From: Clostridiaceae bacterium
Lineage (GTDB): Bacteria > Bacillota > Clostridia > DSM-8532
Reading direction: 5' to 3'
DNA length: 64,000 nt
Assembly (NCBI GenBank): GCA_012728095.1
Contig: JAAYFU010000022.1
Location: 33,350 to 97,349 of the forward strand
The notes beneath the pieces are model-generated. The model saw only the letters and a program-made list of their open reading frames with translations. It searched no databases and had not been told where the DNA came from. Made by a program: the position numbers and the translations under genes. Shown one piece after another: positions 1 to 64,000 of the stretch (its first letter is position 1; every line of letters starts with the position of its first letter).

Positions 1-1035
1 AAGGTATTCCCTTACAACATGGCTCTTATTATATTGGGAGTTTCCTTCTCCATCTATTTGATATGTAATTGTGCCCTGCGGATTGGTATCGGTACCCGGT
101 ATATCACCGGCACTGCCGTTAATTAATGTCTCTTCAAGGGTTTCTTCGTTCAGTATCGCATTTTCTTCCGCAACAGGCGGAGCATATCTTGTTGACGTAC
201 TGGTTAACGTATCAAAGTCCAAAACCGCATTAGCAGAAACGCTGATGGTATCAAAATACTCATTCTGCGCTACGCCGATTTTAAAGAACTCATAAACCTT
301 GTTCTCAAGCTCCAGCTGCCTTTGACGCCGCAATTCATCCTGGCTGCTGGCTTTAAGAATATCTGTCCGAGTATAGTCCCTGGACAAAGGGTTAAGCTTA
401 TGATCCACTATAGTTATCCGATCAGCAGGAATACCAAGAGATGCGGCCACAACCTTTGCTGCCGCGTCTACCTGATTCGGAGTAAGCGGTTCCTTGGTTT
501 TCAGCATGACATATGCGCTGCCCTGCTGCTCTTCCGAACCGGGTTTCACCCAATAGGTTTTTTCAGGTTTTGAATACTGAACCGTTGCATTTTCAACATT
601 TTCGAACTTTTTCAGTTTATATACCAAATCATTTGTCAGATAATTTTTCCAGAGTTTTTCCTTATCGCTTTCTGTTGCCGTTAAAGACAATTTGCTCCAT
701 GTGTCCGCAAAAGTAACTTCAGGCGAAACGATCCCCTGGGTAGTCAGGTCAAACTCTATATCTTTTTTTCGCTTGCTGTCAACATATATCTGATTATCGC
801 CTTTTTTAAATTTAATTTTATTTTCGGTCAGATATGAAACCACCGGCTGTAGATTAATGTCCTCCGTGGTATCGAAAAGCGGTACATATTCCACTTTCAG
901 CGTCAGCGCCAGGGTAACGGCAATGGCAAACAGCAAGACACCGGCCATTACATATATTCTTATCTTCTGACTCTTCTCAAGATTACCCCAAAAGCCCTTG
1001 AGCTTATCAAAAAGTTTCTTTATTCCTTCCGGCAT
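1..1035 (-). CDS. fliF: Flagellar M-ring protein FliF, N-terminal portion (gene continues past the window start)
   Basis: Absent from the ORF track because it is open at the window edge. My translation from ATG at 1035 (GGGGGG RBS 7 nt upstream) reads MPEGIKKLFDKLKGFWGNLEKSQKIRIYVMAGVLLFAIAVTLALTL... with an N-terminal TM helix and no stop down to position 1. It lies directly downstream of flgB-flgC-fliE, the conserved Firmicute order. Confidence 0.8.
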   Translation of the reverse strand, partial: MPEGIKKLFDKLKGFWGNLEKSQKIRIYVMAGVLLFAIAVTLALTLKVEYVPLFDTTEDINLQPVVSYLTENKIKFKKGDNQIYVDSKRKKDIEFDLTTQGIVSPEVTFADTWSKLSLTATESDKEKLWKNYLTNDLVYKLKKFENVENATVQYSKPEKTYWVKPGSEEQQGSAYVMLKTKEPLTPNQVDAAAKVVAASLGIPADRITIVDHKLNPLSRDYTRTDILKASSQDELRRQRQLELENKVYEFFKIGVAQNEYFDTISVSANAVLDFDTLTSTSTRYAPPVAEENAILNEETLEETLINGSAGDIPGTDTNPQGTITYQIDGEGNSQYNKSHVVREYL

Positions 1036-1104
1036 AGTTAACCCCCCGATAAAGGTTTTTTCTAAAGTACCTTATGCTTTTATCCGCGGTAAAATAAACA
1101 ACAG

Positions 1105-1401
1105 TTATATCTGCATCCTCATGATTTCCTGGTATGCTTCCATAACCTTATTGCGGACCTCCATAATAAACTGGAGAGATATTGACGCTTTCTCGGCGGC
1201 TATCAGAACCGAATGTATATTATCTGTCCTGCCCGCAATAAAGTCTTCTGTCATTTTTGCAGATTCCTGCTCGAGAGTGTTTACATTATTCAAAGCATCA
1301 AAGAGAATTTCTTTGAAATTAATTTTTCGGTCAGGGTTGTTGACATTCTTCACAGGCGAAGCAATTGCACTGTTTATTGAATTAACGCCTTGCACTGACA
1401 T
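1105..1401 (-). CDS. fliE: Flagellar hook-basal body complex protein FliE
   Basis: 98 aa. The C-terminus ...SLQFIMEVRNKVMEAYQEIMRMQI is FliE-like. Located between flgC and fliF. Confidence 0.9.
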   Translation of the reverse strand: MSVQGVNSINSAIASPVKNVNNPDRKINFKEILFDALNNVNTLEQESAKMTEDFIAGRTDNIHSVLIAAEKASISLQFIMEVRNKVMEAYQEIMRMQI

Positions 1402-1427
1402 TTAGTTAATTCCTCCTGTCCGATAGT

Positions 1428-1874
1428 TTACCGCCCGATTTCAAGCGCCTTTGACGCCATTGACTTGGACGCGTTAAGCGCAGTTACATTGGCTTCATAA
1501 GCACGGGTCGCTGATATCATATTAACCATCTCGGTTACTATCTCAACATTTGGCATCCTGACTATGCCATTTTCATCAGCGTCCGGATGGCTCGGATCAT
1601 ATACTTCTTTAAAAGGTGTGGGATCTTCAACTATTGCCGCAACTCTCACTCCTCCTCCTGCCAAAAAACGCTTGCGGCTTTGTTCTGACAGGTATTGGGA
1701 GAATGGTATATCCGCTTCTTTTTCCTGGAATACCACGGTCTTCCTTCTGTAGGGAGTTCCTTCCTCTGTCCGGGTTGTATTCACATTGGCAATATTCTGT
1801 GCAATTATGTCCATGCGAAGGCGTTGTGCCGTAAGGGCCGATGCGCTGATATTAAAGGCATCAAAGAGTCCCAT
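1428..1874 (-). CDS. flgC: Flagellar basal-body rod protein FlgC
   Basis: 148 aa. N-terminal rod motif SASALTAQRLRMDIIAQNIANVNTT and C-terminal ISATRAYEANVTALN. The order flgB-flgC-fliE supports the call. Confidence 0.93.
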   Translation of the reverse strand: MGLFDAFNISASALTAQRLRMDIIAQNIANVNTTRTEEGTPYRRKTVVFQEKEADIPFSQYLSEQSRKRFLAGGGVRVAAIVEDPTPFKEVYDPSHPDADENGIVRMPNVEIVTEMVNMISATRAYEANVTALNASKSMASKALEIGR

Positions 1875-1876
1875 AA

Positions 1877-2263
1877 TTATTTACCCCCCCGAATTACGGT
1901 TTTCAATTTTTGAAAATCACCGTTCATCCTTTGTATCAATGTGTTGTATCTAATACTGTTAGCAGCCAGTAAAGCCATTTCATGTTCTATGTCCACATTG
2001 TTTCCGTCACTTCTGTATGACGAATTTGACGGATCCTCGATAATCTGCATACCATCTGAGGATAACCTGGTCTTTCCCTGTGAAATCCGGCTTGTCTTCA
2101 TCTCACTGTCAAGAAATTCTTCAAAGATAACCACTTTTCTTTTATATCCGGGTGTGTCAACATTGGCTATGTTTTGCGAAATGACATTATTTCTGAGCCA
2201 GGCTGCGTCAAGCCCTCGTTCCATCATAACGCTATTCTTTGTAAACAGAAGATTGGACAGCAC
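1877..2263 (-). CDS. flgB: Flagellar basal-body rod protein FlgB
   Basis: 128 aa, GTG start with a GAAGGAG RBS. Rod motif NVISQNIANVDTPGYKRK. First gene of the flagellar cluster, preceded by a long AT-rich intergenic region. Confidence 0.9.
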   Translation of the reverse strand: MLSNLLFTKNSVMMERGLDAAWLRNNVISQNIANVDTPGYKRKVVIFEEFLDSEMKTSRISQGKTRLSSDGMQIIEDPSNSSYRSDGNNVDIEHEMALLAANSIRYNTLIQRMNGDFQKLKTVIRGGK

Positions 2264-2599
2264 AGAATCACTCCTTCAAATGGTTTATAACAACCACCTT
2301 ATCATTAGTATAAAATTAGGTATACAAAAACAAACAATATATGTACCTATACTAGAATATACCACAATATTATGACAGGTACAATAAATGTTCTACAATA
2401 TATACTATATTATTTCTTTTATTCTCTCATATTTTGATGAAAATTGTCAAATATTTCTTGGTTTCTTTATAACTGCAAAAACAGGCTACATTGTTTTTAC
2501 GGATCTTTAAAATATTTAATTATTATTCCGTTTTCACCATAACTTTCTACTTATAAATAGACTGGCAAGAGCAATAATAAGCATTGAGGAGGTGAGATA

Positions 2600-2815
2600 A
2601 TGGCAAATAATAATTCAAGAAGCAAAACTCAGTTTGACAACATGAAGTATGAGATTGCCGGCCAGCTTGGCATTAACTTAAAGCAAGGTTATAATGGTGA
2701 CTTAACTTCCCGTGAAGCCGGAACAATCGGCGGTAATATCGTTAAAAAGGTATTCCAGACTTATACCGGAAATCAGTATCCTCAGTATGATACAAACCAA
2801 CAACAGAATAAATAA
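2600..2815 (+). CDS. Small acid-soluble spore protein, alpha/beta type
   Basis: 71 aa. KYEIAGQLGINL and LTSREAGTIGGNIVKK match the two conserved blocks of alpha/beta SASPs. Strong RBS GAGGAGG; a hairpin terminator follows. Confidence 0.9.
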   Translation: MANNNSRSKTQFDNMKYEIAGQLGINLKQGYNGDLTSREAGTIGGNIVKKVFQTYTGNQYPQYDTNQQQNK

Positions 2816-2827
2816 GATTTAACGTAT

Positions 2828-2870
2828 AAAAGGGGCTGTATCGTGAAACCGATGGGGCCCCTTTATTATT
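2828..2870 (+). terminator. Rho-independent terminator of the SASP gene
   Basis: AAAAGGGGC (2828-2836) pairs with GCCCCTTT (2857-2864), with an inner ATCG/CGAT stem, followed by TTATTATTT. Confidence 0.7.
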
Positions 2871-2974
2871 TATTGAAAAACTGTTTTTCAGACCATATTA
2901 TTAAAATTGACTTTACAAGTTCGGCACAGTATTTTTCCGGTCAAATCAGAGCCGGGGAAGTCTGATTTTATTCT

Positions 2975-3460
2975 TTATTCATCGTCTTCCTCGCTGGCTT
3001 TGAGATTGAGCTTCTCAACCGATGGTTTATCTTCTTCGGTCTTTTCATGATGTTTTTGTTCTTTTTCTTTCCTGGAACCGGGTTCGAAAGCCTTTTTAAG
3101 CTGTTCGATAATTTGCGGTATATTGTCCAAAGCTCTGTCAAGCGCTGCATGCGGCGAGGCAGGAATCATTTTTATCGTGTTATTTCTGCCCACAATCATA
3201 AAAGCAACCGGATTTATGCTTACACCTGCACCGCTGCCTCCGGCAAAGGGAAAAGCGTTGGTCTCGGCTCTTTTATTATTGCTGAATTCTCCGCCGCCGG
3301 CGGCAAAACCAAAAGCTACTTTTGAAACGGGTATGATAACCGTCCCGTCAACTGTCTGAACCGCATCGCCTACGATAGTATTCACATCTACCATTTCTTT
3401 AATGCTTTCCATGGCCGTTTTCATCAGTTCTTCAATTGGATGCTGTCCCATATTTTTCAT
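2975..3460 (-). CDS. ytfJ: Sporulation protein YtfJ (GerW family)
   Basis: 161 aa. IVGDAVQTVDGTVIIPVSKVAFGFAAGGGEF...FAGGSGAGVSINPVAFMIV is the GerW/YtfJ signature. It overlaps the ytfI stop, as in the ytfI-ytfJ operon. The start could instead be the ATG at 3451. Confidence 0.88.
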   Translation of the reverse strand: MKNMGQHPIEELMKTAMESIKEMVDVNTIVGDAVQTVDGTVIIPVSKVAFGFAAGGGEFSNNKRAETNAFPFAGGSGAGVSINPVAFMIVGRNNTIKMIPASPHAALDRALDNIPQIIEQLKKAFEPGSRKEKEQKHHEKTEEDKPSVEKLNLKASEEDDE

Positions 3461-4022
3461 TTTCTCCTTTCCCTATTTTGTCTAAATAATCATTGACTAT
3501 CAGTTTTATAATATGGATTATTCTTATTCTTAATATGCAGGAAATACGAAAATCCGGCGTTTCTTTTTGAAAATCAGGATAAAAATCCAAAACCAGGTTT
3601 TTTTGTGGAATAAAAGGCATTAATGCCCCGACAGCGCTCCAAACATTACCATAAAGCAACGCGGTCAATGCGGCATTTTTTGTTGATATCCGTCCCTTTA
3701 CGGATAATATGAAAATCTCTAAATTCTCTTTCAGATGGTTATAGGTATCTTTTGAGAAAAAGAGATTCAGTATGGCTGAGATTCTTCCTTTTTTCTTTTT
3801 TTTGTCTTCGGGTACCTGCTTCTTTTTTTTCAAAAAAAAGTCCAGGCCGCCTTCTTTTAAATTCCAGGAAAAAAGCTTGAGAAATCGGTACAACATTACC
3901 TTAATCTCAATTTGGAATCCGTCGGAATCAAAAGAAATCGCCACCATGAAAGACAGCCTTGAAAATAATATTGTAATTATAATAAGTAAAATAAAAGCTA
4001 TAAAAATAGCCAGAAAAACCAT
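3432..4022 (-). CDS. ytfI: YtfI-like sporulation protein (DUF2953)
   Basis: 196 aa with an N-terminal TM helix and a Lys-rich linker (LKKKKQVPEDKKKKKG). Lies directly upstream of ytfJ. Confidence 0.7.
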   Translation of the reverse strand: MVFLAIFIAFILLIIITILFSRLSFMVAISFDSDGFQIEIKVMLYRFLKLFSWNLKEGGLDFFLKKKKQVPEDKKKKKGRISAILNLFFSKDTYNHLKENLEIFILSVKGRISTKNAALTALLYGNVWSAVGALMPFIPQKNLVLDFYPDFQKETPDFRISCILRIRIIHIIKLIVNDYLDKIGKGENEKYGTASN

Positions 4023-4076
4023 ACGTACCTCCGTACTATATGTTTTCCGGCCTATAGTAATTTATTCCAAGTATTT

Positions 4077-4637
4077 TTAATCCAAGGGAATATTATCATA
4101 CACTTCGGGTATCTCATTCATAGCCAGCGGCGGAAGATCATTAAGGCTTGAAAAACCGAAAACACGAAGAAATTCCTCGGTCGTGGCATATAACTTTGGC
4201 TTTCCGGGAGCATCGTCGCGGCCTACTTCCTGGATAAGGTTTCTTTCCATCAGCTTCATCAGAACGCCATCGCAGTTTACCCCTCTTATCTGTTCTATGT
4301 AAGCTCTTGTAACCGGCTGATTATATGCCACTATCGCCAACGTTTCGTATGCCTGCGGCGTTAACCCCTGCTTTTTCCTTACAGTTCCCAACCGCTGCAC
4401 ATACTCATCAAGCTCGGGTTTGGTACAAAGCTGATATGCGTTGTTTATCTCCCTTAGCATGATTCCACGGGAAGTATTCTGATATTTGTATTGCAAATTT
4501 GATAAAATGACCTTTGTGGTTTTTTTATCGTGTCCGATTATTTCAGCGATTTTTTCCAATGGAACCGGATCTCCCGAGGCAAACAGCAAAGCCTCTATTA
4601 TTGTCTCAGCGTCTTTTAAAGAGTCCATATTATTCAT
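4077..4637 (-). CDS. scpB: Segregation and condensation protein B
   Basis: 186 aa. IIEALLFASGDPVPLEKIAEII and ETLAIVAYNQPVTRAYIEQIRGV are ScpB winged-helix motifs. Overlaps the scpA stop. Confidence 0.93.
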   Translation of the reverse strand: MNNMDSLKDAETIIEALLFASGDPVPLEKIAEIIGHDKKTTKVILSNLQYKYQNTSRGIMLREINNAYQLCTKPELDEYVQRLGTVRKKQGLTPQAYETLAIVAYNQPVTRAYIEQIRGVNCDGVLMKLMERNLIQEVGRDDAPGKPKLYATTEEFLRVFGFSSLNDLPPLAMNEIPEVYDNIPLD

Positions 4638-5427
4638 CCTCTGTTATTGACATTGAATCATAATTATTCTCTCTTTTGGTATTCGGCGTCAGATATATTT
4701 CTCCGAATTCGACGTTTTGATGTATTGTGGCCCGTCCTGCCCTGACAACTTCCAATGCTGCCAAAAAACCGGTGGCCACTTCAAGACGGCTCTTCTCTCT
4801 TAGATTATATAATTTCGAAAAACACAACCTGACCCCGCTTTTTAAGAATCCCAGGATTTCTTTCACTTTTGTCCTTAACGATACTTTTTCCTGGTTTAAG
4901 ATTCGTTTCATTTTCCTAGAAACATCATTCATTCTTTCATTATATCTTTTTAATACATTAATCATGCAAGTTCTCAGGGTTTCAGGGGAGGCCTCCAACT
5001 CCTCATGCTCAATTATGTCCGGAATGGCCTCCGGCAGCTTATAATGCGCGCCGCTCCACTTTTTCTCCCTTTCGGCCAGCATTGTTGAACACTCTTTATA
5101 CTTCTTATATTCCAGGAGTTTTATAATCAATTCTTCACGCGGATCGGCCGTTTCGCTTTCCTCTTCCGGCAAAGACTCCCGCTTGGGCAGGAGCATTCTG
5201 GATTTAATATGAAGCAGTGTTGCCGCCATGACCAAAAACTCGGAAGCAATCTCCAGATCCAACTCCTGCATGGCGTTAAGATAATCCAAATACTGTTCTG
5301 TAATTTCCAGGATGGGAATGTCGTATATATCTATCTTGTTTTTTTCAATCAGATAAAACAATAAATCAAAAGGCCCTTCAAAATTTTGAAGTTTTAAGGT
5401 ACAGGCATCGGTCAGCGCGCTTTTCAT
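4630..5427 (-). CDS. scpA: Segregation and condensation protein A (kleisin)
   Basis: 265 aa. FEGPFDLLFYLIEKNKIDIYDIPILEITEQY is the typical ScpA N-terminus. Paired with scpB. Confidence 0.93.
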   Translation of the reverse strand: MKSALTDACTLKLQNFEGPFDLLFYLIEKNKIDIYDIPILEITEQYLDYLNAMQELDLEIASEFLVMAATLLHIKSRMLLPKRESLPEEESETADPREELIIKLLEYKKYKECSTMLAEREKKWSGAHYKLPEAIPDIIEHEELEASPETLRTCMINVLKRYNERMNDVSRKMKRILNQEKVSLRTKVKEILGFLKSGVRLCFSKLYNLREKSRLEVATGFLAALEVVRAGRATIHQNVEFGEIYLTPNTKRENNYDSMSITEDE

Positions 5428-5436
5428 GATATCCCC

Positions 5437-6432
5437 TTATATCCAGTCAATTTTCATGACCCGGCGAACCTCTGCCATGGTCTCTTCTGCCTTCATCCTA
5501 GCCTTTTTATTGCCTTCAATGATGATATCCTTAATATCATCGGTTCGCTTCAGCCATTGCTGCCTTCTTTCATATATTGGTGTCAATAATTCGGCAATAT
5601 TGTCGGCCAGCTTTTTCTTGCATGCTACGCAGCCAATCTTGCCGTTTCTGCAGTCATGCTCAATTTCAGCCACCTGATCCTCTGAAAAGAGCTTATGGTA
5701 TGAAAAGACTGAACAAACCTCCGGATGCCCCGGATCGGTTTTGTGTATACGGGCAGGATCCGTAACCATACTCATTATCTTTTTCCTGACAACGTCAGGA
5801 CTATCTGATAACGCAATGGTATTATTATAGCTCTTGCTCATTTTCCGCCCGTCCAACCCCGGCAAAACCTTAGCCTTCGTCAAAAGCGGCTGGGGTTCAG
5901 GAAAGACTTCCGATTTATATAAATAATTAAATCTCCTCGCGATTTCCCTGGTTATTTCCAAATGGGGAAGTTGATCCTCTCCAACAGGCACGAAATCTGC
6001 CTTGTACATAAGAATATCCGTAGCCATAAGACATGGATAACCCAAAAAACCATATGTCGCAATATTCTTATCCTTAAGCTGGGTAAGCTGATCCTTGTAT
6101 GTGGGACATCTGTAAAGCCAGGACAATGGTAAATTCATTGAAAACAGCAAATGAAGTTCCGCGTGTTCCTTAATACAGCTCTGGACAAAAAAAGTACATT
6201 TTTCAGGGTCAAGGCCCGCTGCCAGCCAGTCAACCAACAGATTGGTAATGTTATCCTTGTAATCATCGGTATTTTCATAGCCGGTAGTCAAGGCGTGATA
6301 GTCAGCAACAAAGAAATAACAATTATATTTATCCTGAAGCCTTATCCAGTTTTCCAAAGCTCCGAAATAATTGCCCAGATGCAGGGCGCCGGTTGGTCTC
6401 ATTCCGCTTAATACTGTACCTTTTTTATCCAT
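5437..6432 (-). CDS. trpS: Tryptophan--tRNA ligase
   Basis: 331 aa. Class I motifs GALHLGNYFGA (HIGH-like) and KMSKS are present; size and overall sequence fit TrpS. Confidence 0.93.
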   Translation of the reverse strand: MDKKGTVLSGMRPTGALHLGNYFGALENWIRLQDKYNCYFFVADYHALTTGYENTDDYKDNITNLLVDWLAAGLDPEKCTFFVQSCIKEHAELHLLFSMNLPLSWLYRCPTYKDQLTQLKDKNIATYGFLGYPCLMATDILMYKADFVPVGEDQLPHLEITREIARRFNYLYKSEVFPEPQPLLTKAKVLPGLDGRKMSKSYNNTIALSDSPDVVRKKIMSMVTDPARIHKTDPGHPEVCSVFSYHKLFSEDQVAEIEHDCRNGKIGCVACKKKLADNIAELLTPIYERRQQWLKRTDDIKDIIIEGNKKARMKAEETMAEVRRVMKIDWI

Positions 6433-6469
6433 GATTTCACTCCTGGGAACTTAATTTCTATCACCTTAT

Positions 6470-6497
6470 GTTATATTATTTTTCAATATATAGTCAA
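6470..6497 (-). promoter_or_regulatory. Candidate sigma-A promoter of trpS
   Basis: Minus strand: TTGACT (6497-6492), 16-nt spacer, TATAAC (6475-6470), about 40 nt upstream of the trpS ATG. Confidence 0.35.
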
Positions 6498-6590
6498 GTA
6501 CCAAACCGACAAGTTTCAGCCATAGGGACGGTTATCATGGTTATTTATATCCGGGCACAAGGCTTCTCGTTGAAATAAGCCGATCTGCCA

Positions 6591-6727
6591 CTGTCATATT
6601 GAGCGGGCATTAGCGAAGTAGAAGGAACTTAAACGTCAACGCGAAGGATTCTTCGCTTCGCTCAGAATGACATAAGGGGAGCAAGATCCTTCCCAGATGC
6701 CACGATGACATAGGAGGCGGGGCAAGG
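6591..6727. repeat. Intergenic palindromic repeat locus A (GTCATTCTGAGCG...GAATC family)
   Basis: A forward half GTCATATTGAGCGGGCATTAGCGAAGTAGAAGG (6593-6625) faces a reverse half GATTCTTCGCTTCGCTCAGAATGAC (6647-6671). A further degenerate reverse half GATCCTTCCCAGATGCCACGATGAC follows, and GGCGGGGCAAGG is the reverse complement of CCTTGCCCCCGCC at 31004-31016. Confidence 0.8.
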
Positions 6728-6762
6728 TTGGTCAGAAAATTTTATTCTTGTACTAAAAATTC

Positions 6763-6791
6763 TTGCATTGGGAAATACTTCGTGATATTAT
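6763..6791 (+). promoter_or_regulatory. Candidate sigma-A promoter of rpsT
   Basis: TTGCAT (6763-6768), 17-nt spacer, TATTAT (6786-6791), about 35 nt upstream of the rpsT ATG. Confidence 0.55.
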
Positions 6792-6827
6792 ATTGTGTGT
6801 TGCACAAAGCAGTAGGAGGTGAGCATA

Positions 6828-7094
6828 ATGCCTAATATTAAATCAGCCATGAAGAGAGTAAAGGTAAGCAAAAAGAAAAATTTGCAGAACCGTATTAAGA
6901 AGTCCGAGCTTAAAACAACTCTTCGTAAATTTCGTGAAGCTATTGAAGCAAAATCACCTGAGGCCGAGAATTTGCTTAAGCTCGCAATAAAAAAGATAGA
7001 TCAGGCTGTTTCAAAGAATATTATTCATAAGAATACCGCCTCCAGAAAGAAATCTCAGCTTCAAAGGGCTTTTAATGCAATGATGGCTGAATAA
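6828..7094 (+). CDS. rpsT: 30S ribosomal protein S20
   Basis: MPNIKSAMKRVKVSKKKNLQNR... is the canonical S20 N-terminus. I prefer ATG 6828 (AGGAGG RBS at 6813-6818) over the track start at 6819. Confidence 0.93.
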   Translation: MPNIKSAMKRVKVSKKKNLQNRIKKSELKTTLRKFREAIEAKSPEAENLLKLAIKKIDQAVSKNIIHKNTASRKKSQLQRAFNAMMAE

Positions 7095-7128
7095 TAACAG
7101 TAATAGCCTTAAATAAAACATAAAAAAC

Positions 7129-7153
7129 AAAACGTACCTAAGGTACGTTTTTT
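7129..7153. terminator. Bidirectional rho-independent terminator (rpsT and spoIIIAH converge here)
   Basis: AAAACGTACC-TAA-GGTACGTTTT perfect hairpin, flanked by an A-run on one side and a T-run on the other. Confidence 0.85.
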
Positions 7154-7193
7154 GCATTTTATGGCCTGATTGGGCATTAAGACGGTTTTGACG

Positions 7194-7775
7194 CTACTCA
7201 ACGTTTTTCACCGTTATTTTATCCATGGTTACGTCGGCATGGCGCATTACAATATCACATATTTGGGCTACTTCCTGGGCAGTAAGGCTGGGGGCTTTAA
7301 CCAGCACATCCACGTTGTTGGTGTCGCTCATATATGCAATTGCGTCTTCAAATCCCTTCTGTTTCACCAAAGTCTCCACCGTACTTTCAGCCTCTGCCCT
7401 TCTGATTAAGGCAAGCAGTTGCTCCTGCGCTTCCAGGGATGTCATTCCGGAAGAGGTGGCGATAGCCCCGTTTTCAGCCTGAAGCAAAACTTTTAACTCG
7501 TCCTTTTGCCTGCTCCTGGCTTTGTCCCTCTCCATGCGCGCCTCAGCAAAAAAGCCTTCTGCCTGCTGTGCCAGAACCGTTGCTTCGTCAATCTCGGCAG
7601 TGTCCGAATTCTCTACATAAACAGCCGCTCCCGGTACTTCCTCATAATCTATATCTTTATCGAGGGCCAGGTCTAATTTTGCTGACTCTCCTGAAGTATT
7701 ATAGTTGTACTGCAGTATCCCTACTGAAATTATGACCAGTACCAATCCAAGTACAACAATTTGTTTTCTTTTCAT
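7194..7775 (-). CDS. spoIIIAH: Stage III sporulation protein AH
   Basis: 193 aa with an N-terminal TM helix and an acidic coiled region. Last gene of an eight-gene spoIIIA cluster. Confidence 0.85.
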   Translation of the reverse strand: MKRKQIVVLGLVLVIISVGILQYNYNTSGESAKLDLALDKDIDYEEVPGAAVYVENSDTAEIDEATVLAQQAEGFFAEARMERDKARSRQKDELKVLLQAENGAIATSSGMTSLEAQEQLLALIRRAEAESTVETLVKQKGFEDAIAYMSDTNNVDVLVKAPSLTAQEVAQICDIVMRHADVTMDKITVKNVE

Positions 7776-7894
7776 ACCTTTCCCTCCAGTCGGTTTTATA
7801 GAAAGTTGTGTCCGCTTTCTATAACGAAATAAAGTTTTCTTCCACCTTAAAAGGCGGAGTTTTTCTTATATAAAATTATATTTGCGTTGACACC

Positions 7895-8494
7895 CTATTT
7901 ATGCTTCAATATCTGAACTCTGTGTTCGGGGATCCCAAGGAGAGTGCAAACCGCATTGTTCAGTTGGGCTTTAACCAGGACGTCATCGGCTCCCTCTGCT
8001 ACAACAATTACTCCTTTTATTTGGGGAATAATCACTTTAAGGATAACAGGCTCATCAGTACCGGCTAAAGCAAGCTGCCTGGTCTCGCTGACTTCCAACG
8101 ATCTGCCGTCAACTCTTTCATCATTCCTGGTATCCTGTATATCGTTATAGGCCGGTACCTGCTCACTGCTGGTATCGGCATAAACCATGACGCTGACCTG
8201 TCCGGCCCCCTCTACTTTTGACAAAAGCTCCGATAGTCTTCTTTCTATATCAGCGACAATTTCCTGTCCTTCTAAAGAATAACCGGATTGTACCGTCTTT
8301 TTTTCCGGACCAGGCAGACTGCCTCCTTCATTCATGGTATCCTCGGTATCATTTGATTTTGCCAGGTAGCTGCCTGCCAGAATAATGATTACACCGATCA
8401 GCACTATCAATATCAGATTCTCTATGGTTGAAAGCTTCCTTTTCCCGTCCTTTTCCTTGTTCCTGACAAAAAAACCCGTTATTCCTTTAAACAT
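7895..8494 (-). CDS. spoIIIAG: Stage III sporulation protein AG
   Basis: One TM helix, then ...GAGQVSVMVYADTS...IKGVIVVAEGADD...LLGIPEHRVQI, typical of SpoIIIAG. I prefer ATG 8494 (GGAGGA RBS 8 nt upstream, 4 nt after the spoIIIAF stop) over the track start at 8527. Confidence 0.85.
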   Translation of the reverse strand: MFKGITGFFVRNKEKDGKRKLSTIENLILIVLIGVIIILAGSYLAKSNDTEDTMNEGGSLPGPEKKTVQSGYSLEGQEIVADIERRLSELLSKVEGAGQVSVMVYADTSSEQVPAYNDIQDTRNDERVDGRSLEVSETRQLALAGTDEPVILKVIIPQIKGVIVVAEGADDVLVKAQLNNAVCTLLGIPEHRVQILKHK

Positions 8495-8498
8495 AAAC

Positions 8499-9056
8499 CT
8501 ATCCTCCACTAAATGCGCTAATGTCAATGATTATCTGACTGTCTTCAATGGCAAAAGCTTCCTTAAGCTGATTTTTAATATAAGTAACAGTTTGGGGGTT
8601 TATAGTTTTCGTCCTGTTGCCGTCAGCCGGTTTAAGACTTAAATAGAGGCTTCTTATTAATCCGAATCTTTCATCCCTGGGGTCTTCGTACAATACTGCG
8701 TCTGCATTTGCGATAATAAACTCGCTGTGTCCTTTAAACCGTGTTTTAACGTCATTGATAAGAGAAATCCTGTATAGTTCCAGTATTTGGCCCAAATCCT
8801 CTTCCTGGAGCCTTGTAACCCTGTTTTTAAATTCCTTCTCCGACATCTTTACATATTGGTTCCACGCTATGCTGTCAATTTCAAAATCCCCTTTCAGCAA
8901 ATTTAAAGCAGGCTTAATAATAACAACGGTTACGACCAATCCGCAAACAAGCTTTACATACTTGCTGAGATTGCCCTGAGGCGCGAATTTCTCGATTATT
9001 GAACAAACGATTGTAATTGAGACTAACGTTATAACCCAGGTTCTTAAACCATCCAT
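8499..9056 (-). CDS. spoIIIAF: Stage III sporulation protein AF
   Basis: 185 aa with two N-terminal TM helices (WVITLVSITIVCSIIE..., LVCGLVVTVVIIKP). Position in the operon supports the call. Confidence 0.8.
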   Translation of the reverse strand: MDGLRTWVITLVSITIVCSIIEKFAPQGNLSKYVKLVCGLVVTVVIIKPALNLLKGDFEIDSIAWNQYVKMSEKEFKNRVTRLQEEDLGQILELYRISLINDVKTRFKGHSEFIIANADAVLYEDPRDERFGLIRSLYLSLKPADGNRTKTINPQTVTYIKNQLKEAFAIEDSQIIIDISAFSGG

Positions 9057-9057
9057 T

Positions 9058-10332
9058 TTATTGCCCCATTACTCCTGACGAACTTATCAGGGTACCTGTC
9101 AGGATAATAATTACAAATAACGAAGCCCCCATTATTCCAAGCATTAAAGAAATACACCCGGCCGAATCCGTCAATGCATCACAAATGCTTTCGTCGCAGA
9201 TTGGCGCCCCGACAGTCGCGGCAATGCGAAATGCCGTCATAATAATAAAGACTTTGATAAACGGTATCACAAAAATCAGTCCCAGGCCAATGACAGTCAA
9301 AATACCCGCAATATTGCTTACTGCGGCCGTACAGTGAAGTATGGTCTCTGCGGCATCCGACATGTACTTCCCGGCTACCGGAATAAACGTTCCGATGGCA
9401 AATCGGGTTGTTTTTATGGTTACCGCATCAATTGAAGAACCGGCTACCTTTTGTATCGACATTAGGACGGAGAATAACAGTGTTATGGCTCCGGTAGTCC
9501 ATATTGCGCAGCTCTTTAAGAGGTTGGCCAATGAACTTAGCTTGAATCGCTCGGAAACGCTGTCTACCAGGAAAAGAGTACCTGCCATCACTGTAACCGG
9601 CAAAAGAACGGTCTTAAAAATCTGGCACGCAATATTCACTGTGGCCAGCATTAACGGTTGCATGGCCGTAACGGTTACTATTTTCCCCGAAGCTGCCATA
9701 AGGGCAATAAGAGCGGGCATTGCAACAGATGCCGTATGCTGCATGGTTTCAATGGTTTTTTTTGCTATATCCACCGCATTGCCGAAACTTACTGCCGCGA
9801 CAATGATTAATATGCTGTTGACTCCCAGTTTTGCCACTTCGTTGGGTATCCCGTGCTCTAAAGGCTGCAATGCACGTATAACCGCTCCCAGCAACATGAT
9901 AGCCAAAAGTTGAATAGTCAGCGCAATGTTAACTTTTATTTCTTTCCCAAGAATGGAGCCAAGTATTTTCGGAAGTCCTTTTAAGCTATCCAGGGGCTTT
10001 CCCTTAAGAGAATTCCTTATTATTTCTTCCGAATTCAAATTGTAAGCTTTCGATATTTGTGATTTGCTCAACGCTTTGTCTATCGTTTCTTTAATGGTTT
10101 TTATTTCGTTGTTCTTAAGCTTTTCTTCAATAATATCCTCGCTTTGCGTCAAGACTGCCCCGGTATCCTGTAAAGCTGCAACAGGTGTTGAAGCAGAGAG
10201 TACCGCAAGGAATATAAGAAGCGAAAACCGTATTTTGTTTTTTATGATATAACCCACCGTATTCCTCTCCCTCATCTTAAGTCTTTTGAAAAACCGCGGA
10301 AAACATTCAGCAGCCAGATTGCCGGCATTCAA
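9058..10332 (-). CDS. spoIIIAE: Stage III sporulation protein AE
   Basis: About 400 aa polytopic membrane protein with a signal-like N-terminus (LLIFLAVLSASTPVAALQ). Position in the operon supports the call. The start is uncertain: TTG at 10332 or ATG at 10275. Confidence 0.85.
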   Translation of the reverse strand: MNAGNLAAECFPRFFKRLKMRERNTVGYIIKNKIRFSLLIFLAVLSASTPVAALQDTGAVLTQSEDIIEEKLKNNEIKTIKETIDKALSKSQISKAYNLNSEEIIRNSLKGKPLDSLKGLPKILGSILGKEIKVNIALTIQLLAIMLLGAVIRALQPLEHGIPNEVAKLGVNSILIIVAAVSFGNAVDIAKKTIETMQHTASVAMPALIALMAASGKIVTVTAMQPLMLATVNIACQIFKTVLLPVTVMAGTLFLVDSVSERFKLSSLANLLKSCAIWTTGAITLLFSVLMSIQKVAGSSIDAVTIKTTRFAIGTFIPVAGKYMSDAAETILHCTAAVSNIAGILTVIGLGLIFVIPFIKVFIIMTAFRIAATVGAPICDESICDALTDSAGCISLMLGIMGASLFVIIILTGTLISSSGVMGQ

Positions 10333-10370
10333 CTTGAAATACTGATTTCGGACCTATAAATCCTACAATA

Positions 10371-10760
10371 CTATAATATGCCGGAGATAATATGTATCAG
10401 TGATGTTACAACAGGTACAGCCACCACAAGCATCATAATTTTCCCGACGGTTTCAATTTTGCCGGCTATGGCGTTCTGTCCGACATCCTTGCATACATCC
10501 ACCGAAAACTGGGTTATATACGCCATCCCCGTAATTTTCAGCACCGGTACCAGCAGCTTTGCGTCAATCCCCGAACTTACAATTGTATCTTCCAGCGCTT
10601 TTACGATTGTGCCGGCTTTCCCGAAGGCTATCATCAGGGCTATAACCCCGAATATCAGCCCCAGGATCATACCCATCTCGGGATTTTTCCCTGATATAAT
10701 TACTGCACATATAGCAGCAATAATCCCTAAAATTGCAATCCGAACAAGTTCAGCTTCCAT
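10371..10760 (-). CDS. spoIIIAD: Stage III sporulation protein AD
   Basis: 129 aa, four TM segments, follows spoIIIAC. Confidence 0.85.
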   Translation of the reverse strand: MEAELVRIAILGIIAAICAVIISGKNPEMGMILGLIFGVIALMIAFGKAGTIVKALEDTIVSSGIDAKLLVPVLKITGMAYITQFSVDVCKDVGQNAIAGKIETVGKIMMLVVAVPVVTSLIHIISGIL

Positions 10761-10775
10761 AGGCTTAAATTCCTT

Positions 10776-10970
10776 TCAGAAACCGAATAAGGCTTTAACC
10801 GTGTCAAACAGTTTTACAATCTCTTTTGCCACCATCAGTAAAACCACCACTACAGCGGCTAATGTGGTCATCATGGCCATTTCCTCACGGCCTGACTTGG
10901 TAAGCACAACATTCAGTATTGATACCAGGATACCAATGGCCGCAATCTTAAAAATTAAATCCACGTTCAT
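10776..10970 (-). CDS. spoIIIAC: Stage III sporulation protein AC
   Basis: 64 aa, two TM helices. MNVDLIFKIAAIGILVSILNVVLTKSGREE is a typical SpoIIIAC sequence. Confidence 0.88.
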   Translation of the reverse strand: MNVDLIFKIAAIGILVSILNVVLTKSGREEMAMMTTLAAVVVVLLMVAKEIVKLFDTVKALFGF

Positions 10971-11128
10971 GCATGTATCCCCTTAAATCAAGATTTAATA
11001 ATGGCTTCGTCCACAATACCCCGCGCTTGGAAAGATAATATGTAAGTTTTCTTCATAAACTTAAAACTTAAGCTGCCATCTGTATTAGTTAAGTCGCTGC
11101 ACCAGGTAATAATTTATAAATGAAGATG

Positions 11129-11674
11129 CTACAGTAAGAGAATCACTGCCGCTGCCCCGCTTAAGACCCCAAGGTTCCTGTATAACCTGCCTTTGGTGTT
11201 CATAGCCTCTTTTGCTTTCTTCTCCAGCATTTCAAGATTTTCTTTTTCCATTTCCAATATTGATTCCTGGTTTTCCCTGTCAGATTTGCCTAACAATTCC
11301 CAGAAATCAGAAAGTACCTGCCAGTCCGATTCATCTAAAGGAATGCTGCTGCCCATTTTTTTAATCACTTTTTTCCATGCTTCGCCTGCGTCAATATGCT
11401 GTTGTCTCATTACATTTCCGCATTCTATGAAAATATCCGTCCACACCCCGCCATTTGACTCCCTGCCTACGTTTTCAAATGCCATGAAAAGGGGTATACC
11501 CAACTTGCATATTTGGTTTCTGAGATTAAGAAGAATTTCCGCAAGTTTTGCCAGTGCACGCTGTCTCTCGGCAAGCCTCAAAGACATATTCATTCCCGTG
11601 GCCGCGCATCCTGCAAAAACCATCAGGCATCCTGCAACTTTCAGCCAAAGCGCTATATTCATTACCATTTGCAT
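11129..11674 (-). CDS. spoIIIAB: Stage III sporulation protein AB
   Basis: 181 aa. N-terminal TM helix (LKVAGCLMVFAGCAATG), C-terminal TM helix and a GspF-like middle region. Position in the operon supports the call. Confidence 0.85.
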   Translation of the reverse strand: MQMVMNIALWLKVAGCLMVFAGCAATGMNMSLRLAERQRALAKLAEILLNLRNQICKLGIPLFMAFENVGRESNGGVWTDIFIECGNVMRQQHIDAGEAWKKVIKKMGSSIPLDESDWQVLSDFWELLGKSDRENQESILEMEKENLEMLEKKAKEAMNTKGRLYRNLGVLSGAAAVILLL

Positions 11675-12626
11675 CCATCACCTTTGCCCACCTTTTTCCA
11701 TTATTCATTCCCAGCAGGACTATTCTCTCAAACCCGTCTTTTCCCGCGAGTTGTCCTACTCCCAGTCTTCTCTTAAAATCTTCCAGTCCGAATGCATGAG
11801 CTGTCGCAATTATTCTGACTCCGGCATTCCATGCCATTCGTATCGCATCCGCATCTTCCATAGCGCCCAGTTCGTCCACAACAATAACCTGGGGAGCCAT
11901 TCCTCTGAGCATCATTTCAATTCCCTGGCTTTTCCGGCATCCGTCCAATATATCCGTTCTTGGTCCCAAATCATTCTGTGGCACTCCTCTGAAACTTGCA
12001 GCCAATTCGGATCGTTCGTCTATAACCGCTGTCCTTAAGCCCCTGAAACTGTCATTGCCAAGCCCCTGGCTTATCAGGCGGCATAAATCCCTCAGAATAG
12101 TGGTCTTGCCGCAACGGGGAGGTGACAGAATCAGTGTATTGTGTATATCCTGCCTATTTCGTATCAGCTGTTGAAAAATATCCCTGGCACAGCCTTTCAC
12201 CTGCCTCGAAAACCTGATATTTACCGAGGAAATGTCTTTAATGGCTTTTATTCTGTCGCCATCATATACCACTGTGCCGCATATGCCGGCTCTATGGCCT
12301 CCCTGTAAGGTAATAAATCCCCTTATGATGTCATCCTGGTAAGCATATACCGACTGCTCACATAACAAAAGAAATAAGGAGTTTACTTCCTTGGGCGTGA
12401 CAATCAGCGCTGACTGGCTGCTATGAGACAGAACACCTTCCTCACTGATAAAATAATCGCTTCCGGAAAACACTCCCATCAGGGGAAGCCCGCTTCGAAT
12501 TCTTATTTCTTCCAGATCATTCAGGTAATGTTCTTTTATTCTTTTAACTGCTTTTCTGATCCTGTCGGGTAAGTATGTCGAAAGCAACATATTAAGGCTT
12601 TCTATTCTGTCGTGTTGCCGTTCCAT
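11526..12626 (-). CDS. spoIIIAA: Stage III sporulation protein AA (AAA+ ATPase)
   Basis: Walker A LILSPPRCGKTT and Walker B VIVVDELG. I prefer ATG 12626 (GGAGGT RBS) over the track start at 12701. The 3' end runs 149 nt into spoIIIAB (see findings). Confidence 0.88.
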   Translation of the reverse strand: MERQHDRIESLNMLLSTYLPDRIRKAVKRIKEHYLNDLEEIRIRSGLPLMGVFSGSDYFISEEGVLSHSSQSALIVTPKEVNSLFLLLCEQSVYAYQDDIIRGFITLQGGHRAGICGTVVYDGDRIKAIKDISSVNIRFSRQVKGCARDIFQQLIRNRQDIHNTLILSPPRCGKTTILRDLCRLISQGLGNDSFRGLRTAVIDERSELAASFRGVPQNDLGPRTDILDGCRKSQGIEMMLRGMAPQVIVVDELGAMEDADAIRMAWNAGVRIIATAHAFGLEDFKRRLGVGQLAGKDGFERIVLLGMNNGKRWAKVMDANGNEYSALAESCRMPDGFCRMRGHGNEYVFEACRETACTGKTCGNSS

Positions 12627-12658
12627 GGTAAACCTCCGTATGGATAAGGACATGCTTA

Positions 12659-12687
12659 AATGTATGCCTAAAACTTTTCCGATATAC
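12659..12687 (-). promoter_or_regulatory. Candidate sigma-E-type promoter of the spoIIIA operon
   Basis: Minus strand: GTATAT (12687-12682), 15 nt, CATACATT (12666-12659). CATACA-T matches the remembered sigma-E -10 consensus. It lies between the upstream terminator and the spoIIIAA RBS. Confidence 0.4.
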
Positions 12688-12735
12688 CAAAAAGGAGCCA
12701 AGTTGAAAGACTATATCTTCAACATTGGCTCCTTT
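12687..12735 (-). terminator. Rho-independent terminator of the PrsA-like gene
   Basis: Minus strand: AAAGGAGCCAATGTTGAAG-ATATAGT-CTTTCAACTTGGCTCCTTTTT, a long nearly perfect hairpin followed by a T-run. Confidence 0.85.
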
Positions 12736-12799
12736 AATATTTTTCTTATTATTCTGATAGTATCTCTGTTTCCTATTACAGGGTGCGGGAAATCATTTT

Positions 12800-13939
12800 T
12801 TATTTATAGGAAATAGAGTCGTAAACCCGTTCGTTCTTTATTATGTTATATTTTGATTCCAATCCCCAGCTTTCCAGGGCACTGTTATAAAACTCCTCGC
12901 TTGCGTTTTTCACCATTGAGTCTTTTACCGTTTCCTTTACATCTTCGAATCCGGTCCTGTCTTCAATTTTTACTACATAAATGTGATAGTCGGTTTCCAC
13001 AATATCGGCATCTCCAGGCTTATTGTCAAATACCCACTCCAGAAGATCCCATTCCAGGTAATATTGGAACATGGAGTCCTGACTATATTTTACACTGGCC
13101 TTGCCAAGCGAATTATTATTCGTATCGGTTTCTGACGAGGTTGGTTTGTCCTCGGTATACTCAGCAATCACATTATCAATCGGCTCGCCATTCTTTATTT
13201 TGCTCAAAGCTTCCTGGGCTTTTAATTTCTTTTTTTCTATTTCTACCTCTGAAAGCAATTCCCCGTTTTCATTTCTTTTACTGAGGGTTATATAGCCAAT
13301 ATCAGCACTGTCGTAAAGCTTCGGTTCCTTGTCATATTCTGCTTTTAATTGCTCATCGGTATAATCTTCCGGCTTAAAATTCTCTTCGATATATTTAGTT
13401 TTAAATTTATCTATGACACTGAACATTTCATATATCCGCTGAAGTTCCGAAGGAGTTACTTTATATGTCTCCTTAAACTGTTTATCAGTAAATTGGCTTC
13501 TCAAGGAAGATATTATTGATTCAACCTGTTGTTTTGTAGCGGCATCAATCTTGATCCCCGATTCCTGTGCCTTAATATACTGGATCATGAATTCTTTTGA
13601 GTAATTCAGGGCTTCACGTTTGGCTGTCTCATAAGGATCCTGGCCATCAGCTATGGTTGTCCAGAATTTATCTTTTTCCTCCTGGGTTGTAAGCCCTTCC
13701 TCGTATTCGGTAGCCGACATCTGCTGATGCAATAAAAACTGGTATAAGGGTTTCGATATTCTATACCCGTTAACCGTGGCCACATAACTTCCCGAATCGA
13801 TCAAATAATAAACAAGTATCGCAGCAATCACTAAAATGACCGTAACAATTAACCTTGTTATTTTTTTCTCACGCTCGGTTCTTATCAGCTTTTTCTTTTG
13901 AGGTGTTTTAACCTTCTTTATACTAATTGCCTTATCCAT
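12800..13939 (-). CDS. PrsA/SurA-like membrane-anchored foldase (parvulin-type PPIase-like domain)
   Basis: 379 aa with an N-terminal TM anchor and a SurA_N-like region (VATVNGYRISKPLYQFL). The C-terminal region (...KAQEALSKIKNGEPIDNVIAEYTED...GDADIVETDYHIYVVKI) resembles a degenerate parvulin domain. A gene downstream of mfd in this position is common in Clostridia. Confidence 0.65.
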   Translation of the reverse strand: MDKAISIKKVKTPQKKKLIRTEREKKITRLIVTVILVIAAILVYYLIDSGSYVATVNGYRISKPLYQFLLHQQMSATEYEEGLTTQEEKDKFWTTIADGQDPYETAKREALNYSKEFMIQYIKAQESGIKIDAATKQQVESIISSLRSQFTDKQFKETYKVTPSELQRIYEMFSVIDKFKTKYIEENFKPEDYTDEQLKAEYDKEPKLYDSADIGYITLSKRNENGELLSEVEIEKKKLKAQEALSKIKNGEPIDNVIAEYTEDKPTSSETDTNNNSLGKASVKYSQDSMFQYYLEWDLLEWVFDNKPGDADIVETDYHIYVVKIEDRTGFEDVKETVKDSMVKNASEEFYNSALESWGLESKYNIIKNERVYDSISYK

Positions 13940-14047
13940 AATGTTCCATCCTTTTTCTCATGCATTAAATACATGCCATACATAATTGTCCGATATTAAT
14001 TGGCTTATCTGCTTCACATAATGGAAATACACATTTATTATAAGTCT

Positions 14048-17000
14048 TTACGGCTCCGACTTCAATTTTTGTAGCGCTTGTAATAGAATTTTAATATTTT
14101 CAATGACTTCGCCGGGTTTCATGTCTTTGGTACGAAGAGACAAATATGGCTGCTTCCCTGCGCTGAATAATAATTTTCCCTTCCACCGGCTGATTAGTTC
14201 ACTGATCTTTTCCAACGGCAGCCGGCTTTGTTCGGCAAAATTCAGAAGCACCGCTTCGTCTTTCTGCTTTATTGAGGAAAAGCCAAGCTGTGAAGCCAGG
14301 TTCTTTATATAAGCTATTTCGATAAGCTGGTTTGTTTCGGTTGGTATATCGCCATACCTGTCAATCAGTTCATCTTTTATGTCAAGGATATCATCCTCTG
14401 TTTCTATGGCGGCAATTGCCTTGTACATATCGATTCGTTGCTCCTCATCCCTGATGTAGGAAGCATCAATATATGCGCTCACCAAAAGCTCCACTGCGGT
14501 ATCTGCCGACTCTGCGGCAACTTTTTCTCCTTTAAGCTCAGATACGGTTTCATCCAGCAGTTTCAGGTACATGTCATACCCTACCGAATCCATGTGTCCA
14601 TGTTGTTCAGCTCCCAGGATATTGCCTGCGCCTCTTATTTGCAAATCTCTCATGGCAATTTTAAAGCCCGATCCAAACTCGGTAAACTCCTTTATGGCTT
14701 TTAACCGTTTTTCGGCAGTCTCATTTAGAACTTTGTCCTTTTTATATGTTAAATATGCATATGCCAGACGATTGGATCTTCCGACTCTTCCCCTGAGCTG
14801 ATAAAGCTGGGCAAGCCCTAATCTGTCCGAATCCTCAACAATAATGGTATTTACATTTGGCATATCAATACCTGACTCAATTATTGTGGTACATACCAAT
14901 ACGTTGAACTCTTTGTCTAAAAATGACTGTATAACTCTCTCCAGTTCTCTTTCCCCCATTTGCCCGTGGGCATACCCAATCCTGGCTTCAGGTACCAAAG
15001 CCTGTAATTGCGCCACTTTTGATTGAATACCTCTTACCCTGTTATAAAGATAGAATACCTGGCCATCCCTTGCTAATTCACGGTTTATGGCATTTTGAAT
15101 AATATCATCTCTATGTTCGACAACATATGTTTGAACAGGATATCTGTGTTCAGGAGGGTCCTCCAGTGTACTTATATCCCTTATGCCTGTCAAAGCCATA
15201 TTAAGCGTTCTTGGTATGGGCGTGGCAGAAAGAGTCAGTATATCCACCCTGGGATACCTTGATTTAATGGTTTCCTTGTGCTCTACGCCGAAACGCTGCT
15301 CCTCGTCTATTACCAGAAGCCCTAAATCCTTAAACTTTACCGATTCGGCCAGCAGCATATGGGTTCCTATTATAATGTCTATCCTGCCGTTTTTCAAATC
15401 CTTTATGATGGCCTTTTGTTCGGCATCGGTCCTAAACCTGCTCAGCATCTCGATCCTTACTGGAAACCCTGAAAACCTTTTTTTGAATGTTTCATAATGC
15501 TGTGCCGCCAAAACCGTGGTGGGAACTAAAAACGCCACCTGCTTGCTGTCCATGACAGCCTTGAATGCTGCGCGCATTGCCACCTCAGTTTTTCCATATC
15601 CGACATCGCCGCATAAGAGGCGATCCATTATAGTATCCGATTCCATATCAGCTTTTATTTCTGCAACGCATTTTAACTGATCAGGAGTTTCCTCATATTC
15701 GAATGTTTCTTCAAACTGCTTTTGCCATACCGTATCGTGAGAAAAGGCAAATCCTTTGGTATTCCGGCGCTCTGCCTGCAGCCGGATCAAATCAATGGCC
15801 AAAGTTCTTAATGACTCTTTTACCCGTGCCTTAACTTTCGTCCACTCGGTGCCGCCCAGTTTATTAAGCCTGGGTTCCCTTCCTTCTGATCCTATATACT
15901 TTTGTATGAGATTCATGCTGGTAGTGGGGATAAAAAGAGTACCTCCGTCCTTATAGCTTATTCTGAGATAATCCCTTCTGACTCCCTCAACCACCAGTTG
16001 TTCCATTCCTCTGTATATGCCGATGCCATGGGCCTGATGAACTACATAATCTCCTACCTTTAAATCAGTAAAAGAAGAAATCCGCTTACTTTTTATTCCG
16101 GTTCTCTTTCTGGCCTGTCCGGATTTTACGGCTGATAAATCACTTTCCGCAAGAACAACAAGCTTTTCGTCTATATATACAAAGCCCGTTTGTAAATGGC
16201 CGTAAACTACTACTGTCGTTATTCCCTCCGGCCAGGTTCCGTTGTGCTGGGCTTTTACGGCTATTACATCTTTTTCCCTTAATTCTTCAATAAACCTGTC
16301 CAGCCGGTCCTCGGATGAGCATAGAAAAACCACCCTGTATCCTTCTTTTAACCATTTTTTAATATCATCCCCTATTAAATCCAGTCTGCCGTTATAGGGA
16401 CTTATCCCGGAACCCCTGATCTTGATTTTTTCTGTCTTGCCTTCCGTAAATATATCATTGTCATCAAGGGACTCAAGCGTAATGATGGAGTTACTGCCGG
16501 CTCTTTCCATAATGGCGTCGGCATCGAAAAGCATGGAAAAGGTATCTTTCAGGATCATTCCTTTTTCCATCAACGTCTCGCAGAGGCTGCTCAGAGCCTC
16601 CTGCTCATTTTTCATCCGTTCCCGGGTTTTCTTCGATTCCTCGAAAAACACAAGATGTTTCTCTTTCAGATAGTCGAACAGACTGGCTTTTTTCTCAATA
16701 AGATATGGGATGAATTTGTCCACGCCGGTAAAATAATGGCTGTCGTGAAGCTTTTCTATATATTTTTCTATGTTTTTGGCAAGTATGGGACGTAAGTCGG
16801 CCGTAACAACCGACAAGGTTTCGTCAAGGGCTTTGCGTATTCTTTTGGCAATAGCGTCTATTTCAGTTCTTGAATATATTATTTCCCTTGCCGGATAAAT
16901 TTCAAGTTCAACACAATTATCTACCGACCTCTGTGTCTCTTCGGAGAACCAGCGCATTGAATCTATCTCTATGTCAAAAAACTCGATTCGGCAGGGCATG

Positions 17001-17560
17001 ACACAGTTTACAGGGTATATATCCAATATTCCTCCCCTTTTTGCGTACTGTCCCGGGCCTTCAACCTTTTCCTCCCTGTTATAGCCCAGTACCAGGAGCT
17101 TTTCTTCCAAAGCCTCCCAGTCTACAATATCGCCGGGTTTAAGATTAATAAGCTGCCTTTCAAAGTCTTTCGGGTCCATTATAAAATGCATCAGAGCCTC
17201 AGCCGATGTTACTATGAATTTATAATCACCCTTCAGAATCCTGGCCAGGGAAGAAATCCTGTCCCGCGTCTGTTCGAAACTCCGCGCTTCCACATCATAA
17301 AGCATTATTTCGCGGTTTGGAAGATAAACGACATTATTGTCAGTAAGATAGGTAAAATCAAGATAAGCCTGTCGTGCCTGCATTTCATTCCATGCCACAA
17401 ACAGACCTTTAAAACCTGATATTTCAGCCACCGCATTCGCCAGGTGACGTTTCTGAGAATCTGAAATACCATGAACAGCACTGTTTATGCCTTCCTGTGA
17501 CAGTTTCACAAGACGGCTTATATTTTCGGAATCCTTTATTGCATAGGTAATAAGTTTCAT
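14048..17560 (-). CDS. mfd: Transcription-repair coupling factor Mfd
   Basis: About 1170 aa. Contains the CarD/TRCF domain (VGDYVVHQAHGIGIY), helicase motifs GDVGYGKTEVA, DEEQRFGV and RGRVGRS, and a TRCF C-terminal domain. The start is either ATG 17560 or TTG 17590. Confidence 0.95.
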   Translation of the reverse strand: MKLITYAIKDSENISRLVKLSQEGINSAVHGISDSQKRHLANAVAEISGFKGLFVAWNEMQARQAYLDFTYLTDNNVVYLPNREIMLYDVEARSFEQTRDRISSLARILKGDYKFIVTSAEALMHFIMDPKDFERQLINLKPGDIVDWEALEEKLLVLGYNREEKVEGPGQYAKRGGILDIYPVNCVMPCRIEFFDIEIDSMRWFSEETQRSVDNCVELEIYPAREIIYSRTEIDAIAKRIRKALDETLSVVTADLRPILAKNIEKYIEKLHDSHYFTGVDKFIPYLIEKKASLFDYLKEKHLVFFEESKKTRERMKNEQEALSSLCETLMEKGMILKDTFSMLFDADAIMERAGSNSIITLESLDDNDIFTEGKTEKIKIRGSGISPYNGRLDLIGDDIKKWLKEGYRVVFLCSSEDRLDRFIEELREKDVIAVKAQHNGTWPEGITTVVVYGHLQTGFVYIDEKLVVLAESDLSAVKSGQARKRTGIKSKRISSFTDLKVGDYVVHQAHGIGIYRGMEQLVVEGVRRDYLRISYKDGGTLFIPTTSMNLIQKYIGSEGREPRLNKLGGTEWTKVKARVKESLRTLAIDLIRLQAERRNTKGFAFSHDTVWQKQFEETFEYEETPDQLKCVAEIKADMESDTIMDRLLCGDVGYGKTEVAMRAAFKAVMDSKQVAFLVPTTVLAAQHYETFKKRFSGFPVRIEMLSRFRTDAEQKAIIKDLKNGRIDIIIGTHMLLAESVKFKDLGLLVIDEEQRFGVEHKETIKSRYPRVDILTLSATPIPRTLNMALTGIRDISTLEDPPEHRYPVQTYVVEHRDDIIQNAINRELARDGQVFYLYNRVRGIQSKVAQLQALVPEARIGYAHGQMGERELERVIQSFLDKEFNVLVCTTIIESGIDMPNVNTIIVEDSDRLGLAQLYQLRGRVGRSNRLAYAYLTYKKDKVLNETAEKRLKAIKEFTEFGSGFKIAMRDLQIRGAGNILGAEQHGHMDSVGYDMYLKLLDETVSELKGEKVAAESADTAVELLVSAYIDASYIRDEEQRIDMYKAIAAIETEDDILDIKDELIDRYGDIPTETNQLIEIAYIKNLASQLGFSSIKQKDEAVLLNFAEQSRLPLEKISELISRWKGKLLFSAGKQPYLSLRTKDMKPGEVIENIKILLQALQKLKSEP

Positions 17561-17629
17561 AATAATCTTTTTCCGGTATCCTTGTTCCAATCAAGATATT
17601 ACAATATTATGACCGCAAAGCTTCAGCCT

Positions 17630-18349
17630 CTAAATTGTGCCCTGCATTATTCCCCAGAATACATTATTGGGGTTTATACCCAAAATATATTCAGTGGTAA
17701 TGGCCATACTGCGAAAAACGGGATTTGCAACTGCCCTGATAAAAGCGCTCAGATAATCATTCGGATCCAAAACCACAAGCGCAAAAAACGCAAGGCCAAT
17801 AAACGGCTCAAAACGTGAAAACTTAATAAAAGCTTCTTCGGAAATAAACCCCGATATGAGCCTGGAGCCGTCCAGCGGAGGTACCGGTATCATATTGAAT
17901 ATTGCAAGATTTATATTTACAGAAACAAGTATATAGAAAAACAGAGCAACGTATACAAACATTTTCAGCGCTTTTTCGGTGTCTATTACAATTGTGCCGG
18001 TATCAATAAGCTTCGCCAAAATTCCTCCTATGAAAATGCTGATGAAGCCTAACAAGATGTTGGACAACGGGCCGGCCATCGCTACCAGGACAGTACCCAT
18101 GCGGCGATTTTTAAGGTTGCTGAAGTTTACCGGAACCGGTTTTGCCCAGCCAAAACCCACGGCATACATCATCAGTACCCCAATAAAATCCAGGTGCTTA
18201 AAAGGGTTCAAAGTAAGGCGCCCTGCATTCCTGGCTGTTGGATCCCCCAATTTATAGGCAACCCAGCCATGAGCCAGTTCGTGAACCGGCAAGGCAATAA
18301 AAAGAATCGGTGTCATTAATAAAAGAGTTTGTAAAGATAAATAGTTCAT
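17630..18349 (-). CDS. Site-2 protease family (peptidase M50) membrane metalloprotease
   Basis: 239 aa, polytopic. HELAHGWVAYKLGDPTA (HExxH) and NPFKHLD motifs are present. Confidence 0.85.
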   Translation of the reverse strand: MNYLSLQTLLLMTPILFIALPVHELAHGWVAYKLGDPTARNAGRLTLNPFKHLDFIGVLMMYAVGFGWAKPVPVNFSNLKNRRMGTVLVAMAGPLSNILLGFISIFIGGILAKLIDTGTIVIDTEKALKMFVYVALFFYILVSVNINLAIFNMIPVPPLDGSRLISGFISEEAFIKFSRFEPFIGLAFFALVVLDPNDYLSAFIRAVANPVFRSMAITTEYILGINPNNVFWGIMQGTI

Positions 18350-18356
18350 ATATATC

Positions 18357-18731
18357 CTATCTGTTCCGTTCCAATAAACTTATTATCGGGCCTGCAAAAG
18401 CAATTATCCCTATTATAACAGAAATAACGGCGCTTACCAATACTGCCGCCGCGCTGATGTCTTTCACATTTTTCGCCTGCTGTGAGTATTCGGTGGTAAC
18501 CATGTCTGTCAGAAGTTCTATCGCCGTGTTAAACAACTCGCATACAAAAACAAGCCCTATGGCAAATACCACTGCCAGCCAGCGGGGAATGTCCAGCTTA
18601 AACAAGATTCCAAAAACTATAACCAGTATTGCCGCGGCTATATGTATTTTCATATTGTGCTCTTCGGTGACGGCCCGGTAAAACCCGTTGACGGCATTCT
18701 TAAAACTCTGGGCAATACTCTTATTTTTCAT
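18357..18731 (-). CDS. dgkA: Diacylglycerol/undecaprenol kinase DgkA
   Basis: 124 aa, three TM segments, with the ELFNTAIELLTD motif. Follows ybeY, as in the B. subtilis yqf cluster. Confidence 0.9.
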   Translation of the reverse strand: MKNKSIAQSFKNAVNGFYRAVTEEHNMKIHIAAAILVIVFGILFKLDIPRWLAVVFAIGLVFVCELFNTAIELLTDMVTTEYSQQAKNVKDISAAAVLVSAVISVIIGIIAFAGPIISLLERNR

Positions 18732-19216
18732 TTCCTGATAAGCCCCATTTCGTTCAATATATCTTCCTGCAAAGAAAACATGCGTTTCTCGTCTGTTTCT
18801 GTCTCATGGTCATATCCCAACAGGTGCAAGGCGCCATGAACAGCTAAAAATGCCAATTCTCTTTCGACAGAATGGCCAAAGTTTTCAGCCTGTTCAAAAG
18901 CTTTTTCCACAGATATGATTATGTCACCCAAAAAGACCCGACCGGAACCGGGATCCATATCACCTGGCTGTATTTGCGGCTCACCATTAATATATTGAAT
19001 TATGGGGAAAGAAAGTACATCCGTTGCTTTGTCAATGCCGCGGTATTCCAGGTTCAGTACCTTTATATTCTCATTGTCGGTTAAGGTAACATATGCTTCA
19101 CAAGGGTATGGGAAACCCTCTTTTTTGACACACAGCTTAACCGCCTTTTCAATCAGTCTTTTGATATCTTTTGATATCTCATGCGCTTTCTGTTGGTTGT
19201 ACACTGTTAGTTTCAT
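18728..19216 (-). CDS. ybeY: rRNA maturation endoribonuclease YbeY
   Basis: 162 aa with the zinc motif HGALHLLGYDH. Confidence 0.93.
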   Translation of the reverse strand: MKLTVYNQQKAHEISKDIKRLIEKAVKLCVKKEGFPYPCEAYVTLTDNENIKVLNLEYRGIDKATDVLSFPIIQYINGEPQIQPGDMDPGSGRVFLGDIIISVEKAFEQAENFGHSVERELAFLAVHGALHLLGYDHETETDEKRMFSLQEDILNEMGLIRK

Positions 19217-21410
19217 TTATATTATCCTTCCTGGGTATTTTTATCTCTTTGGGTGCATTATAAATGCTGTCATCAAGCTCCACCAGGCTCTTTTTCTTTT
19301 CCAGTTCAGGATACTCAGGGCGTTCATGATAAGCGCCGCTGAGAACCTGCACGAAGCTGTCGGCAATAATACTGAGATCCTTTAAAGTCAGATCACAGCG
19401 ACTCAGCTGATCATCATCCAGCTTGTCCTTGATAATTTTCCTGACCAGACCCTCGGTTTTTCCGGGAGTCTTTTCCGGCATAGCACGGACGGCTGCTTCC
19501 ACCGAATCTGCCAGCATTACTACGGCAGCCTCTCTGGTATCGGGTACCGGACCTTCATACCTGAAGTTCTCTTCTTTAAGTTCATCTGTTTTATCGGTCT
19601 GCTGCAATGCCTTATGATAGAAATAGGCAACTAAAGTATTTCCATGGTGCTGCATTATTATATCTCTTATTATTCTCGGCAAATGATACTTGGCTGCCAG
19701 TTCTTCACCGTCTTTGGTATGGGATGTAATAACAAGGGTACTTAGGTTGGGGGTGAGCTTATCATGAGGGTTGTCCCCCATCTGATTCTCCTTGAAGAAG
19801 TAAGGACGCTTCAATTTACCCACATCATGGAAATATGCGCCTACTCTTGCCAAAAGAGCATTGCCTCCGATTTCACGGGTTGCCACCTCTGCCAGGTTTC
19901 CTACCATCAGGCTATGATGATACGTGCCGGGAGCTTCCATTAACAGGCGCTTTAAAAGCGGGTGATTGGGATCGGCCAATTCGAGAAGCTTTAACGGTGT
20001 TACCACGTTGAAGGTTGTCTCCAGGAACGGTAAAAGGCCGATTGCAAGAATAATGGATAAAAGGCCGTTGATAAATGCAAGACCTCCGTCGTTTAACATA
20101 GTCTCCAGGCTTTTCTTCTCCATTAAGCCTACCATGATTATTACCATGGCATTCAAGAAGCCTAAGGCAATACCTGTCATGGAAATTTTCCTTCTCTGGG
20201 TGGCGTTTGCGGTGAAAAAGGCAGCAAATGAACCTCCCAGTACTGACATAAGCATGAACTCAGGATTTCCTCCCACCATAAGCGAATAGCTGAAGGTTAG
20301 GAGAATATTTATTGTTATGGCCGTTTCTATGCCCAAAAAAATCGCGATCAGTACCGGGGCTATGAATATCGGAATAAGTGAATATGACAAATCGGGTATA
20401 AATTCACGAATAACCCAGGCAAATAAACTTGTAATAAGTATGGAGACACATATTAAAAAGACGGAGTTGCGATTATAATATATCTTTGGCTGAAAATTCT
20501 TAAGATACAGGAAAGCACTGATAAATAACAGCAGAGTTATTACGAAAACTGCTATATAAAGGGGGTAATCGGGTTTTCCTTCACTGTCTATGTAATTAAT
20601 CTCCTTCAAAACCTGGTATTTATCCTCTGTGACCAAATCATCCTTGCTTATTATTCTCTCGTCTTTATAGATTATAACGGGATTTTCCTTAATGTAGTTC
20701 TCGATAAACGTATCTCTCTGTACTCTTGTGGCTTCTTCGTCGATACGGCTGTTAGGTTTGATTACCTTTTGCAAAACATCGACCGCGATAGGCTTAAACG
20801 GCATGATCGGATGTCCTTCACCAATAAAAGCGAGTCCTTTTGATATCTCCATAGCAATATTGTCCTGCATCAGTTTCTTTTTGGTGAGCTCGGGAATTAT
20901 CGTCTTGATGACCGTATTCTTTAAGTTCTGAAAGTTTCCTTTGCCTTGCTCCGACATCAGAAGCGTTAAGGCAGACTCGTCCAGGTCAAAAAGAGCCTTG
21001 TATGCTCCTTCCGGATCATATTTCTGTATTTTCTCATTCAGGATCTTAATTTCAGGATCATTTCTGACATTCTCAATAAGCTCTTCCAGTCCTTCAAAAT
21101 ACTCATACGCTCCGTTCAGCATATCACTGTTGGCGTTTTCAATGTCTATAATAACCGGGGCCAGTTTCGAGGCCTTTTCTTCGGCATTTTGCCTGGTCTT
21201 TAAAGTATTTTCAATATCCCTGGGCGCCTGGATATCATACTGGGAAATATCGCCGACCTCAAGCTTATACTTTACCGGCGCCGCTTCATATGCAACCAAT
21301 GCTGATAATACCAGCCAGGTAATAATAAGCGCAATCATCCTTTGAAACGGGTTGCTTTTAAGCAGCTTAAAGAATTTGTAATTCTTTTCCTTCCTGTTTT
21401 TTTTTGCCAT
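19179..21410 (-). CDS. pgpH: 7TM-HD membrane phosphohydrolase (PgpH/YqfF family, cyclic-di-AMP phosphodiesterase-like)
   Basis: 743 aa. An extracellular domain is followed by seven TM helices and an HD domain (HHSLMVGNLA...FHDVGK). Synteny phoH-yqfF-ybeY supports the call. Confidence 0.88.
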   Translation of the reverse strand: MAKKNRKEKNYKFFKLLKSNPFQRMIALIITWLVLSALVAYEAAPVKYKLEVGDISQYDIQAPRDIENTLKTRQNAEEKASKLAPVIIDIENANSDMLNGAYEYFEGLEELIENVRNDPEIKILNEKIQKYDPEGAYKALFDLDESALTLLMSEQGKGNFQNLKNTVIKTIIPELTKKKLMQDNIAMEISKGLAFIGEGHPIMPFKPIAVDVLQKVIKPNSRIDEEATRVQRDTFIENYIKENPVIIYKDERIISKDDLVTEDKYQVLKEINYIDSEGKPDYPLYIAVFVITLLLFISAFLYLKNFQPKIYYNRNSVFLICVSILITSLFAWVIREFIPDLSYSLIPIFIAPVLIAIFLGIETAITINILLTFSYSLMVGGNPEFMLMSVLGGSFAAFFTANATQRRKISMTGIALGFLNAMVIIMVGLMEKKSLETMLNDGGLAFINGLLSIILAIGLLPFLETTFNVVTPLKLLELADPNHPLLKRLLMEAPGTYHHSLMVGNLAEVATREIGGNALLARVGAYFHDVGKLKRPYFFKENQMGDNPHDKLTPNLSTLVITSHTKDGEELAAKYHLPRIIRDIIMQHHGNTLVAYFYHKALQQTDKTDELKEENFRYEGPVPDTREAAVVMLADSVEAAVRAMPEKTPGKTEGLVRKIIKDKLDDDQLSRCDLTLKDLSIIADSFVQVLSGAYHERPEYPELEKKKSLVELDDSIYNAPKEIKIPRKDNINETNSVQPTESA

Positions 21411-22451
21411 TTACAAGCCCCTTTCTTTCGCGTCATTCTCATACGCTTTAATGATACGCTGGACAAGCTCGTGCCTCACTACATCCCGCTCGGTTAAATA
21501 TACAAATTCCACCCCATCCACGTTTTTCAGGATTCTCCTTGCCTCAATGAGACCCGACTTGCCTGACGTAAGGTCTATCTGTGTTATATCACCGGTTATA
21601 ACCATCCTGGAGCCTACGCCCATTCGGGTAAGGAACATTTTCATCTGCTCCGGAGTTGTATTCTGTGCTTCATCCAGGATTATGAAGGAATCATCGAGGG
21701 TTCTTCCCCTCATATACGCCAAAGGCGCAACCTCAATAATGCCTTTTTCAAGATTGCTTTGATAGGTTTCGGGGCCCATGATTTGATAAAGCGCATCATA
21801 TAAAGGGCGCAGATATGGATCCACTTTATTCTGAAGATCGCCGGGAAGGAATCCCAGACGTTCTCCGGCCTCTACCGCAGGCCGGGTCAGAATTATACGG
21901 CTGACCAGTTTTTTTCTGAATGCCATAACGGCGATAGCGACTGCAAGAAATGTTTTGCCAGTACCTGCCGGACCTATGCCGAAAACAATGGAAGAATTTC
22001 GCATAGCTTCCACATATCTTTTCTGGCCTAAGGTTTTAGCCTTGATAGGCTTGCCTCTGTAGGTTACGCATACCTCGTCCAACAGAATGCTCTCGTCGCT
22101 GATCCGTTCTTCTTCGGTTAGTTCCAGAAGATAGCGCACATTTTGTTCTGTGATGGTATCTCCGGCTCTTGCTATAACCATCAGTTTTTTCAGGATATCA
22201 ATTGCAATATCGGCCCTGCTTTCAAAGCCGGATACATGCAATTCATCATTCCTTGCCGTAATTTTAACATCCAGTTTATCTTCAATAATCTTTATATTTT
22301 TATCATTTGTGCCGAAAAGGTTCAAAGCAAAATCCGGTTCCGGTATGGTTAATTGTCTTTCAACTACTGTATCCAAAACTTTCTGCCCTTCTTCCGATAA
22401 GTTATTTTTCTGTTGCAGGCTCCAATCCTGCAATATCTTCCTCACATTCAT
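21411..22451 (-). CDS. phoH: PhoH-family ATPase (KH + PhoH domains)
   Basis: 346 aa. Walker A GPAGTGKT and motif IILDEAQN. The start overlaps the yqfD end by 50 nt, so the true start is uncertain. Confidence 0.9.
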   Translation of the reverse strand: MNVRKILQDWSLQQKNNLSEEGQKVLDTVVERQLTIPEPDFALNLFGTNDKNIKIIEDKLDVKITARNDELHVSGFESRADIAIDILKKLMVIARAGDTITEQNVRYLLELTEEERISDESILLDEVCVTYRGKPIKAKTLGQKRYVEAMRNSSIVFGIGPAGTGKTFLAVAIAVMAFRKKLVSRIILTRPAVEAGERLGFLPGDLQNKVDPYLRPLYDALYQIMGPETYQSNLEKGIIEVAPLAYMRGRTLDDSFIILDEAQNTTPEQMKMFLTRMGVGSRMVITGDITQIDLTSGKSGLIEARRILKNVDGVEFVYLTERDVVRHELVQRIIKAYENDAKERGL

Positions 22452-23598
22452 ATATTACCTGTATGTATATTGTACCACTGTCTCCTTCATATTGTTTAAT
22501 CATTTCATCAACAACGGTACAGTCGGCAGGAATCCGTTTATTTAAATTTTCTTTTGCCGTTTCTATAGTTACATCAATTGCTTCATCCAATGTTAGCTCC
22601 ACTTGTTTTTCAACTATTTCGGAACTGTTTTCAACAATCAAACCTATAGGAAGTCTAAGCCCGAAAGGGCCTGATATCATTTTTTCTTCCGTAACCGTCT
22701 CATACATTTCAAAAGGCAAATCCCCGCCTGAGATTTTAAATCTTCTGTCTAAAAATCTGAAATATACGGTTTTATGTGTTCTGCCGGTTTTCAGCTTTTG
22801 GGTATATACCATTGATACCGGCATGGACTCTTCATACCATGTTCTTGCAATAATCTTTCCAAGGGCATGAACGTCACGGGTTCCGAATTCCGGATTTTTA
22901 CTTTCCAGCTTGCCCGATACAAGCAGCTGTCCTTTTTTTACTGTTTCCCCTTCCTTTATCCGCGGTGTTCCGGCATATACCTCAACTTTTTTTACCAGAC
23001 CGTCTCTTTCGGCGACTATATTGAATGCCTCATCGTTTTTAATCAGAACCGGCGGCTCTATACTGTCTTTAATTGTAATAAAGAGCTTAACGCCCTTAAT
23101 TTCCACTCCTACCCACGCTACTTGCTCAACATTCAAAGCTATTTTTTTTGCAATTATCTTAGGATCAAGTTTAAGCTTAAAGCTGCCTCTTCCTATATTA
23201 TCCGCATTTAATACGCTCATAATCTCCGGAATCTTTTCCGGCTCGCAACCAGTTATTTCTATATCCCAAATAATGGACACCGAAAGCATTAAGATAGCGG
23301 AAAAAATAACTAATCCCACTTTAAAGCCCTTTCTTCTTTTAAAGCGATAAAGGAAAAAGGGCAACCCGCATTTTTTCTTTATATGGACCCTGCACCCGGA
23401 CTTTTTTGCCGCCGGCCGCATCAGGCGAAACCCCCGAATGCTTGCCTTCATTTCTGCCGAAGCAGCATCCAATCTTACAATATCCCATAAAAGAATCTGG
23501 CGCTTTGAACAAATATTTATAAAACGTTCTATGCTTCTGCCGGCAACTATAATAATAACATATCCCCTGATATAATTCCATAAATGCACCAAAAACAT
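22402..23598 (-). CDS. yqfD: Sporulation protein YqfD
   Basis: 398 aa, one central TM segment, directly after yqfC. The N-terminus LWNYIRGYVIIIVAGRSIERFINIC is typical of YqfD. Confidence 0.88.
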   Translation of the reverse strand: MFLVHLWNYIRGYVIIIVAGRSIERFINICSKRQILLWDIVRLDAASAEMKASIRGFRLMRPAAKKSGCRVHIKKKCGLPFFLYRFKRRKGFKVGLVIFSAILMLSVSIIWDIEITGCEPEKIPEIMSVLNADNIGRGSFKLKLDPKIIAKKIALNVEQVAWVGVEIKGVKLFITIKDSIEPPVLIKNDEAFNIVAERDGLVKKVEVYAGTPRIKEGETVKKGQLLVSGKLESKNPEFGTRDVHALGKIIARTWYEESMPVSMVYTQKLKTGRTHKTVYFRFLDRRFKISGGDLPFEMYETVTEEKMISGPFGLRLPIGLIVENSSEIVEKQVELTLDEAIDVTIETAKENLNKRIPADCTVVDEMIKQYEGDSGTIYIQVIYECEEDIAGLEPATEK

Positions 23599-23616
23599 GA
23601 TATAACCAACTCTCTT

Positions 23617-23940
23617 TTAGGCATCATAGTCAATGTTGGAAATTTTGCCGCCGATAATGATTTCCTCATTGGTTATTTCTCTTATATTCAAACCCTCCCC
23701 GGTAACCTTTATTATTCCGTTATTTGTATTGATTCGTATCATATTGCTCTGAAAATCCATTATCCCCTTGAAATTCTCTATCAGTACCTCTCCTCTGCCT
23801 ATCGCTGTTACTTTAGGTCGATTGCCACATACTTCCCCCGGTATCTCAAACAGACGCGCCAGTCTTTCCCCCAGGCTTTCGCCCGGCTCTTTCCCTTTAT
23901 TCCCGGCACCTTTTATTCTGTAAATGCCTCTTTTCATCAA
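23617..23940 (-). CDS. yqfC: Sporulation protein YqfC
   Basis: 107 aa. ...LIENFKGIMDFQSNMIRINTNNGIIKVTGEGLNIREITNEEIIIGGKI fits the YqfC family. Adjacent to yqfD. Confidence 0.85.
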   Translation of the reverse strand: MMKRGIYRIKGAGNKGKEPGESLGERLARLFEIPGEVCGNRPKVTAIGRGEVLIENFKGIMDFQSNMIRINTNNGIIKVTGEGLNIREITNEEIIIGGKISNIDYDA

Positions 23941-24842
23941 CCTTCACCTCTTGCCAGCTTCTCCAGCTCAAAAACATCCCCGAATTCATATCCGGCAGAC
24001 CTTGCGTATTCAATAATTGAATTCAACGCTTCGCAGTTATCCCTGGAAACCGCGTGCAAAAGCATAATCTCTCCGTTATGAAGATTCTCTGTTACTATTT
24101 TAAACGCGTATTCCCATCCTCTTTGACGATCCACCATCCAATCATCATATGCAAAGCTCCAGAAAACATTTATATATCCCAGCTTCGAAGTAATCTCCAA
24201 TGTTTTTTCACTGTATTCTCCTTTCGGAGGTCTTAAAAATACCATATTCCTGCCGTATTTCTGATAAAAGCGTCTGTCAAGTCCCACTACCTCATCCTCG
24301 ATCTCCTTTTCATCCAATAAGGGAAGACTTTTATGATTAACGGTATGATTGCCTACCGCATGCCCTTCATCCAGCATCCGCTGAATAAGTTCGTCCTCTT
24401 TTTCCAAATACGGGCCGGTAATAAAGAAAATCGCGTTTATCTTATTCTCATAAAGTATATCTAAAATCTTGCTGGTATATCCGTTTTCATAACCCTCATC
24501 GAAAGTCAGATAGATAATTTTCTTACTTGGGTCCGCCAAATATATTGAATTATACCGTTCAAGCAATTCAGGGGCTCCCGGGTCAGCCCTGGGCAACTCA
24601 CCGTTTTTCCCCCTGGTAATCCCCCAGCTTCTTAATCCCGTGTACTTGTCGTTGATTCCCGACGCAAAGAACCGGGACTCTCTTTCGTTGTCCGGATTTT
24701 CCACCGATAAAGAGCCGGTCAGTTCTTCCGAAAAGGTTAAGGCCGATATGTCGGGAAACGGGGGTAAAGCCAGCAAATATACTGTCAATACAGCCAACAA
24801 GGCTAAAACAAAAAAGCTGAAATACTTGTATATCTTTTCCAC
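23937..24842 (-). CDS. Polysaccharide deacetylase, PdaA-like (spore cortex delta-lactam biosynthesis type)
   Basis: 301 aa with a signal/TM N-terminus. NodB motifs IYLTFDEGYENGYT and HAVGNHTVNH are present. The sporulation neighbourhood supports the call. Confidence 0.8.
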   Translation of the reverse strand: MEKIYKYFSFFVLALLAVLTVYLLALPPFPDISALTFSEELTGSLSVENPDNERESRFFASGINDKYTGLRSWGITRGKNGELPRADPGAPELLERYNSIYLADPSKKIIYLTFDEGYENGYTSKILDILYENKINAIFFITGPYLEKEDELIQRMLDEGHAVGNHTVNHKSLPLLDEKEIEDEVVGLDRRFYQKYGRNMVFLRPPKGEYSEKTLEITSKLGYINVFWSFAYDDWMVDRQRGWEYAFKIVTENLHNGEIMLLHAVSRDNCEALNSIIEYARSAGYEFGDVFELEKLARGEG

Positions 24843-24852
24843 TGCCTATCAC

Positions 24853-24888
24853 CAAAATAAAAAGAGTCATTGCTATTGAATGACTCTT
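24853..24888 (-). terminator. Rho-independent terminator after the DUF881 pair
   Basis: Minus strand: AAGAGTCATT-CAATAGC-AATGACTCTT followed by TTTATTTT. Confidence 0.75.
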
Positions 24889-24960
24889 ATATCCTACAAC
24901 CATTATATTACACAGGGACAGGCCAAAATTACTCGGTGTGTAAAAACAGACTGTCCATAA

Positions 24961-25650
24961 TCACTGGACAGGGGTAAGCCTGTCAATTTTTATATATTCT
25001 TCCCGTACTGCGGGAATAACAATATTTTCCTCTTTTTTTATAGAGGTTTTAAACTCGTAGATTTGAAATTTTTCAAGTACTCCTCCCAAAAGCTTCAGGG
25101 ATCTTTCCATATTATCAGCATGGCCGATAGCCTTTATCGTGTACGGAGGAACCAGTTGATTCCCGTTTACCATAATATAATCTCCGGCTTTTCGTATTTC
25201 ACTCATTGCGACAATTCTTTCGTCGTTCACCGAAATAGCCTGGACATCACTGGCTTTAAGCTCATTAATCAGCTCTTCAATATGCCGGTCTTCAACTGTT
25301 TTTAAACCTCCGGCTTCTATTGTTATTATAAGGCCGGCGCCTTTAACGGTTTCCAGCCCCGCTTTTATTCGCGCTGCCAGCACCTGCTGTTCCAGGGCTT
25401 CAATGTTTTCCTTCACGTCCATTTCACCGGACTTAAAGGTATCCACTTCCCTCTGGAGTTCCTGCAACCGCTGTTTTAAGTTTTCATTATTGTTTTTTTC
25501 AGCCAGAAGTTCCTCAATAATTTCGCTTACGCTTTTCTTCTCGTATTGGGCCAGAACCTGGTTCATCTTAACGCTCCTGTACTGCCATGCCACAATAATG
25601 CCCATAACAAGGCATACGGCCGTAAGCGAAACTGTCTTGAAAACTTTCAC
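24961..25650 (-). CDS. DUF881 domain protein (YlxW/YlxX-like)
   Basis: 229 aa. TM helix, coiled coil, then ...VKGAGLIITI...DVQAISVNDERIV...NGNQLVPPYTIKAIG, typical of DUF881. Confidence 0.8.
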   Translation of the reverse strand: MKVFKTVSLTAVCLVMGIIVAWQYRSVKMNQVLAQYEKKSVSEIIEELLAEKNNNENLKQRLQELQREVDTFKSGEMDVKENIEALEQQVLAARIKAGLETVKGAGLIITIEAGGLKTVEDRHIEELINELKASDVQAISVNDERIVAMSEIRKAGDYIMVNGNQLVPPYTIKAIGHADNMERSLKLLGGVLEKFQIYEFKTSIKKEENIVIPAVREEYIKIDRLTPVQ

Positions 25651-26366
25651 TATTTAACCACCTCCAGCCCTTTTAACGAGTTTTCCAAAGCGCTGTACAT
25701 ACGATATTTATTTATAATGATTTCCTCTTGTTTTTCTACGTCCACCCTTATATTGGTCAGACGCATTAAAGCAACCTGGGGCATATTTTCTATTGCATCA
25801 TATAAAATGTCCGGATCCCCGATTGCCTGTATAATGTACGGCGGAGGATACCTGTTTCCATTGACTATAATGGTAGGACCTGCACAAACAGGTCTTGTGT
25901 TAAGCACCACGCGTTCCCCGTTTACCGATATGGCCTGTGCACCGTTTGCCTTCAATTCGTCCAGGATATCGTTGATATTGTTGTCGTGAATAATGTAATC
26001 CTCTATATCCAGCTCGCCTTTCGCAGGAGCGTCTTCCATTGTAATTACAATTCCACTGCCGCTTACTGAAGTTAAACCTGCCCTGAAATACTCATAATCC
26101 TTCTTCTTTAACAACTCATTGATTTGTTGATTGTTTAGTGTATTCCCTATATTTTTCCACAGCATGTCCCTCTCGACCTCTAAATTAGCAAGCTGTTCCA
26201 TAAGCTTAGCGTTTTCGCTTTTTTCATGTTCAAGCTGCTCAGCAAGCTCCTTTGCAGTTGTGCCGTTTTTGGGCTTAGCCATAATAGTGCCTTTAAACTG
26301 TAGATTTATTAGAAGTCCGAATATAAAAAATGATAAAAACGTCATGGCACGAATGCCTCTGTTCAT
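25650..26366 (-). CDS. DUF881 domain protein (paralog)
   Basis: 238 aa with the same architecture (VSGSGIVITM...GAQAISVNGERVV...NGNRYPPPYIIQAIG). Its stop overlaps the next gene's start. Confidence 0.8.
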   Translation of the reverse strand: MNRGIRAMTFLSFFIFGLLINLQFKGTIMAKPKNGTTAKELAEQLEHEKSENAKLMEQLANLEVERDMLWKNIGNTLNNQQINELLKKKDYEYFRAGLTSVSGSGIVITMEDAPAKGELDIEDYIIHDNNINDILDELKANGAQAISVNGERVVLNTRPVCAGPTIIVNGNRYPPPYIIQAIGDPDILYDAIENMPQVALMRLTNIRVDVEKQEEIIINKYRMYSALENSLKGLEVVK

Positions 26367-26491
26367 TTAAACCCTGCCTTTCATAAAAATCAAAAAAACT
26401 CCTCGAATCTTCCCTTTTTCTTGTACCCGCAATCCCTATTTTGCGGATTATTCAAATTACCGTTATTAATCGGTATATATTTCCAACAAAT

Positions 26492-28498
<2,007 letters not shown>

Positions 28499-29428
28499 TT
28501 AGTTGTCACTCTCCGGTTTCTTTAATACATACAGTTCACCTTCATATTCAAATACTCCGATTTCCTCCATTGCTTTCTCAATACCGTCTACTATCCCTTC
28601 AGCGGTTTTATATCTGAATTCCTCCGAGTTCAACCTGTCATTGTCCTCTTTATTTGTTATATACGCTGTTTCAATCAGAACCGCAGGCATAGCGGTATTC
28701 CTTGTGACCGCCAGCTTTCTTCCGCCATCCATAAATCTGAATGTAATGCCGTTGGCTGCTGAAACCGAATCCCTCATGATTTCCGCAAAACGCTGCTGTG
28801 TGAAACCGGGATATACTTCATGCTTGTCTTCATAATAGTATATTTCCATACCGTTGACACTGGTTGCCCCTTTATATTTCAAATCGTATGCATTAACGTG
28901 TATGCTCACAAAAAGAGAGGCTTTTTGTTCGTTGGCAAGAGTCCAGCGTGCCACCAGATCTTTGTCGTTATGCTGTATTATACGCATATCGTCATTCCGG
29001 GTAAGCATTACATTAATCCCTTTTTCGATTAGTATGGATTCAACCTTTTTTGCAATATCCAGAGTAATATCCTTCTCATACAAGCCTTCGATATATGGCG
29101 AAGATGTTCCGGAATCCACATCTCCGTGGCCGGGATCAATCATCACCAAAAAAGGCTCCATGACTTTGCCTTCCGGAACAGGGTACGGAGTCGGCGTCGG
29201 TATCGGCGTAGGCGTAGGTACAGGTGTGGATACGCCAATTGTTTCATCAGGCTTTGACCCGTGTTTGTCATCCCCGTTGCCTGTAACTTTCGCAAATATA
29301 ACCACCGCAGCTACTATGGTAATCAGAAAAGCAAGAACTACGGCAGTAAAACGCGCAAAATTTTTAATCCTGTAACGTGGTCTGTGATTATAAAACTTTA
29401 AAGAAGAATTTTTCATTAGTCTGAACAC
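28499..29428 (-). CDS. N-acetylmuramoyl-L-alanine amidase (Amidase_3) with TM anchor and Thr/Pro linker
   Basis: 309 aa. MIDPGHGDVDSG, SLFVSIHVNA and AVLIETAYITN motifs are present, with a (TP)n linker VPTPTPIPTPTPYPVP. Confidence 0.88.
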   Translation of the reverse strand: MFRLMKNSSLKFYNHRPRYRIKNFARFTAVVLAFLITIVAAVVIFAKVTGNGDDKHGSKPDETIGVSTPVPTPTPIPTPTPYPVPEGKVMEPFLVMIDPGHGDVDSGTSSPYIEGLYEKDITLDIAKKVESILIEKGINVMLTRNDDMRIIQHNDKDLVARWTLANEQKASLFVSIHVNAYDLKYKGATSVNGMEIYYYEDKHEVYPGFTQQRFAEIMRDSVSAANGITFRFMDGGRKLAVTRNTAMPAVLIETAYITNKEDNDRLNSEEFRYKTAEGIVDGIEKAMEEIGVFEYEGELYVLKKPESDN

Positions 29429-29551
29429 TCCGTTAATTTTCTGTATAACTGTATAACTTATAATACACTAATTTCTAAATAAAAAATAGTAGTAATAATA
29501 ACGGAGTTAATATTGCTCTTATTATTTCCCTTTCTCTCTTCATAACAGTCT

Positions 29552-30553
29552 TTATCGGATGAATCTGTCGACATCATTGGGACCAATGTTCTCATGCAAT
29601 GCCATATTGATACCGTTTGCCACAAGTTTTGAAAGATAATCAATAGTTTCATCGGAATCCTTGGGCGTAACAACCAGGTTTCCTGAATAAGGTTCCAACA
29701 ACTCTATAATCATGCGGTATTTTTCATCCCGGTCGATATTCTTCAACATATTGTAAAATTCGGTACCCTGACCAGCCTGCTTCATCATTTCATCCATGAT
29801 AAGGTCCAGAACATCGCTTACCATGGTGGCAGCGTCCACTACGGTAGGTATACCTATCGCTATAACCGGTACCCCAAGAGATTCTTTGGTAAGCGCCATT
29901 CTTTTATTGCCCACACCCGAGCCCGGAGCAATACCTGTATTGGCAAGCTGAATCGAGCAATTAACCCTGTTCATGCTCCTGGATGCCAGTGCGTCTATGG
30001 CTATCACCAGCGAAGGTTTTACATTGTCAACTATTCCTTTTATGATATGTCCTGTCTCTATGCCCGTAATACCAAGAACTCCCGGTGATATTGCACATAC
30101 GGGTCTTTCAGTCTCATCCACCTCTTTCGGAAGGTATTCATAAATATGCCGTGTCACCAATACGGATTGCGCCACTTTCGGACCTAATGCGTCAGCTGTT
30201 ACATTCCAGTTGCCCAAACCTACAACCAAAACAGTATCATTTTTTTTCAGATGAATAAGGCTTTCCAATTCTCTTGCCAGCATTCGGCAGGCTTTCTCAT
30301 ATAAATCCCTGCTTCTTTGATTCACCTTGGGAATGTCTAAAGTTATATAGCTTCCTATGGGTTTTCCTACCTTTTGCTCCCCCTCCGGCGTGTCCACGTG
30401 AACCCGGGTAATTGCAACATCTTCGTCGCCGTCTCTTTCAATTCTTATTCCTTCCCCAAGGTTGCTGTGCTGGAGCCTGGTTTGCGTGCCCGCTCCCACA
30501 ACCCTTGATTCATCAGCCATATCGGTTCTTATGACACGTTTGTACTTATCCAT
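29552..30553 (-). CDS. gpr: Germination protease GPR (SASP-degrading spore endopeptidase)
   Basis: 333 aa. N-terminus RTDMADESRVV..., and GLGNWNVTADALGP and IAIDALASR are GPR-family motifs. Confidence 0.9.
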   Translation of the reverse strand: MDKYKRVIRTDMADESRVVGAGTQTRLQHSNLGEGIRIERDGDEDVAITRVHVDTPEGEQKVGKPIGSYITLDIPKVNQRSRDLYEKACRMLARELESLIHLKKNDTVLVVGLGNWNVTADALGPKVAQSVLVTRHIYEYLPKEVDETERPVCAISPGVLGITGIETGHIIKGIVDNVKPSLVIAIDALASRSMNRVNCSIQLANTGIAPGSGVGNKRMALTKESLGVPVIAIGIPTVVDAATMVSDVLDLIMDEMMKQAGQGTEFYNMLKNIDRDEKYRMIIELLEPYSGNLVVTPKDSDETIDYLSKLVANGINMALHENIGPNDVDRFIR

Positions 30554-30697
30554 GACTAACCTCCTCGCAGTTTAATCATGTCCTATTATTGACAAAACCG
30601 GAGGATTCATTCAAACAATAAACCATAAAATTATGAAACCCTGCGTCCGCTCCATTTATGTCCCTGAGCAGAACGAAAACTAATGATTTGTCTCACT

Positions 30698-31086
30698 GTC
30701 ATTCTGAACGCAGCGAAGCGGAATGAAGAATCTTTCAGATTCTTCGCTGACGCTCAGAATGACAAGCGAGGTATCATTCTGTGCGAAGCGCAGCAGAGGA
30801 CGGATGCAAGGTTTCTTATTGAGATAAGCCGATCTGTTTCGAAGGAAAGACCACCAAGCGGTAACCTGATTAAGAATGTATGAGCGACCCTTAAGAGGAA
30901 GACCTCTCGTTCGGGACATGACGGAGCGCTAGCGGAGGAATGTCATAAAACGGCAATATTGATCTTGCAGACCTGGGTGCTTTAAGGCGCTCGAAATGAG
31001 ATCCTTGCCCCCGCCATTTATTGGCATAAGATCCTTCGACTTCGCTCAGGATGACATTGATGAGTTATGTTTCGTTCGGAATGACA
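30698..31086. repeat. Intergenic palindromic repeat locus B (composite, at least 5 copies or half-copies)
   Basis: A hairpin copy spans 30698-30763 (GTCATTCTGA...GAAGAATCT-TTC-AGATTCTTC...TCAGAATGAC). Half-copies lie at 30771-30800, about 30910-30945, 31030-31055 (GATCCTTCGACTTCGCTCAGGATGAC) and 31069-31086. A second module, TTGAGATAAGCCGATCTG, is shared with 6570-6587. Confidence 0.85.
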
Positions 31087-31089
31087 GCT

Positions 31090-32922
31090 TCACAAATTCT
31101 CCAGCTGGACTTTGATCTTTTCGGCCAGTTTTATGCCTATCCCCTTAACTTTTGCGATATCTTCCACATTGGCTTCCTTTAACTTGCTGACCGAACCGAA
31201 GGCCTTTATCAGTTCCTTTTTGCGGGCAGGCCCCACTCCCTCCAGCTCATCAAGCACCGATTTCTCCATGCGTTTTTTCCTGAGGTTTTTATTATACTTG
31301 AGGGCATATCGATGAGCTTCGTTCTGAATTGATGCCACAAATCGCAAAATATCATTATCTCTGCCAAGCTCAATGCCTGTCGTTCCGTTAACCAGGCGAT
31401 GGGATCTGTGCCTGTCGTCCTTTGCCATACCCCATACCGGGACATTTATGCCTAAATCGGCCAGAACCTCTTTTGCCGCGTTTACATGCTGGGCGCCGCC
31501 GTCCACAAGTATAAGGTCGGGCAATTCGCCGAAGGCTTTGTCCTCTGAACCGGACAAATACCGGTTAAATCGGCGAATCAGGGTCTCCTGCATACTGCCG
31601 TAATCATTTTGTTCGGTTATCACCTTCATCTTAAACCTGCGATAACTCTGACTGTCAGCCCGTCCGTCCCGGAATACCACCATGGACGCTACAATTTCGG
31701 TGCTTCCGGTATTTGATACATCATACGCTTCGATTCTTCTGGGCATTTTCTCAAGACCGAGTATTCCCTGAAGTTTCTTTACCGCTTCCAGGGATTTTGC
31801 CTGTTGGGCCAGGACGCTTTGCTGATACAGTTCCAGTTCTTCCTTTGCGTTCTGCACAGCCATATTTATAAGCTCAGTCCTGGCTCCTCTTTTGGGGACA
31901 ACCAGGTTAACTTTACTCCCGCGCTTTTTAGAAAGCAGTTTAACCAATGCATCTTTTGATTCGGGTTCAATTTGCAGGGTTATTTCCTTAGGAATCTCGG
32001 GATTTGCCTCATAATACTGAAGGATGAACGATACTATTGCCTCGCCGGGAGGAGCCGCTCCCATCCCTTCAAGGACAAATGCCCTTTTGCCTATCAGCCT
32101 TCCGTCTCTGACAACAAGCACGCTTGCCGAATAATCCCAGTCATCTGCGTAAAGAGCGATAACATCCCGCTCATCCATCTTTGTTGAGTAGACCGATTGT
32201 TTTTTATACAAATCTTTTATGCTGTTAATCCTGTCCCTTATAACCGCTGCCTTTTCAAACTTCAATTCATCCGACAACCTTTTCATTTCAGCTTCCAGCA
32301 TACTGATGACATCTTCATGCTTTCCGTCCAGAAAAGCCACGGCGTTTTTGACAAGTTCCGCATATTCTTCTTTTGAAATGTACCCAGAACATGGAGCGGA
32401 ACATAAACCTATATGATAGTAAAGACAGGGTCTCTCTTTCTTATCAGGGTTTATGATCTTTTTACATGTCCTTATAGGGAACAGCCGCCTTAAAACCTCA
32501 ATAGAATCCTTTACAACTGACATTCTGACAAAAGTGCCAAAATATTTTGCTCCGTCTTTTTCAATTCTGCGGGTTACCTCAATCCTGGGAAACTCATCCT
32601 GGACTGTTATTTTAATATGGGGATATGTTTTATCATCTTTCAAAAGGATATTATATTTTGGCTTATGTCTTTTTATCAGGGTATTTTCAAGGATTAAGGC
32701 TTCCTCCTCAGTATTGGTTACTATATACTCGAGCGAGTCAACATTAGATACCAGTACCGAAGTCTTGGAATCCCTGTCATCCCTGTTTTGAAAATATGAT
32801 TTTACCCGGTTCTTAAGAATTTTCGCTTTTCCGACATATATTATCGTTCCTTCCGCGTCACGCATTATATAAACTCCCGGCGATTCGGAAAGGTTCTTGA
32901 GGGTCTCTTTTATTGAAGCCAT
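31090..32922 (-). CDS. uvrC: Excinuclease ABC subunit C
   Basis: GIY-YIG N-terminus (PGVYIMRDAEGTIIYVGKAKILKNRVKSY), UVR domain, endonuclease V-like domain and C-terminal (HhH)2. I prefer ATG 32922 (AAGGAG RBS 9 nt upstream) over the track start at 32961. Confidence 0.95.
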   Translation of the reverse strand: MASIKETLKNLSESPGVYIMRDAEGTIIYVGKAKILKNRVKSYFQNRDDRDSKTSVLVSNVDSLEYIVTNTEEEALILENTLIKRHKPKYNILLKDDKTYPHIKITVQDEFPRIEVTRRIEKDGAKYFGTFVRMSVVKDSIEVLRRLFPIRTCKKIINPDKKERPCLYYHIGLCSAPCSGYISKEEYAELVKNAVAFLDGKHEDVISMLEAEMKRLSDELKFEKAAVIRDRINSIKDLYKKQSVYSTKMDERDVIALYADDWDYSASVLVVRDGRLIGKRAFVLEGMGAAPPGEAIVSFILQYYEANPEIPKEITLQIEPESKDALVKLLSKKRGSKVNLVVPKRGARTELINMAVQNAKEELELYQQSVLAQQAKSLEAVKKLQGILGLEKMPRRIEAYDVSNTGSTEIVASMVVFRDGRADSQSYRRFKMKVITEQNDYGSMQETLIRRFNRYLSGSEDKAFGELPDLILVDGGAQHVNAAKEVLADLGINVPVWGMAKDDRHRSHRLVNGTTGIELGRDNDILRFVASIQNEAHRYALKYNKNLRKKRMEKSVLDELEGVGPARKKELIKAFGSVSKLKEANVEDIAKVKGIGIKLAEKIKVQLENL

Positions 32923-33071
32923 TTTATGCAACTCCTTATGTCCATATGTTGTTTTAAACAACTAACGTATAATCCTTTACTGCTGCGAGGCAATGTGGTA
33001 TTGACCATGATATACGTGATTTTTTATACTTACCTCCTACGTATCAACATACGTCAAGTAAATTATATAAT

Positions 33072-33096
33072 AAAAAAGCCGGCTTTAAAGCCGGCT
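33072..33096 (-). terminator. Rho-independent terminator of the HPr-like gene
   Basis: Palindrome AGCCGGCT-TTAA-AGCCGGCT, followed on the minus strand by TTTTT. Confidence 0.8.
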
Positions 33097-33113
33097 ATGA
33101 ATACGGGCAATCA

Positions 33114-33377
33114 CTATTCAACCATTCCGTTATTTACAAAAGCTTCAAGCTCGCTTAAAGCGATTGACTCGTCCCTGCCTTCGGTAATAATTGTAATGTT
33201 ATCTCCGGGACTGATTCCCAGGGACAACAGTCCCAATAAACTCTTTGCATTTGCTTTTCGTTCTCCCTTTTGAATCCAGATGTTCGATTCGTAGCTTGAA
33301 GCCTTCTGTATCAAACGTGCCGCCATTTTCGATTCAAGACCGGTTTTGCTGAAGATTGTAACTTCCTTAGATTGCAT
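33114..33377 (-). CDS. HPr-family protein, Crh-like (Ser46 region conserved, His15 replaced)
   Basis: 87 aa from ATG 33377 (AGGAGGA RBS); the longer track ORF is an N-terminal over-extension. KSLLGLLSLG matches the HPr Ser46 loop. The His15 loop GIHARPA is replaced by GLESKMA. Confidence 0.8.
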   Translation of the reverse strand: MQSKEVTIFSKTGLESKMAARLIQKASSYESNIWIQKGERKANAKSLLGLLSLGISPGDNITIITEGRDESIALSELEAFVNNGMVE

Positions 33378-33679
33378 ATTGTATTTCCTCCTGGTAATTA
33401 CCAAGTATAACTGTATTTCTATATCTATCTTATTTTCTAAGACCTTTAAATAGACATACACTAATATTATACAATAGTAATCATAAAATTCAAAGCCGTT
33501 TTTGCCTTTCGGCCCTGATTCGTCACCTTGCATCAAGATCCAGTCGAATCTTATAGTAAGAATAATGATTTTTAATAGTAAAGCAAAAAAAATATGGCTG
33601 ATTATAAAATTAAGTTATAAATTAAGTCCCATAATTTTTTAAGATAAACGCCCTATTTCCCTTTGGTACATAACCGGTT

Positions 33680-34057
33680 ATGCTAATGTTGGGTGATTAT
33701 ATGAATAGAGCCGATAAACTGGTCTATTTAAAACAAACCGGGAGGGCTGTACCCGTCAGAATTGCTGATACTTTCGGAAAAAGATTCATGGGATTAATGG
33801 GCAGGAATGTAGGCGAATACGGGCTTTTGCTTTCCCCTTGCAACGCTGTCCATACGTTTTTTATGCGATATGACCTGGATGTGATTTTCCTCAATAAGGA
33901 TAATAGAATAATTTCAATAAAACGGTCTATAAAGCCTTTTTCTTTTGTGGCACCGGTGCCGAAAGCCGGGAAAGTTCTTGAACTTCCCTCCTCACTTCAT
34001 GCTACTGATTCCCTGAATAAAGGAGATCAGATTGTTTTTTACGACGATCCGGCATAA
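33680..34057 (+). CDS. DUF192 domain protein
   Basis: 125 aa. FMGLMGR...GLLLSPCNAVHTFFMRYDLDVIFLNKDNRI fits the DUF192 (COG1430) pattern. The start could be any of the three ATGs between 33680 and 33701. Confidence 0.75.
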   Translation: MLMLGDYMNRADKLVYLKQTGRAVPVRIADTFGKRFMGLMGRNVGEYGLLLSPCNAVHTFFMRYDLDVIFLNKDNRIISIKRSIKPFSFVAPVPKAGKVLELPSSLHATDSLNKGDQIVFYDDPA

Positions 34058-34125
34058 AACAGCAGCGCCGTGCCACAAAAAATATTTTTCATAGCAGGCG
34101 CCTTGTTAATCACCGGCTTATTAAA

Positions 34126-34938
34126 CTATTTAAAACGTTTTACTATAGTATTGGTTATGCATTTCTGAGGACAGGCTTCGGCGCATTGCCCGCAGTTTGT
34201 GCATTTTTCCGGATCAATGACGGCCAGGTTGTTATCCATTGTAATTGCTTCGGAAGGACATACTTTTACACATCTCTGGCAGGCAATACAACCTACTTTA
34301 CAATTTTTCCTGGCGATAACACCCTTATCATGGTTATTGCATTTTACAGTAAAACCGGAAAGTACCGGAACCAGTTTGATAATTGACTTCGGACATTCAG
34401 CCACACAATTTCCGCAGCCGGTGCATTTTTCCGGAATAATTCTTGCCAATCCGTTTTCTACGATAATGGCGTCAAACTGACAAACCTTTTTACAGCTGCC
34501 CAAACCTACGCAGCCATAACTACATGCGTCCATTCCTCCCGCCAGCGCATTGGCCGCATGGCAGTCCTCTATTCCCAAGTAGTTATATTTAAATACAACA
34601 TTATCACAATTGCCCTGGCATAATACCCTGGCAACATTGACGTCAATCGAGCCTTCGTCTATTCCCAGGTAGTCCGCTATGGCATTGACTACAGCAATTC
34701 CCCCGACAGGGCAACGGCTGGGATGAACTCCTTCATTTATAATAGCCTCTGCCAGACCGTCGCAGCCGGAATAGCCGCAAGCGCCGCAGTTAGCACCAGG
34801 GAGCATTTCTCTTACCGCACTGATTCTTTCATCTACCTTAACTTCAAAGACTTTCGAAGCATATGAAAGACCCAGTCCGAAAACAAGCCCCAGACCTGAA
34901 ACAACAGCAACAGGAATCAATATACTCAATTTTTTCAC
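34126..34938 (-). CDS. rnfB: Rnf electron-transport complex subunit B (polyferredoxin)
   Basis: 270 aa. TM anchor, CGACGYSGC motif and several CxxCxxCxxxCP 4Fe-4S motifs. Last gene of rnfCDGEAB. Confidence 0.92.
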   Translation of the reverse strand: MKKLSILIPVAVVSGLGLVFGLGLSYASKVFEVKVDERISAVREMLPGANCGACGYSGCDGLAEAIINEGVHPSRCPVGGIAVVNAIADYLGIDEGSIDVNVARVLCQGNCDNVVFKYNYLGIEDCHAANALAGGMDACSYGCVGLGSCKKVCQFDAIIVENGLARIIPEKCTGCGNCVAECPKSIIKLVPVLSGFTVKCNNHDKGVIARKNCKVGCIACQRCVKVCPSEAITMDNNLAVIDPEKCTNCGQCAEACPQKCITNTIVKRFK

Positions 34939-34947
34939 TCCCCTTTC

Positions 34948-35529
34948 TTAACCGATAATCAAACCGGCAAATCCAATAAATGTTATGGATACCAATGACG
35001 CGGCAACCAGCGTTATGGGCATTCCTTTGAAAGCCTCGGGAATATCGGCGGTTTCCAAGCGCTCTCTTATTCCGGAGAACAGTATCAATGCCAAGGTAAA
35101 GCCCAAGCCGGCTGCAAATCCGAATACAACCGCTTCAATAAAAGTATAGTTACGCTCAACAAAAATCAATGCTGAACCAAGAACCGCACAATTGGTCGTT
35201 ATAAGCGGAAGATAAACGCCCAGGGCTTTGTAAAGCGGTGGCATCAGCTTTTTCAGGACCGTCTCCACGAATTGAACCAAGGCGGCAATTACAAGAATGA
35301 ATGTTATGGTCTGAAGATACTCCAGGTTGTATGGTTCTAATAAATACTCGTTGGCAAGCCATGTAACAGCCTGTGACATGACAAGGACAAATACGACTGC
35401 GCCGCTCATGCCAAGGGCAGTGGAGGTCTTTTTTGATACGCCGAGAAACGGGCATATCCCCAGGAACTTGGATAATACAAAGTTTTCCACTAATATGGCT
35501 CCAATCAGTATCGCAAATAATTCTTTCAT
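34948..35529 (-). CDS. rnfA: Rnf complex subunit A
   Basis: 193 aa, six TM segments. LGICPFLGVSKK and PLITTNCAVLG motifs are present. Confidence 0.93.
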   Translation of the reverse strand: MKELFAILIGAILVENFVLSKFLGICPFLGVSKKTSTALGMSGAVVFVLVMSQAVTWLANEYLLEPYNLEYLQTITFILVIAALVQFVETVLKKLMPPLYKALGVYLPLITTNCAVLGSALIFVERNYTFIEAVVFGFAAGLGFTLALILFSGIRERLETADIPEAFKGMPITLVAASLVSITFIGFAGLIIG

Positions 35530-36209
35530 TACGCTTCACCTCCGTTTGCCGCCTTGCTGCAGCCGGGGCAACCGGCCTCGCATCCGGTCTCACATTCCAG
35601 ACTTTTATCTTTTTTATCAGCGAGCTTATTAAATAAGGCCACCAGGAATCCCATCACTAAAAATCCGCCCGGCGGAAGAATAAACATAATGGCAGGTTCG
35701 AACAGGTTAACGGTTACCGGTATTCCCATCCATGTCCCGGCACCGAGAATCTCCCTGACCGAGCCGATAGCTGTTATGGCCAGGGTAAAACCGGCACCCA
35801 TGCCAAGCCCGTCCAGTACCGAAAGCAACGGTCCGTTTTTCTGGGCGAACATTTCGGCACGGGCAAATATAATACAATTAACAACAATCAGTGGTATATA
35901 AATACCTAATTGTTTATTCAATTCGGGCAAAAATGCCGCAAGCAGCAAATGGACAATGGTTGTAAACGTAGCTATAACAGTAATATAAGCAGGAATCCTG
36001 ACCTTGTCGGGAACTATTTTTCTAATCAATGAAATAACCAGGTTGGAACCCACCAGTACAAATGTCGCTGCAGCACCCATCCCCAAACCATTCTTGGCCA
36101 TTGTTGTAACAGCCAGGGAAGGACACATCCCAAGAAGAAGCCTTAAAGTAGGATTCTCTTTTATTAAACCGTTCAGTAAAACTGAAATGGGCTTTTTTCT
36201 CTCAGCCAT
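35529..36209 (-). CDS. rnfE: Rnf complex subunit E
   Basis: LLLGMCPSLAVT and IPLIVVNCIIFARAE motifs, plus a Cys-rich C-terminal tail (CETGCEAGCPGC). I prefer ATG 36209 (GGGGGTG RBS) over the GTG at 36218. Confidence 0.92.
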   Translation of the reverse strand: MAERKKPISVLLNGLIKENPTLRLLLGMCPSLAVTTMAKNGLGMGAAATFVLVGSNLVISLIRKIVPDKVRIPAYITVIATFTTIVHLLLAAFLPELNKQLGIYIPLIVVNCIIFARAEMFAQKNGPLLSVLDGLGMGAGFTLAITAIGSVREILGAGTWMGIPVTVNLFEPAIMFILPPGGFLVMGFLVALFNKLADKKDKSLECETGCEAGCPGCSKAANGGEA

Positions 36210-36210
36210 C

Positions 36211-36801
36211 TTACGCACCCCCTACTATAGACCGAACCAAAGCCACTGCTTCATTGACACCCTTTGTAACTGCCTTTGACGTGACGGTAGCAGCTGTTAT
36301 GGCCTGTATCTCACTGTCATCATTAGGTACTCTTTTTACCACGTTGAACTCTTTCTGGGGCGCTTTCCCCAGGAATTGATCGGTAAACTTAGGATTTGCC
36401 GCATTCGCGCCCAAACCAGGTGTTTCATTATGACTTACAAGAGATATACCTTTAATATTGAGATCATTATCTATTCCAACAAGGATTTTCAATTTCCCGC
36501 CGTATCCGCTGGAGAAAACAGACACGACATATCCTATCGATTGTCCGTCTTTCTGAGCGGTATATAATTTTTCTATATTATCGCTGACGTCAATTCCCTC
36601 TGTCTTAAGTTCCTCGCCGGTTTTTGCATCCAGGAAATTATCAGCGTCGCTAAACACGTTCTTTAAACTTTCCTGCTCGGCAATTTTGTTGTTTTCATCA
36701 ATTATGGGCTCAGTTACGCCGTTCACATAGGCGAGGGCTCCTGTCATTACGGCGCATACCAAAAACAAAATTATCGATGGCTTGATGATATCCTTAAACA
36801 T
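36211..36801 (-). CDS. rnfG: Rnf complex subunit G (FMN-binding)
   Basis: TM anchor and FMN attachment region ITAATVTSKAV. I prefer ATG 36801 (GGAGGG RBS), which overlaps the rnfD stop by 8 nt. Confidence 0.9.
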   Translation of the reverse strand: MFKDIIKPSIILFLVCAVMTGALAYVNGVTEPIIDENNKIAEQESLKNVFSDADNFLDAKTGEELKTEGIDVSDNIEKLYTAQKDGQSIGYVVSVFSSGYGGKLKILVGIDNDLNIKGISLVSHNETPGLGANAANPKFTDQFLGKAPQKEFNVVKRVPNDDSEIQAITAATVTSKAVTKGVNEAVALVRSIVGGA

Positions 36802-37750
36802 GCGCTTTCCCTCCAAATCTTGCCGGTTTTGTACATCTGTCAATAATCGGTACCGATACATTCATCAGCAGAATAGCGTATGAAACTCCCTCAGGCATAT
36901 TCGTATATAACCTGAAAAGCATTGTTAATACGCCGCAGCCGATTGCATAAATAACGACACCCTTTTTTGTCATAGGGCTTGTGGTGTAATCGGTAGCCAT
37001 AAATATGGCTCCAAGCATAAGGCCTCCAGCCAGTATATGGAAAAGGGGATTTCCCGTAAAAATACCGTCCGGACCTATGATCCATGCCAACAAACCTACC
37101 GTTCCTATGTATATAACGGGAATATGCCACGTTATAACACCGCGGACAAGAAGATAGATTCCGCCTACAATAAGCGCAAGAGCTGATGTTTCTCCAAGTG
37201 AACCTCCTATATTTCCGATAAACATATCAAGAAGATTCGGGAGCTGTCCTCCTTCTTTCAAAGCCCCCAAAGGAGTAGCATACGATAGCGCATCAATATC
37301 GTTAGCCACAGTCAAAGGCGGTGTCCATGAAGTCATTCTTGCTCCGTAAGAGACTATGAGAAATGCTCTGGCCGCCAAAGCCGGGTTTACAAAATTGTAT
37401 CCCAAGCCTCCGAACAGCTGCTTAACGATAACTATGGCAAAAAATGAACCTACGACTGCCATCCAAACAGGCAGCGTCGACGGCAGATTCAACGCCAGTA
37501 TCAACCCTGTGACTACAGCGCTTAAATCACCGATGGTAGTGTTTCTTTTTAACATTTTTCTTATCAAATATTCAAAGACTACGCTTGATATAACAGTAAC
37601 AGCTATAAGAAGCGCCGCTCTTAACCCAAAGAAATATATACCTGCAAAGGCTGCCGGGATCAGCGCGATAATAACATCCAGCATCAACCTTTGAGTAGTA
37701 ACCTCACTCCTGATATGCGGAGAGGAGCTCACATACAGCATATTTTCCAA
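36794..37750 (-). CDS. rnfD: Rnf complex subunit D
   Basis: 318 aa, polytopic, with ...FMATDYTTSP (flavinylation Thr region). Confidence 0.92.
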   Translation of the reverse strand: MENMLYVSSSPHIRSEVTTQRLMLDVIIALIPAAFAGIYFFGLRAALLIAVTVISSVVFEYLIRKMLKRNTTIGDLSAVVTGLILALNLPSTLPVWMAVVGSFFAIVIVKQLFGGLGYNFVNPALAARAFLIVSYGARMTSWTPPLTVANDIDALSYATPLGALKEGGQLPNLLDMFIGNIGGSLGETSALALIVGGIYLLVRGVITWHIPVIYIGTVGLLAWIIGPDGIFTGNPLFHILAGGLMLGAIFMATDYTTSPMTKKGVVIYAIGCGVLTMLFRLYTNMPEGVSYAILLMNVSVPIIDRCTKPARFGGKAHV

Positions 37751-37812
37751 ATTAATTCCCCCTCATTACAAATTCCGTTGAACATTACCGTCCTTAGAAA
37801 CAGTATTCTTAA

Positions 37813-39120
37813 TTACTTCTTAGCCTTTCTGCGTAGAGCATCCTTTCCCAGTCTGATTGACTGAGTCAACATCCTTTTAGCCGGACATGTATAAGCGCAG
37901 CATCCGCATTCAATACAATCCATAACGTTATACTTATCAAGATCATCATATTGATTGGCTTTAACTAATCTATCAATATCGAAAGGCAGCAAATTCATGG
38001 GACAGACACTGACGCAGCGGCCGCATCTGATACACACGTTTTCTTCCGGTATTTTTCCGTCTTTCTCGTTCAAAGCCAGCAATGCATTCGTGTATTTCAT
38101 TACAGGTATTTCATCCGAATACAATGAAATTCCCATCATTGGACCGCCCATAATAATCTTCGCCGGTTCTGACACAAATCCGCCGCTGAACTTAAAGACT
38201 TCACCTACCGGTGTACCTATCAACACTTCAATATTCATTGGAGTTTTTACCGATGATCCGTCTACCGTGACACGTTTTTTAATCAATGGCATTCCTGTTT
38301 TCAGGTACTCGGCCACAAAAGCGACACTGGCTACATTCATAACCAGGCAGCCTACATGGGACGGAAGCTTTCCCGGAGGAACTTCACGGCCTGTCAGGGT
38401 TTTAATCAGCATTTTTTCAGCTCCCTGGGGATACAGGGTTTTCAGGCCATGCACAGAAATATTGTCAATATTTTCAACAGCCTTTTTAAGCTTTTTAATA
38501 GCTTCAGGCTTGTTATCCTCAATTCCTATCATTGCTTTCGGAATGCCTGTCCATCTAAGTACGTTCTTTATGCCTTCGACAATATTCTCGGTATTTTCCA
38601 TGCATTCACGGTAATCCGAAGTAATATAAGGCTCACACTCCGCCCCGTTGATAATAAGCGTGTCAATTTTGGCATCTTTCGGCGGATTCAACTTTACATG
38701 AGTCGGAAATCCCGCTCCGCCAAGTCCGGTTAAACCTGAGTCCCGGATTGCCTTTATAAAACTTTCTTTACTGTCAACAACAGGCGGCTTAACATCTTCT
38801 GATACTTCCTGGAGCCCGTCAGGCTTGATTTCTATACAAACTACGGGATTACTGCCGGAAATAATCCGTTCGGAAACAGCAGTTACAGTTCCCGACACGC
38901 TTGAATGAATGGGAACTGAAACGTACGCATCCGAATTTCCGATTACTTGCCCCACCTTAACAGTATCACCCTTTTTCACCATAGTCTGGCACAGAGCTCC
39001 TATGTGCTGCTGCATGGGAATTATGACCTTTTCGGGAATTCCCATCCTGACAGTAGCACATTCCATGGTATTTTTTGCCTGGGGAGGATGCACGCCGCCT
39101 CTGAAACCTTGGAATTTCAT
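37813..39120 (-). CDS. rnfC: Rnf complex subunit C
   Basis: 435 aa. MKFQGFRGGVHPP N-terminus, GLTGLGGAGFPTHVK NADH/FMN motif and two 4Fe-4S motifs (CIRCGRCVSVCP, CIECGCCAYTCP). Confidence 0.93.
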   Translation of the reverse strand: MKFQGFRGGVHPPQAKNTMECATVRMGIPEKVIIPMQQHIGALCQTMVKKGDTVKVGQVIGNSDAYVSVPIHSSVSGTVTAVSERIISGSNPVVCIEIKPDGLQEVSEDVKPPVVDSKESFIKAIRDSGLTGLGGAGFPTHVKLNPPKDAKIDTLIINGAECEPYITSDYRECMENTENIVEGIKNVLRWTGIPKAMIGIEDNKPEAIKKLKKAVENIDNISVHGLKTLYPQGAEKMLIKTLTGREVPPGKLPSHVGCLVMNVASVAFVAEYLKTGMPLIKKRVTVDGSSVKTPMNIEVLIGTPVGEVFKFSGGFVSEPAKIIMGGPMMGISLYSDEIPVMKYTNALLALNEKDGKIPEENVCIRCGRCVSVCPMNLLPFDIDRLVKANQYDDLDKYNVMDCIECGCCAYTCPAKRMLTQSIRLGKDALRRKAKK

Positions 39121-39449
39121 ATCCTCAACTCCATTATTAAAAAATCTAAAGATAAACCATCAATAAAATTTTGCAAATCGACCCTAAATATCATAACACA
39201 GCTTTTGCACTTTTTAAAGACTTAAAGATTGTTAAAAAACCTACAAATAGAGGGGTTCAGCCGTTGCACACTGTATTTAGTATACATTTTATCGCCTTTG
39301 ACCTTTAAAATACAAAATTTTAAGTAACAAAATTGCTTGTATAAAAGTACATTTTTGTTTAGAATAAAAAGAAGTAATTTTTATACCCTGTTATTATAAC
39401 TCTCAATGATAGTAATGAAAATTGTAATAAAATGAAAAATTATATTAAT

Positions 39450-39467
39450 TTGTTAAAAAATTAACTA
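39450..39467. promoter_or_regulatory. Candidate Rex (redox-sensing repressor) operator upstream of the oad operon
   Basis: TTGTTAAAAAATTAACTA matches 17 of 18 positions of the clostridial Rex box TTGTTAANNNNTTAACAA as I remember it. It lies 35 nt upstream of the GTG at 39502. Confidence 0.4.
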
Positions 39468-39501
39468 TGCCATATATCATATACCGAAAGGAGAGACAGC
39501 C

Positions 39502-40878
39502 GTGAAAGTAAACATTACAGAAACCGTGTTAAGAGATGCCAATCAATCCCTGATTGCGACCAGGATGCCCTTCGAAGATTTTGAACCCGTATTGGAGAAA
39601 ATCGATGAAGCAGGCTACGCCTCTATTGAATGTTGGGGAGGCGCAACCTTTGATTCATGTCTGAGATATTTATCCGAGGATCCCTGGGAGAGATTGAGGA
39701 AAATTAAATCAAAGGTCAAAAAAACAAAGCTTCAAATGTTGTTAAGAGGCCAGAATATATTGGGGTATAAGCATTATCCCGATGATGTGGTAAGAAAGTT
39801 TGTCGAGTATTCCATAAAAAACGGTATGGACATAATCAGGATATTCGACGCCTTAAACGATTTTCGGAACATCAGGGTAGCCGTGGAAGAAACAATTAAA
39901 TGGGGCGGACACGCTCAGGGCGCTATTTGCTACACCATAAGCCCCATACATGACCTTGAGAGCTATGCAAAAATGGGTAAGGAACTGGAAGAAATGGGCG
40001 TTAACTCGATTTGTATCAAGGATATGGCCGGTATCATGGGACCAAAAGAAGCCTATGATATATTTAAGGCATTAAAGGAAACAGTAAAGGTTCCACTGAT
40101 ACTACATACCCATTCAACTACCGGTCTCGGGCCCATGACTTATCTCAAGGCAATAGAAGCAGGCTGCAGCGGTATTGATACTGCAATATCATCTTTTTCA
40201 GGAGGAACGTCTCAGCCTTCCACCGAAACTATGAACTATGCCTTAAAGCAGCTTGGTTATGAAACAGGTCTTAAGGAAGACGTGCTAAAAGAGATAAACG
40301 ACTTCTTTAAACCCGTTAAAGAAAAATTCCTTAAAACGGGAGTATTAAATCCTTATGTCATGGGGACCGAAACTGATGCCCTTGTTTACCAAATTCCCGG
40401 AGGAATGCTTTCTAACCTGATTTCACAGCTAAAGCAGCAAAATGCGCTAGACAGACTGGAAGAAGTTCTCCAGGAAACACCCAGGGTAAGAAAAGATTTG
40501 GGATATCCCCCCCTTGTAACACCTATGAGCCAAATGGTAGGTGTTCAGGCTGCCATCAACGTATTGACAGGCGAACGCTATAAGAGTGTTACAAATGAAA
40601 TCAAGGCATACTTAAGGGGTGAATATGGAAAAGCTCCTGGTGAAATAGATCCGGACCTTGTGAAAAAAGTTCTGGGAGATGAAAAACCAATTACCACAAG
40701 ATTTGCTGACACCCTTGAACCTGCGTTCGAAAAAACCAAAAAAGAACTTGGAAGCTTGGCTCAATCTGATGAAGATGTGCTTTCCTACATAGCTTTCCCA
40801 CAAATAGCTGAAAAGTTCTTTAAGGAAAGAGAAGACAGAAAGTCTAAAACCGTCAGCTATTCCATAAGAAAAGTGTAA
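39502..40878 (+). CDS. Oxaloacetate decarboxylase alpha-type carboxyltransferase subunit (no fused biotin domain)
   Basis: 458 aa, GTG start with a GGAGAG RBS. ITETVLRDANQSL and the HMGL-like/PYC_OADA fold pattern (IKDMAG, LHTHSTTG) are present. It ends before any biotinyl domain. Confidence 0.88.
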   Translation: MKVNITETVLRDANQSLIATRMPFEDFEPVLEKIDEAGYASIECWGGATFDSCLRYLSEDPWERLRKIKSKVKKTKLQMLLRGQNILGYKHYPDDVVRKFVEYSIKNGMDIIRIFDALNDFRNIRVAVEETIKWGGHAQGAICYTISPIHDLESYAKMGKELEEMGVNSICIKDMAGIMGPKEAYDIFKALKETVKVPLILHTHSTTGLGPMTYLKAIEAGCSGIDTAISSFSGGTSQPSTETMNYALKQLGYETGLKEDVLKEINDFFKPVKEKFLKTGVLNPYVMGTETDALVYQIPGGMLSNLISQLKQQNALDRLEEVLQETPRVRKDLGYPPLVTPMSQMVGVQAAINVLTGERYKSVTNEIKAYLRGEYGKAPGEIDPDLVKKVLGDEKPITTRFADTLEPAFEKTKKELGSLAQSDEDVLSYIAFPQIAEKFFKEREDRKSKTVSYSIRKV

Positions 40879-40891
40879 AGGATGTGTAGAT

Positions 40892-41206
40892 ATGACATTA
40901 CTTGAGGGTCTGCAGGTATTAGTTATTGGACTGGGAACGGTTTTCCTTGTTTTGATCGCTCTCAGCGGCGCAGTATCCCTGGAATCCAGGATATTCAACC
41001 TGTTTGTTAAGAACAGGAAAGAAGCTCCTGCTGCCGAGATAACCGCAAAACAGGAAGAAGTTACAGTCATTAATGCCAGTGCGGGAGAATTAAAATTAAT
41101 CAATGTAGATGAAAGAACAGCCGCCATGATTATGGCAATAGTCAGTGATGAATCACAGATTCCGCTTTCTGAACTAAAATTTAAGTATATCAAGGCGTTA
41201 GACTGA
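40892..41206 (+). CDS. OadG-family sodium-pump decarboxylase gamma subunit
   Basis: 104 aa with a single N-terminal TM helix (LQVLVIGLGTVFLVLIALS). Located between the carboxyltransferase and BCCP genes. Confidence 0.75.
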   Translation: MTLLEGLQVLVIGLGTVFLVLIALSGAVSLESRIFNLFVKNRKEAPAAEITAKQEEVTVINASAGELKLINVDERTAAMIMAIVSDESQIPLSELKFKYIKALD

Positions 41207-41244
41207 TATTAAGCTTTGAACTGAAACAGGAGGATTGAAAAAAA

Positions 41245-41643
41245 ATGAAGTATATAGTAACTATTAATGATAAGAATTATGAGGTTGAAGTTGAACGTGG
41301 ACAGGCAACAATTGTTAAAACCACACCGGTTGCTGCTCCTGCTCCACAACCCGCAGCAGCGCCGGCTGCTCCGGCTGCTCCAACCGCTCCGGCTGCCCAA
41401 CCGGTTCAAGCTGCACCTGCCAATGTATCCGGTGAACCTGTTAAAGCTCCCATGCCGGGGACCATATTGGATATAAAGGTCAATCCGGGTGCGTCTGTCA
41501 AAGAAGGCGATATTCTCATTATCCTGGAAGCCATGAAAATGGAGAACGAGATATTGGCTCCCAGGAACGGAGTCGTATCGCAAATTCTTACTTCAAAAGG
41601 TGCATCCGTGTCAACCGGCGATGTGCTGCTGACATTGAATTAG
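41245..41643 (+). CDS. Biotin carboxyl carrier protein of the decarboxylase (biotinyl domain)
   Basis: 132 aa. An Ala/Pro-rich linker is followed by the biotinylation motif LEAMKMENEI. Confidence 0.9.
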   Translation: MKYIVTINDKNYEVEVERGQATIVKTTPVAAPAPQPAAAPAAPAAPTAPAAQPVQAAPANVSGEPVKAPMPGTILDIKVNPGASVKEGDILIILEAMKMENEILAPRNGVVSQILTSKGASVSTGDVLLTLN

Positions 41644-41658
41644 GGGGTAAGATTATCC

Positions 41659-42804
41659 ATGACGTATTCATTAACAGATACATTATTAAAGATATGGGAA
41701 ATGTCCGGCTTTGCCAATGCAACATGGCAGCAGCTGGTAATGATCCTTGTATCCTTTGTTCTGATTTACCTGGCCGTTGTTAAGCATTTTGAGCCCCTTT
41801 TACTGTTGCCCATAGCTTTTGGAATGTTATTGGCAAATTTCCCTATGACTGACCTTTTGGCCGGGCCTTTAGGCGACCAGCCGGGCGGATTATTATACTA
41901 TATTTACCAGGGCGTAGAGCTGGGTATATACCCGCCGCTGATTTTCCTCGGCATTGGCGCAATGACTGATTTCGGTCCGCTGATTGCAAGACCTTCCAGC
42001 CTGTTTTTAGGCGCCGCTGCCCAATTTGGAATATACATTGCCTTTTTATTGGCGCTTGCTTTAGGCTTTTCGCCGGAAGCAGCGGCATCCATAGGAATCA
42101 TCGGAGGAGCCGATGGACCGACCGCAATCTGGCTGACAACTAAGTTATATCAGGATTTGCTCCCGGCCATAGCCATTGCCGCGTACTCCTATATGGCATT
42201 GATACCAATGATCCAGCCACCTATTATGAGACTTCTGACCACCAAGAAGGAAAGAGAAGTCAAAATGGTACAATTAAGGGAAGTATCCAAAGCTGAAAAA
42301 ATTGTATTCCCCGTTGTTGTATCAACTTTATGCATTCTTCTCCTTCCCTCGGTAGCACCGCTTATAGGTATGCTGATGCTGGGAAATCTTCTCAGAGAAT
42401 CAGGTGTGACGGAAAGATTGTCTAAAACAGCCCAGAATGAGCTTATGAATATTGTAACGATATTCCTGGGAGTATCTGTCGGGGCTAAAGCAGTAGGTGA
42501 AAAATTCCTCCAGCTGGAAACTATAAAAGTAATTATTTTAGGCTTGGTGGCATTCGCTTTCAGCACCGTTGGCGGTTTACTTTTAGGTAAACTCATGTGC
42601 TGGCTTTCAGGCGGAAAAGTCAATCCTCTTATTGGTTCTGCCGGAGTATCGGCTGTACCGATGGCCGCAAGAGTATCCCAGATTGAGGGGCAAAAGGCCA
42701 ACCCCAGCAACTTCCTGCTTATGCATGCTATGGGACCTAATGTAGCAGGGGTTATAGGTTCCGCGGTTGCCGCAGGTATCTTCTATGCTTTGTTTGGAGG
42801 ATAA
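41659..42804 (+). CDS. oadB: Sodium ion-translocating decarboxylase beta subunit
   Basis: 381 aa, polytopic. [10 protein letters not shown] and [14 protein letters not shown] motifs are typical of OadB/GcdB/MmdB. Confidence 0.92.
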
Positions 42805-42820
42805 ATCTTAAGGAATAATT

Positions 42821-42851
42821 AAGGACTGTTTCAGCTGAAACAGTCCTTTTA
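42821..42851. terminator. Bidirectional terminator between the oad operon and glnN
   Basis: Perfect palindrome AAGGACTGTTTCAG/CTGAAACAGTCCTT, followed by TTT on the plus strand. Confidence 0.85.
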
Positions 42852-42881
42852 TATTGGAAGAGATGTGTTGATAGCAATACA

Positions 42882-44987
42882 TCAAATTAGTCCAAACAAT
42901 AAATCCCCATAAGTAGGAATAGGCCAAAGGCTTGCATCCATCATACTTTCAAGCTTATCGGCGTCTTTCCTCAAATCTTCCATAATGGGAAGCACCATTT
43001 CCTGGTATGCCCTTGCCTTTATCAATGTATCTCCGGTCATTTTATCAAGAGTTTCAATAGATTCATTAAGGGCATCGGCATCAATTTTAAGACTGGATGT
43101 AAGGACCACCAATTTATCCAAGGTCTTTTTTGCTGACTTTGAGTCGGCTCCTGCGGAATTTAAGGCAGATACCGTATCAGCAACGCGTTTAACATAGCGC
43201 AGCGCTGCAGGGAGAATCTGCTGGTTTATCATTTCAGCCATGGTCAGAGCTTCTATCCTCAATGTTTTTATATAGTTCTCCAACTGTATTTCATACCTGG
43301 AATAAACCTCGGAGGGAGTTAAAACCCCGGTTCTCTTAAATAATTCGATGTTTTTCTCAGCAATCAGAGCCGGAATGGCATCAACCGCCGTTTTCAGATT
43401 CGGCAGGCCTCTTCTTTCGGCTTCAGCGATCCATTCATCGGAATAATTATTACCGTTGAAGATTATACGTTTATGTTTCTTAATAATATCTTTGACAACA
43501 TTATGTACTTCTGTCTGGAAATCCGATGCTTTTTCAAGCCTGTCGGCAATCTGGTTGAGAGCGTCAGCCACTATGGTGTTGATTATAAAATTCGGAGTTG
43601 CTATTGATTGGGACGCTCCCACCATTCTGAACTCAAATTTATTACCTGTAAACGCAAACGGCGATGTCCTGTTTCTGTCGGTTGTATCCTTAGGCAGGAC
43701 GGGCAGAGTCGAAACCCCTATTTCCAGCGTTTTGCAGTTCCCGTTGTCCCTGGCCACGCCTGTTTCAATCTGTTCGAAAATACTTGTCAGTTCTTCCCCA
43801 AGATAAATAGAAACAATCGCAGGAGGCGCCTCATTCGATCCCAACCGGTGATCGTTTCCCGCGGATGCTACCGAATAACGCAGTAAATCCGCATATTCAT
43901 CCACGGCTTTAATCACGGCGCATACAAAGATAAGGAATTGTGCGTTATCAAGCGGAGTAGTACCGGAATCCAGCAGATTTTTCCCTTCATTGGTAGAAAG
44001 GGACCAGTTATTATGTTTACCTGAACCGTTTACTCCCGCAAAGGGTTTTTCATGTAGCAAACATGCCAGACCATGTTTGTTTGCAACGCTTTTCATAACC
44101 TCCATTGTCAGCTGGTTATGGTCGGTGGCAATATTGGCTGTTGTGTATATGGGCGCAAGTTCATGCTGAGCAGGAGCGACTTCATTATGCTTGGTTTTGG
44201 CGCTAACTCCAAGTTTCCATAGTTCTATGTCAAGTTCATGCATGAACTGGGATACCCTGTCCTTAAGATTACCAAAATAATGATCATCAAGCTCCTGGCC
44301 TTTTGGCGGTCTCGCGCCGAAAAGGGTTCTTCCCGTATAAATCAGATCCTTTCTTTTAAGGTAGTATTCCTTATCGACCAGAAAATACTCCTGTTCCGCT
44401 CCCATGGTTGTTACGACATTCTTTGTGGTGGTATCGCCGAACAGGCGCAATATCCTGAGGGCAGCTTTTGAAATTGCTTGCATTGATCTTAAAAGAGGAG
44501 TCTTAAGATCCAGGGCTTCTCCGGTATAAGAACAGAATGCGGTGGGTATATACAATGTCCTGTCCCTGATAAATGCAGGAGAAGTACAATCCCATGCGGT
44601 ATATCCCCTGGCTTCAAATGTCATTCTCAAACCACCCGAAGGAAAGGAGGACGCGTCAGGCTCGCCTTTTATGAGTTCTTTACTGGAAAATTCCATAATA
44701 GCTCTTCCATCGCCGGTGGGAGTCAGGAAGGAATCGTGTTTGCCGGCGGTAACTCCTGTCATAGGCTGAAACCAGTGGGTATAGTGAGTGGCTCCTTTTT
44801 CAACCGCCCAGTCCTTCATAACGCAGGCAACAACCTCAGCAACATCCGGATCCAGTGGCAAGCCTAAATTAATGGTTTCCTTTAATTTTTTATAAGTGGC
44901 TTTCGGTAATCTTTCCCGCATTACAAAATCATTAAAAACATTTGAGCCGAATATTTCTGAACTGAATACCCCGGTATCATTCGCCAT
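42882..44987 (-). CDS. glnN: Glutamine synthetase type III
   Basis: 701 aa. The N-terminus ...[23 protein letters not shown]...[14 protein letters not shown] and the size are characteristic of GSIII. The catalytic-domain motif [10 protein letters not shown] is present. Confidence 0.92.
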
Positions 44988-45007
44988 TTTTAGTCCCCCT
45001 TAATATG

Positions 45008-45038
45008 CAAAAGGCGTTTATTTATTTTCAAAACGCCT
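45008..45038 (-). terminator. Leader hairpin/terminator inside the glnN 5' UTR
   Basis: Minus strand: AAGGCGUUU-UGAAAAUAAAU-AAACGCCUU followed by UUGCAUAUU. It ends about 12 nt before the AAGGGGGA RBS. Confidence 0.55.
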
Positions 45039-45072
45039 TCTGAAATTATCAAATATGCAATATTTTTTACTG

Positions 45073-45101
45073 ATTATAACAAATACAATATTTGGCGTCA
45101 A
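45073..45101 (-). promoter_or_regulatory. Candidate sigma-A promoter of glnN
   Basis: Minus strand: TTGACG (45101-45096), 17-nt spacer, TATAAT (45078-45073). Confidence 0.6.
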
Positions 45102-45237
45102 TTTGTATTTAATATGCTTCATGCTATACATCGGGTAAAACCGATATAAATAATTATATTTTTTTGTTTTAACTTTTTATACGGTTATTATCTATAATAT
45201 TTACAGCTGACATTAATTCCTTTATTAGATATTTTAA

Positions 45238-45282
45238 TAAAACAAAGAACATAAATCGGACTAAGCCGTTTCAGTCCGATTT
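45238..45282 (-). terminator. Probable terminator of the GGDEF gene
   Basis: Minus strand: AAATCGGACT-GAAACGGCTT-AGTCCGATTT, a 10-bp stem that includes the stop codon, followed by a T-rich stretch ATGTTCTTTGTTTT. Confidence 0.45.
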
Positions 45283-46298
45283 CTTCCCCCGTTTTTAGCC
45301 ATATAAAGTGCGGTGTCGGCTCTTTTCATCAAATCTTCCACTTTATCGCCTTCCTGGTATGAAGTTACTCCGAAACTCACCGTTATATTCCCTATACCCT
45401 TAAAATAATGCTTTTCGATATTCTTGCGGGCTCTTTCGGCGGTAGTAACAGCCGACCAGATTGTGGCGTCAGGAAGCAGAACGGCAAACTCCTCTCCTCC
45501 GATTCTGGCCAATACATCGGATTTTCTCAGATCTTTCCTGACGATTTCTACAAGGGTTTTCAATACTTCATCACCGACACTGTGTCCATATGTATCATTG
45601 ATACTCTTAAAATAATCTATATCAAACATAATAAGCGCAAATTCGGTATTTTTTCTTTCAGCCCTGGCGATCTCATTCTTTGTGTACTCAATAAAATATC
45701 TCCTGCTGTGGGCTTTTGTCAAATTGTCATAAGCTGCAAAGGTTTCCAGGTTGTCATATACATACTTTTTAGTAATAAAAATAAGTATTACGGCAAAAAC
45801 CAACATCAATATCAAAAACACTAACGGAAGTACGAGATTATTAACCTTGTTTTCGGCTATAGACTGATTTTTTTGAATTGCCAGGTCAATGCTTTCCCAG
45901 CATTCCTCGCTGCGGCCTACCAGAAGCTTTCTATAATAATCACTGGGATTATTCCTGTATAATTTCGCAATAAGTTTAAGCTCTTCCCAATACTTTTCAG
46001 CTTCAGCAAGATAAGGAGTATCCAGTTTTTTTTGTGCATCAAAAATATTATCAATCGTATCTTTTATATGTTCGTTATCACCTTTGGCTAGCTCTAATTT
46101 TACGAATCTTTGAATAGAACCCCTTATGGTTCCCAGTTGATTAATAATCCCGACATCTCCTTCTACCAGCCTTATATGTCGCTGAAACAGGTAAATATTT
46201 ATGCCTGAGAAAACTATTAAAATCAAAATGAGCATAAAGATAAACTTAGATTGCCTCTTCGTACCGGATCCCCCCCAAAGCCATAAAAATACAATCAT
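45261..46298 (-). CDS. Diguanylate cyclase (GGDEF) with extracytoplasmic helical sensor domain
   Basis: 345 aa with two TM helices flanking a sensor region of about 130 aa. The C-terminal GGDEF domain has RIGGEEFAVLL and an RxxD I-site candidate (RKSD). Confidence 0.88.
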   Translation of the reverse strand: MIVFLWLWGGSGTKRQSKFIFMLILILIVFSGINIYLFQRHIRLVEGDVGIINQLGTIRGSIQRFVKLELAKGDNEHIKDTIDNIFDAQKKLDTPYLAEAEKYWEELKLIAKLYRNNPSDYYRKLLVGRSEECWESIDLAIQKNQSIAENKVNNLVLPLVFLILMLVFAVILIFITKKYVYDNLETFAAYDNLTKAHSRRYFIEYTKNEIARAERKNTEFALIMFDIDYFKSINDTYGHSVGDEVLKTLVEIVRKDLRKSDVLARIGGEEFAVLLPDATIWSAVTTAERARKNIEKHYFKGIGNITVSFGVTSYQEGDKVEDLMKRADTALYMAKNGGRNRTETA

Positions 46299-46334
46299 GT
46301 TTATTTTATATTTTATATTTTAAAATATAATAAA

Positions 46335-47252
46335 TTAAAAGCCTCGTTGCCTTAATACTTCAAACATCATAATCCCTGCTGCAACGCCTGCGTTTAACGA
46401 TGAAATCACACCCTTCATGGGTATTTTAACCATAATATCGCATTCGCTTTTTACAAGCCTGGATAAACCTTCCCCCTCACTTCCGATAACAACAGCTATC
46501 GGACCGGTAAGATCCGCATCCTGAAAACCGACTTCACCGGCCATGTCCGCGCCTATCACCCACAAACCTTCATTTTTTAGTGTTCTCAGGGTCTGAACCA
46601 GGTTTGTGACTCGTGCTACGTTAACATATTCCAATGCTCCCGCCGCTACTTTCGCCACTGTCGCATTCAATGCCGCGGAACGGCGCTTGGGAAGGATTAT
46701 GCCATGAACCCCTGCACATTCGGCACTTCTTATTATCGATCCTAAATTATTCGGATCGGTTATGCCGTCAAGAACAAGTACAAACGGCTTTTCTCCTTTT
46801 TCTTCTGCGGCCTTCATTATATCATCGATCCCGACATATTCCTTTGCCGCTACCTCCAGGATAACACCCTGATGGGCTCTTGTCTGAGAGATGGCATCAA
46901 GCTTGTTACGCTCAAGATATTGGATCGGAATATCCTTTTCTCTTGCCATGGCAATGATTCTCAATACCAGTACATCCTGGCTGTCTTTTTCGACAAAGAG
47001 TTTATTTAAAGGCCGCCCCGATCTTATGGCCTCAAAAACGGAATTTTTCCCTTCCACCCTGTCTTCTCTGTCAATATAATCGGTCTCATTGAATAATTTG
47101 ATATCTTTTCCGGTGTGAGCTGCTTCCCGGACATGGCCTGTAATATCGGTACCTTTGCCTGTTCCTTTTTTCATTGTTTTGTTTTCAGTGTTTTCCCTGT
47201 TGGCACTTTTTCTTAACCCGCCTTGGCCGCTTTTACCGGTTTTCTTTTTCAT
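46335..47252 (-). CDS. rlmB: 23S rRNA (guanosine-2'-O)-methyltransferase RlmB (SpoU/TrmH family)
   Basis: 305 aa with a Lys/Gly-rich N-terminal extension. SpoU substrate-binding and SPOUT motifs are present (LVLDGITDPNNLGSIIRSA, IGSEGEGLS, SLNAGVAAGI). The mrnC-rlmB pairing supports the call. Confidence 0.9.
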   Translation of the reverse strand: MKKKTGKSGQGGLRKSANRENTENKTMKKGTGKGTDITGHVREAAHTGKDIKLFNETDYIDREDRVEGKNSVFEAIRSGRPLNKLFVEKDSQDVLVLRIIAMAREKDIPIQYLERNKLDAISQTRAHQGVILEVAAKEYVGIDDIMKAAEEKGEKPFVLVLDGITDPNNLGSIIRSAECAGVHGIILPKRRSAALNATVAKVAAGALEYVNVARVTNLVQTLRTLKNEGLWVIGADMAGEVGFQDADLTGPIAVVIGSEGEGLSRLVKSECDIMVKIPMKGVISSLNAGVAAGIMMFEVLRQRGF

Positions 47253-47330
47253 ACTTCCGCCTCTTGTCTTTCTTCTCTTAAAAGCACATTTTGATTTTTT
47301 AGGTTTATTATAGGAAAAAGTTTTTCTTTA

Positions 47331-47768
47331 TTACCTGCCTTGTGTCCCATGCATCTCAATAATGCCGGCAGCCTGTTCCATCAATTGATAAAGTCTTTCC
47401 TTCTGTTTTGTCAAATACAAATAACCCAATAATGCCTCGAATCCGGTAGCATACTTGTAATCCTGGACTTCCGCATTCTTGGGTATAGTAGTAGATTTAG
47501 CATTTCTTCCCCTCCTGAAAATGTAGGCTTCTTCCTCTGTAAAAATATCCATTAAGGCCTTTGAGATTTTTGACTGGGAAGATGCCTTTACATAATCAGT
47601 AGCTAAAATATGCAGCTGGTGAGAAGTCCCTTTCTTATTCATAATTAATCTTTCCCGTATGAAAAGATTAAATACCGCATCTCCTATAAAGGCCAGAAGA
47701 GAGGGCTGCATAAGCCTTGCTTCATCCGGTATTTCCAAGCCCAAAAAAATCGCCCCCGTTTTTCTCAC
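47331..47768 (-). CDS. mrnC: Mini-ribonuclease III
   Basis: 145 aa. LAFIGDAVFNLFIRE (RNase III signature), and the protein lacks a dsRBD. Confidence 0.88.
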   Translation of the reverse strand: MRKTGAIFLGLEIPDEARLMQPSLLAFIGDAVFNLFIRERLIMNKKGTSHQLHILATDYVKASSQSKISKALMDIFTEEEAYIFRRGRNAKSTTIPKNAEVQDYKYATGFEALLGYLYLTKQKERLYQLMEQAAGIIEMHGTQGR

Positions 47769-47799
47769 TTATAAATATCAATCAATAGCCGTATGTAAG

Positions 47800-48186
47800 C
47801 TATATAAGTTCCCAAAGAGAGGGTATTTGAATAAACGGTAAAAAATCTCCCCAGCCAAGCAGAAGCGAAAACAAAAGATGAAGCAACGGAACTGCAACCA
47901 CTCCCAAAGCGAAATATTTCAAGGTTTGCTCGCTCTTCATCTTTAATGATAGAGGAGGCAAAAATACAGTCAAAAGAATCAGCAATATGTAATAAAGAAA
48001 GCCGGGAAGCTTTAATACATCGTTATATCGGCCGATGATAAGGCTTCCGTATACTGTTAGCATTCCGATTATATTAATCAAGAATGACTTTGATTTATAC
48101 TGACTTCCCATGACAATCCTAATAACGCATAAAAAAGCCAAATATGTTACCGCGGCCATTATAAGAAATCTAAAAGCATTATCCAC
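47800..48186 (-). CDS. Hypothetical small membrane protein (4 TM)
   Basis: 128 aa, four hydrophobic segments, no motif I recognise. It fills the gap between leuS and mrnC on the same strand. Confidence 0.5.
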   Translation of the reverse strand: MDNAFRFLIMAAVTYLAFLCVIRIVMGSQYKSKSFLINIIGMLTVYGSLIIGRYNDVLKLPGFLYYILLILLTVFLPPLSLKMKSEQTLKYFALGVVAVPLLHLLFSLLLGWGDFLPFIQIPSLWELI

Positions 48187-48197
48187 TTTTTACACCT

Positions 48198-50657
48198 CTA
48201 TCTTACGACAATATTGATTAACCGGCCTTTAACAACAATTATTTTGACTATATTTTTCCCTTCCAGGTATTGGGCCGAACGCGGATCTTTCTTAACAAGA
48301 TCTTCAATTTCTTTATCTTCTGCGTCAGTAGGCACATTTATTCTGAACTTGATTTGTCCGTTAAACTGAACGGCAATTTCTACCTCATCCTTTACCAGCG
48401 CTTTTTCGTCATGTACAGGCCAGCTCTGGTTGAAGATAAAGTCTTTCTCTCCTATTGTTTCCCACATTTCTTCGGCAAAATGAGGTGCAAATGGTGACAT
48501 AAGCTTTAACAGATCCTTTATGACATCCTCCATCAAACTGCGGTTTTTGTCCGGCTTCATATCATATTTATATATCGCGTTAACCAACTCCATCAGCCTT
48601 GCTATTGCCGTATTAAACTGGAACTGGTCGGTATCCTGGGTTACATTCTTGATTGTATAGTGCCGTACAAAATTAAGCTCCTTCTCATCGGGTCCCATGT
48701 TATTGGTAGATGGTTTTCCTCTTTCACTGACCACTTTTTCAATTAACCTGTCCACTCTTCCTATAAAGCGATCGATAGCCTTAATCCCGTCATCGCTCCA
48801 GGGACCTCCTTCAACATAGGCAAAGCCGAAGGCCAGATACATTCTGAAAACATCCGAACCATATTTGTTGATATATTCATCAGGGGTCACGGTATTGCCT
48901 CTGGACTTGGACATTTTTTGTCCGTCCGAGCCTAAAATCGTGCCTTGATGAACCAGCGAAAGGAAAGGCTCATCAAAATTGAGATAGCCCATATCTCTCA
49001 AAGCCTTTGTAACAAAGCGCGCATACAGAAGATGCATGGCAGCGTGCTCTGCTCCTCCCACATACTTGTCAACGGGAAGAATCTTATTGATCCATTCGGG
49101 ATCAAAGGCCTGCTTATCGTTTTTATTGTCCGGGTACCTTAAAAAATACCAGCTGGAGCAGACAAAAGTATCCAAAGTATCCGAATCCCTCTTGGCAGGG
49201 CCTCCGCAAGACGGACAAACAGTATTTATAAATGACTCGCATTTAGCTAGCGGGGACTCGCCGTCGGGAGTAAAGACCACATCATAAGGAAGCTCAACCG
49301 GCAATTGATCCTCGGGAACCGGAACAATGCCGCACTTTTCACAGTGAATAATCGGAATCGGAGCGCCCCAGTAGCGCTGTCTTGAAACAAGCCAGTCTCT
49401 TAAACGATAAGTAACCTTATGCTCACCTTTTCCCTGTTGGGAGAGCTTGTCGACAATTTTCCGACGGGCTTCTTCGGATGTGATTCCGTCAAACTCCTGG
49501 CTGTTGACTAAAACACCGTCTTCAACAAAAGGCAGAGTATCATCAACGCCGTCTTTACCCTTAATGACACGAATTATATCAAGCCCGTACTTGGTGGCAA
49601 ACTCGTAATCACGTTCGTCATGGGCCGGCACAGCCATAACGCACCCGGTTCCATATCCTGCTAATACATAATCGGCTATCCATATCGGAACTTTTTTGCC
49701 GGTCAGCGGATGAATAGCATATGCTCCGGTAAACACACCGGTTTTCTCCCGTACTGTTGAAAGCCTGTCAATCTCCGAAACCTTGTTAACCTGTTCGCGA
49801 TATTCCTCTACAGCTTCTCGTTGTTCAGGAGTGGTTATTATGTCGACCAGCTCATGTTCCGGTGCCAGAACCACATAAGTTACACCGTACAGCGTATCGG
49901 CACGGGTAGTAAATACATTGAACGTGATTTCTTCGGGGGGCTTGTCCCCGTTATCCACCTTAAACTCTATTTGGGCCCCTTCTGAACGTCCTATCCAGTT
50001 TGTCTGTATCTTCTTGGTCTTTTCAGGCCAATCCAGCGCCGGCAGACAATCCAATAACTCCTGCGCATACTCGGTAATTTTAAAGAACCATTGAGTCAGA
50101 TTCTTCCTGGTTACTTCGCTGCCACAACGCTCACATGCCCCGTCTACAACCTGCTCATTGGCAAGAACGGTCTTACAGCTGGGACACCAGTTAACCGGAG
50201 CTTTTTTCCGGTATGCAAGACCTTTTTTATACAATTGAAGGAATATCCATTGAGTCCATTTATAATATTCAGGAACGCATGTAATTACCTCATAGTCCCA
50301 ATCGAAGGTAGCCCCCATTTCTTTCAGCTGCCGTTCCATGGTCTCAATGTTTTTCATGGTAGAATCCATGGGATGTATTCCGGTCTTAATGGCATAGTTC
50401 TCGGCAGGAAGGCCGAAAGCATCGAAACCCTGGGGATGGAATACATTATATCCCTGCATCCTCTTCATTCTTGCCCATGAATCGGTGAGGCCGAAATTGT
50501 ACCAATGCCCTACGTGAAGATTAGCTCCTGACGGATAAGAAAACATTTCAAGGCAATATAGCTTTTTATCCAGATTATTCCGGTCAAACTTATATAATTT
50601 GCTTTCTTCCCATCTTTTCTGCCATTTTTTATCTACTTCCCTAGAATAACTCATCAC
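48198..50657 (-). CDS. leuS: Leucine--tRNA ligase
   Basis: About 819 aa. HVGHWYNF (HIGH) and KMSKSRGN (KMSKS) motifs, CP1 editing domain. I prefer ATG 50657 (GGAGGT RBS) over the track start at 50678. Confidence 0.95.
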
Positions 50658-50671
50658 AATACCTCCGAAAA

Positions 50672-51034
50672 TCAGCATTCCTTGTGTAGTTCCTGGATAT
50701 CAACAGGCTTTCCGTCCTGCCATAGTCTTTCAAGGTCATAATACTTTCTGTCTTCTTCATGGAATATGTGGACAATAACATCACCGTAGTCCAGCAAAAT
50801 CCATCTTGCATGATTATATCCTTCTATCCTTAAAGGGGTTAACCCGCTTTCCTCCAGCTTTTCAACCAGGTTATCGCTGAGAGCTTTTATATGAGTAACC
50901 GACGTGCCGCTCGCAATTACAAAATAATGCGTTATTGTCGTCAGCTCGTGAATGTCAATGACTTTGATATTTACTGCCTTCTTGTCCTCCAGCGCGTTAA
51001 TTACAAGATTTAAACCCTTGTGTTTAATTTCCAT
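50672..51034 (-). CDS. rsfS: Ribosome silencing factor RsfS
   Basis: 120 aa. ...[18 protein letters not shown]...[14 protein letters not shown]...YDLERLW is the RsfS/Iojap signature. Confidence 0.92.
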
Positions 51035-51129
51035 AGGCTATATAAATCCTTCCTTTCCCATTAGCAACCTATGCTATTTGGATATTATACCATTAATGTG
51101 TTTTATCATCCATAATATAATACTAAAAT

Positions 51130-51990
51130 TTACATATTCCAGCGGGCATAGTTTCCGCAGGGAAGCACTATATCAGAATCGGCGACAGGCAGTCCTACTT
51201 CACCGCTTTGAACTTTTCCGCCGAATTTTCTTTTTATACATAATTCAAGCATGTTAGCCGCAACCCTGGGAGAAAAACCTGCAGTATAAGAATTAAGAAG
51301 GAAAAACAGCGGGTCTTTGCTCATAACATTAGTCAGGGTACTTACCAGTGAAAACAGTTCATCTTCGAGTTTCCACAGTTCTCCGTTAGGTCCCCTTCCG
51401 TATGAAGGGGGATCCATAATAATCGCATCGTAGAAACGTCCCCGCCTTATTTCTCTTTGGACAAATTTCATGCAGTCATCCACTATAAAACGCACCGGTT
51501 TGTCTCTCAGGTTTGACAGCTCAACGTTCTTTTTTGCCCAGTTTACCATGCCCTTTGAAGCATCAACGTGGCAAACCGAGGCTCCTGCCGCGAGGCAGGC
51601 ACATGTAGCGCCGCTTGTGTAGGCAAAAAGATTGAGAACCGAAATGGGCCTTTTCGATTCAATTATTTTTTCTGTCATCCAGTCCCAATTCACGGCCTGT
51701 TCCGGGAAAAGGCCGGTATGTTTAAATCCCGTGGGTTCTACATTAAAAGTCAGGTTTTTATATCTAATCGTCCAACTTTTTGGAAGACTGGTTTTGTATT
51801 CCCAATATCCACCGCCTGATTTACTCCGGTGATAATGGGCATGCACTTTGTCGCATATGCCTGGCTTCGTCCAGGGCCATATGGCTTGGGGATCAGGTCT
51901 TCTTAATATTATACCGTTCCAGCTTTCAACTTTTTCTCCGTTTCCGGCATCCAAAAGTTTATATTCAGTCCATTGATCGGCAATTAACAT
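51130..51990 (-). CDS. Class I SAM-dependent methyltransferase (COG1092, RlmI/RlmK-like)
   Basis: 286 aa. VLNLFAYTSGATCA (SAM-binding) and IIMDPPSYGRGP (catalytic DPPxY-like) motifs. Confidence 0.72.
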   Translation of the reverse strand: MLIADQWTEYKLLDAGNGEKVESWNGIILRRPDPQAIWPWTKPGICDKVHAHYHRSKSGGGYWEYKTSLPKSWTIRYKNLTFNVEPTGFKHTGLFPEQAVNWDWMTEKIIESKRPISVLNLFAYTSGATCACLAAGASVCHVDASKGMVNWAKKNVELSNLRDKPVRFIVDDCMKFVQREIRRGRFYDAIIMDPPSYGRGPNGELWKLEDELFSLVSTLTNVMSKDPLFFLLNSYTAGFSPRVAANMLELCIKRKFGGKVQSGEVGLPVADSDIVLPCGNYARWNM

Positions 51991-52043
51991 ATTATCTGAA
52001 CCTTTCTGATATACTTTATTATGTACCCGGACAGTTGAATCTG

Positions 52044-53093
52044 TTACATCATTCCCATGAACTTAAGAATTTGGGGTCCTATTTCATAATTAAGCAGCAA
52101 TAAACCCAATCCGGTATAGACAATACCAATCATAATAAGCCCCGGTATTCCGGCAATCATGCCTTTGCCGCTGCCTTTAATAACGTCAGGCTTTTCCACC
52201 GTGTTTTGGGTCATGTATCTCAAAACAATAATAAGGCCAAAAATAACAACGATACTTATTACCAGTATAACGGACAGCACTGCTGCCATGACTACTAGCA
52301 ACTGTTCGATTGACATATTGTATCGTTCCGCCATCTCAAGGAACTCCGGTAAAACAAAGGGATCAGTCACCACCTGAGTACCTTGTGGAGCCGAACCTGC
52401 CGCACGGTTTGCAATAAGTGTCAATAAACCATTATTGCAAAAATGTAGTATCATACCGTTAAAAATTGAGCCGGTGCGATAAACCACATATGCCGCCAAG
52501 AATCCGATCAGGGTCTGGGCTGCCAGCCTTTGAAAATCAAAATGGAATAATCCGAATAATAATCCGCTTAAAAATACGGACCAGCCTGCTCCTATCCTTT
52601 CAAGGCCCCTCTGGATCATCCCTCTGAAAAGCAATTCCTCGCAGATCGCCGGTAATACAGCTATTAATAACAGGGAAACAATAAGATTCTTGGAAAAAAA
52701 ATCAGTGATTTCTCCACCGATATATACTCTTCCAAAAATGCCCTTTACTGCGAGAAGCCCTATAAATCCTGCGCAGAATCCCGCAATCACCATAACCGGA
52801 CTTATGACCAGCATAAGTAAAACTTCCATTGGCTTTGGCGCTTTTATTCTGAAGGTTTCTTTAATATCGTATTTCCTGATAAAAGCCAACAGAAACGGTG
52901 GTACAACTAAAAACAGGATTTGGGAAAGCAGCAGGTTTATTTCTGTGGGAAAATTGAACCTGATGATATACCTGGATGCATAAACGTAGTAAATCGCGAC
53001 AATCGTGTACAATAATCCTGAATCAAATGGCACCGGTAAATTTTTCCGCTCATTTCCAATTTCTTTTTCCATATAATTCCCCGCTTTAATCAT
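52044..53093 (-). CDS. CPBP-family intramembrane glutamic endopeptidase (CAAX protease-like)
   Basis: 349 aa, polytopic. EELLFRG, FGLFH and HFCNN motifs are present. The start is ATG 53093 or 53072. Confidence 0.82.
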   Translation of the reverse strand: MIKAGNYMEKEIGNERKNLPVPFDSGLLYTIVAIYYVYASRYIIRFNFPTEINLLLSQILFLVVPPFLLAFIRKYDIKETFRIKAPKPMEVLLMLVISPVMVIAGFCAGFIGLLAVKGIFGRVYIGGEITDFFSKNLIVSLLLIAVLPAICEELLFRGMIQRGLERIGAGWSVFLSGLLFGLFHFDFQRLAAQTLIGFLAAYVVYRTGSIFNGMILHFCNNGLLTLIANRAAGSAPQGTQVVTDPFVLPEFLEMAERYNMSIEQLLVVMAAVLSVILVISIVVIFGLIIVLRYMTQNTVEKPDVIKGSGKGMIAGIPGLIMIGIVYTGLGLLLLNYEIGPQILKFMGMM

Positions 53094-53697
53094 ACTTTAT
53101 TTTCTTTACTCTTGATGAAGGCCAAAGAATAAATGTTGCTTTACCTTCAACAGAATTTATGCTAATCAAATCGGCGGCTGTCATCGGACATCTCCCTGTT
53201 ATCCCCCATAACAAATAATTTATTTTCAGGTACCTTAAGGGGATATTCCATATTCCCTTTGGAAGTTTTCCCTAGAACATACGTTTTTTTCTCCGGCTCA
53301 CCGTTTACATATACATTACCGTCATCGTCTATCTCAATGACATCTCCGGGTAAGCCAATAATGCGCTTAACATAACGCACATTTGTACGCTCACTTTTTC
53401 CCGTCAGTAAATCCATTAAATCAGTAAATTTTATCTTTACAGCATCGAATATCCCATGTATTTCCCTGCCTTCTGCCAAGAAAAGCACGATATCTCCCCT
53501 ATTAAAATGCTCCGGTTTATTGGCAAGCCGATTATATAATAAACGATATCCCCTTCAAGCAAAGTGTTTCTAATGGAAACCTGTTTTACTTCGGATATGG
53601 TAAATAACGTAATATTTAGAGTGAAAACAATAATAAAGATTACCGTTATTGTAACCGTAAGACTTATTATTTCCCCAATCAGTCTTTTTACTTTCAT
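53086..53697 (-). pseudogene. Signal peptidase I (S26) gene disrupted by two frameshifts
   Basis: Homology-consistent sequence is spread over three frame segments. Segment 1: MKVKRLIGEIISL(TM)...VSIRNTLLEGDIVYY. Segment 2, after a shift near 53531-53540: NRLANKPEHFNRGDIVLF...YVKRIIGLPGD...FVMGDNREMSDDSRRF. Segment 3, after a shift near 53164-53168: ISINSVEGKATFILWPSS...KYD, with its stop at 53086. Confidence 0.8.
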
Positions 53698-53791
53698 CGA
53701 CACCGCTCCGAATAATTTGCCATAAAAATTACTACATTCATTAAATTCTTATAAAGATTATATCATAATATCATAAGTATAAATCTTACAA

Positions 53792-53945
53792 GTCATTCTG
53801 AGTACTGGCAAAGAATCTTCTCCGATTTGTCATTCTGAGCGAAGAGAAGAATCTCTTTGTTGACGTAAAAGATCCTTCGGTTTCGCTCATACTCGGCTCA
53901 GGATGAAGCCAAGGCATGCCATCCCGGGAGCCTGTGAAGAATCTT
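53792..53945. repeat. Intergenic palindromic repeat locus C
   Basis: Forward halves GTCATTCTGAGTACTGGCAAAGAATCT (53792-53818) and GTCATTCTGAGCGAAGAGAAGAATCTC (53829-53855). Reverse half GATCCTTCGGTTTCGCTCATACTCGGCTCAGGATGA (53871-53906). An extra GAAGAATCT lies at 53937-53945. Confidence 0.8.
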
Positions 53946-54051
53946 TATTATAAAATAACATAACATAATATAATAATATAAGTAACATCAGGCACTTGCA
54001 TCAAATAAAAAACAATGGTAGCATACTATTAAAACTTATAATTTTAAGGAG

Positions 54052-54666
54052 ATGAAATTTGTAATGCCTGACCCGAATCCGGATAAGTCGGACATGAGCG
54101 ATTATTTAGAAAACAGTGACATAATTGATTTTGAACATCCGTTGGTATCACAGACAGCAGAGCAGCTTACATACGGTCTTAAAGACAATCTTTCCAAAGC
54201 ACGGGAGATTTATAAATTTACCAGAGATCATATCTTCAATTCAATCGAAATTAACGCAACCAGTGTAACAAAGGCAGCTTCAGAGGTGTTGGATAAAGGG
54301 CATGGAATTTGTTTTGCCAAGGCACATCTTTTGGCTGCCCTGATGAGAGCTTCGGGCATTCCTGCCGGCTTTTGCTATCAGGTTATATATGACGAAGATC
54401 TTGAAAGATTGATTGTTCACGGGTTTAACGGAATCTATATTAGAGAATTGGATAAATGGTTACGTATCGATGCCTGTTTGCACCCGGACGTCAATGATTG
54501 GGAATTTGATCCCTTCAAGGAGTCAACCGTAAAAATTGTTCGGAAGGAAATTGGTGAATCTGACGATTTAACTGTTTATCATGCTCCCAATAAGAAGATT
54601 CTTAAAATTCTCAGTGCCGCAGAGACTTTGGAGGAGTTAATGCACCTTATTCCGTCTGAAATATAA
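54052..54666 (+). CDS. Transglutaminase-like cysteine peptidase domain protein
   Basis: 204 aa. GHGICFAKAHLLAALMRASGIPAGF (catalytic Cys region), then HGFNGIYI and WLRIDA (His/Asp candidates). Confidence 0.75.
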   Translation: MKFVMPDPNPDKSDMSDYLENSDIIDFEHPLVSQTAEQLTYGLKDNLSKAREIYKFTRDHIFNSIEINATSVTKAASEVLDKGHGICFAKAHLLAALMRASGIPAGFCYQVIYDEDLERLIVHGFNGIYIRELDKWLRIDACLHPDVNDWEFDPFKESTVKIVRKEIGESDDLTVYHAPNKKILKILSAAETLEELMHLIPSEI

Positions 54667-54668
54667 AA

Positions 54669-55472
54669 CTATCGGTTGAGGATGGCATGAGCCGATTCGA
54701 TAACGGTAGTTACAATAATCTCAGGCTTTATTTCCATACTTCCGTTTACTAAATACAGTAAGTACTCAATATTGCCTTCCGGCCCTTTTATAGGAGAAAA
54801 TGAAAGTCCTGCGACAGAAAAGCCCAACTCCAGGGAAGAAGCAATAACTGAATTTATAACTTCTTCATGGACCTTGGGATCTTTAACTACGCCCTTTTTC
54901 CCCACCTTGTTCCTTCCCGCTTCAAATTGCGGTTTAATAAGGCATACCACTTTGCCGAAAGGTTTCAACAGGTTTTTTAACGGAGGCAATATAAGTTTCA
55001 GGGATATAAACGAGACATCGACAGACCCGAAATCCAAAGGTTCGCTTATTTGTTCCCTGGTTACATAACGGAAATTTGTGCGTTCCATGCAAACTACTTT
55101 GGGATTGTTTCTGAGTTCCCATGCTAACTGGCCGTAGCCCACGTCTACTGCATATACTTTTTTGGCGCCGTTCTTCAGCATAACATCGGTAAAGCCGCCT
55201 GTTGACGCGCCTACATCCACACAGACCAGGTCTTTAAGGTCAATGTTAAACTCCAAAATTGCCTTCTCAAGCTTTAAACCTCCGCGGCTTACATAGGGAA
55301 TCGGTTTGCCTTTTATCTCTATGTCACAATCCTCGACGTACGACGAACCAGGCTTATCTGCACGTTCGCCGTTAACGTATACTATGCCGGACATGATGGC
55401 GGTTTTAGCCTTTTCACGACTTTCAAAGAATCCTTTGTTAACTAAAATTTGATCCAGTCTTACCTTAGCCAT
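54669..55472 (-). CDS. tlyA: TlyA-family rRNA (cytidine-2'-O)-methyltransferase
   Basis: 267 aa. S4 domain (VRLDQILVNKGFFESREKAKTAIMSG) and FtsJ-like domain (CVDVGASTGGFTD). Confidence 0.9.
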   Translation of the reverse strand: MAKVRLDQILVNKGFFESREKAKTAIMSGIVYVNGERADKPGSSYVEDCDIEIKGKPIPYVSRGGLKLEKAILEFNIDLKDLVCVDVGASTGGFTDVMLKNGAKKVYAVDVGYGQLAWELRNNPKVVCMERTNFRYVTREQISEPLDFGSVDVSFISLKLILPPLKNLLKPFGKVVCLIKPQFEAGRNKVGKKGVVKDPKVHEEVINSVIASSLELGFSVAGLSFSPIKGPEGNIEYLLYLVNGSMEIKPEIIVTTVIESAHAILNR

Positions 55473-55526
55473 AAATACCTCTGTTTCTTATTGCAATTTC
55501 GCAAAGTTATTACAAAGCAGTTTAAG

Positions 55527-55594
55527 CTCCTTCGACTCCGCTGCGCTCCGCTCAGGATGACAGTTTGGGGAGTGCTGCGCGGCCCTCAGGATGG
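55527..55594. repeat. Intergenic palindromic repeat locus D
   Basis: Reverse-orientation half CTCCTTCGACTCCGCTGCGCTCCGCTCAGGATGACAG (55527-55563), plus a second CCCTCAGGATGG fragment, between dxs and tlyA. Confidence 0.7.
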
Positions 55595-55599
55595 TATAT

Positions 55600-57504
55600 T
55601 CATCCATTCATGAAAAACTCTTTTATTATTGCGGATTTTATCCCTTCCGCATCAAGGCCGTATTTTTTGTATATGAGTTCTGTTTTTCCGTGTTCAATGC
55701 CTTTATTCGGAAGACCTATTATTTTTGTATACGCGCCGATCCGGGCATCATTTATAAGTCCTGTTACATAAGCCCCAAATCCGCCTTCCTGGATAACATC
55801 CTCAATCACTACGACTTTTTTTGTTTTTCTTGCTGACGTAAGTATCATTTCATCATCTACCGGTCGCAGAAATCTCGGATTTATGATTTCGCAAGAAATC
55901 CTTTCCGCCTCCAGCAATCTGGCTGCTTCAAAGGTACATTCCAGCATCTTCCCCACACCAATCAGGGTAACCGAGGTACCTTCCTTTAAAAGTACGCCTT
56001 TGCCATATTCGAGGGGAACGTCCGAACCTTCGAATTCACGGCCTGAACCCTTCGGATAACGGACGGCAACAGGCCCTTGATGTTTTAACACTGCATAATC
56101 CAGCATGTTTCTAAGCTCATTCGGCGATGCCGGAGACAGGATCGTCATATTTGGTATGGTGTAAAGATAGGAAACATCATAGATACCCTGGTGGGTTTCC
56201 CCGTCATCCCCTACGACTCCGGCGCGGTCTATGGCAAAAACCACCTTAAGGTTTTGCAAGGCTACATCATGAAGTATTTGGTCATATGCCCGCTGCAGGA
56301 AAGTAGAATATATGGCAACCACCGGCTTCACTCCGCCCATGGCCAGGCCGGCGGCCAGGGTTACGGCATGCTGTTCGGCTATGCCCACATCAAAAAATCT
56401 CCTGGGATACAATTCCCTGAACTGCGACAGACCTGTCCCGTCGGTCATGGCTGCCGTAATGGCAATAATCTTATCATCCTGTTTTGCCAGCTCGCACATT
56501 TTTCTGCCAAATATGCTTGAATAATCCTCGCTTCCTGAATTCACCAACTGGCCGGTCTCGATTTCAAAGGGCGCAACTCCGTGATAAACGCCCGGATTTT
56601 CCTCTGCAAACTTATATCCTTTCCCTTTTACGGTAACAACATGGACCAGAACCGGACCTTTCATTGTTTTAGCCTGTTCAAAAACTTCTACCATTTCTTT
56701 TATATTATGACCGTCAATTGGCCCGAAATAGCGAAAACCCAGGTCTTCAAAAAACATCGACGGTATAAACATACTTTTCATCGATGCTTTTATTTTATGC
56801 AGGAACTTTCTGAGCCTCCTGCCTGATCTGGGCAGCGAATCTATAAAGGCCTGCATAGATTCCCTGGTTTTATAGTAAAGAGGGCGAACGCGGATTTTGC
56901 TTAAATATCGGGACAGGCCCCCAACATTAGGCGCAATTGACATGCCGTTGTCATTAAGAATGACCAATAGATTGGTGCGGGACATACCGGCATCATTTAA
57001 TGCTTCCAATGCCATTCCTCCTGATAAAGCCCCGTCTCCTATTACCGCCACCACCGTATAATTCTCATGTTTTAAATCCCGCGCCCTTGCCATTCCCAAT
57101 GCCGCGGAAACCGAGGTACTGCTGTGCCCCGTATTAAATACATCATATTCACTTTCCTGGGTTTTGGGAAAACCTGCAATTCCGCCTAATTGACGCAGGG
57201 TTTCAAAACAGTCTTTGCGCCCCGTTAGAATCTTGTGTACATATGTTTGATGACCTACATCCCAGATTATTTTATCCACTGGCGCGTTCAAAACCTTGTG
57301 AAGTGCCAAAGTCAATTCCACAACACCCAGATTGGAGGCAATGTGGCCGCCGGTTTTAGAAATGGTATCAAGCAGAAACAGACGGATTTCTTCTGCCAAT
57401 ATACCCAGTTCATCATATGTCAGTTTCTTAAGGTCATCAGGCGAATTAATTCTTGAAAGATATCCATAACATTTGCTATCATTCTTAAACAACAAATAAT
57501 ACAC
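55600..57504 (-). CDS. dxs: 1-deoxy-D-xylulose-5-phosphate synthase
   Basis: 634 aa, GTG start. GGHIASNLGVVELTLALH, the TPP motif GDGALSGGMALEALN and transketolase-like C-terminal domains are present. Confidence 0.95.
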   Translation of the reverse strand: MYYLLFKNDSKCYGYLSRINSPDDLKKLTYDELGILAEEIRLFLLDTISKTGGHIASNLGVVELTLALHKVLNAPVDKIIWDVGHQTYVHKILTGRKDCFETLRQLGGIAGFPKTQESEYDVFNTGHSSTSVSAALGMARARDLKHENYTVVAVIGDGALSGGMALEALNDAGMSRTNLLVILNDNGMSIAPNVGGLSRYLSKIRVRPLYYKTRESMQAFIDSLPRSGRRLRKFLHKIKASMKSMFIPSMFFEDLGFRYFGPIDGHNIKEMVEVFEQAKTMKGPVLVHVVTVKGKGYKFAEENPGVYHGVAPFEIETGQLVNSGSEDYSSIFGRKMCELAKQDDKIIAITAAMTDGTGLSQFRELYPRRFFDVGIAEQHAVTLAAGLAMGGVKPVVAIYSTFLQRAYDQILHDVALQNLKVVFAIDRAGVVGDDGETHQGIYDVSYLYTIPNMTILSPASPNELRNMLDYAVLKHQGPVAVRYPKGSGREFEGSDVPLEYGKGVLLKEGTSVTLIGVGKMLECTFEAARLLEAERISCEIINPRFLRPVDDEMILTSARKTKKVVVIEDVIQEGGFGAYVTGLINDARIGAYTKIIGLPNKGIEHGKTELIYKKYGLDAEGIKSAIIKEFFMNG

Positions 57505-57505
57505 C

Positions 57506-58162
57506 TCAACTCAGCCGCTTCTTCCTGCATTTTTTATTATGCGTCCCTTTTCCTGAGAAAACTGCGATTATACGGCCAACTTTATAAACGATATAATTGG
57601 CGTTATTTATACCTATATTCTTGGCAAATGCTTTTCCTCCGACAGTGAAAGCCGCTGTTAAAGCGCCTATCAATATTTCAAGCAAAGAAACATTCGCATT
57701 GTCGGCAAAAAGCTTATATACGATGGCCGTTCCTGCGGCTCCGCTGACAACGCTGCATATATCTCCTATTACATCGTTGCAGAAGCTGGATACTCTGGGG
57801 GCATTGCGCAGTAAGTTTATTGATTCTCTGGCTCCTTTTTTCTTTTTTGATGCCATTGAATGAAAAGGGGTCTCATCTGCGGCCGTAACCGCCATCCCTA
57901 TAACATCAAACAACACGCCGATAAAAATAATCCCCAGCACGACCAATAACGCAAAGGGAGGTGAAATGGTTTTAAATATACTGGTGGAAGCAAATAATAT
58001 GAGTATTGACAGTGTAAAGGAAATAACCGTAATAAAAAGCCCCCACAAAACATGCTCTTTTTCTATGCCAGAGGCTTTTTTTACAGGTATATTCTCACCG
58101 GATAATTCTTTATACTTATCTATAAGTTTTATATATTTCTTTTCCGACTTTTCCTGGTTCAA
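57506..58162 (-). CDS. oapA: OLE-associated membrane protein A candidate (OapA)
   Basis: 218 aa, TTG start, about four TM segments, with duplicated FDVIGM / NDVIGD (DxxxD) motifs. It sits immediately 3' of the structured RNA and 5' of dxs, which is the published position of oapA. Confidence 0.7.
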   Translation of the reverse strand: MNQEKSEKKYIKLIDKYKELSGENIPVKKASGIEKEHVLWGLFITVISFTLSILILFASTSIFKTISPPFALLVVLGIIFIGVLFDVIGMAVTAADETPFHSMASKKKKGARESINLLRNAPRVSSFCNDVIGDICSVVSGAAGTAIVYKLFADNANVSLLEILIGALTAAFTVGGKAFAKNIGINNANYIVYKVGRIIAVFSGKGTHNKKCRKKRLS

Positions 58163-58202
58163 GAAAAATCCTGCCTTCTCGGTTTTTCAGCAATTTATAA
58201 TA

Positions 58203-58816
58203 AACAGGATGGCAACAACCCGGGTAAATTTTGCGGCTTAGGTCAGGCAGGTTTTCCCCGACAGATACCGAATCGTCGCCGTTTCGGCGGTTTCCCTTTA
58301 AATCCATCGTTGATAGGTTACCCTTGTCAAAGCCTGATTACCACTTAGTCCACACTGCAATCCCCGGATTGCCTCTTTTACAAACAGCCTAGGGGTTTTC
58401 CCCGAGAGCCTGTGCCTACTCTAGCCTCTTTTGCATCGCTGGTTTCAAACGGCAATATTGCTTATGTATCGGCCAATACATAAACACGTGATCCGTTATC
58501 CTCCAAACAACACTCAAGGCAGGCTACACTGCCCGCAGCATCAAAAGAGATACCGCCTGGCAGGTTCACTCCCTCATCGTAGTCAAGATTTTCGCTTGCG
58601 CGGGGCAATCTGTCTTCCACAATTGAGGGTCTCCGCGGTAAAGGGGTCAGTCTCCGCATGCCATTGCGGGCTGCCCCAAAACCTTAACTCCCAGCACCAG
58701 CCCATCACTGGGCGTAACAAGCCGGCACAAGGAACTTCATCGATGTGCCCTTTAACGGATTTTTAGGCCCGTCTTCGAAGTAGGCAGTACTGACTAGGAT
58801 ACTGCGCCATCCTGTT
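58203..58816 (-). ncRNA. ole: OLE (ornate, large, extremophilic) RNA candidate
   Basis: A 614-nt ORF-poor region, visibly richer in G+C than its surroundings. It is enclosed by the helix AACAGGAUGGC (58816-58806) / GCCAUCCUGUU (58213-58203). Many internal hairpins are present: GGCACA...UGUGCC, GCCCA-GUGA-UGGGC, UUAUGUAU-UGGCCG-AUACAUAA, GGGG-AAAA-CCCC, GCAAUC-CGGG-GAUUGC, CGCCG-AAA-CGGCG. The synteny nusB-xseA-xseB-ispA-[RNA]-oapA-dxs-tlyA matches the described OLE locus. Confidence 0.8.
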
Positions 58817-58858
58817 ATTTTACTGTTGTGAGAAAATATTATACACTATAAGCTGTTT

Positions 58859-59281
58859 TTATGCAAACAATAATGCTACCAGTATCCCCAAAGCGGCACC
58901 GGCAAACACTTGCACCGGTGTATGCCCCAACAGTACCTTTAGTTCTTTATCCACCCTGATTTCCCTGGAGTGATAAATCAGCTTGTTTAGAACCTCGGCT
59001 TGTTTCCCGGCCGCTCTTCTTACGCCTGCCGCATCTGCCATTACAATGAAGGACAATATGGTAGAAATGGCAAATTCACTGGAATTAAGTCCGTTTTTAA
59101 TGGCCATTACAGTTGCAAGGCATACTGTTATCGCACTATGGGAACTGGGCATTCCTCCCGAAGCGACCAGCTTCTTAAAGTCAATTTTCCTATGTTGAAT
59201 TAAATGAATGACAAATTTTATTAATTGAGCCAAAAACCATGAAATGATCGGCAAAGTTATGGCTTTGTTGGCAAAAAACAT
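58859..59281 (-). CDS. Divergent PAP2 family membrane protein (YuiD-like, DUF212)
   Basis: ASGGMPSSHSA, ADAAGVRRAAGKQA and LLGHTPVQVFAG match the YuiD-type acid phosphatase/haloperoxidase-related family. I prefer ATG 59281, which aligns with the YuiD N-terminus, over 59359, which would overlap ispA. Confidence 0.8.
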   Translation of the reverse strand: MFFANKAITLPIISWFLAQLIKFVIHLIQHRKIDFKKLVASGGMPSSHSAITVCLATVMAIKNGLNSSEFAISTILSFIVMADAAGVRRAAGKQAEVLNKLIYHSREIRVDKELKVLLGHTPVQVFAGAALGILVALLFA

Positions 59282-59327
59282 TTCCACCTGTGTCAAGTTC
59301 GTATCTCCCCTGTATATACCCTCATAT

Positions 59328-60230
59328 TCATTTATTTCTTTCCGAGATATAGTGCGCAATCTGGGTCAAAAACTCACTATTCTCCATTCCGTCCAGCGCT
59401 TTTACCGCATTTTCAACAGAAGTTTTAAGAAGTTCTTTAGCCTTTGCTATTCCCAAAATGCTGACAAAAGTAGATTTGTTATTGGCAGCGTCGCTTCCGG
59501 TCAATTTGCCCGTAACTCTACTGTCTCCTTCAAAATCAAGAATATCATCTTTTATTTGAAATGCCAGTCCTATGTTTTCGGCATAAATCTCCAGTTTATC
59601 AACAATGTTTTTTTCGGTATTGAAAAGTATGGCGGGCGCCAATACGGAAGCCCGGATCAATGCGCCAGTCTTCTTTTTATGCATTCGGCACAGTACATTA
59701 TATGAAATTTCCGCTTTTTCTGATTCCATATCAATAACCTGTCCCCCTATCATTCCTTTAACTCCTGAGGAAACAGATATCATGTAAGCGGTTTTCATGC
59801 GGGAATAATTCTTATTATCATCTTTCATTGTCTCTTTAAGCATGATTTCAAATGCAAGATTCAAAAGGCCGTCACCTGCAAGAACAGCCATAGCCTCACC
59901 AAATACCTTGTGATTTGTAAGTTTTCCTCTTCTGTAATCATCGTTGTCCATGCATGGGAGGTCATCATGTATAAGCGAATAGGTATGGATTAATTCAATG
60001 GCTCCGGCAAATGGGATTAATTCTTTTTCGTCCCCATGAATCAGGTCACAGACAGCCAGAGACAGAACAGGCCTGATTCTCTTTCCTCCTGCCATCAAGC
60101 TGTATCTCATGGCTTCATAGATTCTTTTTTCAGGCAATTCATCCTGCGAAAGTCTTACTTCCGGCAGGACCCCTTCCAGCCAATTCTCCACTACGGTTAA
60201 ATATTGTTTATACCTGGTATCAAAATCCAT
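59328..60230 (-). CDS. ispA: Farnesyl diphosphate synthase (polyprenyl synthetase)
   Basis: 300 aa. First DDxxD region LIHDDLPCMDNDDYRRG and second FQIKDDILD. Confidence 0.92.
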   Translation of the reverse strand: MDFDTRYKQYLTVVENWLEGVLPEVRLSQDELPEKRIYEAMRYSLMAGGKRIRPVLSLAVCDLIHGDEKELIPFAGAIELIHTYSLIHDDLPCMDNDDYRRGKLTNHKVFGEAMAVLAGDGLLNLAFEIMLKETMKDDNKNYSRMKTAYMISVSSGVKGMIGGQVIDMESEKAEISYNVLCRMHKKKTGALIRASVLAPAILFNTEKNIVDKLEIYAENIGLAFQIKDDILDFEGDSRVTGKLTGSDAANNKSTFVSILGIAKAKELLKTSVENAVKALDGMENSEFLTQIAHYISERNK

Positions 60231-60232
60231 TA

Positions 60233-60478
60233 CTACAAATCATCGGGGTTAAAGTCCTTCTCGATGATACCGTCCTTTCCCTCAATTAAGAGTGTAATTC
60301 GTTTTTCAATATCATCCAGTTTTTTATTGCATATCCGGACAAGGCTGATTCCTTTTTCAAATATCTTTATGGATTCTTCCAGCGGCAGGTCTCCGCTTTC
60401 AAGCATATTAACTATACTTTCCAGTTCCAGGACCGCCTGCTCATATGTAATATCGGCATTTTCTTCCTTATTGGTCAT
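60233..60478 (-). CDS. xseB: Exodeoxyribonuclease VII small subunit
   Basis: 81 aa. YEQAVLELESIVNMLESGDLPLEESIKIFEKGISLVRICNKKLDDIEKRI is the XseB pattern. Confidence 0.92.
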   Translation of the reverse strand: MTNKEENADITYEQAVLELESIVNMLESGDLPLEESIKIFEKGISLVRICNKKLDDIEKRITLLIEGKDGIIEKDFNPDDL

Positions 60479-60494
60479 TTTCCATCCTCCCGAC

Positions 60495-61691
60495 TTAAAG
60501 TATTTTATCGCAGACAGAACTGAATTTGCCGTCGCTAACTGTTATGACAAGTTTATCACCAGGCTCCAGTCCTTTGACCGAACGTATTAGCCTGCCGGCT
60601 TCATCCTGAATGACTCCATATCCCCTGCTTAATACTGTAAGAGGACTTAAAGCATTCAGCTTTGCTATTGTTGTCTTTAACGAGGTCTTGTATCTGTCCA
60701 ATTGGGTTCTGCCATGAAGTATCAGGTTTCTTTCAACAGCATCCAGGCTCTGTCTTTTTTGATTGATCAATTCCATAGGTTTCTGAAGACATCTTGCGTT
60801 TTGCAACCTTGATAATCTGTCTCTTTCCTTTTTAAGTGAAAACAATAAACAATTAAGAAGTCTCTTTTCATATGTAGCCAAAGCCTCCTGCAAAGCCTTT
60901 TTTTCAGGCATAACAAGTTCTGCCGCGGCAGAAGGCGTTGGAGCCCTTAAGTCAGCGACAAAATCTGATATTGAGTAATCAGTTTCATGGCCTACCGCTG
61001 AAATTATTGGAATTTCAGATTTTGAAATGGCAATCGCCAGACTCTCTTCGTTAAAAGGCCATAAATCCTCGAGGGAACCGCCGCCGCGGGCAAGAATAAT
61101 TACGTCTACATTCCGGACCTTGTTAAAATACCTGATGCCGTCAGCCAACTGCATGGCCGCCTCGGCTCCCTGGACGGCAGTGCCGTATACAATTACCCTT
61201 GCATTTGGATATCTTCTGTTCAATACATTAATTATATCCCTGATAACCGCGCCGGTAGGCGATGTTATTACTCCGATTGCCCGAGGCAGCATCGGTATCT
61301 TTTTTTTTCGGGCCGTATCAAAAAGGCCCTGGGCTTCCAGCTTCTTTTTTAGCTGTTCAAATGCCATATATAAGGCTCCGGTGCCGTCGGGCTGCATAGA
61401 ATCCACATAAAGCTGATATGCCCCGCCTAAAGGATAAACAGAAACATATCCCCTGACCAATACACGCATTCCTTCTTCAGGTCTGAATTTCAGCCTGCTG
61501 TTTTGCGTTCTGAACATTACACATTTTATTACCGCTCCCTGATCTTTCAGGGAAAAATACATATGTCCGGAGGTATGGAATTTGTAATTGGAGATCTCGC
61601 CGGTTACCCAGACATTAGAAAGCAGCATGTCGCTGTCAACAAGCTGCTTAATATATGTTGTTAATTCAGTTACGGTCAATGTTTTTTCCAT
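60495..61691 (-). CDS. xseA: Exodeoxyribonuclease VII large subunit
   Basis: 398 aa. OB-fold N-terminus (VWVTGEISNYKFHTSGHMYFSLKD), catalytic region (IGVITSPTGAVIRD, ARGGGSLEDLW). Paired with xseB. Confidence 0.93.
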   Translation of the reverse strand: MEKTLTVTELTTYIKQLVDSDMLLSNVWVTGEISNYKFHTSGHMYFSLKDQGAVIKCVMFRTQNSRLKFRPEEGMRVLVRGYVSVYPLGGAYQLYVDSMQPDGTGALYMAFEQLKKKLEAQGLFDTARKKKIPMLPRAIGVITSPTGAVIRDIINVLNRRYPNARVIVYGTAVQGAEAAMQLADGIRYFNKVRNVDVIILARGGGSLEDLWPFNEESLAIAISKSEIPIISAVGHETDYSISDFVADLRAPTPSAAAELVMPEKKALQEALATYEKRLLNCLLFSLKKERDRLSRLQNARCLQKPMELINQKRQSLDAVERNLILHGRTQLDRYKTSLKTTIAKLNALSPLTVLSRGYGVIQDEAGRLIRSVKGLEPGDKLVITVSDGKFSSVCDKIL

Positions 61692-62125
61692 TATTGTTCC
61701 TCCGAATCAGCAGCGGCATTATCCGCCAGTTCGGCATATATCTTACCTAAAACACCGTTAACAAATGTTTTCGATTGGTCGCCGCTGTATTTTTTAGCCA
61801 ATTCAACAGCCTCATTTATTGATACGTTAACCGGAATATCATTCCTGTATTTCATTTCGAAACAGGAAAGCCGCATAATGGCCAGATCTACTTTGGGCAT
61901 TCTTTGAACGGTCCATCCCTTGGCATGTTTTGAGATAAGGTGATCCAGTTCCTCAACGTTTTCAATAACACCGTTTACCACGTCAATAAAATACTCTTTA
62001 TCCTGTTCCCTGGTTATTTCATGTTCTTCAATGAACCGACTAATCTGTTCTTCAATGTCGTCCTTTTGTATCTGAACCTGGTAAAGCAGTTTCATTGCGT
62101 TTTCCCGTGCTTCTCTTCTTCCCAA
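61691..62125 (-). CDS. nusB: Transcription antitermination factor NusB
   Basis: 144 aa. RREARENAMKLLYQ and INEAVELAKKY...FVNGVLG motifs. Confidence 0.93.
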   Translation of the reverse strand: MGRREARENAMKLLYQVQIQKDDIEEQISRFIEEHEITREQDKEYFIDVVNGVIENVEELDHLISKHAKGWTVQRMPKVDLAIMRLSCFEMKYRNDIPVNVSINEAVELAKKYSGDQSKTFVNGVLGKIYAELADNAAADSEEQ

Positions 62126-62196
62126 GGTTGTCCCTCCGTATCCTTTGCTTCAAGGATCATAAAAGTGATAAATATCATATATCGATTATAACTACG

Positions 62197-62937
62197 TCAG
62201 GCTTTCTTAGCAATATAAAAAATGCGTTCTTCACGGTCGGAGGGCGGATCAAAGCTTAAATCCCCAAACTCGCCGATAAGGGTTAATCCCGAAGAAGCAA
62301 GAGCCTCCGTAATCTCCTCACCCGTATAGGCTTTTTCTATATGAGTTTCGTCATATCGCCGATACAGACCGTCTTCATTCCTGACAAAAAAGGTAATGTC
62401 AAATGTCGTGGTCCTGTCTTTATCATCGTATGTATTTATCCATACCCATGAAATATCTTCGTCAAGTTCATAGAAGGTATTGCTGCCAAGTACGGTGGAA
62501 AGCTTGTAATGACTGTTAACGTCAAAGATAAACAGTCCGCCGGGATTAAGATAATTATGTACCAATTTAAATACTTTTTTAAGTTCCTGCAGGGAAATAA
62601 TATAATTAATGGAATCCAGAAGACAAATAACGGCATCCACTGTTCCATACAATTCAAAAGACCGCATGTCCTGATTTATAAATAGTATGTCCGCATTGGC
62701 TTTAAGCGCTTTTTGATATGCCTTGTCAAGCATCGAGACCGAAGAGTCAAGAGCAATCATGTCATATCCTCTTTTTGACATCTCAACAGCCAGGCTCCCG
62801 GTCCCGCAGCCAAGCTCCAGTATCAGTTTCGGATTCTTCCCAAACCTGCAAAAGGCTGATTGCAAATAATCAGCCCATTTGGTGTAATTGATGTCATGTG
62901 TCAACCGGTCGTAAAAATCTGCAAAACTGGTGTACAT
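62197..62937 (-). CDS. Class I SAM-dependent methyltransferase
   Basis: ILELGCGTGSLAVEMSKRGYDMIALDSS is SAM motif I. I prefer ATG 62937, because the track start at 62988 would overlap the unlisted SASP gene. Confidence 0.75.
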   Translation of the reverse strand: MYTSFADFYDRLTHDINYTKWADYLQSAFCRFGKNPKLILELGCGTGSLAVEMSKRGYDMIALDSSVSMLDKAYQKALKANADILFINQDMRSFELYGTVDAVICLLDSINYIISLQELKKVFKLVHNYLNPGGLFIFDVNSHYKLSTVLGSNTFYELDEDISWVWINTYDDKDRTTTFDITFFVRNEDGLYRRYDETHIEKAYTGEEITEALASSGLTLIGEFGDLSFDPPSDREERIFYIAKKA

Positions 62938-62953
62938 ATAAATTACCTGCAGC

Positions 62954-63109
62954 TTAAATTGCCTTTGATTTCTTTTTTCTGGATACAAGGCCTCCTATTC
63001 GCCCTGTTTCCTTTGAACTTAGGCTTTTCCAACCCTGAGTCTGAATTTTTTCCAACAGGCCCAGCTCTTTGGCTATTTCCAGTTTAAGCTGTTCATCCTT
63101 CTTTGTCAT
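62954..63109 (-). CDS. Small acid-soluble spore protein, alpha/beta type (short, 51 aa; below the ORF-track cutoff)
   Basis: My translation is MTKKDEQLKLEIAKELGLLEKIQTQGWKSLSSKETGRIGGLVSRKKKSKAI. LEIAKELGL and LSSKETGRIGG match the two SASP blocks. RBS GGGGTGA lies 6 nt upstream of the ATG at 63109; the TAA stop is at 62954-62956. Confidence 0.78.
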   Translation of the reverse strand: MTKKDEQLKLEIAKELGLLEKIQTQGWKSLSSKETGRIGGLVSRKKKSKAI

Positions 63110-63129
63110 ATTTTATCACCCCATGAAAC

Positions 63130-63158
63130 ATTATTGCCAATCATATTCATGGGTATTC
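63130..63158 (-). promoter_or_regulatory. Candidate forespore (sigma-G/F-type) promoter of the short SASP gene
   Basis: Minus strand: GAATA (63158-63154), 17 nt, CAATAAT (63136-63130). The same GCAATAAT box occurs about 25 nt upstream of the RBS of the other SASP gene (near 2567-2574). Confidence 0.35.
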
Positions 63159-63175
63159 AGTAACAGTAAATGTCT

Positions 63176-64000
63176 TTATTCATTTATTTTTGCAATGACT
63201 TCCGCAATGGCCGCTTTCAGCTGGTCGTCCTTATCATGGGGTATGTCTTCAATTGGGGTGGTATTAAACTCTTCACTCAATTCAACCTCAATATCAGGGC
63301 TTACCCCTTCTCCATGTATGCTTCTGCCGGAAGGCGTATAGTAAACGGCTTTCGTATATTTAAGGCCGCCGCCGTTGGTAAAGCCTGTGTCAATTTCCTG
63401 TACAAGGCCTTTACCATAGGTCCTGGTCCCTACAATAACACCCTTGCCATAATCCTGGATACATGCGGCAAGTATTTCCGAAGCGCTGGCACTGTATCCG
63501 TTGACAAGCACTGCCAAAGGCAATTCCAATTCTCTTTCGTCTGAGAATTGTTCGCTCCTGTTCTTATAACGGTCTTCGGTATAAACAATAAGTCCCTTTG
63601 GCACAATCCGGTCTGCAATCCGGACAACCTGATAATACGAACCCCCGGGATTATCTCTCAGGTCTATTATCAAGCCTTTGATTCCGTCTGCCATAAGACT
63701 GTTCAGATGTTGTTCAAAATCCTGGTAAATATCGTCATCAAACTGTTTGATGTGTATATATCCAATATCGTTATCCAGGATTTCGCTTGAAATCCATGAT
63801 ATATTAATAACTCTTCTTATCATTTCAAATTCCATATATTTTCTCTCATCTGGCCTGTATACGGTAATTCTTACCTTAGTATTAGGTTCTCCTTTAATCT
63901 TCTTCACTATCAGGTCAGCATCCCTTATTGCAGTTACATCTTCGTCATCAACTTTCACGATTTTGTCATTCTTAAGGATTCCTGCCTCCTTGGCCGGAGA
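63176..64000 (-). CDS. S41-family C-terminal processing peptidase (CtpA/CtpB-like), C-terminal portion; gene continues past the window end
   Basis: The reading frame is open to position 64000 (…SPAKEAGILKNDKIVKVDDEDV, a PDZ domain). The S41 catalytic region VNGYSASASEILA...GTRTYGKGLVQ is present. Confidence 0.88.
   Translation of the reverse strand, partial: SPAKEAGILKNDKIVKVDDEDVTAIRDADLIVKKIKGEPNTKVRITVYRPDERKYMEFEMIRRVINISWISSEILDNDIGYIHIKQFDDDIYQDFEQHLNSLMADGIKGLIIDLRDNPGGSYYQVVRIADRIVPKGLIVYTEDRYKNRSEQFSDERELELPLAVLVNGYSASASEILAACIQDYGKGVIVGTRTYGKGLVQEIDTGFTNGGGLKYTKAVYYTPSGRSIHGEGVSPDIEVELSEEFNTTPIEDIPHDKDDQLKAAIAEVIAKINE

Follow-up and report, generated by a model that had tools for sequence, protein, structure and literature searches.

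ORF-based annotation leaves a gap of 0.7 kb blank in the 64-kb stretch of DNA analyzed here (the window), which raises the question of what occupies it. The gap measures 696 nt between the stop of a DUF212 gene (58859) and the start of the next coding sequence (58162), in agreement with a preliminary description of this DNA. As that description also noted, its ORFs are short, the longest (111 aa, 58431-58766) lying on the plus strand, antisense to the RNA described below, and the gap is rich in G+C, at 0.47-0.54 across 58150-58900 compared to 0.36-0.44 in flanking windows. The description proposed that the gap probably holds an OLE RNA. These RNAs rank with the largest non-coding RNAs conserved in bacteria, and proposals for their role include crossing the membrane and coordinating responses to stress. 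A member measures about 600 nt, roughly one in four of its nucleotides is nearly invariant, and its host belongs to the Bacillota and is typically an anaerobe or an extremophile. The family is said to have been reported by Puerta-Fernandez et al. in 2006.

The Rfam search of the 64-kb window bears the proposal out. The OLE model (RF01071) aligns to the minus strand at 58826..58193 with a score of 534.1 bits (E 8.2e-154), compared to a gathering score of 50 bits. This was the check that the preliminary description had put forward, and the outcome is a decisive pass: the match covers model positions 1-616 of 616, is untruncated and falls on the minus strand only. The RNA is 634 nt long, and Rfam reports a G+C of 0.50 for the match. 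It is the sole Rfam match in the 64 kb, also at a permissive E<=0.5, and neither that permissive scan nor a tRNA scan turned up a second credible RNA there.

58193-58826, minus strand: OLE RNA gene, full RF01071 covariance-model match, with a P1-bounded core at 58203-58816

Conservation across the family points in the same direction. Aligning the window RNA to 93 OLE RNAs, all of full length and from other genomes, gave a set of 94 sequences; the alignment was made with MAFFT and not structure-fitted. The window RNA keeps 227 of the 228 columns that show at least 90% conservation in the 93 others, and it has standard pairs at 146 of 159 consensus base pairs. Over the 94 sequences the consensus fold is 86.5% paired, compared to 41-46% with partners slid, and both-sided changes occur at 133 of the 159 consensus pairs; none of 500 shuffles reached the observed values. 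Covariation in the 93 orthologous RNAs, the second check named in the preliminary description, thus supports the consensus helices as well as the closing helix P1. The minimum free energy of the OLE region is -249.3 kcal/mol, whereas shuffles give -200.4 +/- 6.8 (z = -7.15). In the variable middle segments of P7 and P9, where MAFFT aligned the sequences poorly, pairing drops to 53-75%; we ascribe this to alignment quality and did not count it against those stems.

Could the gap instead encode one or more small proteins? Suitable frames exist, namely the plus-strand ORF of 111 aa at 58431-58766 and minus-strand ORFs of 63-65 aa. Over the 94 homologues, however, substitutions are compensatory in base pairs and not codon-patterned, and indels of arbitrary length occur in variable regions. 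The preliminary description saw no ribosome-binding sites, and the covariance-model match fully explains the conservation. We therefore consider a coding role vanishingly improbable. We are instead highly confident that the minus strand carries at 58826..58193 an intact gene for OLE (ornate, large, extremophilic) RNA in its usual cluster. Judged from its sequence, the RNA is a full-length, near-consensus family member able to form the conserved fold. It is an ordinary member of an already described family and a known kind of element.

The preliminary description had drawn an 11-bp helix closing the region. The helix is real: AACAGGAUGGC (58816-58806) is the exact reverse complement of GCCAUCCUGUU (58213-58203), and the two make up the longest perfect inverted repeat of the gap. 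An inverted repeat of at least 11 bp also appears in 12 of 300 gap shuffles, so the closing helix alone is marginally unusual. We accept it because it is paired and covaries in relatives, not because of the length of the repeat. Across the 94 OLE RNAs its inner 7 bp (58812-58806 / 58213-58207) are 87-100% paired, with up to five pair types per position, and its outer 4 bp are 40-72% paired. In the predicted fold, these inner 7 bp correspond to P1, a stem that covaries.

58806-58816, minus strand: 5' strand of P1, AACAGGAUGGC, partner 58203-58213, based on pairing and covariation in 94 sequences
58203-58213, minus strand: 3' strand of P1, GCCAUCCUGUU, based on pairing and covariation in 94 sequences
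58794-58805, minus strand: 5' strand of P2, GCAG-UAU-CCUAG, partner 58384-58392 (CUAGGCUGU)
58778-58792, minus strand: 5' strand of P3 and P3.1, partner 58406-58421, 90-94% paired with up to six pair types per position

P1, P2, P3 and P3.1 are absent from the Rfam structure line; in the family alignment they are together 90.6% paired, compared to 34-46% when slid. At P2, helices 2-3 of this closing-stem set show 99.5-100% pairing, with covariation at Y29-R439 (UA in 68, CG in 25). The 5' strand of P2 includes a CUAG palindrome, which has been linked to OapA binding, with OapA sites in or near P2 and P4a (PMC12265935). The P3 stem has been proposed as membrane-spanning, a published hypothesis that does not have the status of established fact. 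The window RNA can form a P1 of 11 bp, a P2 of 9 bp with a UAU bulge, a P3.1 of 8 bp and a P3 of 3 bp plus a C.C mismatch, which replaces the conserved pair C35-G421. The predicted long-range stems dividing the two domains, P1, P2 and P3/P3.1, are present.

The 5' domain comprises stems P4 to P9.

58754-58773, minus strand: P4 hairpin with the conserved A-rich loop CUAAAAAU; helix 1, 98.4% paired
58738-58745, minus strand: invariant palindrome CAUCGAUG in the P4a / J4a-5 region; positions 75-92 invariant
58688-58734, minus strand: P5/P5.1 stem with the conserved GCCCA loop (58709-58713); helix 2
58637-58683, minus strand: P6/P6.1 stem with the conserved loop AAUGGCAU (58658-58665); helices 3-4, invariant columns
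58571-58629, minus strand: P7 variable stem with the cap CGC-GCAA-GCG; helix 5, 17 of 17 pairs covary
58529-58563, minus strand: P8 stem; helix 6, 87.9% paired, 11 of 13 pairs covary
58424-58520, minus strand: P9 long stem with the tip UUAUGUAU-UGGCCG-AUACAUAA; helices 7-12

Helix 2, corresponding to P5/P5.1, has 20 pairs and is 96.6% paired, with both-sided changes at 15 of them. Cryo-EM structures identify the A-rich P4 loop as a dimer contact (PMC12265935, PMC12286853), and the region of the P4a / J4a-5 palindrome is an OapA site and a strand of the k-turn (PMC9723947, PMC12265935). The tip of P9 carries a palindromic GGCC at 58471-58474, and a GGCC kissing loop is a further dimer contact (PMC12286853). 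The homodimerization loops CUAAAAAU, GCCCA, AAUGGCAU and UUGGCCGA are all present in the window RNA. P7 holds a 15-nt insert relative to the Rfam model.

That insert, the mismatched and otherwise highly conserved P3 pair, and the 13 of 159 consensus pairs that are non-standard are what one might expect of a decaying, non-functional OLE remnant. The rest of the locus argues against decay: 227 of 228 conserved positions are intact, the match is full-length at 534 bits, and an intact oapA lies downstream. The non-standard pairs fall mostly in variable segments of P6, P7 and P9, which are poorly paired family-wide too, and the P3 change is common to Thermoclostridium caenicola. A remnant is thus extremely unlikely, and we continue to treat the RNA as intact.

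The second domain is closed by helix 15 (58363-58373 / 58214-58224), which is 95.6% paired and in which 11 of 11 pairs covary.

58214-58373, minus strand: 3' domain (P10-P15 region); helices 15-21, closed by 58363-58373 / 58214-58224
58310-58330, minus strand: P13 hairpin with the GNRA tetraloop GUAA (58318-58321) and a single bulged A (58325), from the structure map
58267-58288, minus strand: P14.1 hairpin with a GCGA tetraloop (58276-58279); helix 21, 87.7% paired

For OapB to bind, P13 must have a GNRA loop and a bulge of one nucleotide, and P14.1 is a weak secondary OapB site (PMC7936274). The P13 hairpin of the window RNA is the expected OapB site. The nucleotides of the OapC k-turn, in J4a/5 and GGGAGUUAAGG, match the consensus exactly, and both palindromes of the OapA site (CUAG and CAUCGAUG) are found. 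The sequence hallmarks expected for RNA dimerization and for binding of OapA, OapB and OapC are therefore complete in the window.

Six compact hairpins had been listed in the preliminary description. All of them occur in the sequence, and two are conserved elements: UUAUGUAU/AUACAUAA is the tip of P9, and GGGG/CCCC falls on a conserved element with its register off by one, the true form being a 3-bp GAAAA hairpin. GGCACA/UGUGCC is an alternative 'P4a'-type pairing, possible in 85% of family cells, and it is beyond covariation testing because its 5' side is invariant. The remaining three compete with consensus helices that covary, and we therefore do not accept them as conserved elements. GCCCA, from the proposed GCCCA/UGGGC hairpin, is the conserved P5.1 loop; GCAAUC/GAUUGC reaches 54% pairing across the family, its 5' arm being part of a long-range helix (95.6% paired); and the conserved helix at the site of CGCCG/CGGCG is GCCGAAACG-GCGA-CGAUUCGGU.

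The RNA gene sits in the gene order that had been claimed, nusB-xseA-xseB-ispA-(DUF212)-ole-oapA-dxs-tlyA, with the DUF212 gene between ispA and the RNA. Having ispA, xseA/B and nusB upstream and dxs and tlyA downstream is common to most of 115 other OLE loci, in keeping with the conserved OLE cluster of genes for isoprenoid synthesis, DNA repair and translation.

59328-60230, minus strand: ispA, farnesyl diphosphate synthase (NF045485, 349 bits)
58859-59359, minus strand: gene for a DUF212 'divergent PAP2' (YuiD-like) membrane protein (PF02681, 164.4 bits from residue 30)
57506-58162, minus strand: oapA (OLE-associated protein A), 218 aa with a TTG start (start codon uncertain), based on homology, the CNNM match and DxxxD
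55600-57504, minus strand: dxs, 1-deoxy-D-xylulose-5-phosphate synthase, starting 1 nt past the oapA stop (TIGR00204, 804.7 bits)
54669-55472, minus strand: tlyA-family rRNA 2'-O-methyltransferase (TIGR00478, 286 bits)

What had been called a membrane protein downstream of the RNA proved to be an OapA homologue. In 91 of 115 other loci, tblastn searches find an OapA homologue immediately after OLE on the same strand, and the best homologue, from T. caenicola, is 64.8% identical over 213 aa. The protein has a weak match to the CNNM domain (PF01595; 31.2 bits with a cut-off of 28.4, residues 75-203) and no second domain in its 218 aa, CBS and CorC domains being absent. It also carries the DxxxD motif, which is specific to OapA (PMC11332333), as DVIGD at residues 130-134 inside the conserved block fcnDViGDI. 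OapA proteins are expected to have four transmembrane helices, one of them bearing DxxxD, and a basic loop on the cytoplasmic side; for the window protein, a simple hydropathy scan gives three strongly hydrophobic segments, with the segment bearing DxxxD below threshold, and the loop at residues 96-126 has 7 K/R compared to 3 D/E. We conclude from these signatures that the gene at 57506-58162 encodes an OapA homologue. A sequence search of OapA against solved structures returned chance-level matches only (E 0.35-0.49), and NCBIfam has no model matching OapA or the DUF212 protein. Neither oapB (KOW-domain ybzG) nor oapC (L7Ae-family ybxF) is among the ORFs of at least 70 aa in the 64 kb; linkage of these genes to ole is not expected. 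For an HPr-domain gene at 33114-33536 we claim no OLE link because the terms for a supposed published association of HPr/ptsH with OLE, sought in PMC10898510, are absent from it.

The close spacing of ole and oapA raises the question of how the two are transcribed.

58838-58867, minus strand: promoter-like site TTTGCA-18-TATAAT, 10 of 12 matches, with about 12 nt between it and the 5' end of OLE

This is the only minus-strand promoter-like site that the promoter scan found in 57300-60400. The scan overall shows no enrichment (8 sites compared to 7.3 expected by chance), and both hexamers are kept upstream of the T. caenicola OLE. We regard the site as a putative promoter. Because it lies upstream and no terminator-like site lies between the two genes, ole and oapA are probably co-transcribed. 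The same arrangement, with 30 nt between OLE and the following oapA, which shares its strand, no minus-strand terminator-like site between them and a promoter-like site just upstream of OLE, would suit a long cis-acting leader (5' UTR), a riboswitch or attenuator controlling oapA-dxs-tlyA without a separate role for the RNA. However, we looked for an expression platform, either a terminator or a hairpin sequestering the ribosome-binding site, and found none. The size of the RNA, its approximately 25 helices and its conserved intermolecular dimer loops are unlike any known leader (PMC12286853), and the family has been shown elsewhere to be an abundant, stable, protein-binding and membrane-localized RNA (PMC12265935). 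A leader is very unlikely on this evidence, and we retain the reading of an OLE RNA gene followed by oapA. Labeling ole and oapA corrects the annotation of the locus, because ORF-based annotation would miss the gap. The copy is worth annotating; it does not change what is known of the family and raises no new question.

The true start of the DUF212 gene is likely the ATG at 59281. Its place directly between ispA and ole is found in this lineage and in other Clostridia, altogether in 14 of the 89 OLE loci with enough upstream sequence. The searchable literature library yielded no paper pairing DUF212 with OLE RNA. One could imagine that the protein is an unrecognized, lineage-specific partner of the OLE-OapA particle, with a dedicated promoter driving ole-oapA-dxs, and we think this unlikely. 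If true, DUF212 could be, for example, a polyprenyl- or lipid-phosphate phosphatase tying a membrane-embedded RNA to isoprenoid lipid metabolism.

How might the RNA work? The preliminary description called its function unresolved, a statement in need of an update, since the literature now offers protein partners, a cryo-EM structure of the dimer and a transmembrane model (PMC12265935, PMC12286853). The functional steps that follow are transferred from Halalkalibacterium halodurans and two Clostridium species. An RNA of about 0.6 kb would arise from the upstream promoter-like site or from a long operon transcript, and it would fold so that P1-P3 close the molecule, P4-P9 make the 5' domain and the P10-P15 region makes the 3' domain. 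Two copies may then dimerize, with contacts made by the A-rich loop of P4, by the GCCCA and AAUGGCAU loops and, in P9, by the palindromic GGCC loop. A four-helix OapA dimer would hold the RNA at the cell membrane, near the CUAG (P2) and CAUCGAUG (P4a) palindromes, with OapB predicted to sit on P13, the bulged GNRA hairpin, and OapC on the k-turn flanking P5. By analogy, the OLE particle may help the cell to withstand cold, short-chain alcohols and an excess of Mg2+ and to live on poor carbon sources. It might even amount to an OapA/CNNM-like ion-homeostasis device with the P3 stem across the bilayer.

The preliminary description had placed the RNA in an anaerobic spore-former, and the window agrees: its genes include the spoIIIA operon, SASP, gpr, yqfD and the Rnf complex, and the nearest OLE and OapA come from T. 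caenicola. These features suggest an anaerobic, spore-forming relative of Thermoclostridium as the host. The OLE RNA of T. caenicola DSM 19027 (NZ_FQZP01000003.1) is the closest we found, with approximately 80% RNA identity and an nhmmer score of 438 bits. The two share the DUF212-ole-oapA order, the promoter-like hexamers and CUC at the P3 3' strand. They nevertheless belong to different species or genera: the DUF212 proteins are 58% identical, the OapA proteins are 65% identical, and the P7 and P8 sequences differ. A copy from a Thermoclostridium-like anaerobe enlarges by one the set of sequences open to comparative and structural studies.

More distant systems frame the same picture. Clostridium acetobutylicum and C. 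botulinum have OLE RNAs whose dimers are reported from cryo-EM (PMC12286853; Wang et al. 2025, as cited in PMC12265935). Both share with the window RNA the loops that bridge the dimer, namely the A-rich L4, GCCCA, AAUGGCAU and L9 GGCC. The C. acetobutylicum RNA is 577 nt, compared to 634 nt here, with the extra length mainly in P7, and the window RNA is known from sequence. On the protein side, OapA is related to the transmembrane domain of CNNM/CorB/MpfA Mg2+ transporters (PF01595). The weak window match of 31.2 bits is at a level typical of OapA proteins (PMC11332333), and in contrast to the transporters the window OapA has 218 aa, lacks CBS and CorC domains and carries DxxxD. The occurrence of MpfA-type CNNM-CBS-CorC proteins anticorrelates with that of OLE (PMC11332333).

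The family reference is the OLE RNA of H. halodurans, which at 637 nt falls in one size class with the 634 nt found here. It shares with the window the consensus helices, the invariant nucleotides, an adjacent oapA and the ispA...dxs cluster (PMC12265935, PMC9723947). H. halodurans is an alkaliphilic Bacillus relative, whereas the window host is a Clostridia-type spore-forming anaerobe. The window locus further differs in having the DUF212 gene between ispA and ole and C.C at one P3 pair. Finally, its P13 hairpin has GUAA and a bulged A where that of H. halodurans has GUGA and a bulged U (PMC7936274).

Scanning the whole window against Rfam 15 gave a single match above any gathering score, RF01071 (OLE), which lies on the minus strand at 58826..58193, scores 534.1 bits (E 8.2e-154; gathering score 50) and, untruncated, spans model positions 1-616 of 616. 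The proposal of an OLE RNA here, made in a preliminary description, thus passes the covariance-model search decisively. The gap that holds the match is also as that description had it: it measures 696 nt from the stop of a DUF212 gene (58859) to the next CDS start (58162), its longest ORF has 111 aa (plus strand), and its G+C content rises to 0.47-0.54 from 0.36-0.44 in the flanking windows. The region folds with an MFE of -249.3 kcal/mol, compared to -200.4 +/- 6.8 for shuffles (z = -7.15). Family membership is thereby established, and the results support the window element, ole, as an orthologue of the well-described OLE RNA family at its usual locus. This copy is detectable with the standard Rfam model and is ordinary as a discovery; it merits annotation although the family is already known. 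Rescanning the whole window at E<=0.5 added merely two chance-level matches, both outside ole. No tRNA genes were found in the 64 kb, and no T-box leader or other riboswitch was detected there even at E<=0.5, including in the 386-nt gap 5' of trpS (5437-6432); leuS lies at 48198-50678.

To gather relatives, we looked for perfect occurrences of the invariant 18-mer AAGGGCACAUCGAUGAAG in one genome per species. At least 120 loci carry it, and 115 of the 120 listed hold an OLE homologue by nhmmer. The other five (L024, L044, L048, L069 and L081 among the matched loci) come from two Acidobacteriota MAGs, Alistipes, Streptomyces and Acidaminococcus, and are probably chance matches. Two OLE-positive records go under the names 'Deltaproteobacteria' (L101) and 'Fibrobacter' (L079); as both are MAG contigs, they are likely mis-binned. 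The nearest OLE among the matches listed is that of Thermoclostridium caenicola DSM 19027 (L086, NZ_FQZP01000003.1), with ~80% identity. The window RNA and 93 full-length homologues were aligned with MAFFT, which does not fit the alignment to structure. At 228 columns the 93 homologues are >=90% conserved, and the window has the majority base in 227 of these. The lone exception is C for G at OLE position 421 (window 58406), so that the base of P3 has C.C where the family conserves a C35-G421 pair. Because T. caenicola carries an identical CUC at this site, the mismatch looks like a lineage trait and not decay. Conservation this near to perfect excludes the possibility that the element is a decayed OLE relic.

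The window sequence forms standard pairs at 146 of the 159 Rfam consensus pairs. Across the alignment, standard pairs fill 86.5% of cells, compared to 41-46% when the 3' partners are slid by 1-3 columns, and 133/159 pairs change on both sides, compared to a mean of 108.9 over 500 shuffles, none of which attained the observed value on any measure. Covariation therefore supports the consensus helices, and the window RNA is able to form the conserved fold. That the gap instead codes for small proteins from its small ORFs is excluded, because substitutions compensate one another within base pairs and the variable stems carry indels of any length. For stems outside the Rfam structure line, we scanned the 5' 53 nt against the 3' part for covarying diagonals and recovered four:

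Positions 15-21 with 614-620: P1, covarying diagonal
Positions 22-25 with 440-443 and 29-33 with 435-439: P2, UAU bulge, covarying diagonal
Positions 35-38 with 418-421: P3, covarying diagonal
Positions 42-49 with 406-413, in the register of the window: P3.1, covarying diagonal

Jointly these stems are 90.6% paired, compared to 34-46% when slid, with both-side changes in 24 of 31 pairs.

An 11-bp helix had been proposed to close the RNA. Its arms, AACAGGAUGGC (58816-58806) and GCCAUCCUGUU (58213-58203), match exactly as reverse complements and also pair in the minimum-energy fold. No other perfect inverted repeat in the gap is as long, but by itself this is only marginally unusual, as 12 of 300 gap shuffles contain one of at least 11 bp. 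Because P1 covaries at the same place, we identify this helix as P1 of the OLE family, with a conserved, covarying inner 7 bp and an outer 4-bp extension (AACA/UGUU) paired in 40-72% of relatives. Six internal hairpins proposed alongside it fared unevenly. UUAUGUAU-UGGCCG-AUACAUAA is the P9 tip of the consensus fold, whose GGCC is a palindromic kissing loop in the cryo-EM dimer (PMC12286853). A conserved hairpin also exists at GGGG-AAAA-CCCC, one register off from the proposal, with 3 bp and a GAAAA loop; the fourth C is part of P2. GGCACA/UGUGCC, in the literature's P4a region, is an alternative pairing possible in 85% of family cells, and its invariant 5' arm places it beyond the reach of covariation. 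The other three were rejected as conserved hairpins. GCCCA-GUGA-UGGGC conflicts with the consensus, where GCCCA is the conserved P5.1 loop; so does GCAAUC-CGGG-GAUUGC, whose pairing across the family reaches 54% and whose 5' arm sits in a long-range helix that is 95.6% paired (11/11 pairs covarying). CGCCG-AAA-CGGCG conflicts likewise, the conserved helix there being GCCGAAACG-GCGA-CGAUUCGGU with a GNRA loop.

The gene order expected of an OLE locus, nusB-xseA-xseB-ispA-RNA-membrane protein-dxs-tlyA, is borne out by the window genes, with a DUF212 gene between ispA and the RNA:

61691-62125, minus strand: nusB
60495-61691, minus strand: xseA
60233-60478, minus strand: xseB
59328-60230, minus strand: ispA
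58859-59359, minus strand: DUF212 'divergent PAP2' membrane protein, probable start 59281
58193-58826, minus strand: ole (RF01071)
57506-58162, minus strand: OapA, 218-aa membrane protein
55600-57504, minus strand: dxs
54669-55472, minus strand: tlyA

Most listed loci likewise have ispA, xseA, xseB and nusB upstream and dxs and tlyA downstream. Of the listed OLE loci, 89 have >=1.5 kb of sequence upstream; ispA directly adjoins ole in 52 of them, and DUF212 lies directly between ispA and ole in 14 (L086, L027, L082, L101, L037, L014, L054 and others), all Clostridia-type records. We found no paper pairing 'OLE RNA' with 'DUF212' in the searchable library.

The 218-aa protein has a weak CNNM match (PF01595, 31.2 bits; cut-off 28.4) and no other domain, as described for OapA proteins (PMC11332333). 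By tblastn, a same-strand homologue lies directly downstream of OLE at 91 of the 115 listed loci. The protein keeps the conserved blocks, including fcnDViGDI, with the OapA-specific DxxxD motif as DVIGD (residues 130-134), and has hydrophobic segments and a basic loop (7 K/R vs 3 D/E). From these four lines of evidence we conclude that it is the OLE-associated protein OapA, which establishes the linkage of ole to oapA. Its best match among the listed loci is the T. caenicola protein (64.8% identity). The candidate start, a TTG at 58162 preceded by the purine-rich stretch GAAGGCAGGA, is uncertain.

TTTGCA-18-TATAAT (58867..58838, minus strand) is the sole minus-strand promoter-like site in 57300-60400. 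The site stops ~12 nt short of the OLE 5' end, and the T. caenicola OLE keeps both hexamers upstream (at about 4610-4650 of locus L086). As the promoter scan overall was not enriched over shuffles, we regard the site as a lead, not a finding; it hints that ole-oapA has its own promoter in this lineage, besides any operon read-through. No terminator-like site was found between ole and oapA on the minus strand, suggesting that ole shares a transcript with oapA and dxs; a single polycistronic RNA spans the cluster in Halalkalibacterium halodurans (PMC12265935). A role purely as a cis-regulatory leader is unlikely, as the element has no expression platform and belongs fully to a family that has been shown to act in trans as an RNP. 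Only the DUF212 gene between ispA and ole, the C.C in P3 and the promoter-like site common to T. caenicola are slightly unusual here.

At the level of sequence, every published contact element is present in the window OLE. These include the A-rich P4 loop CUAAAAAU and the GCCCA, AAUGGCAU and P9 GGCC loops, which bridge the dimer (PMC12265935, PMC12286853), and the palindromes CUAG (P2) and CAUCGAUG (P4a region), where OapA sites have been mapped (PMC12265935). The OapC k-turn is built from the J4a/5 and GGGAGUUAAGG segments (PMC9723947), neither of which differs here from the consensus. P13 has the GNRA loop (GUAA, 58318-58321) and single bulged nucleotide (A, 58325) that OapB needs, and P14.1 has a GCGA loop (PMC7936274). 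P7 has a GCAA tetraloop as its cap and is 15 nt longer than in the Rfam model; P7 and P8 are variable and outside the dimer contacts in the OLE literature. By analogy with H. halodurans genetics and biochemistry and Clostridium cryo-EM, the RNA would dimerise, and OapA would hold the dimer at the membrane. It may additionally bind OapB, OapC and bS21, and cells would need it to tolerate short-chain alcohols, cold, elevated Mg2+ and poor carbon sources. In the current model from the literature, the P3 stem crosses the bilayer and OapA is related to CNNM-type Mg2+ transporters (PMC12265935, PMC11332333).

The window also encodes sporulation genes (the spoIIIA operon, yqfD, yabP, gpr, an alpha/beta-type SASP and ytfJ) and metabolism genes (the Rnf complex, a Na+-translocating oxaloacetate decarboxylase and type III glutamine synthetase), a set that fits a spore-forming anaerobe of the Clostridia, as well as mfd. 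For several sizeable ORFs, Pfam gave no match at E<=1e-5; these include 12800-13939 (-), 10378-10986 (+), 7895-8527 (-) and 47800-48186 (-). One such ORF, of 379 aa, lies between spoIIIAA and mfd; another, of 210 aa, sits within the spoIIIA operon and is a possible divergent spoIIIAG. The type I signal peptidase (S26) gene looks split into two overlapping ORFs (53162-53703, minus strand), one of 88 aa (53437-53703) with a membrane anchor and the Ser-box-like SIRNTLLEGD, the other of 108 aa (53162-53488) matching PF10502 positions 67-151 of 168, which suggests a frameshift, pseudogene or sequencing error.
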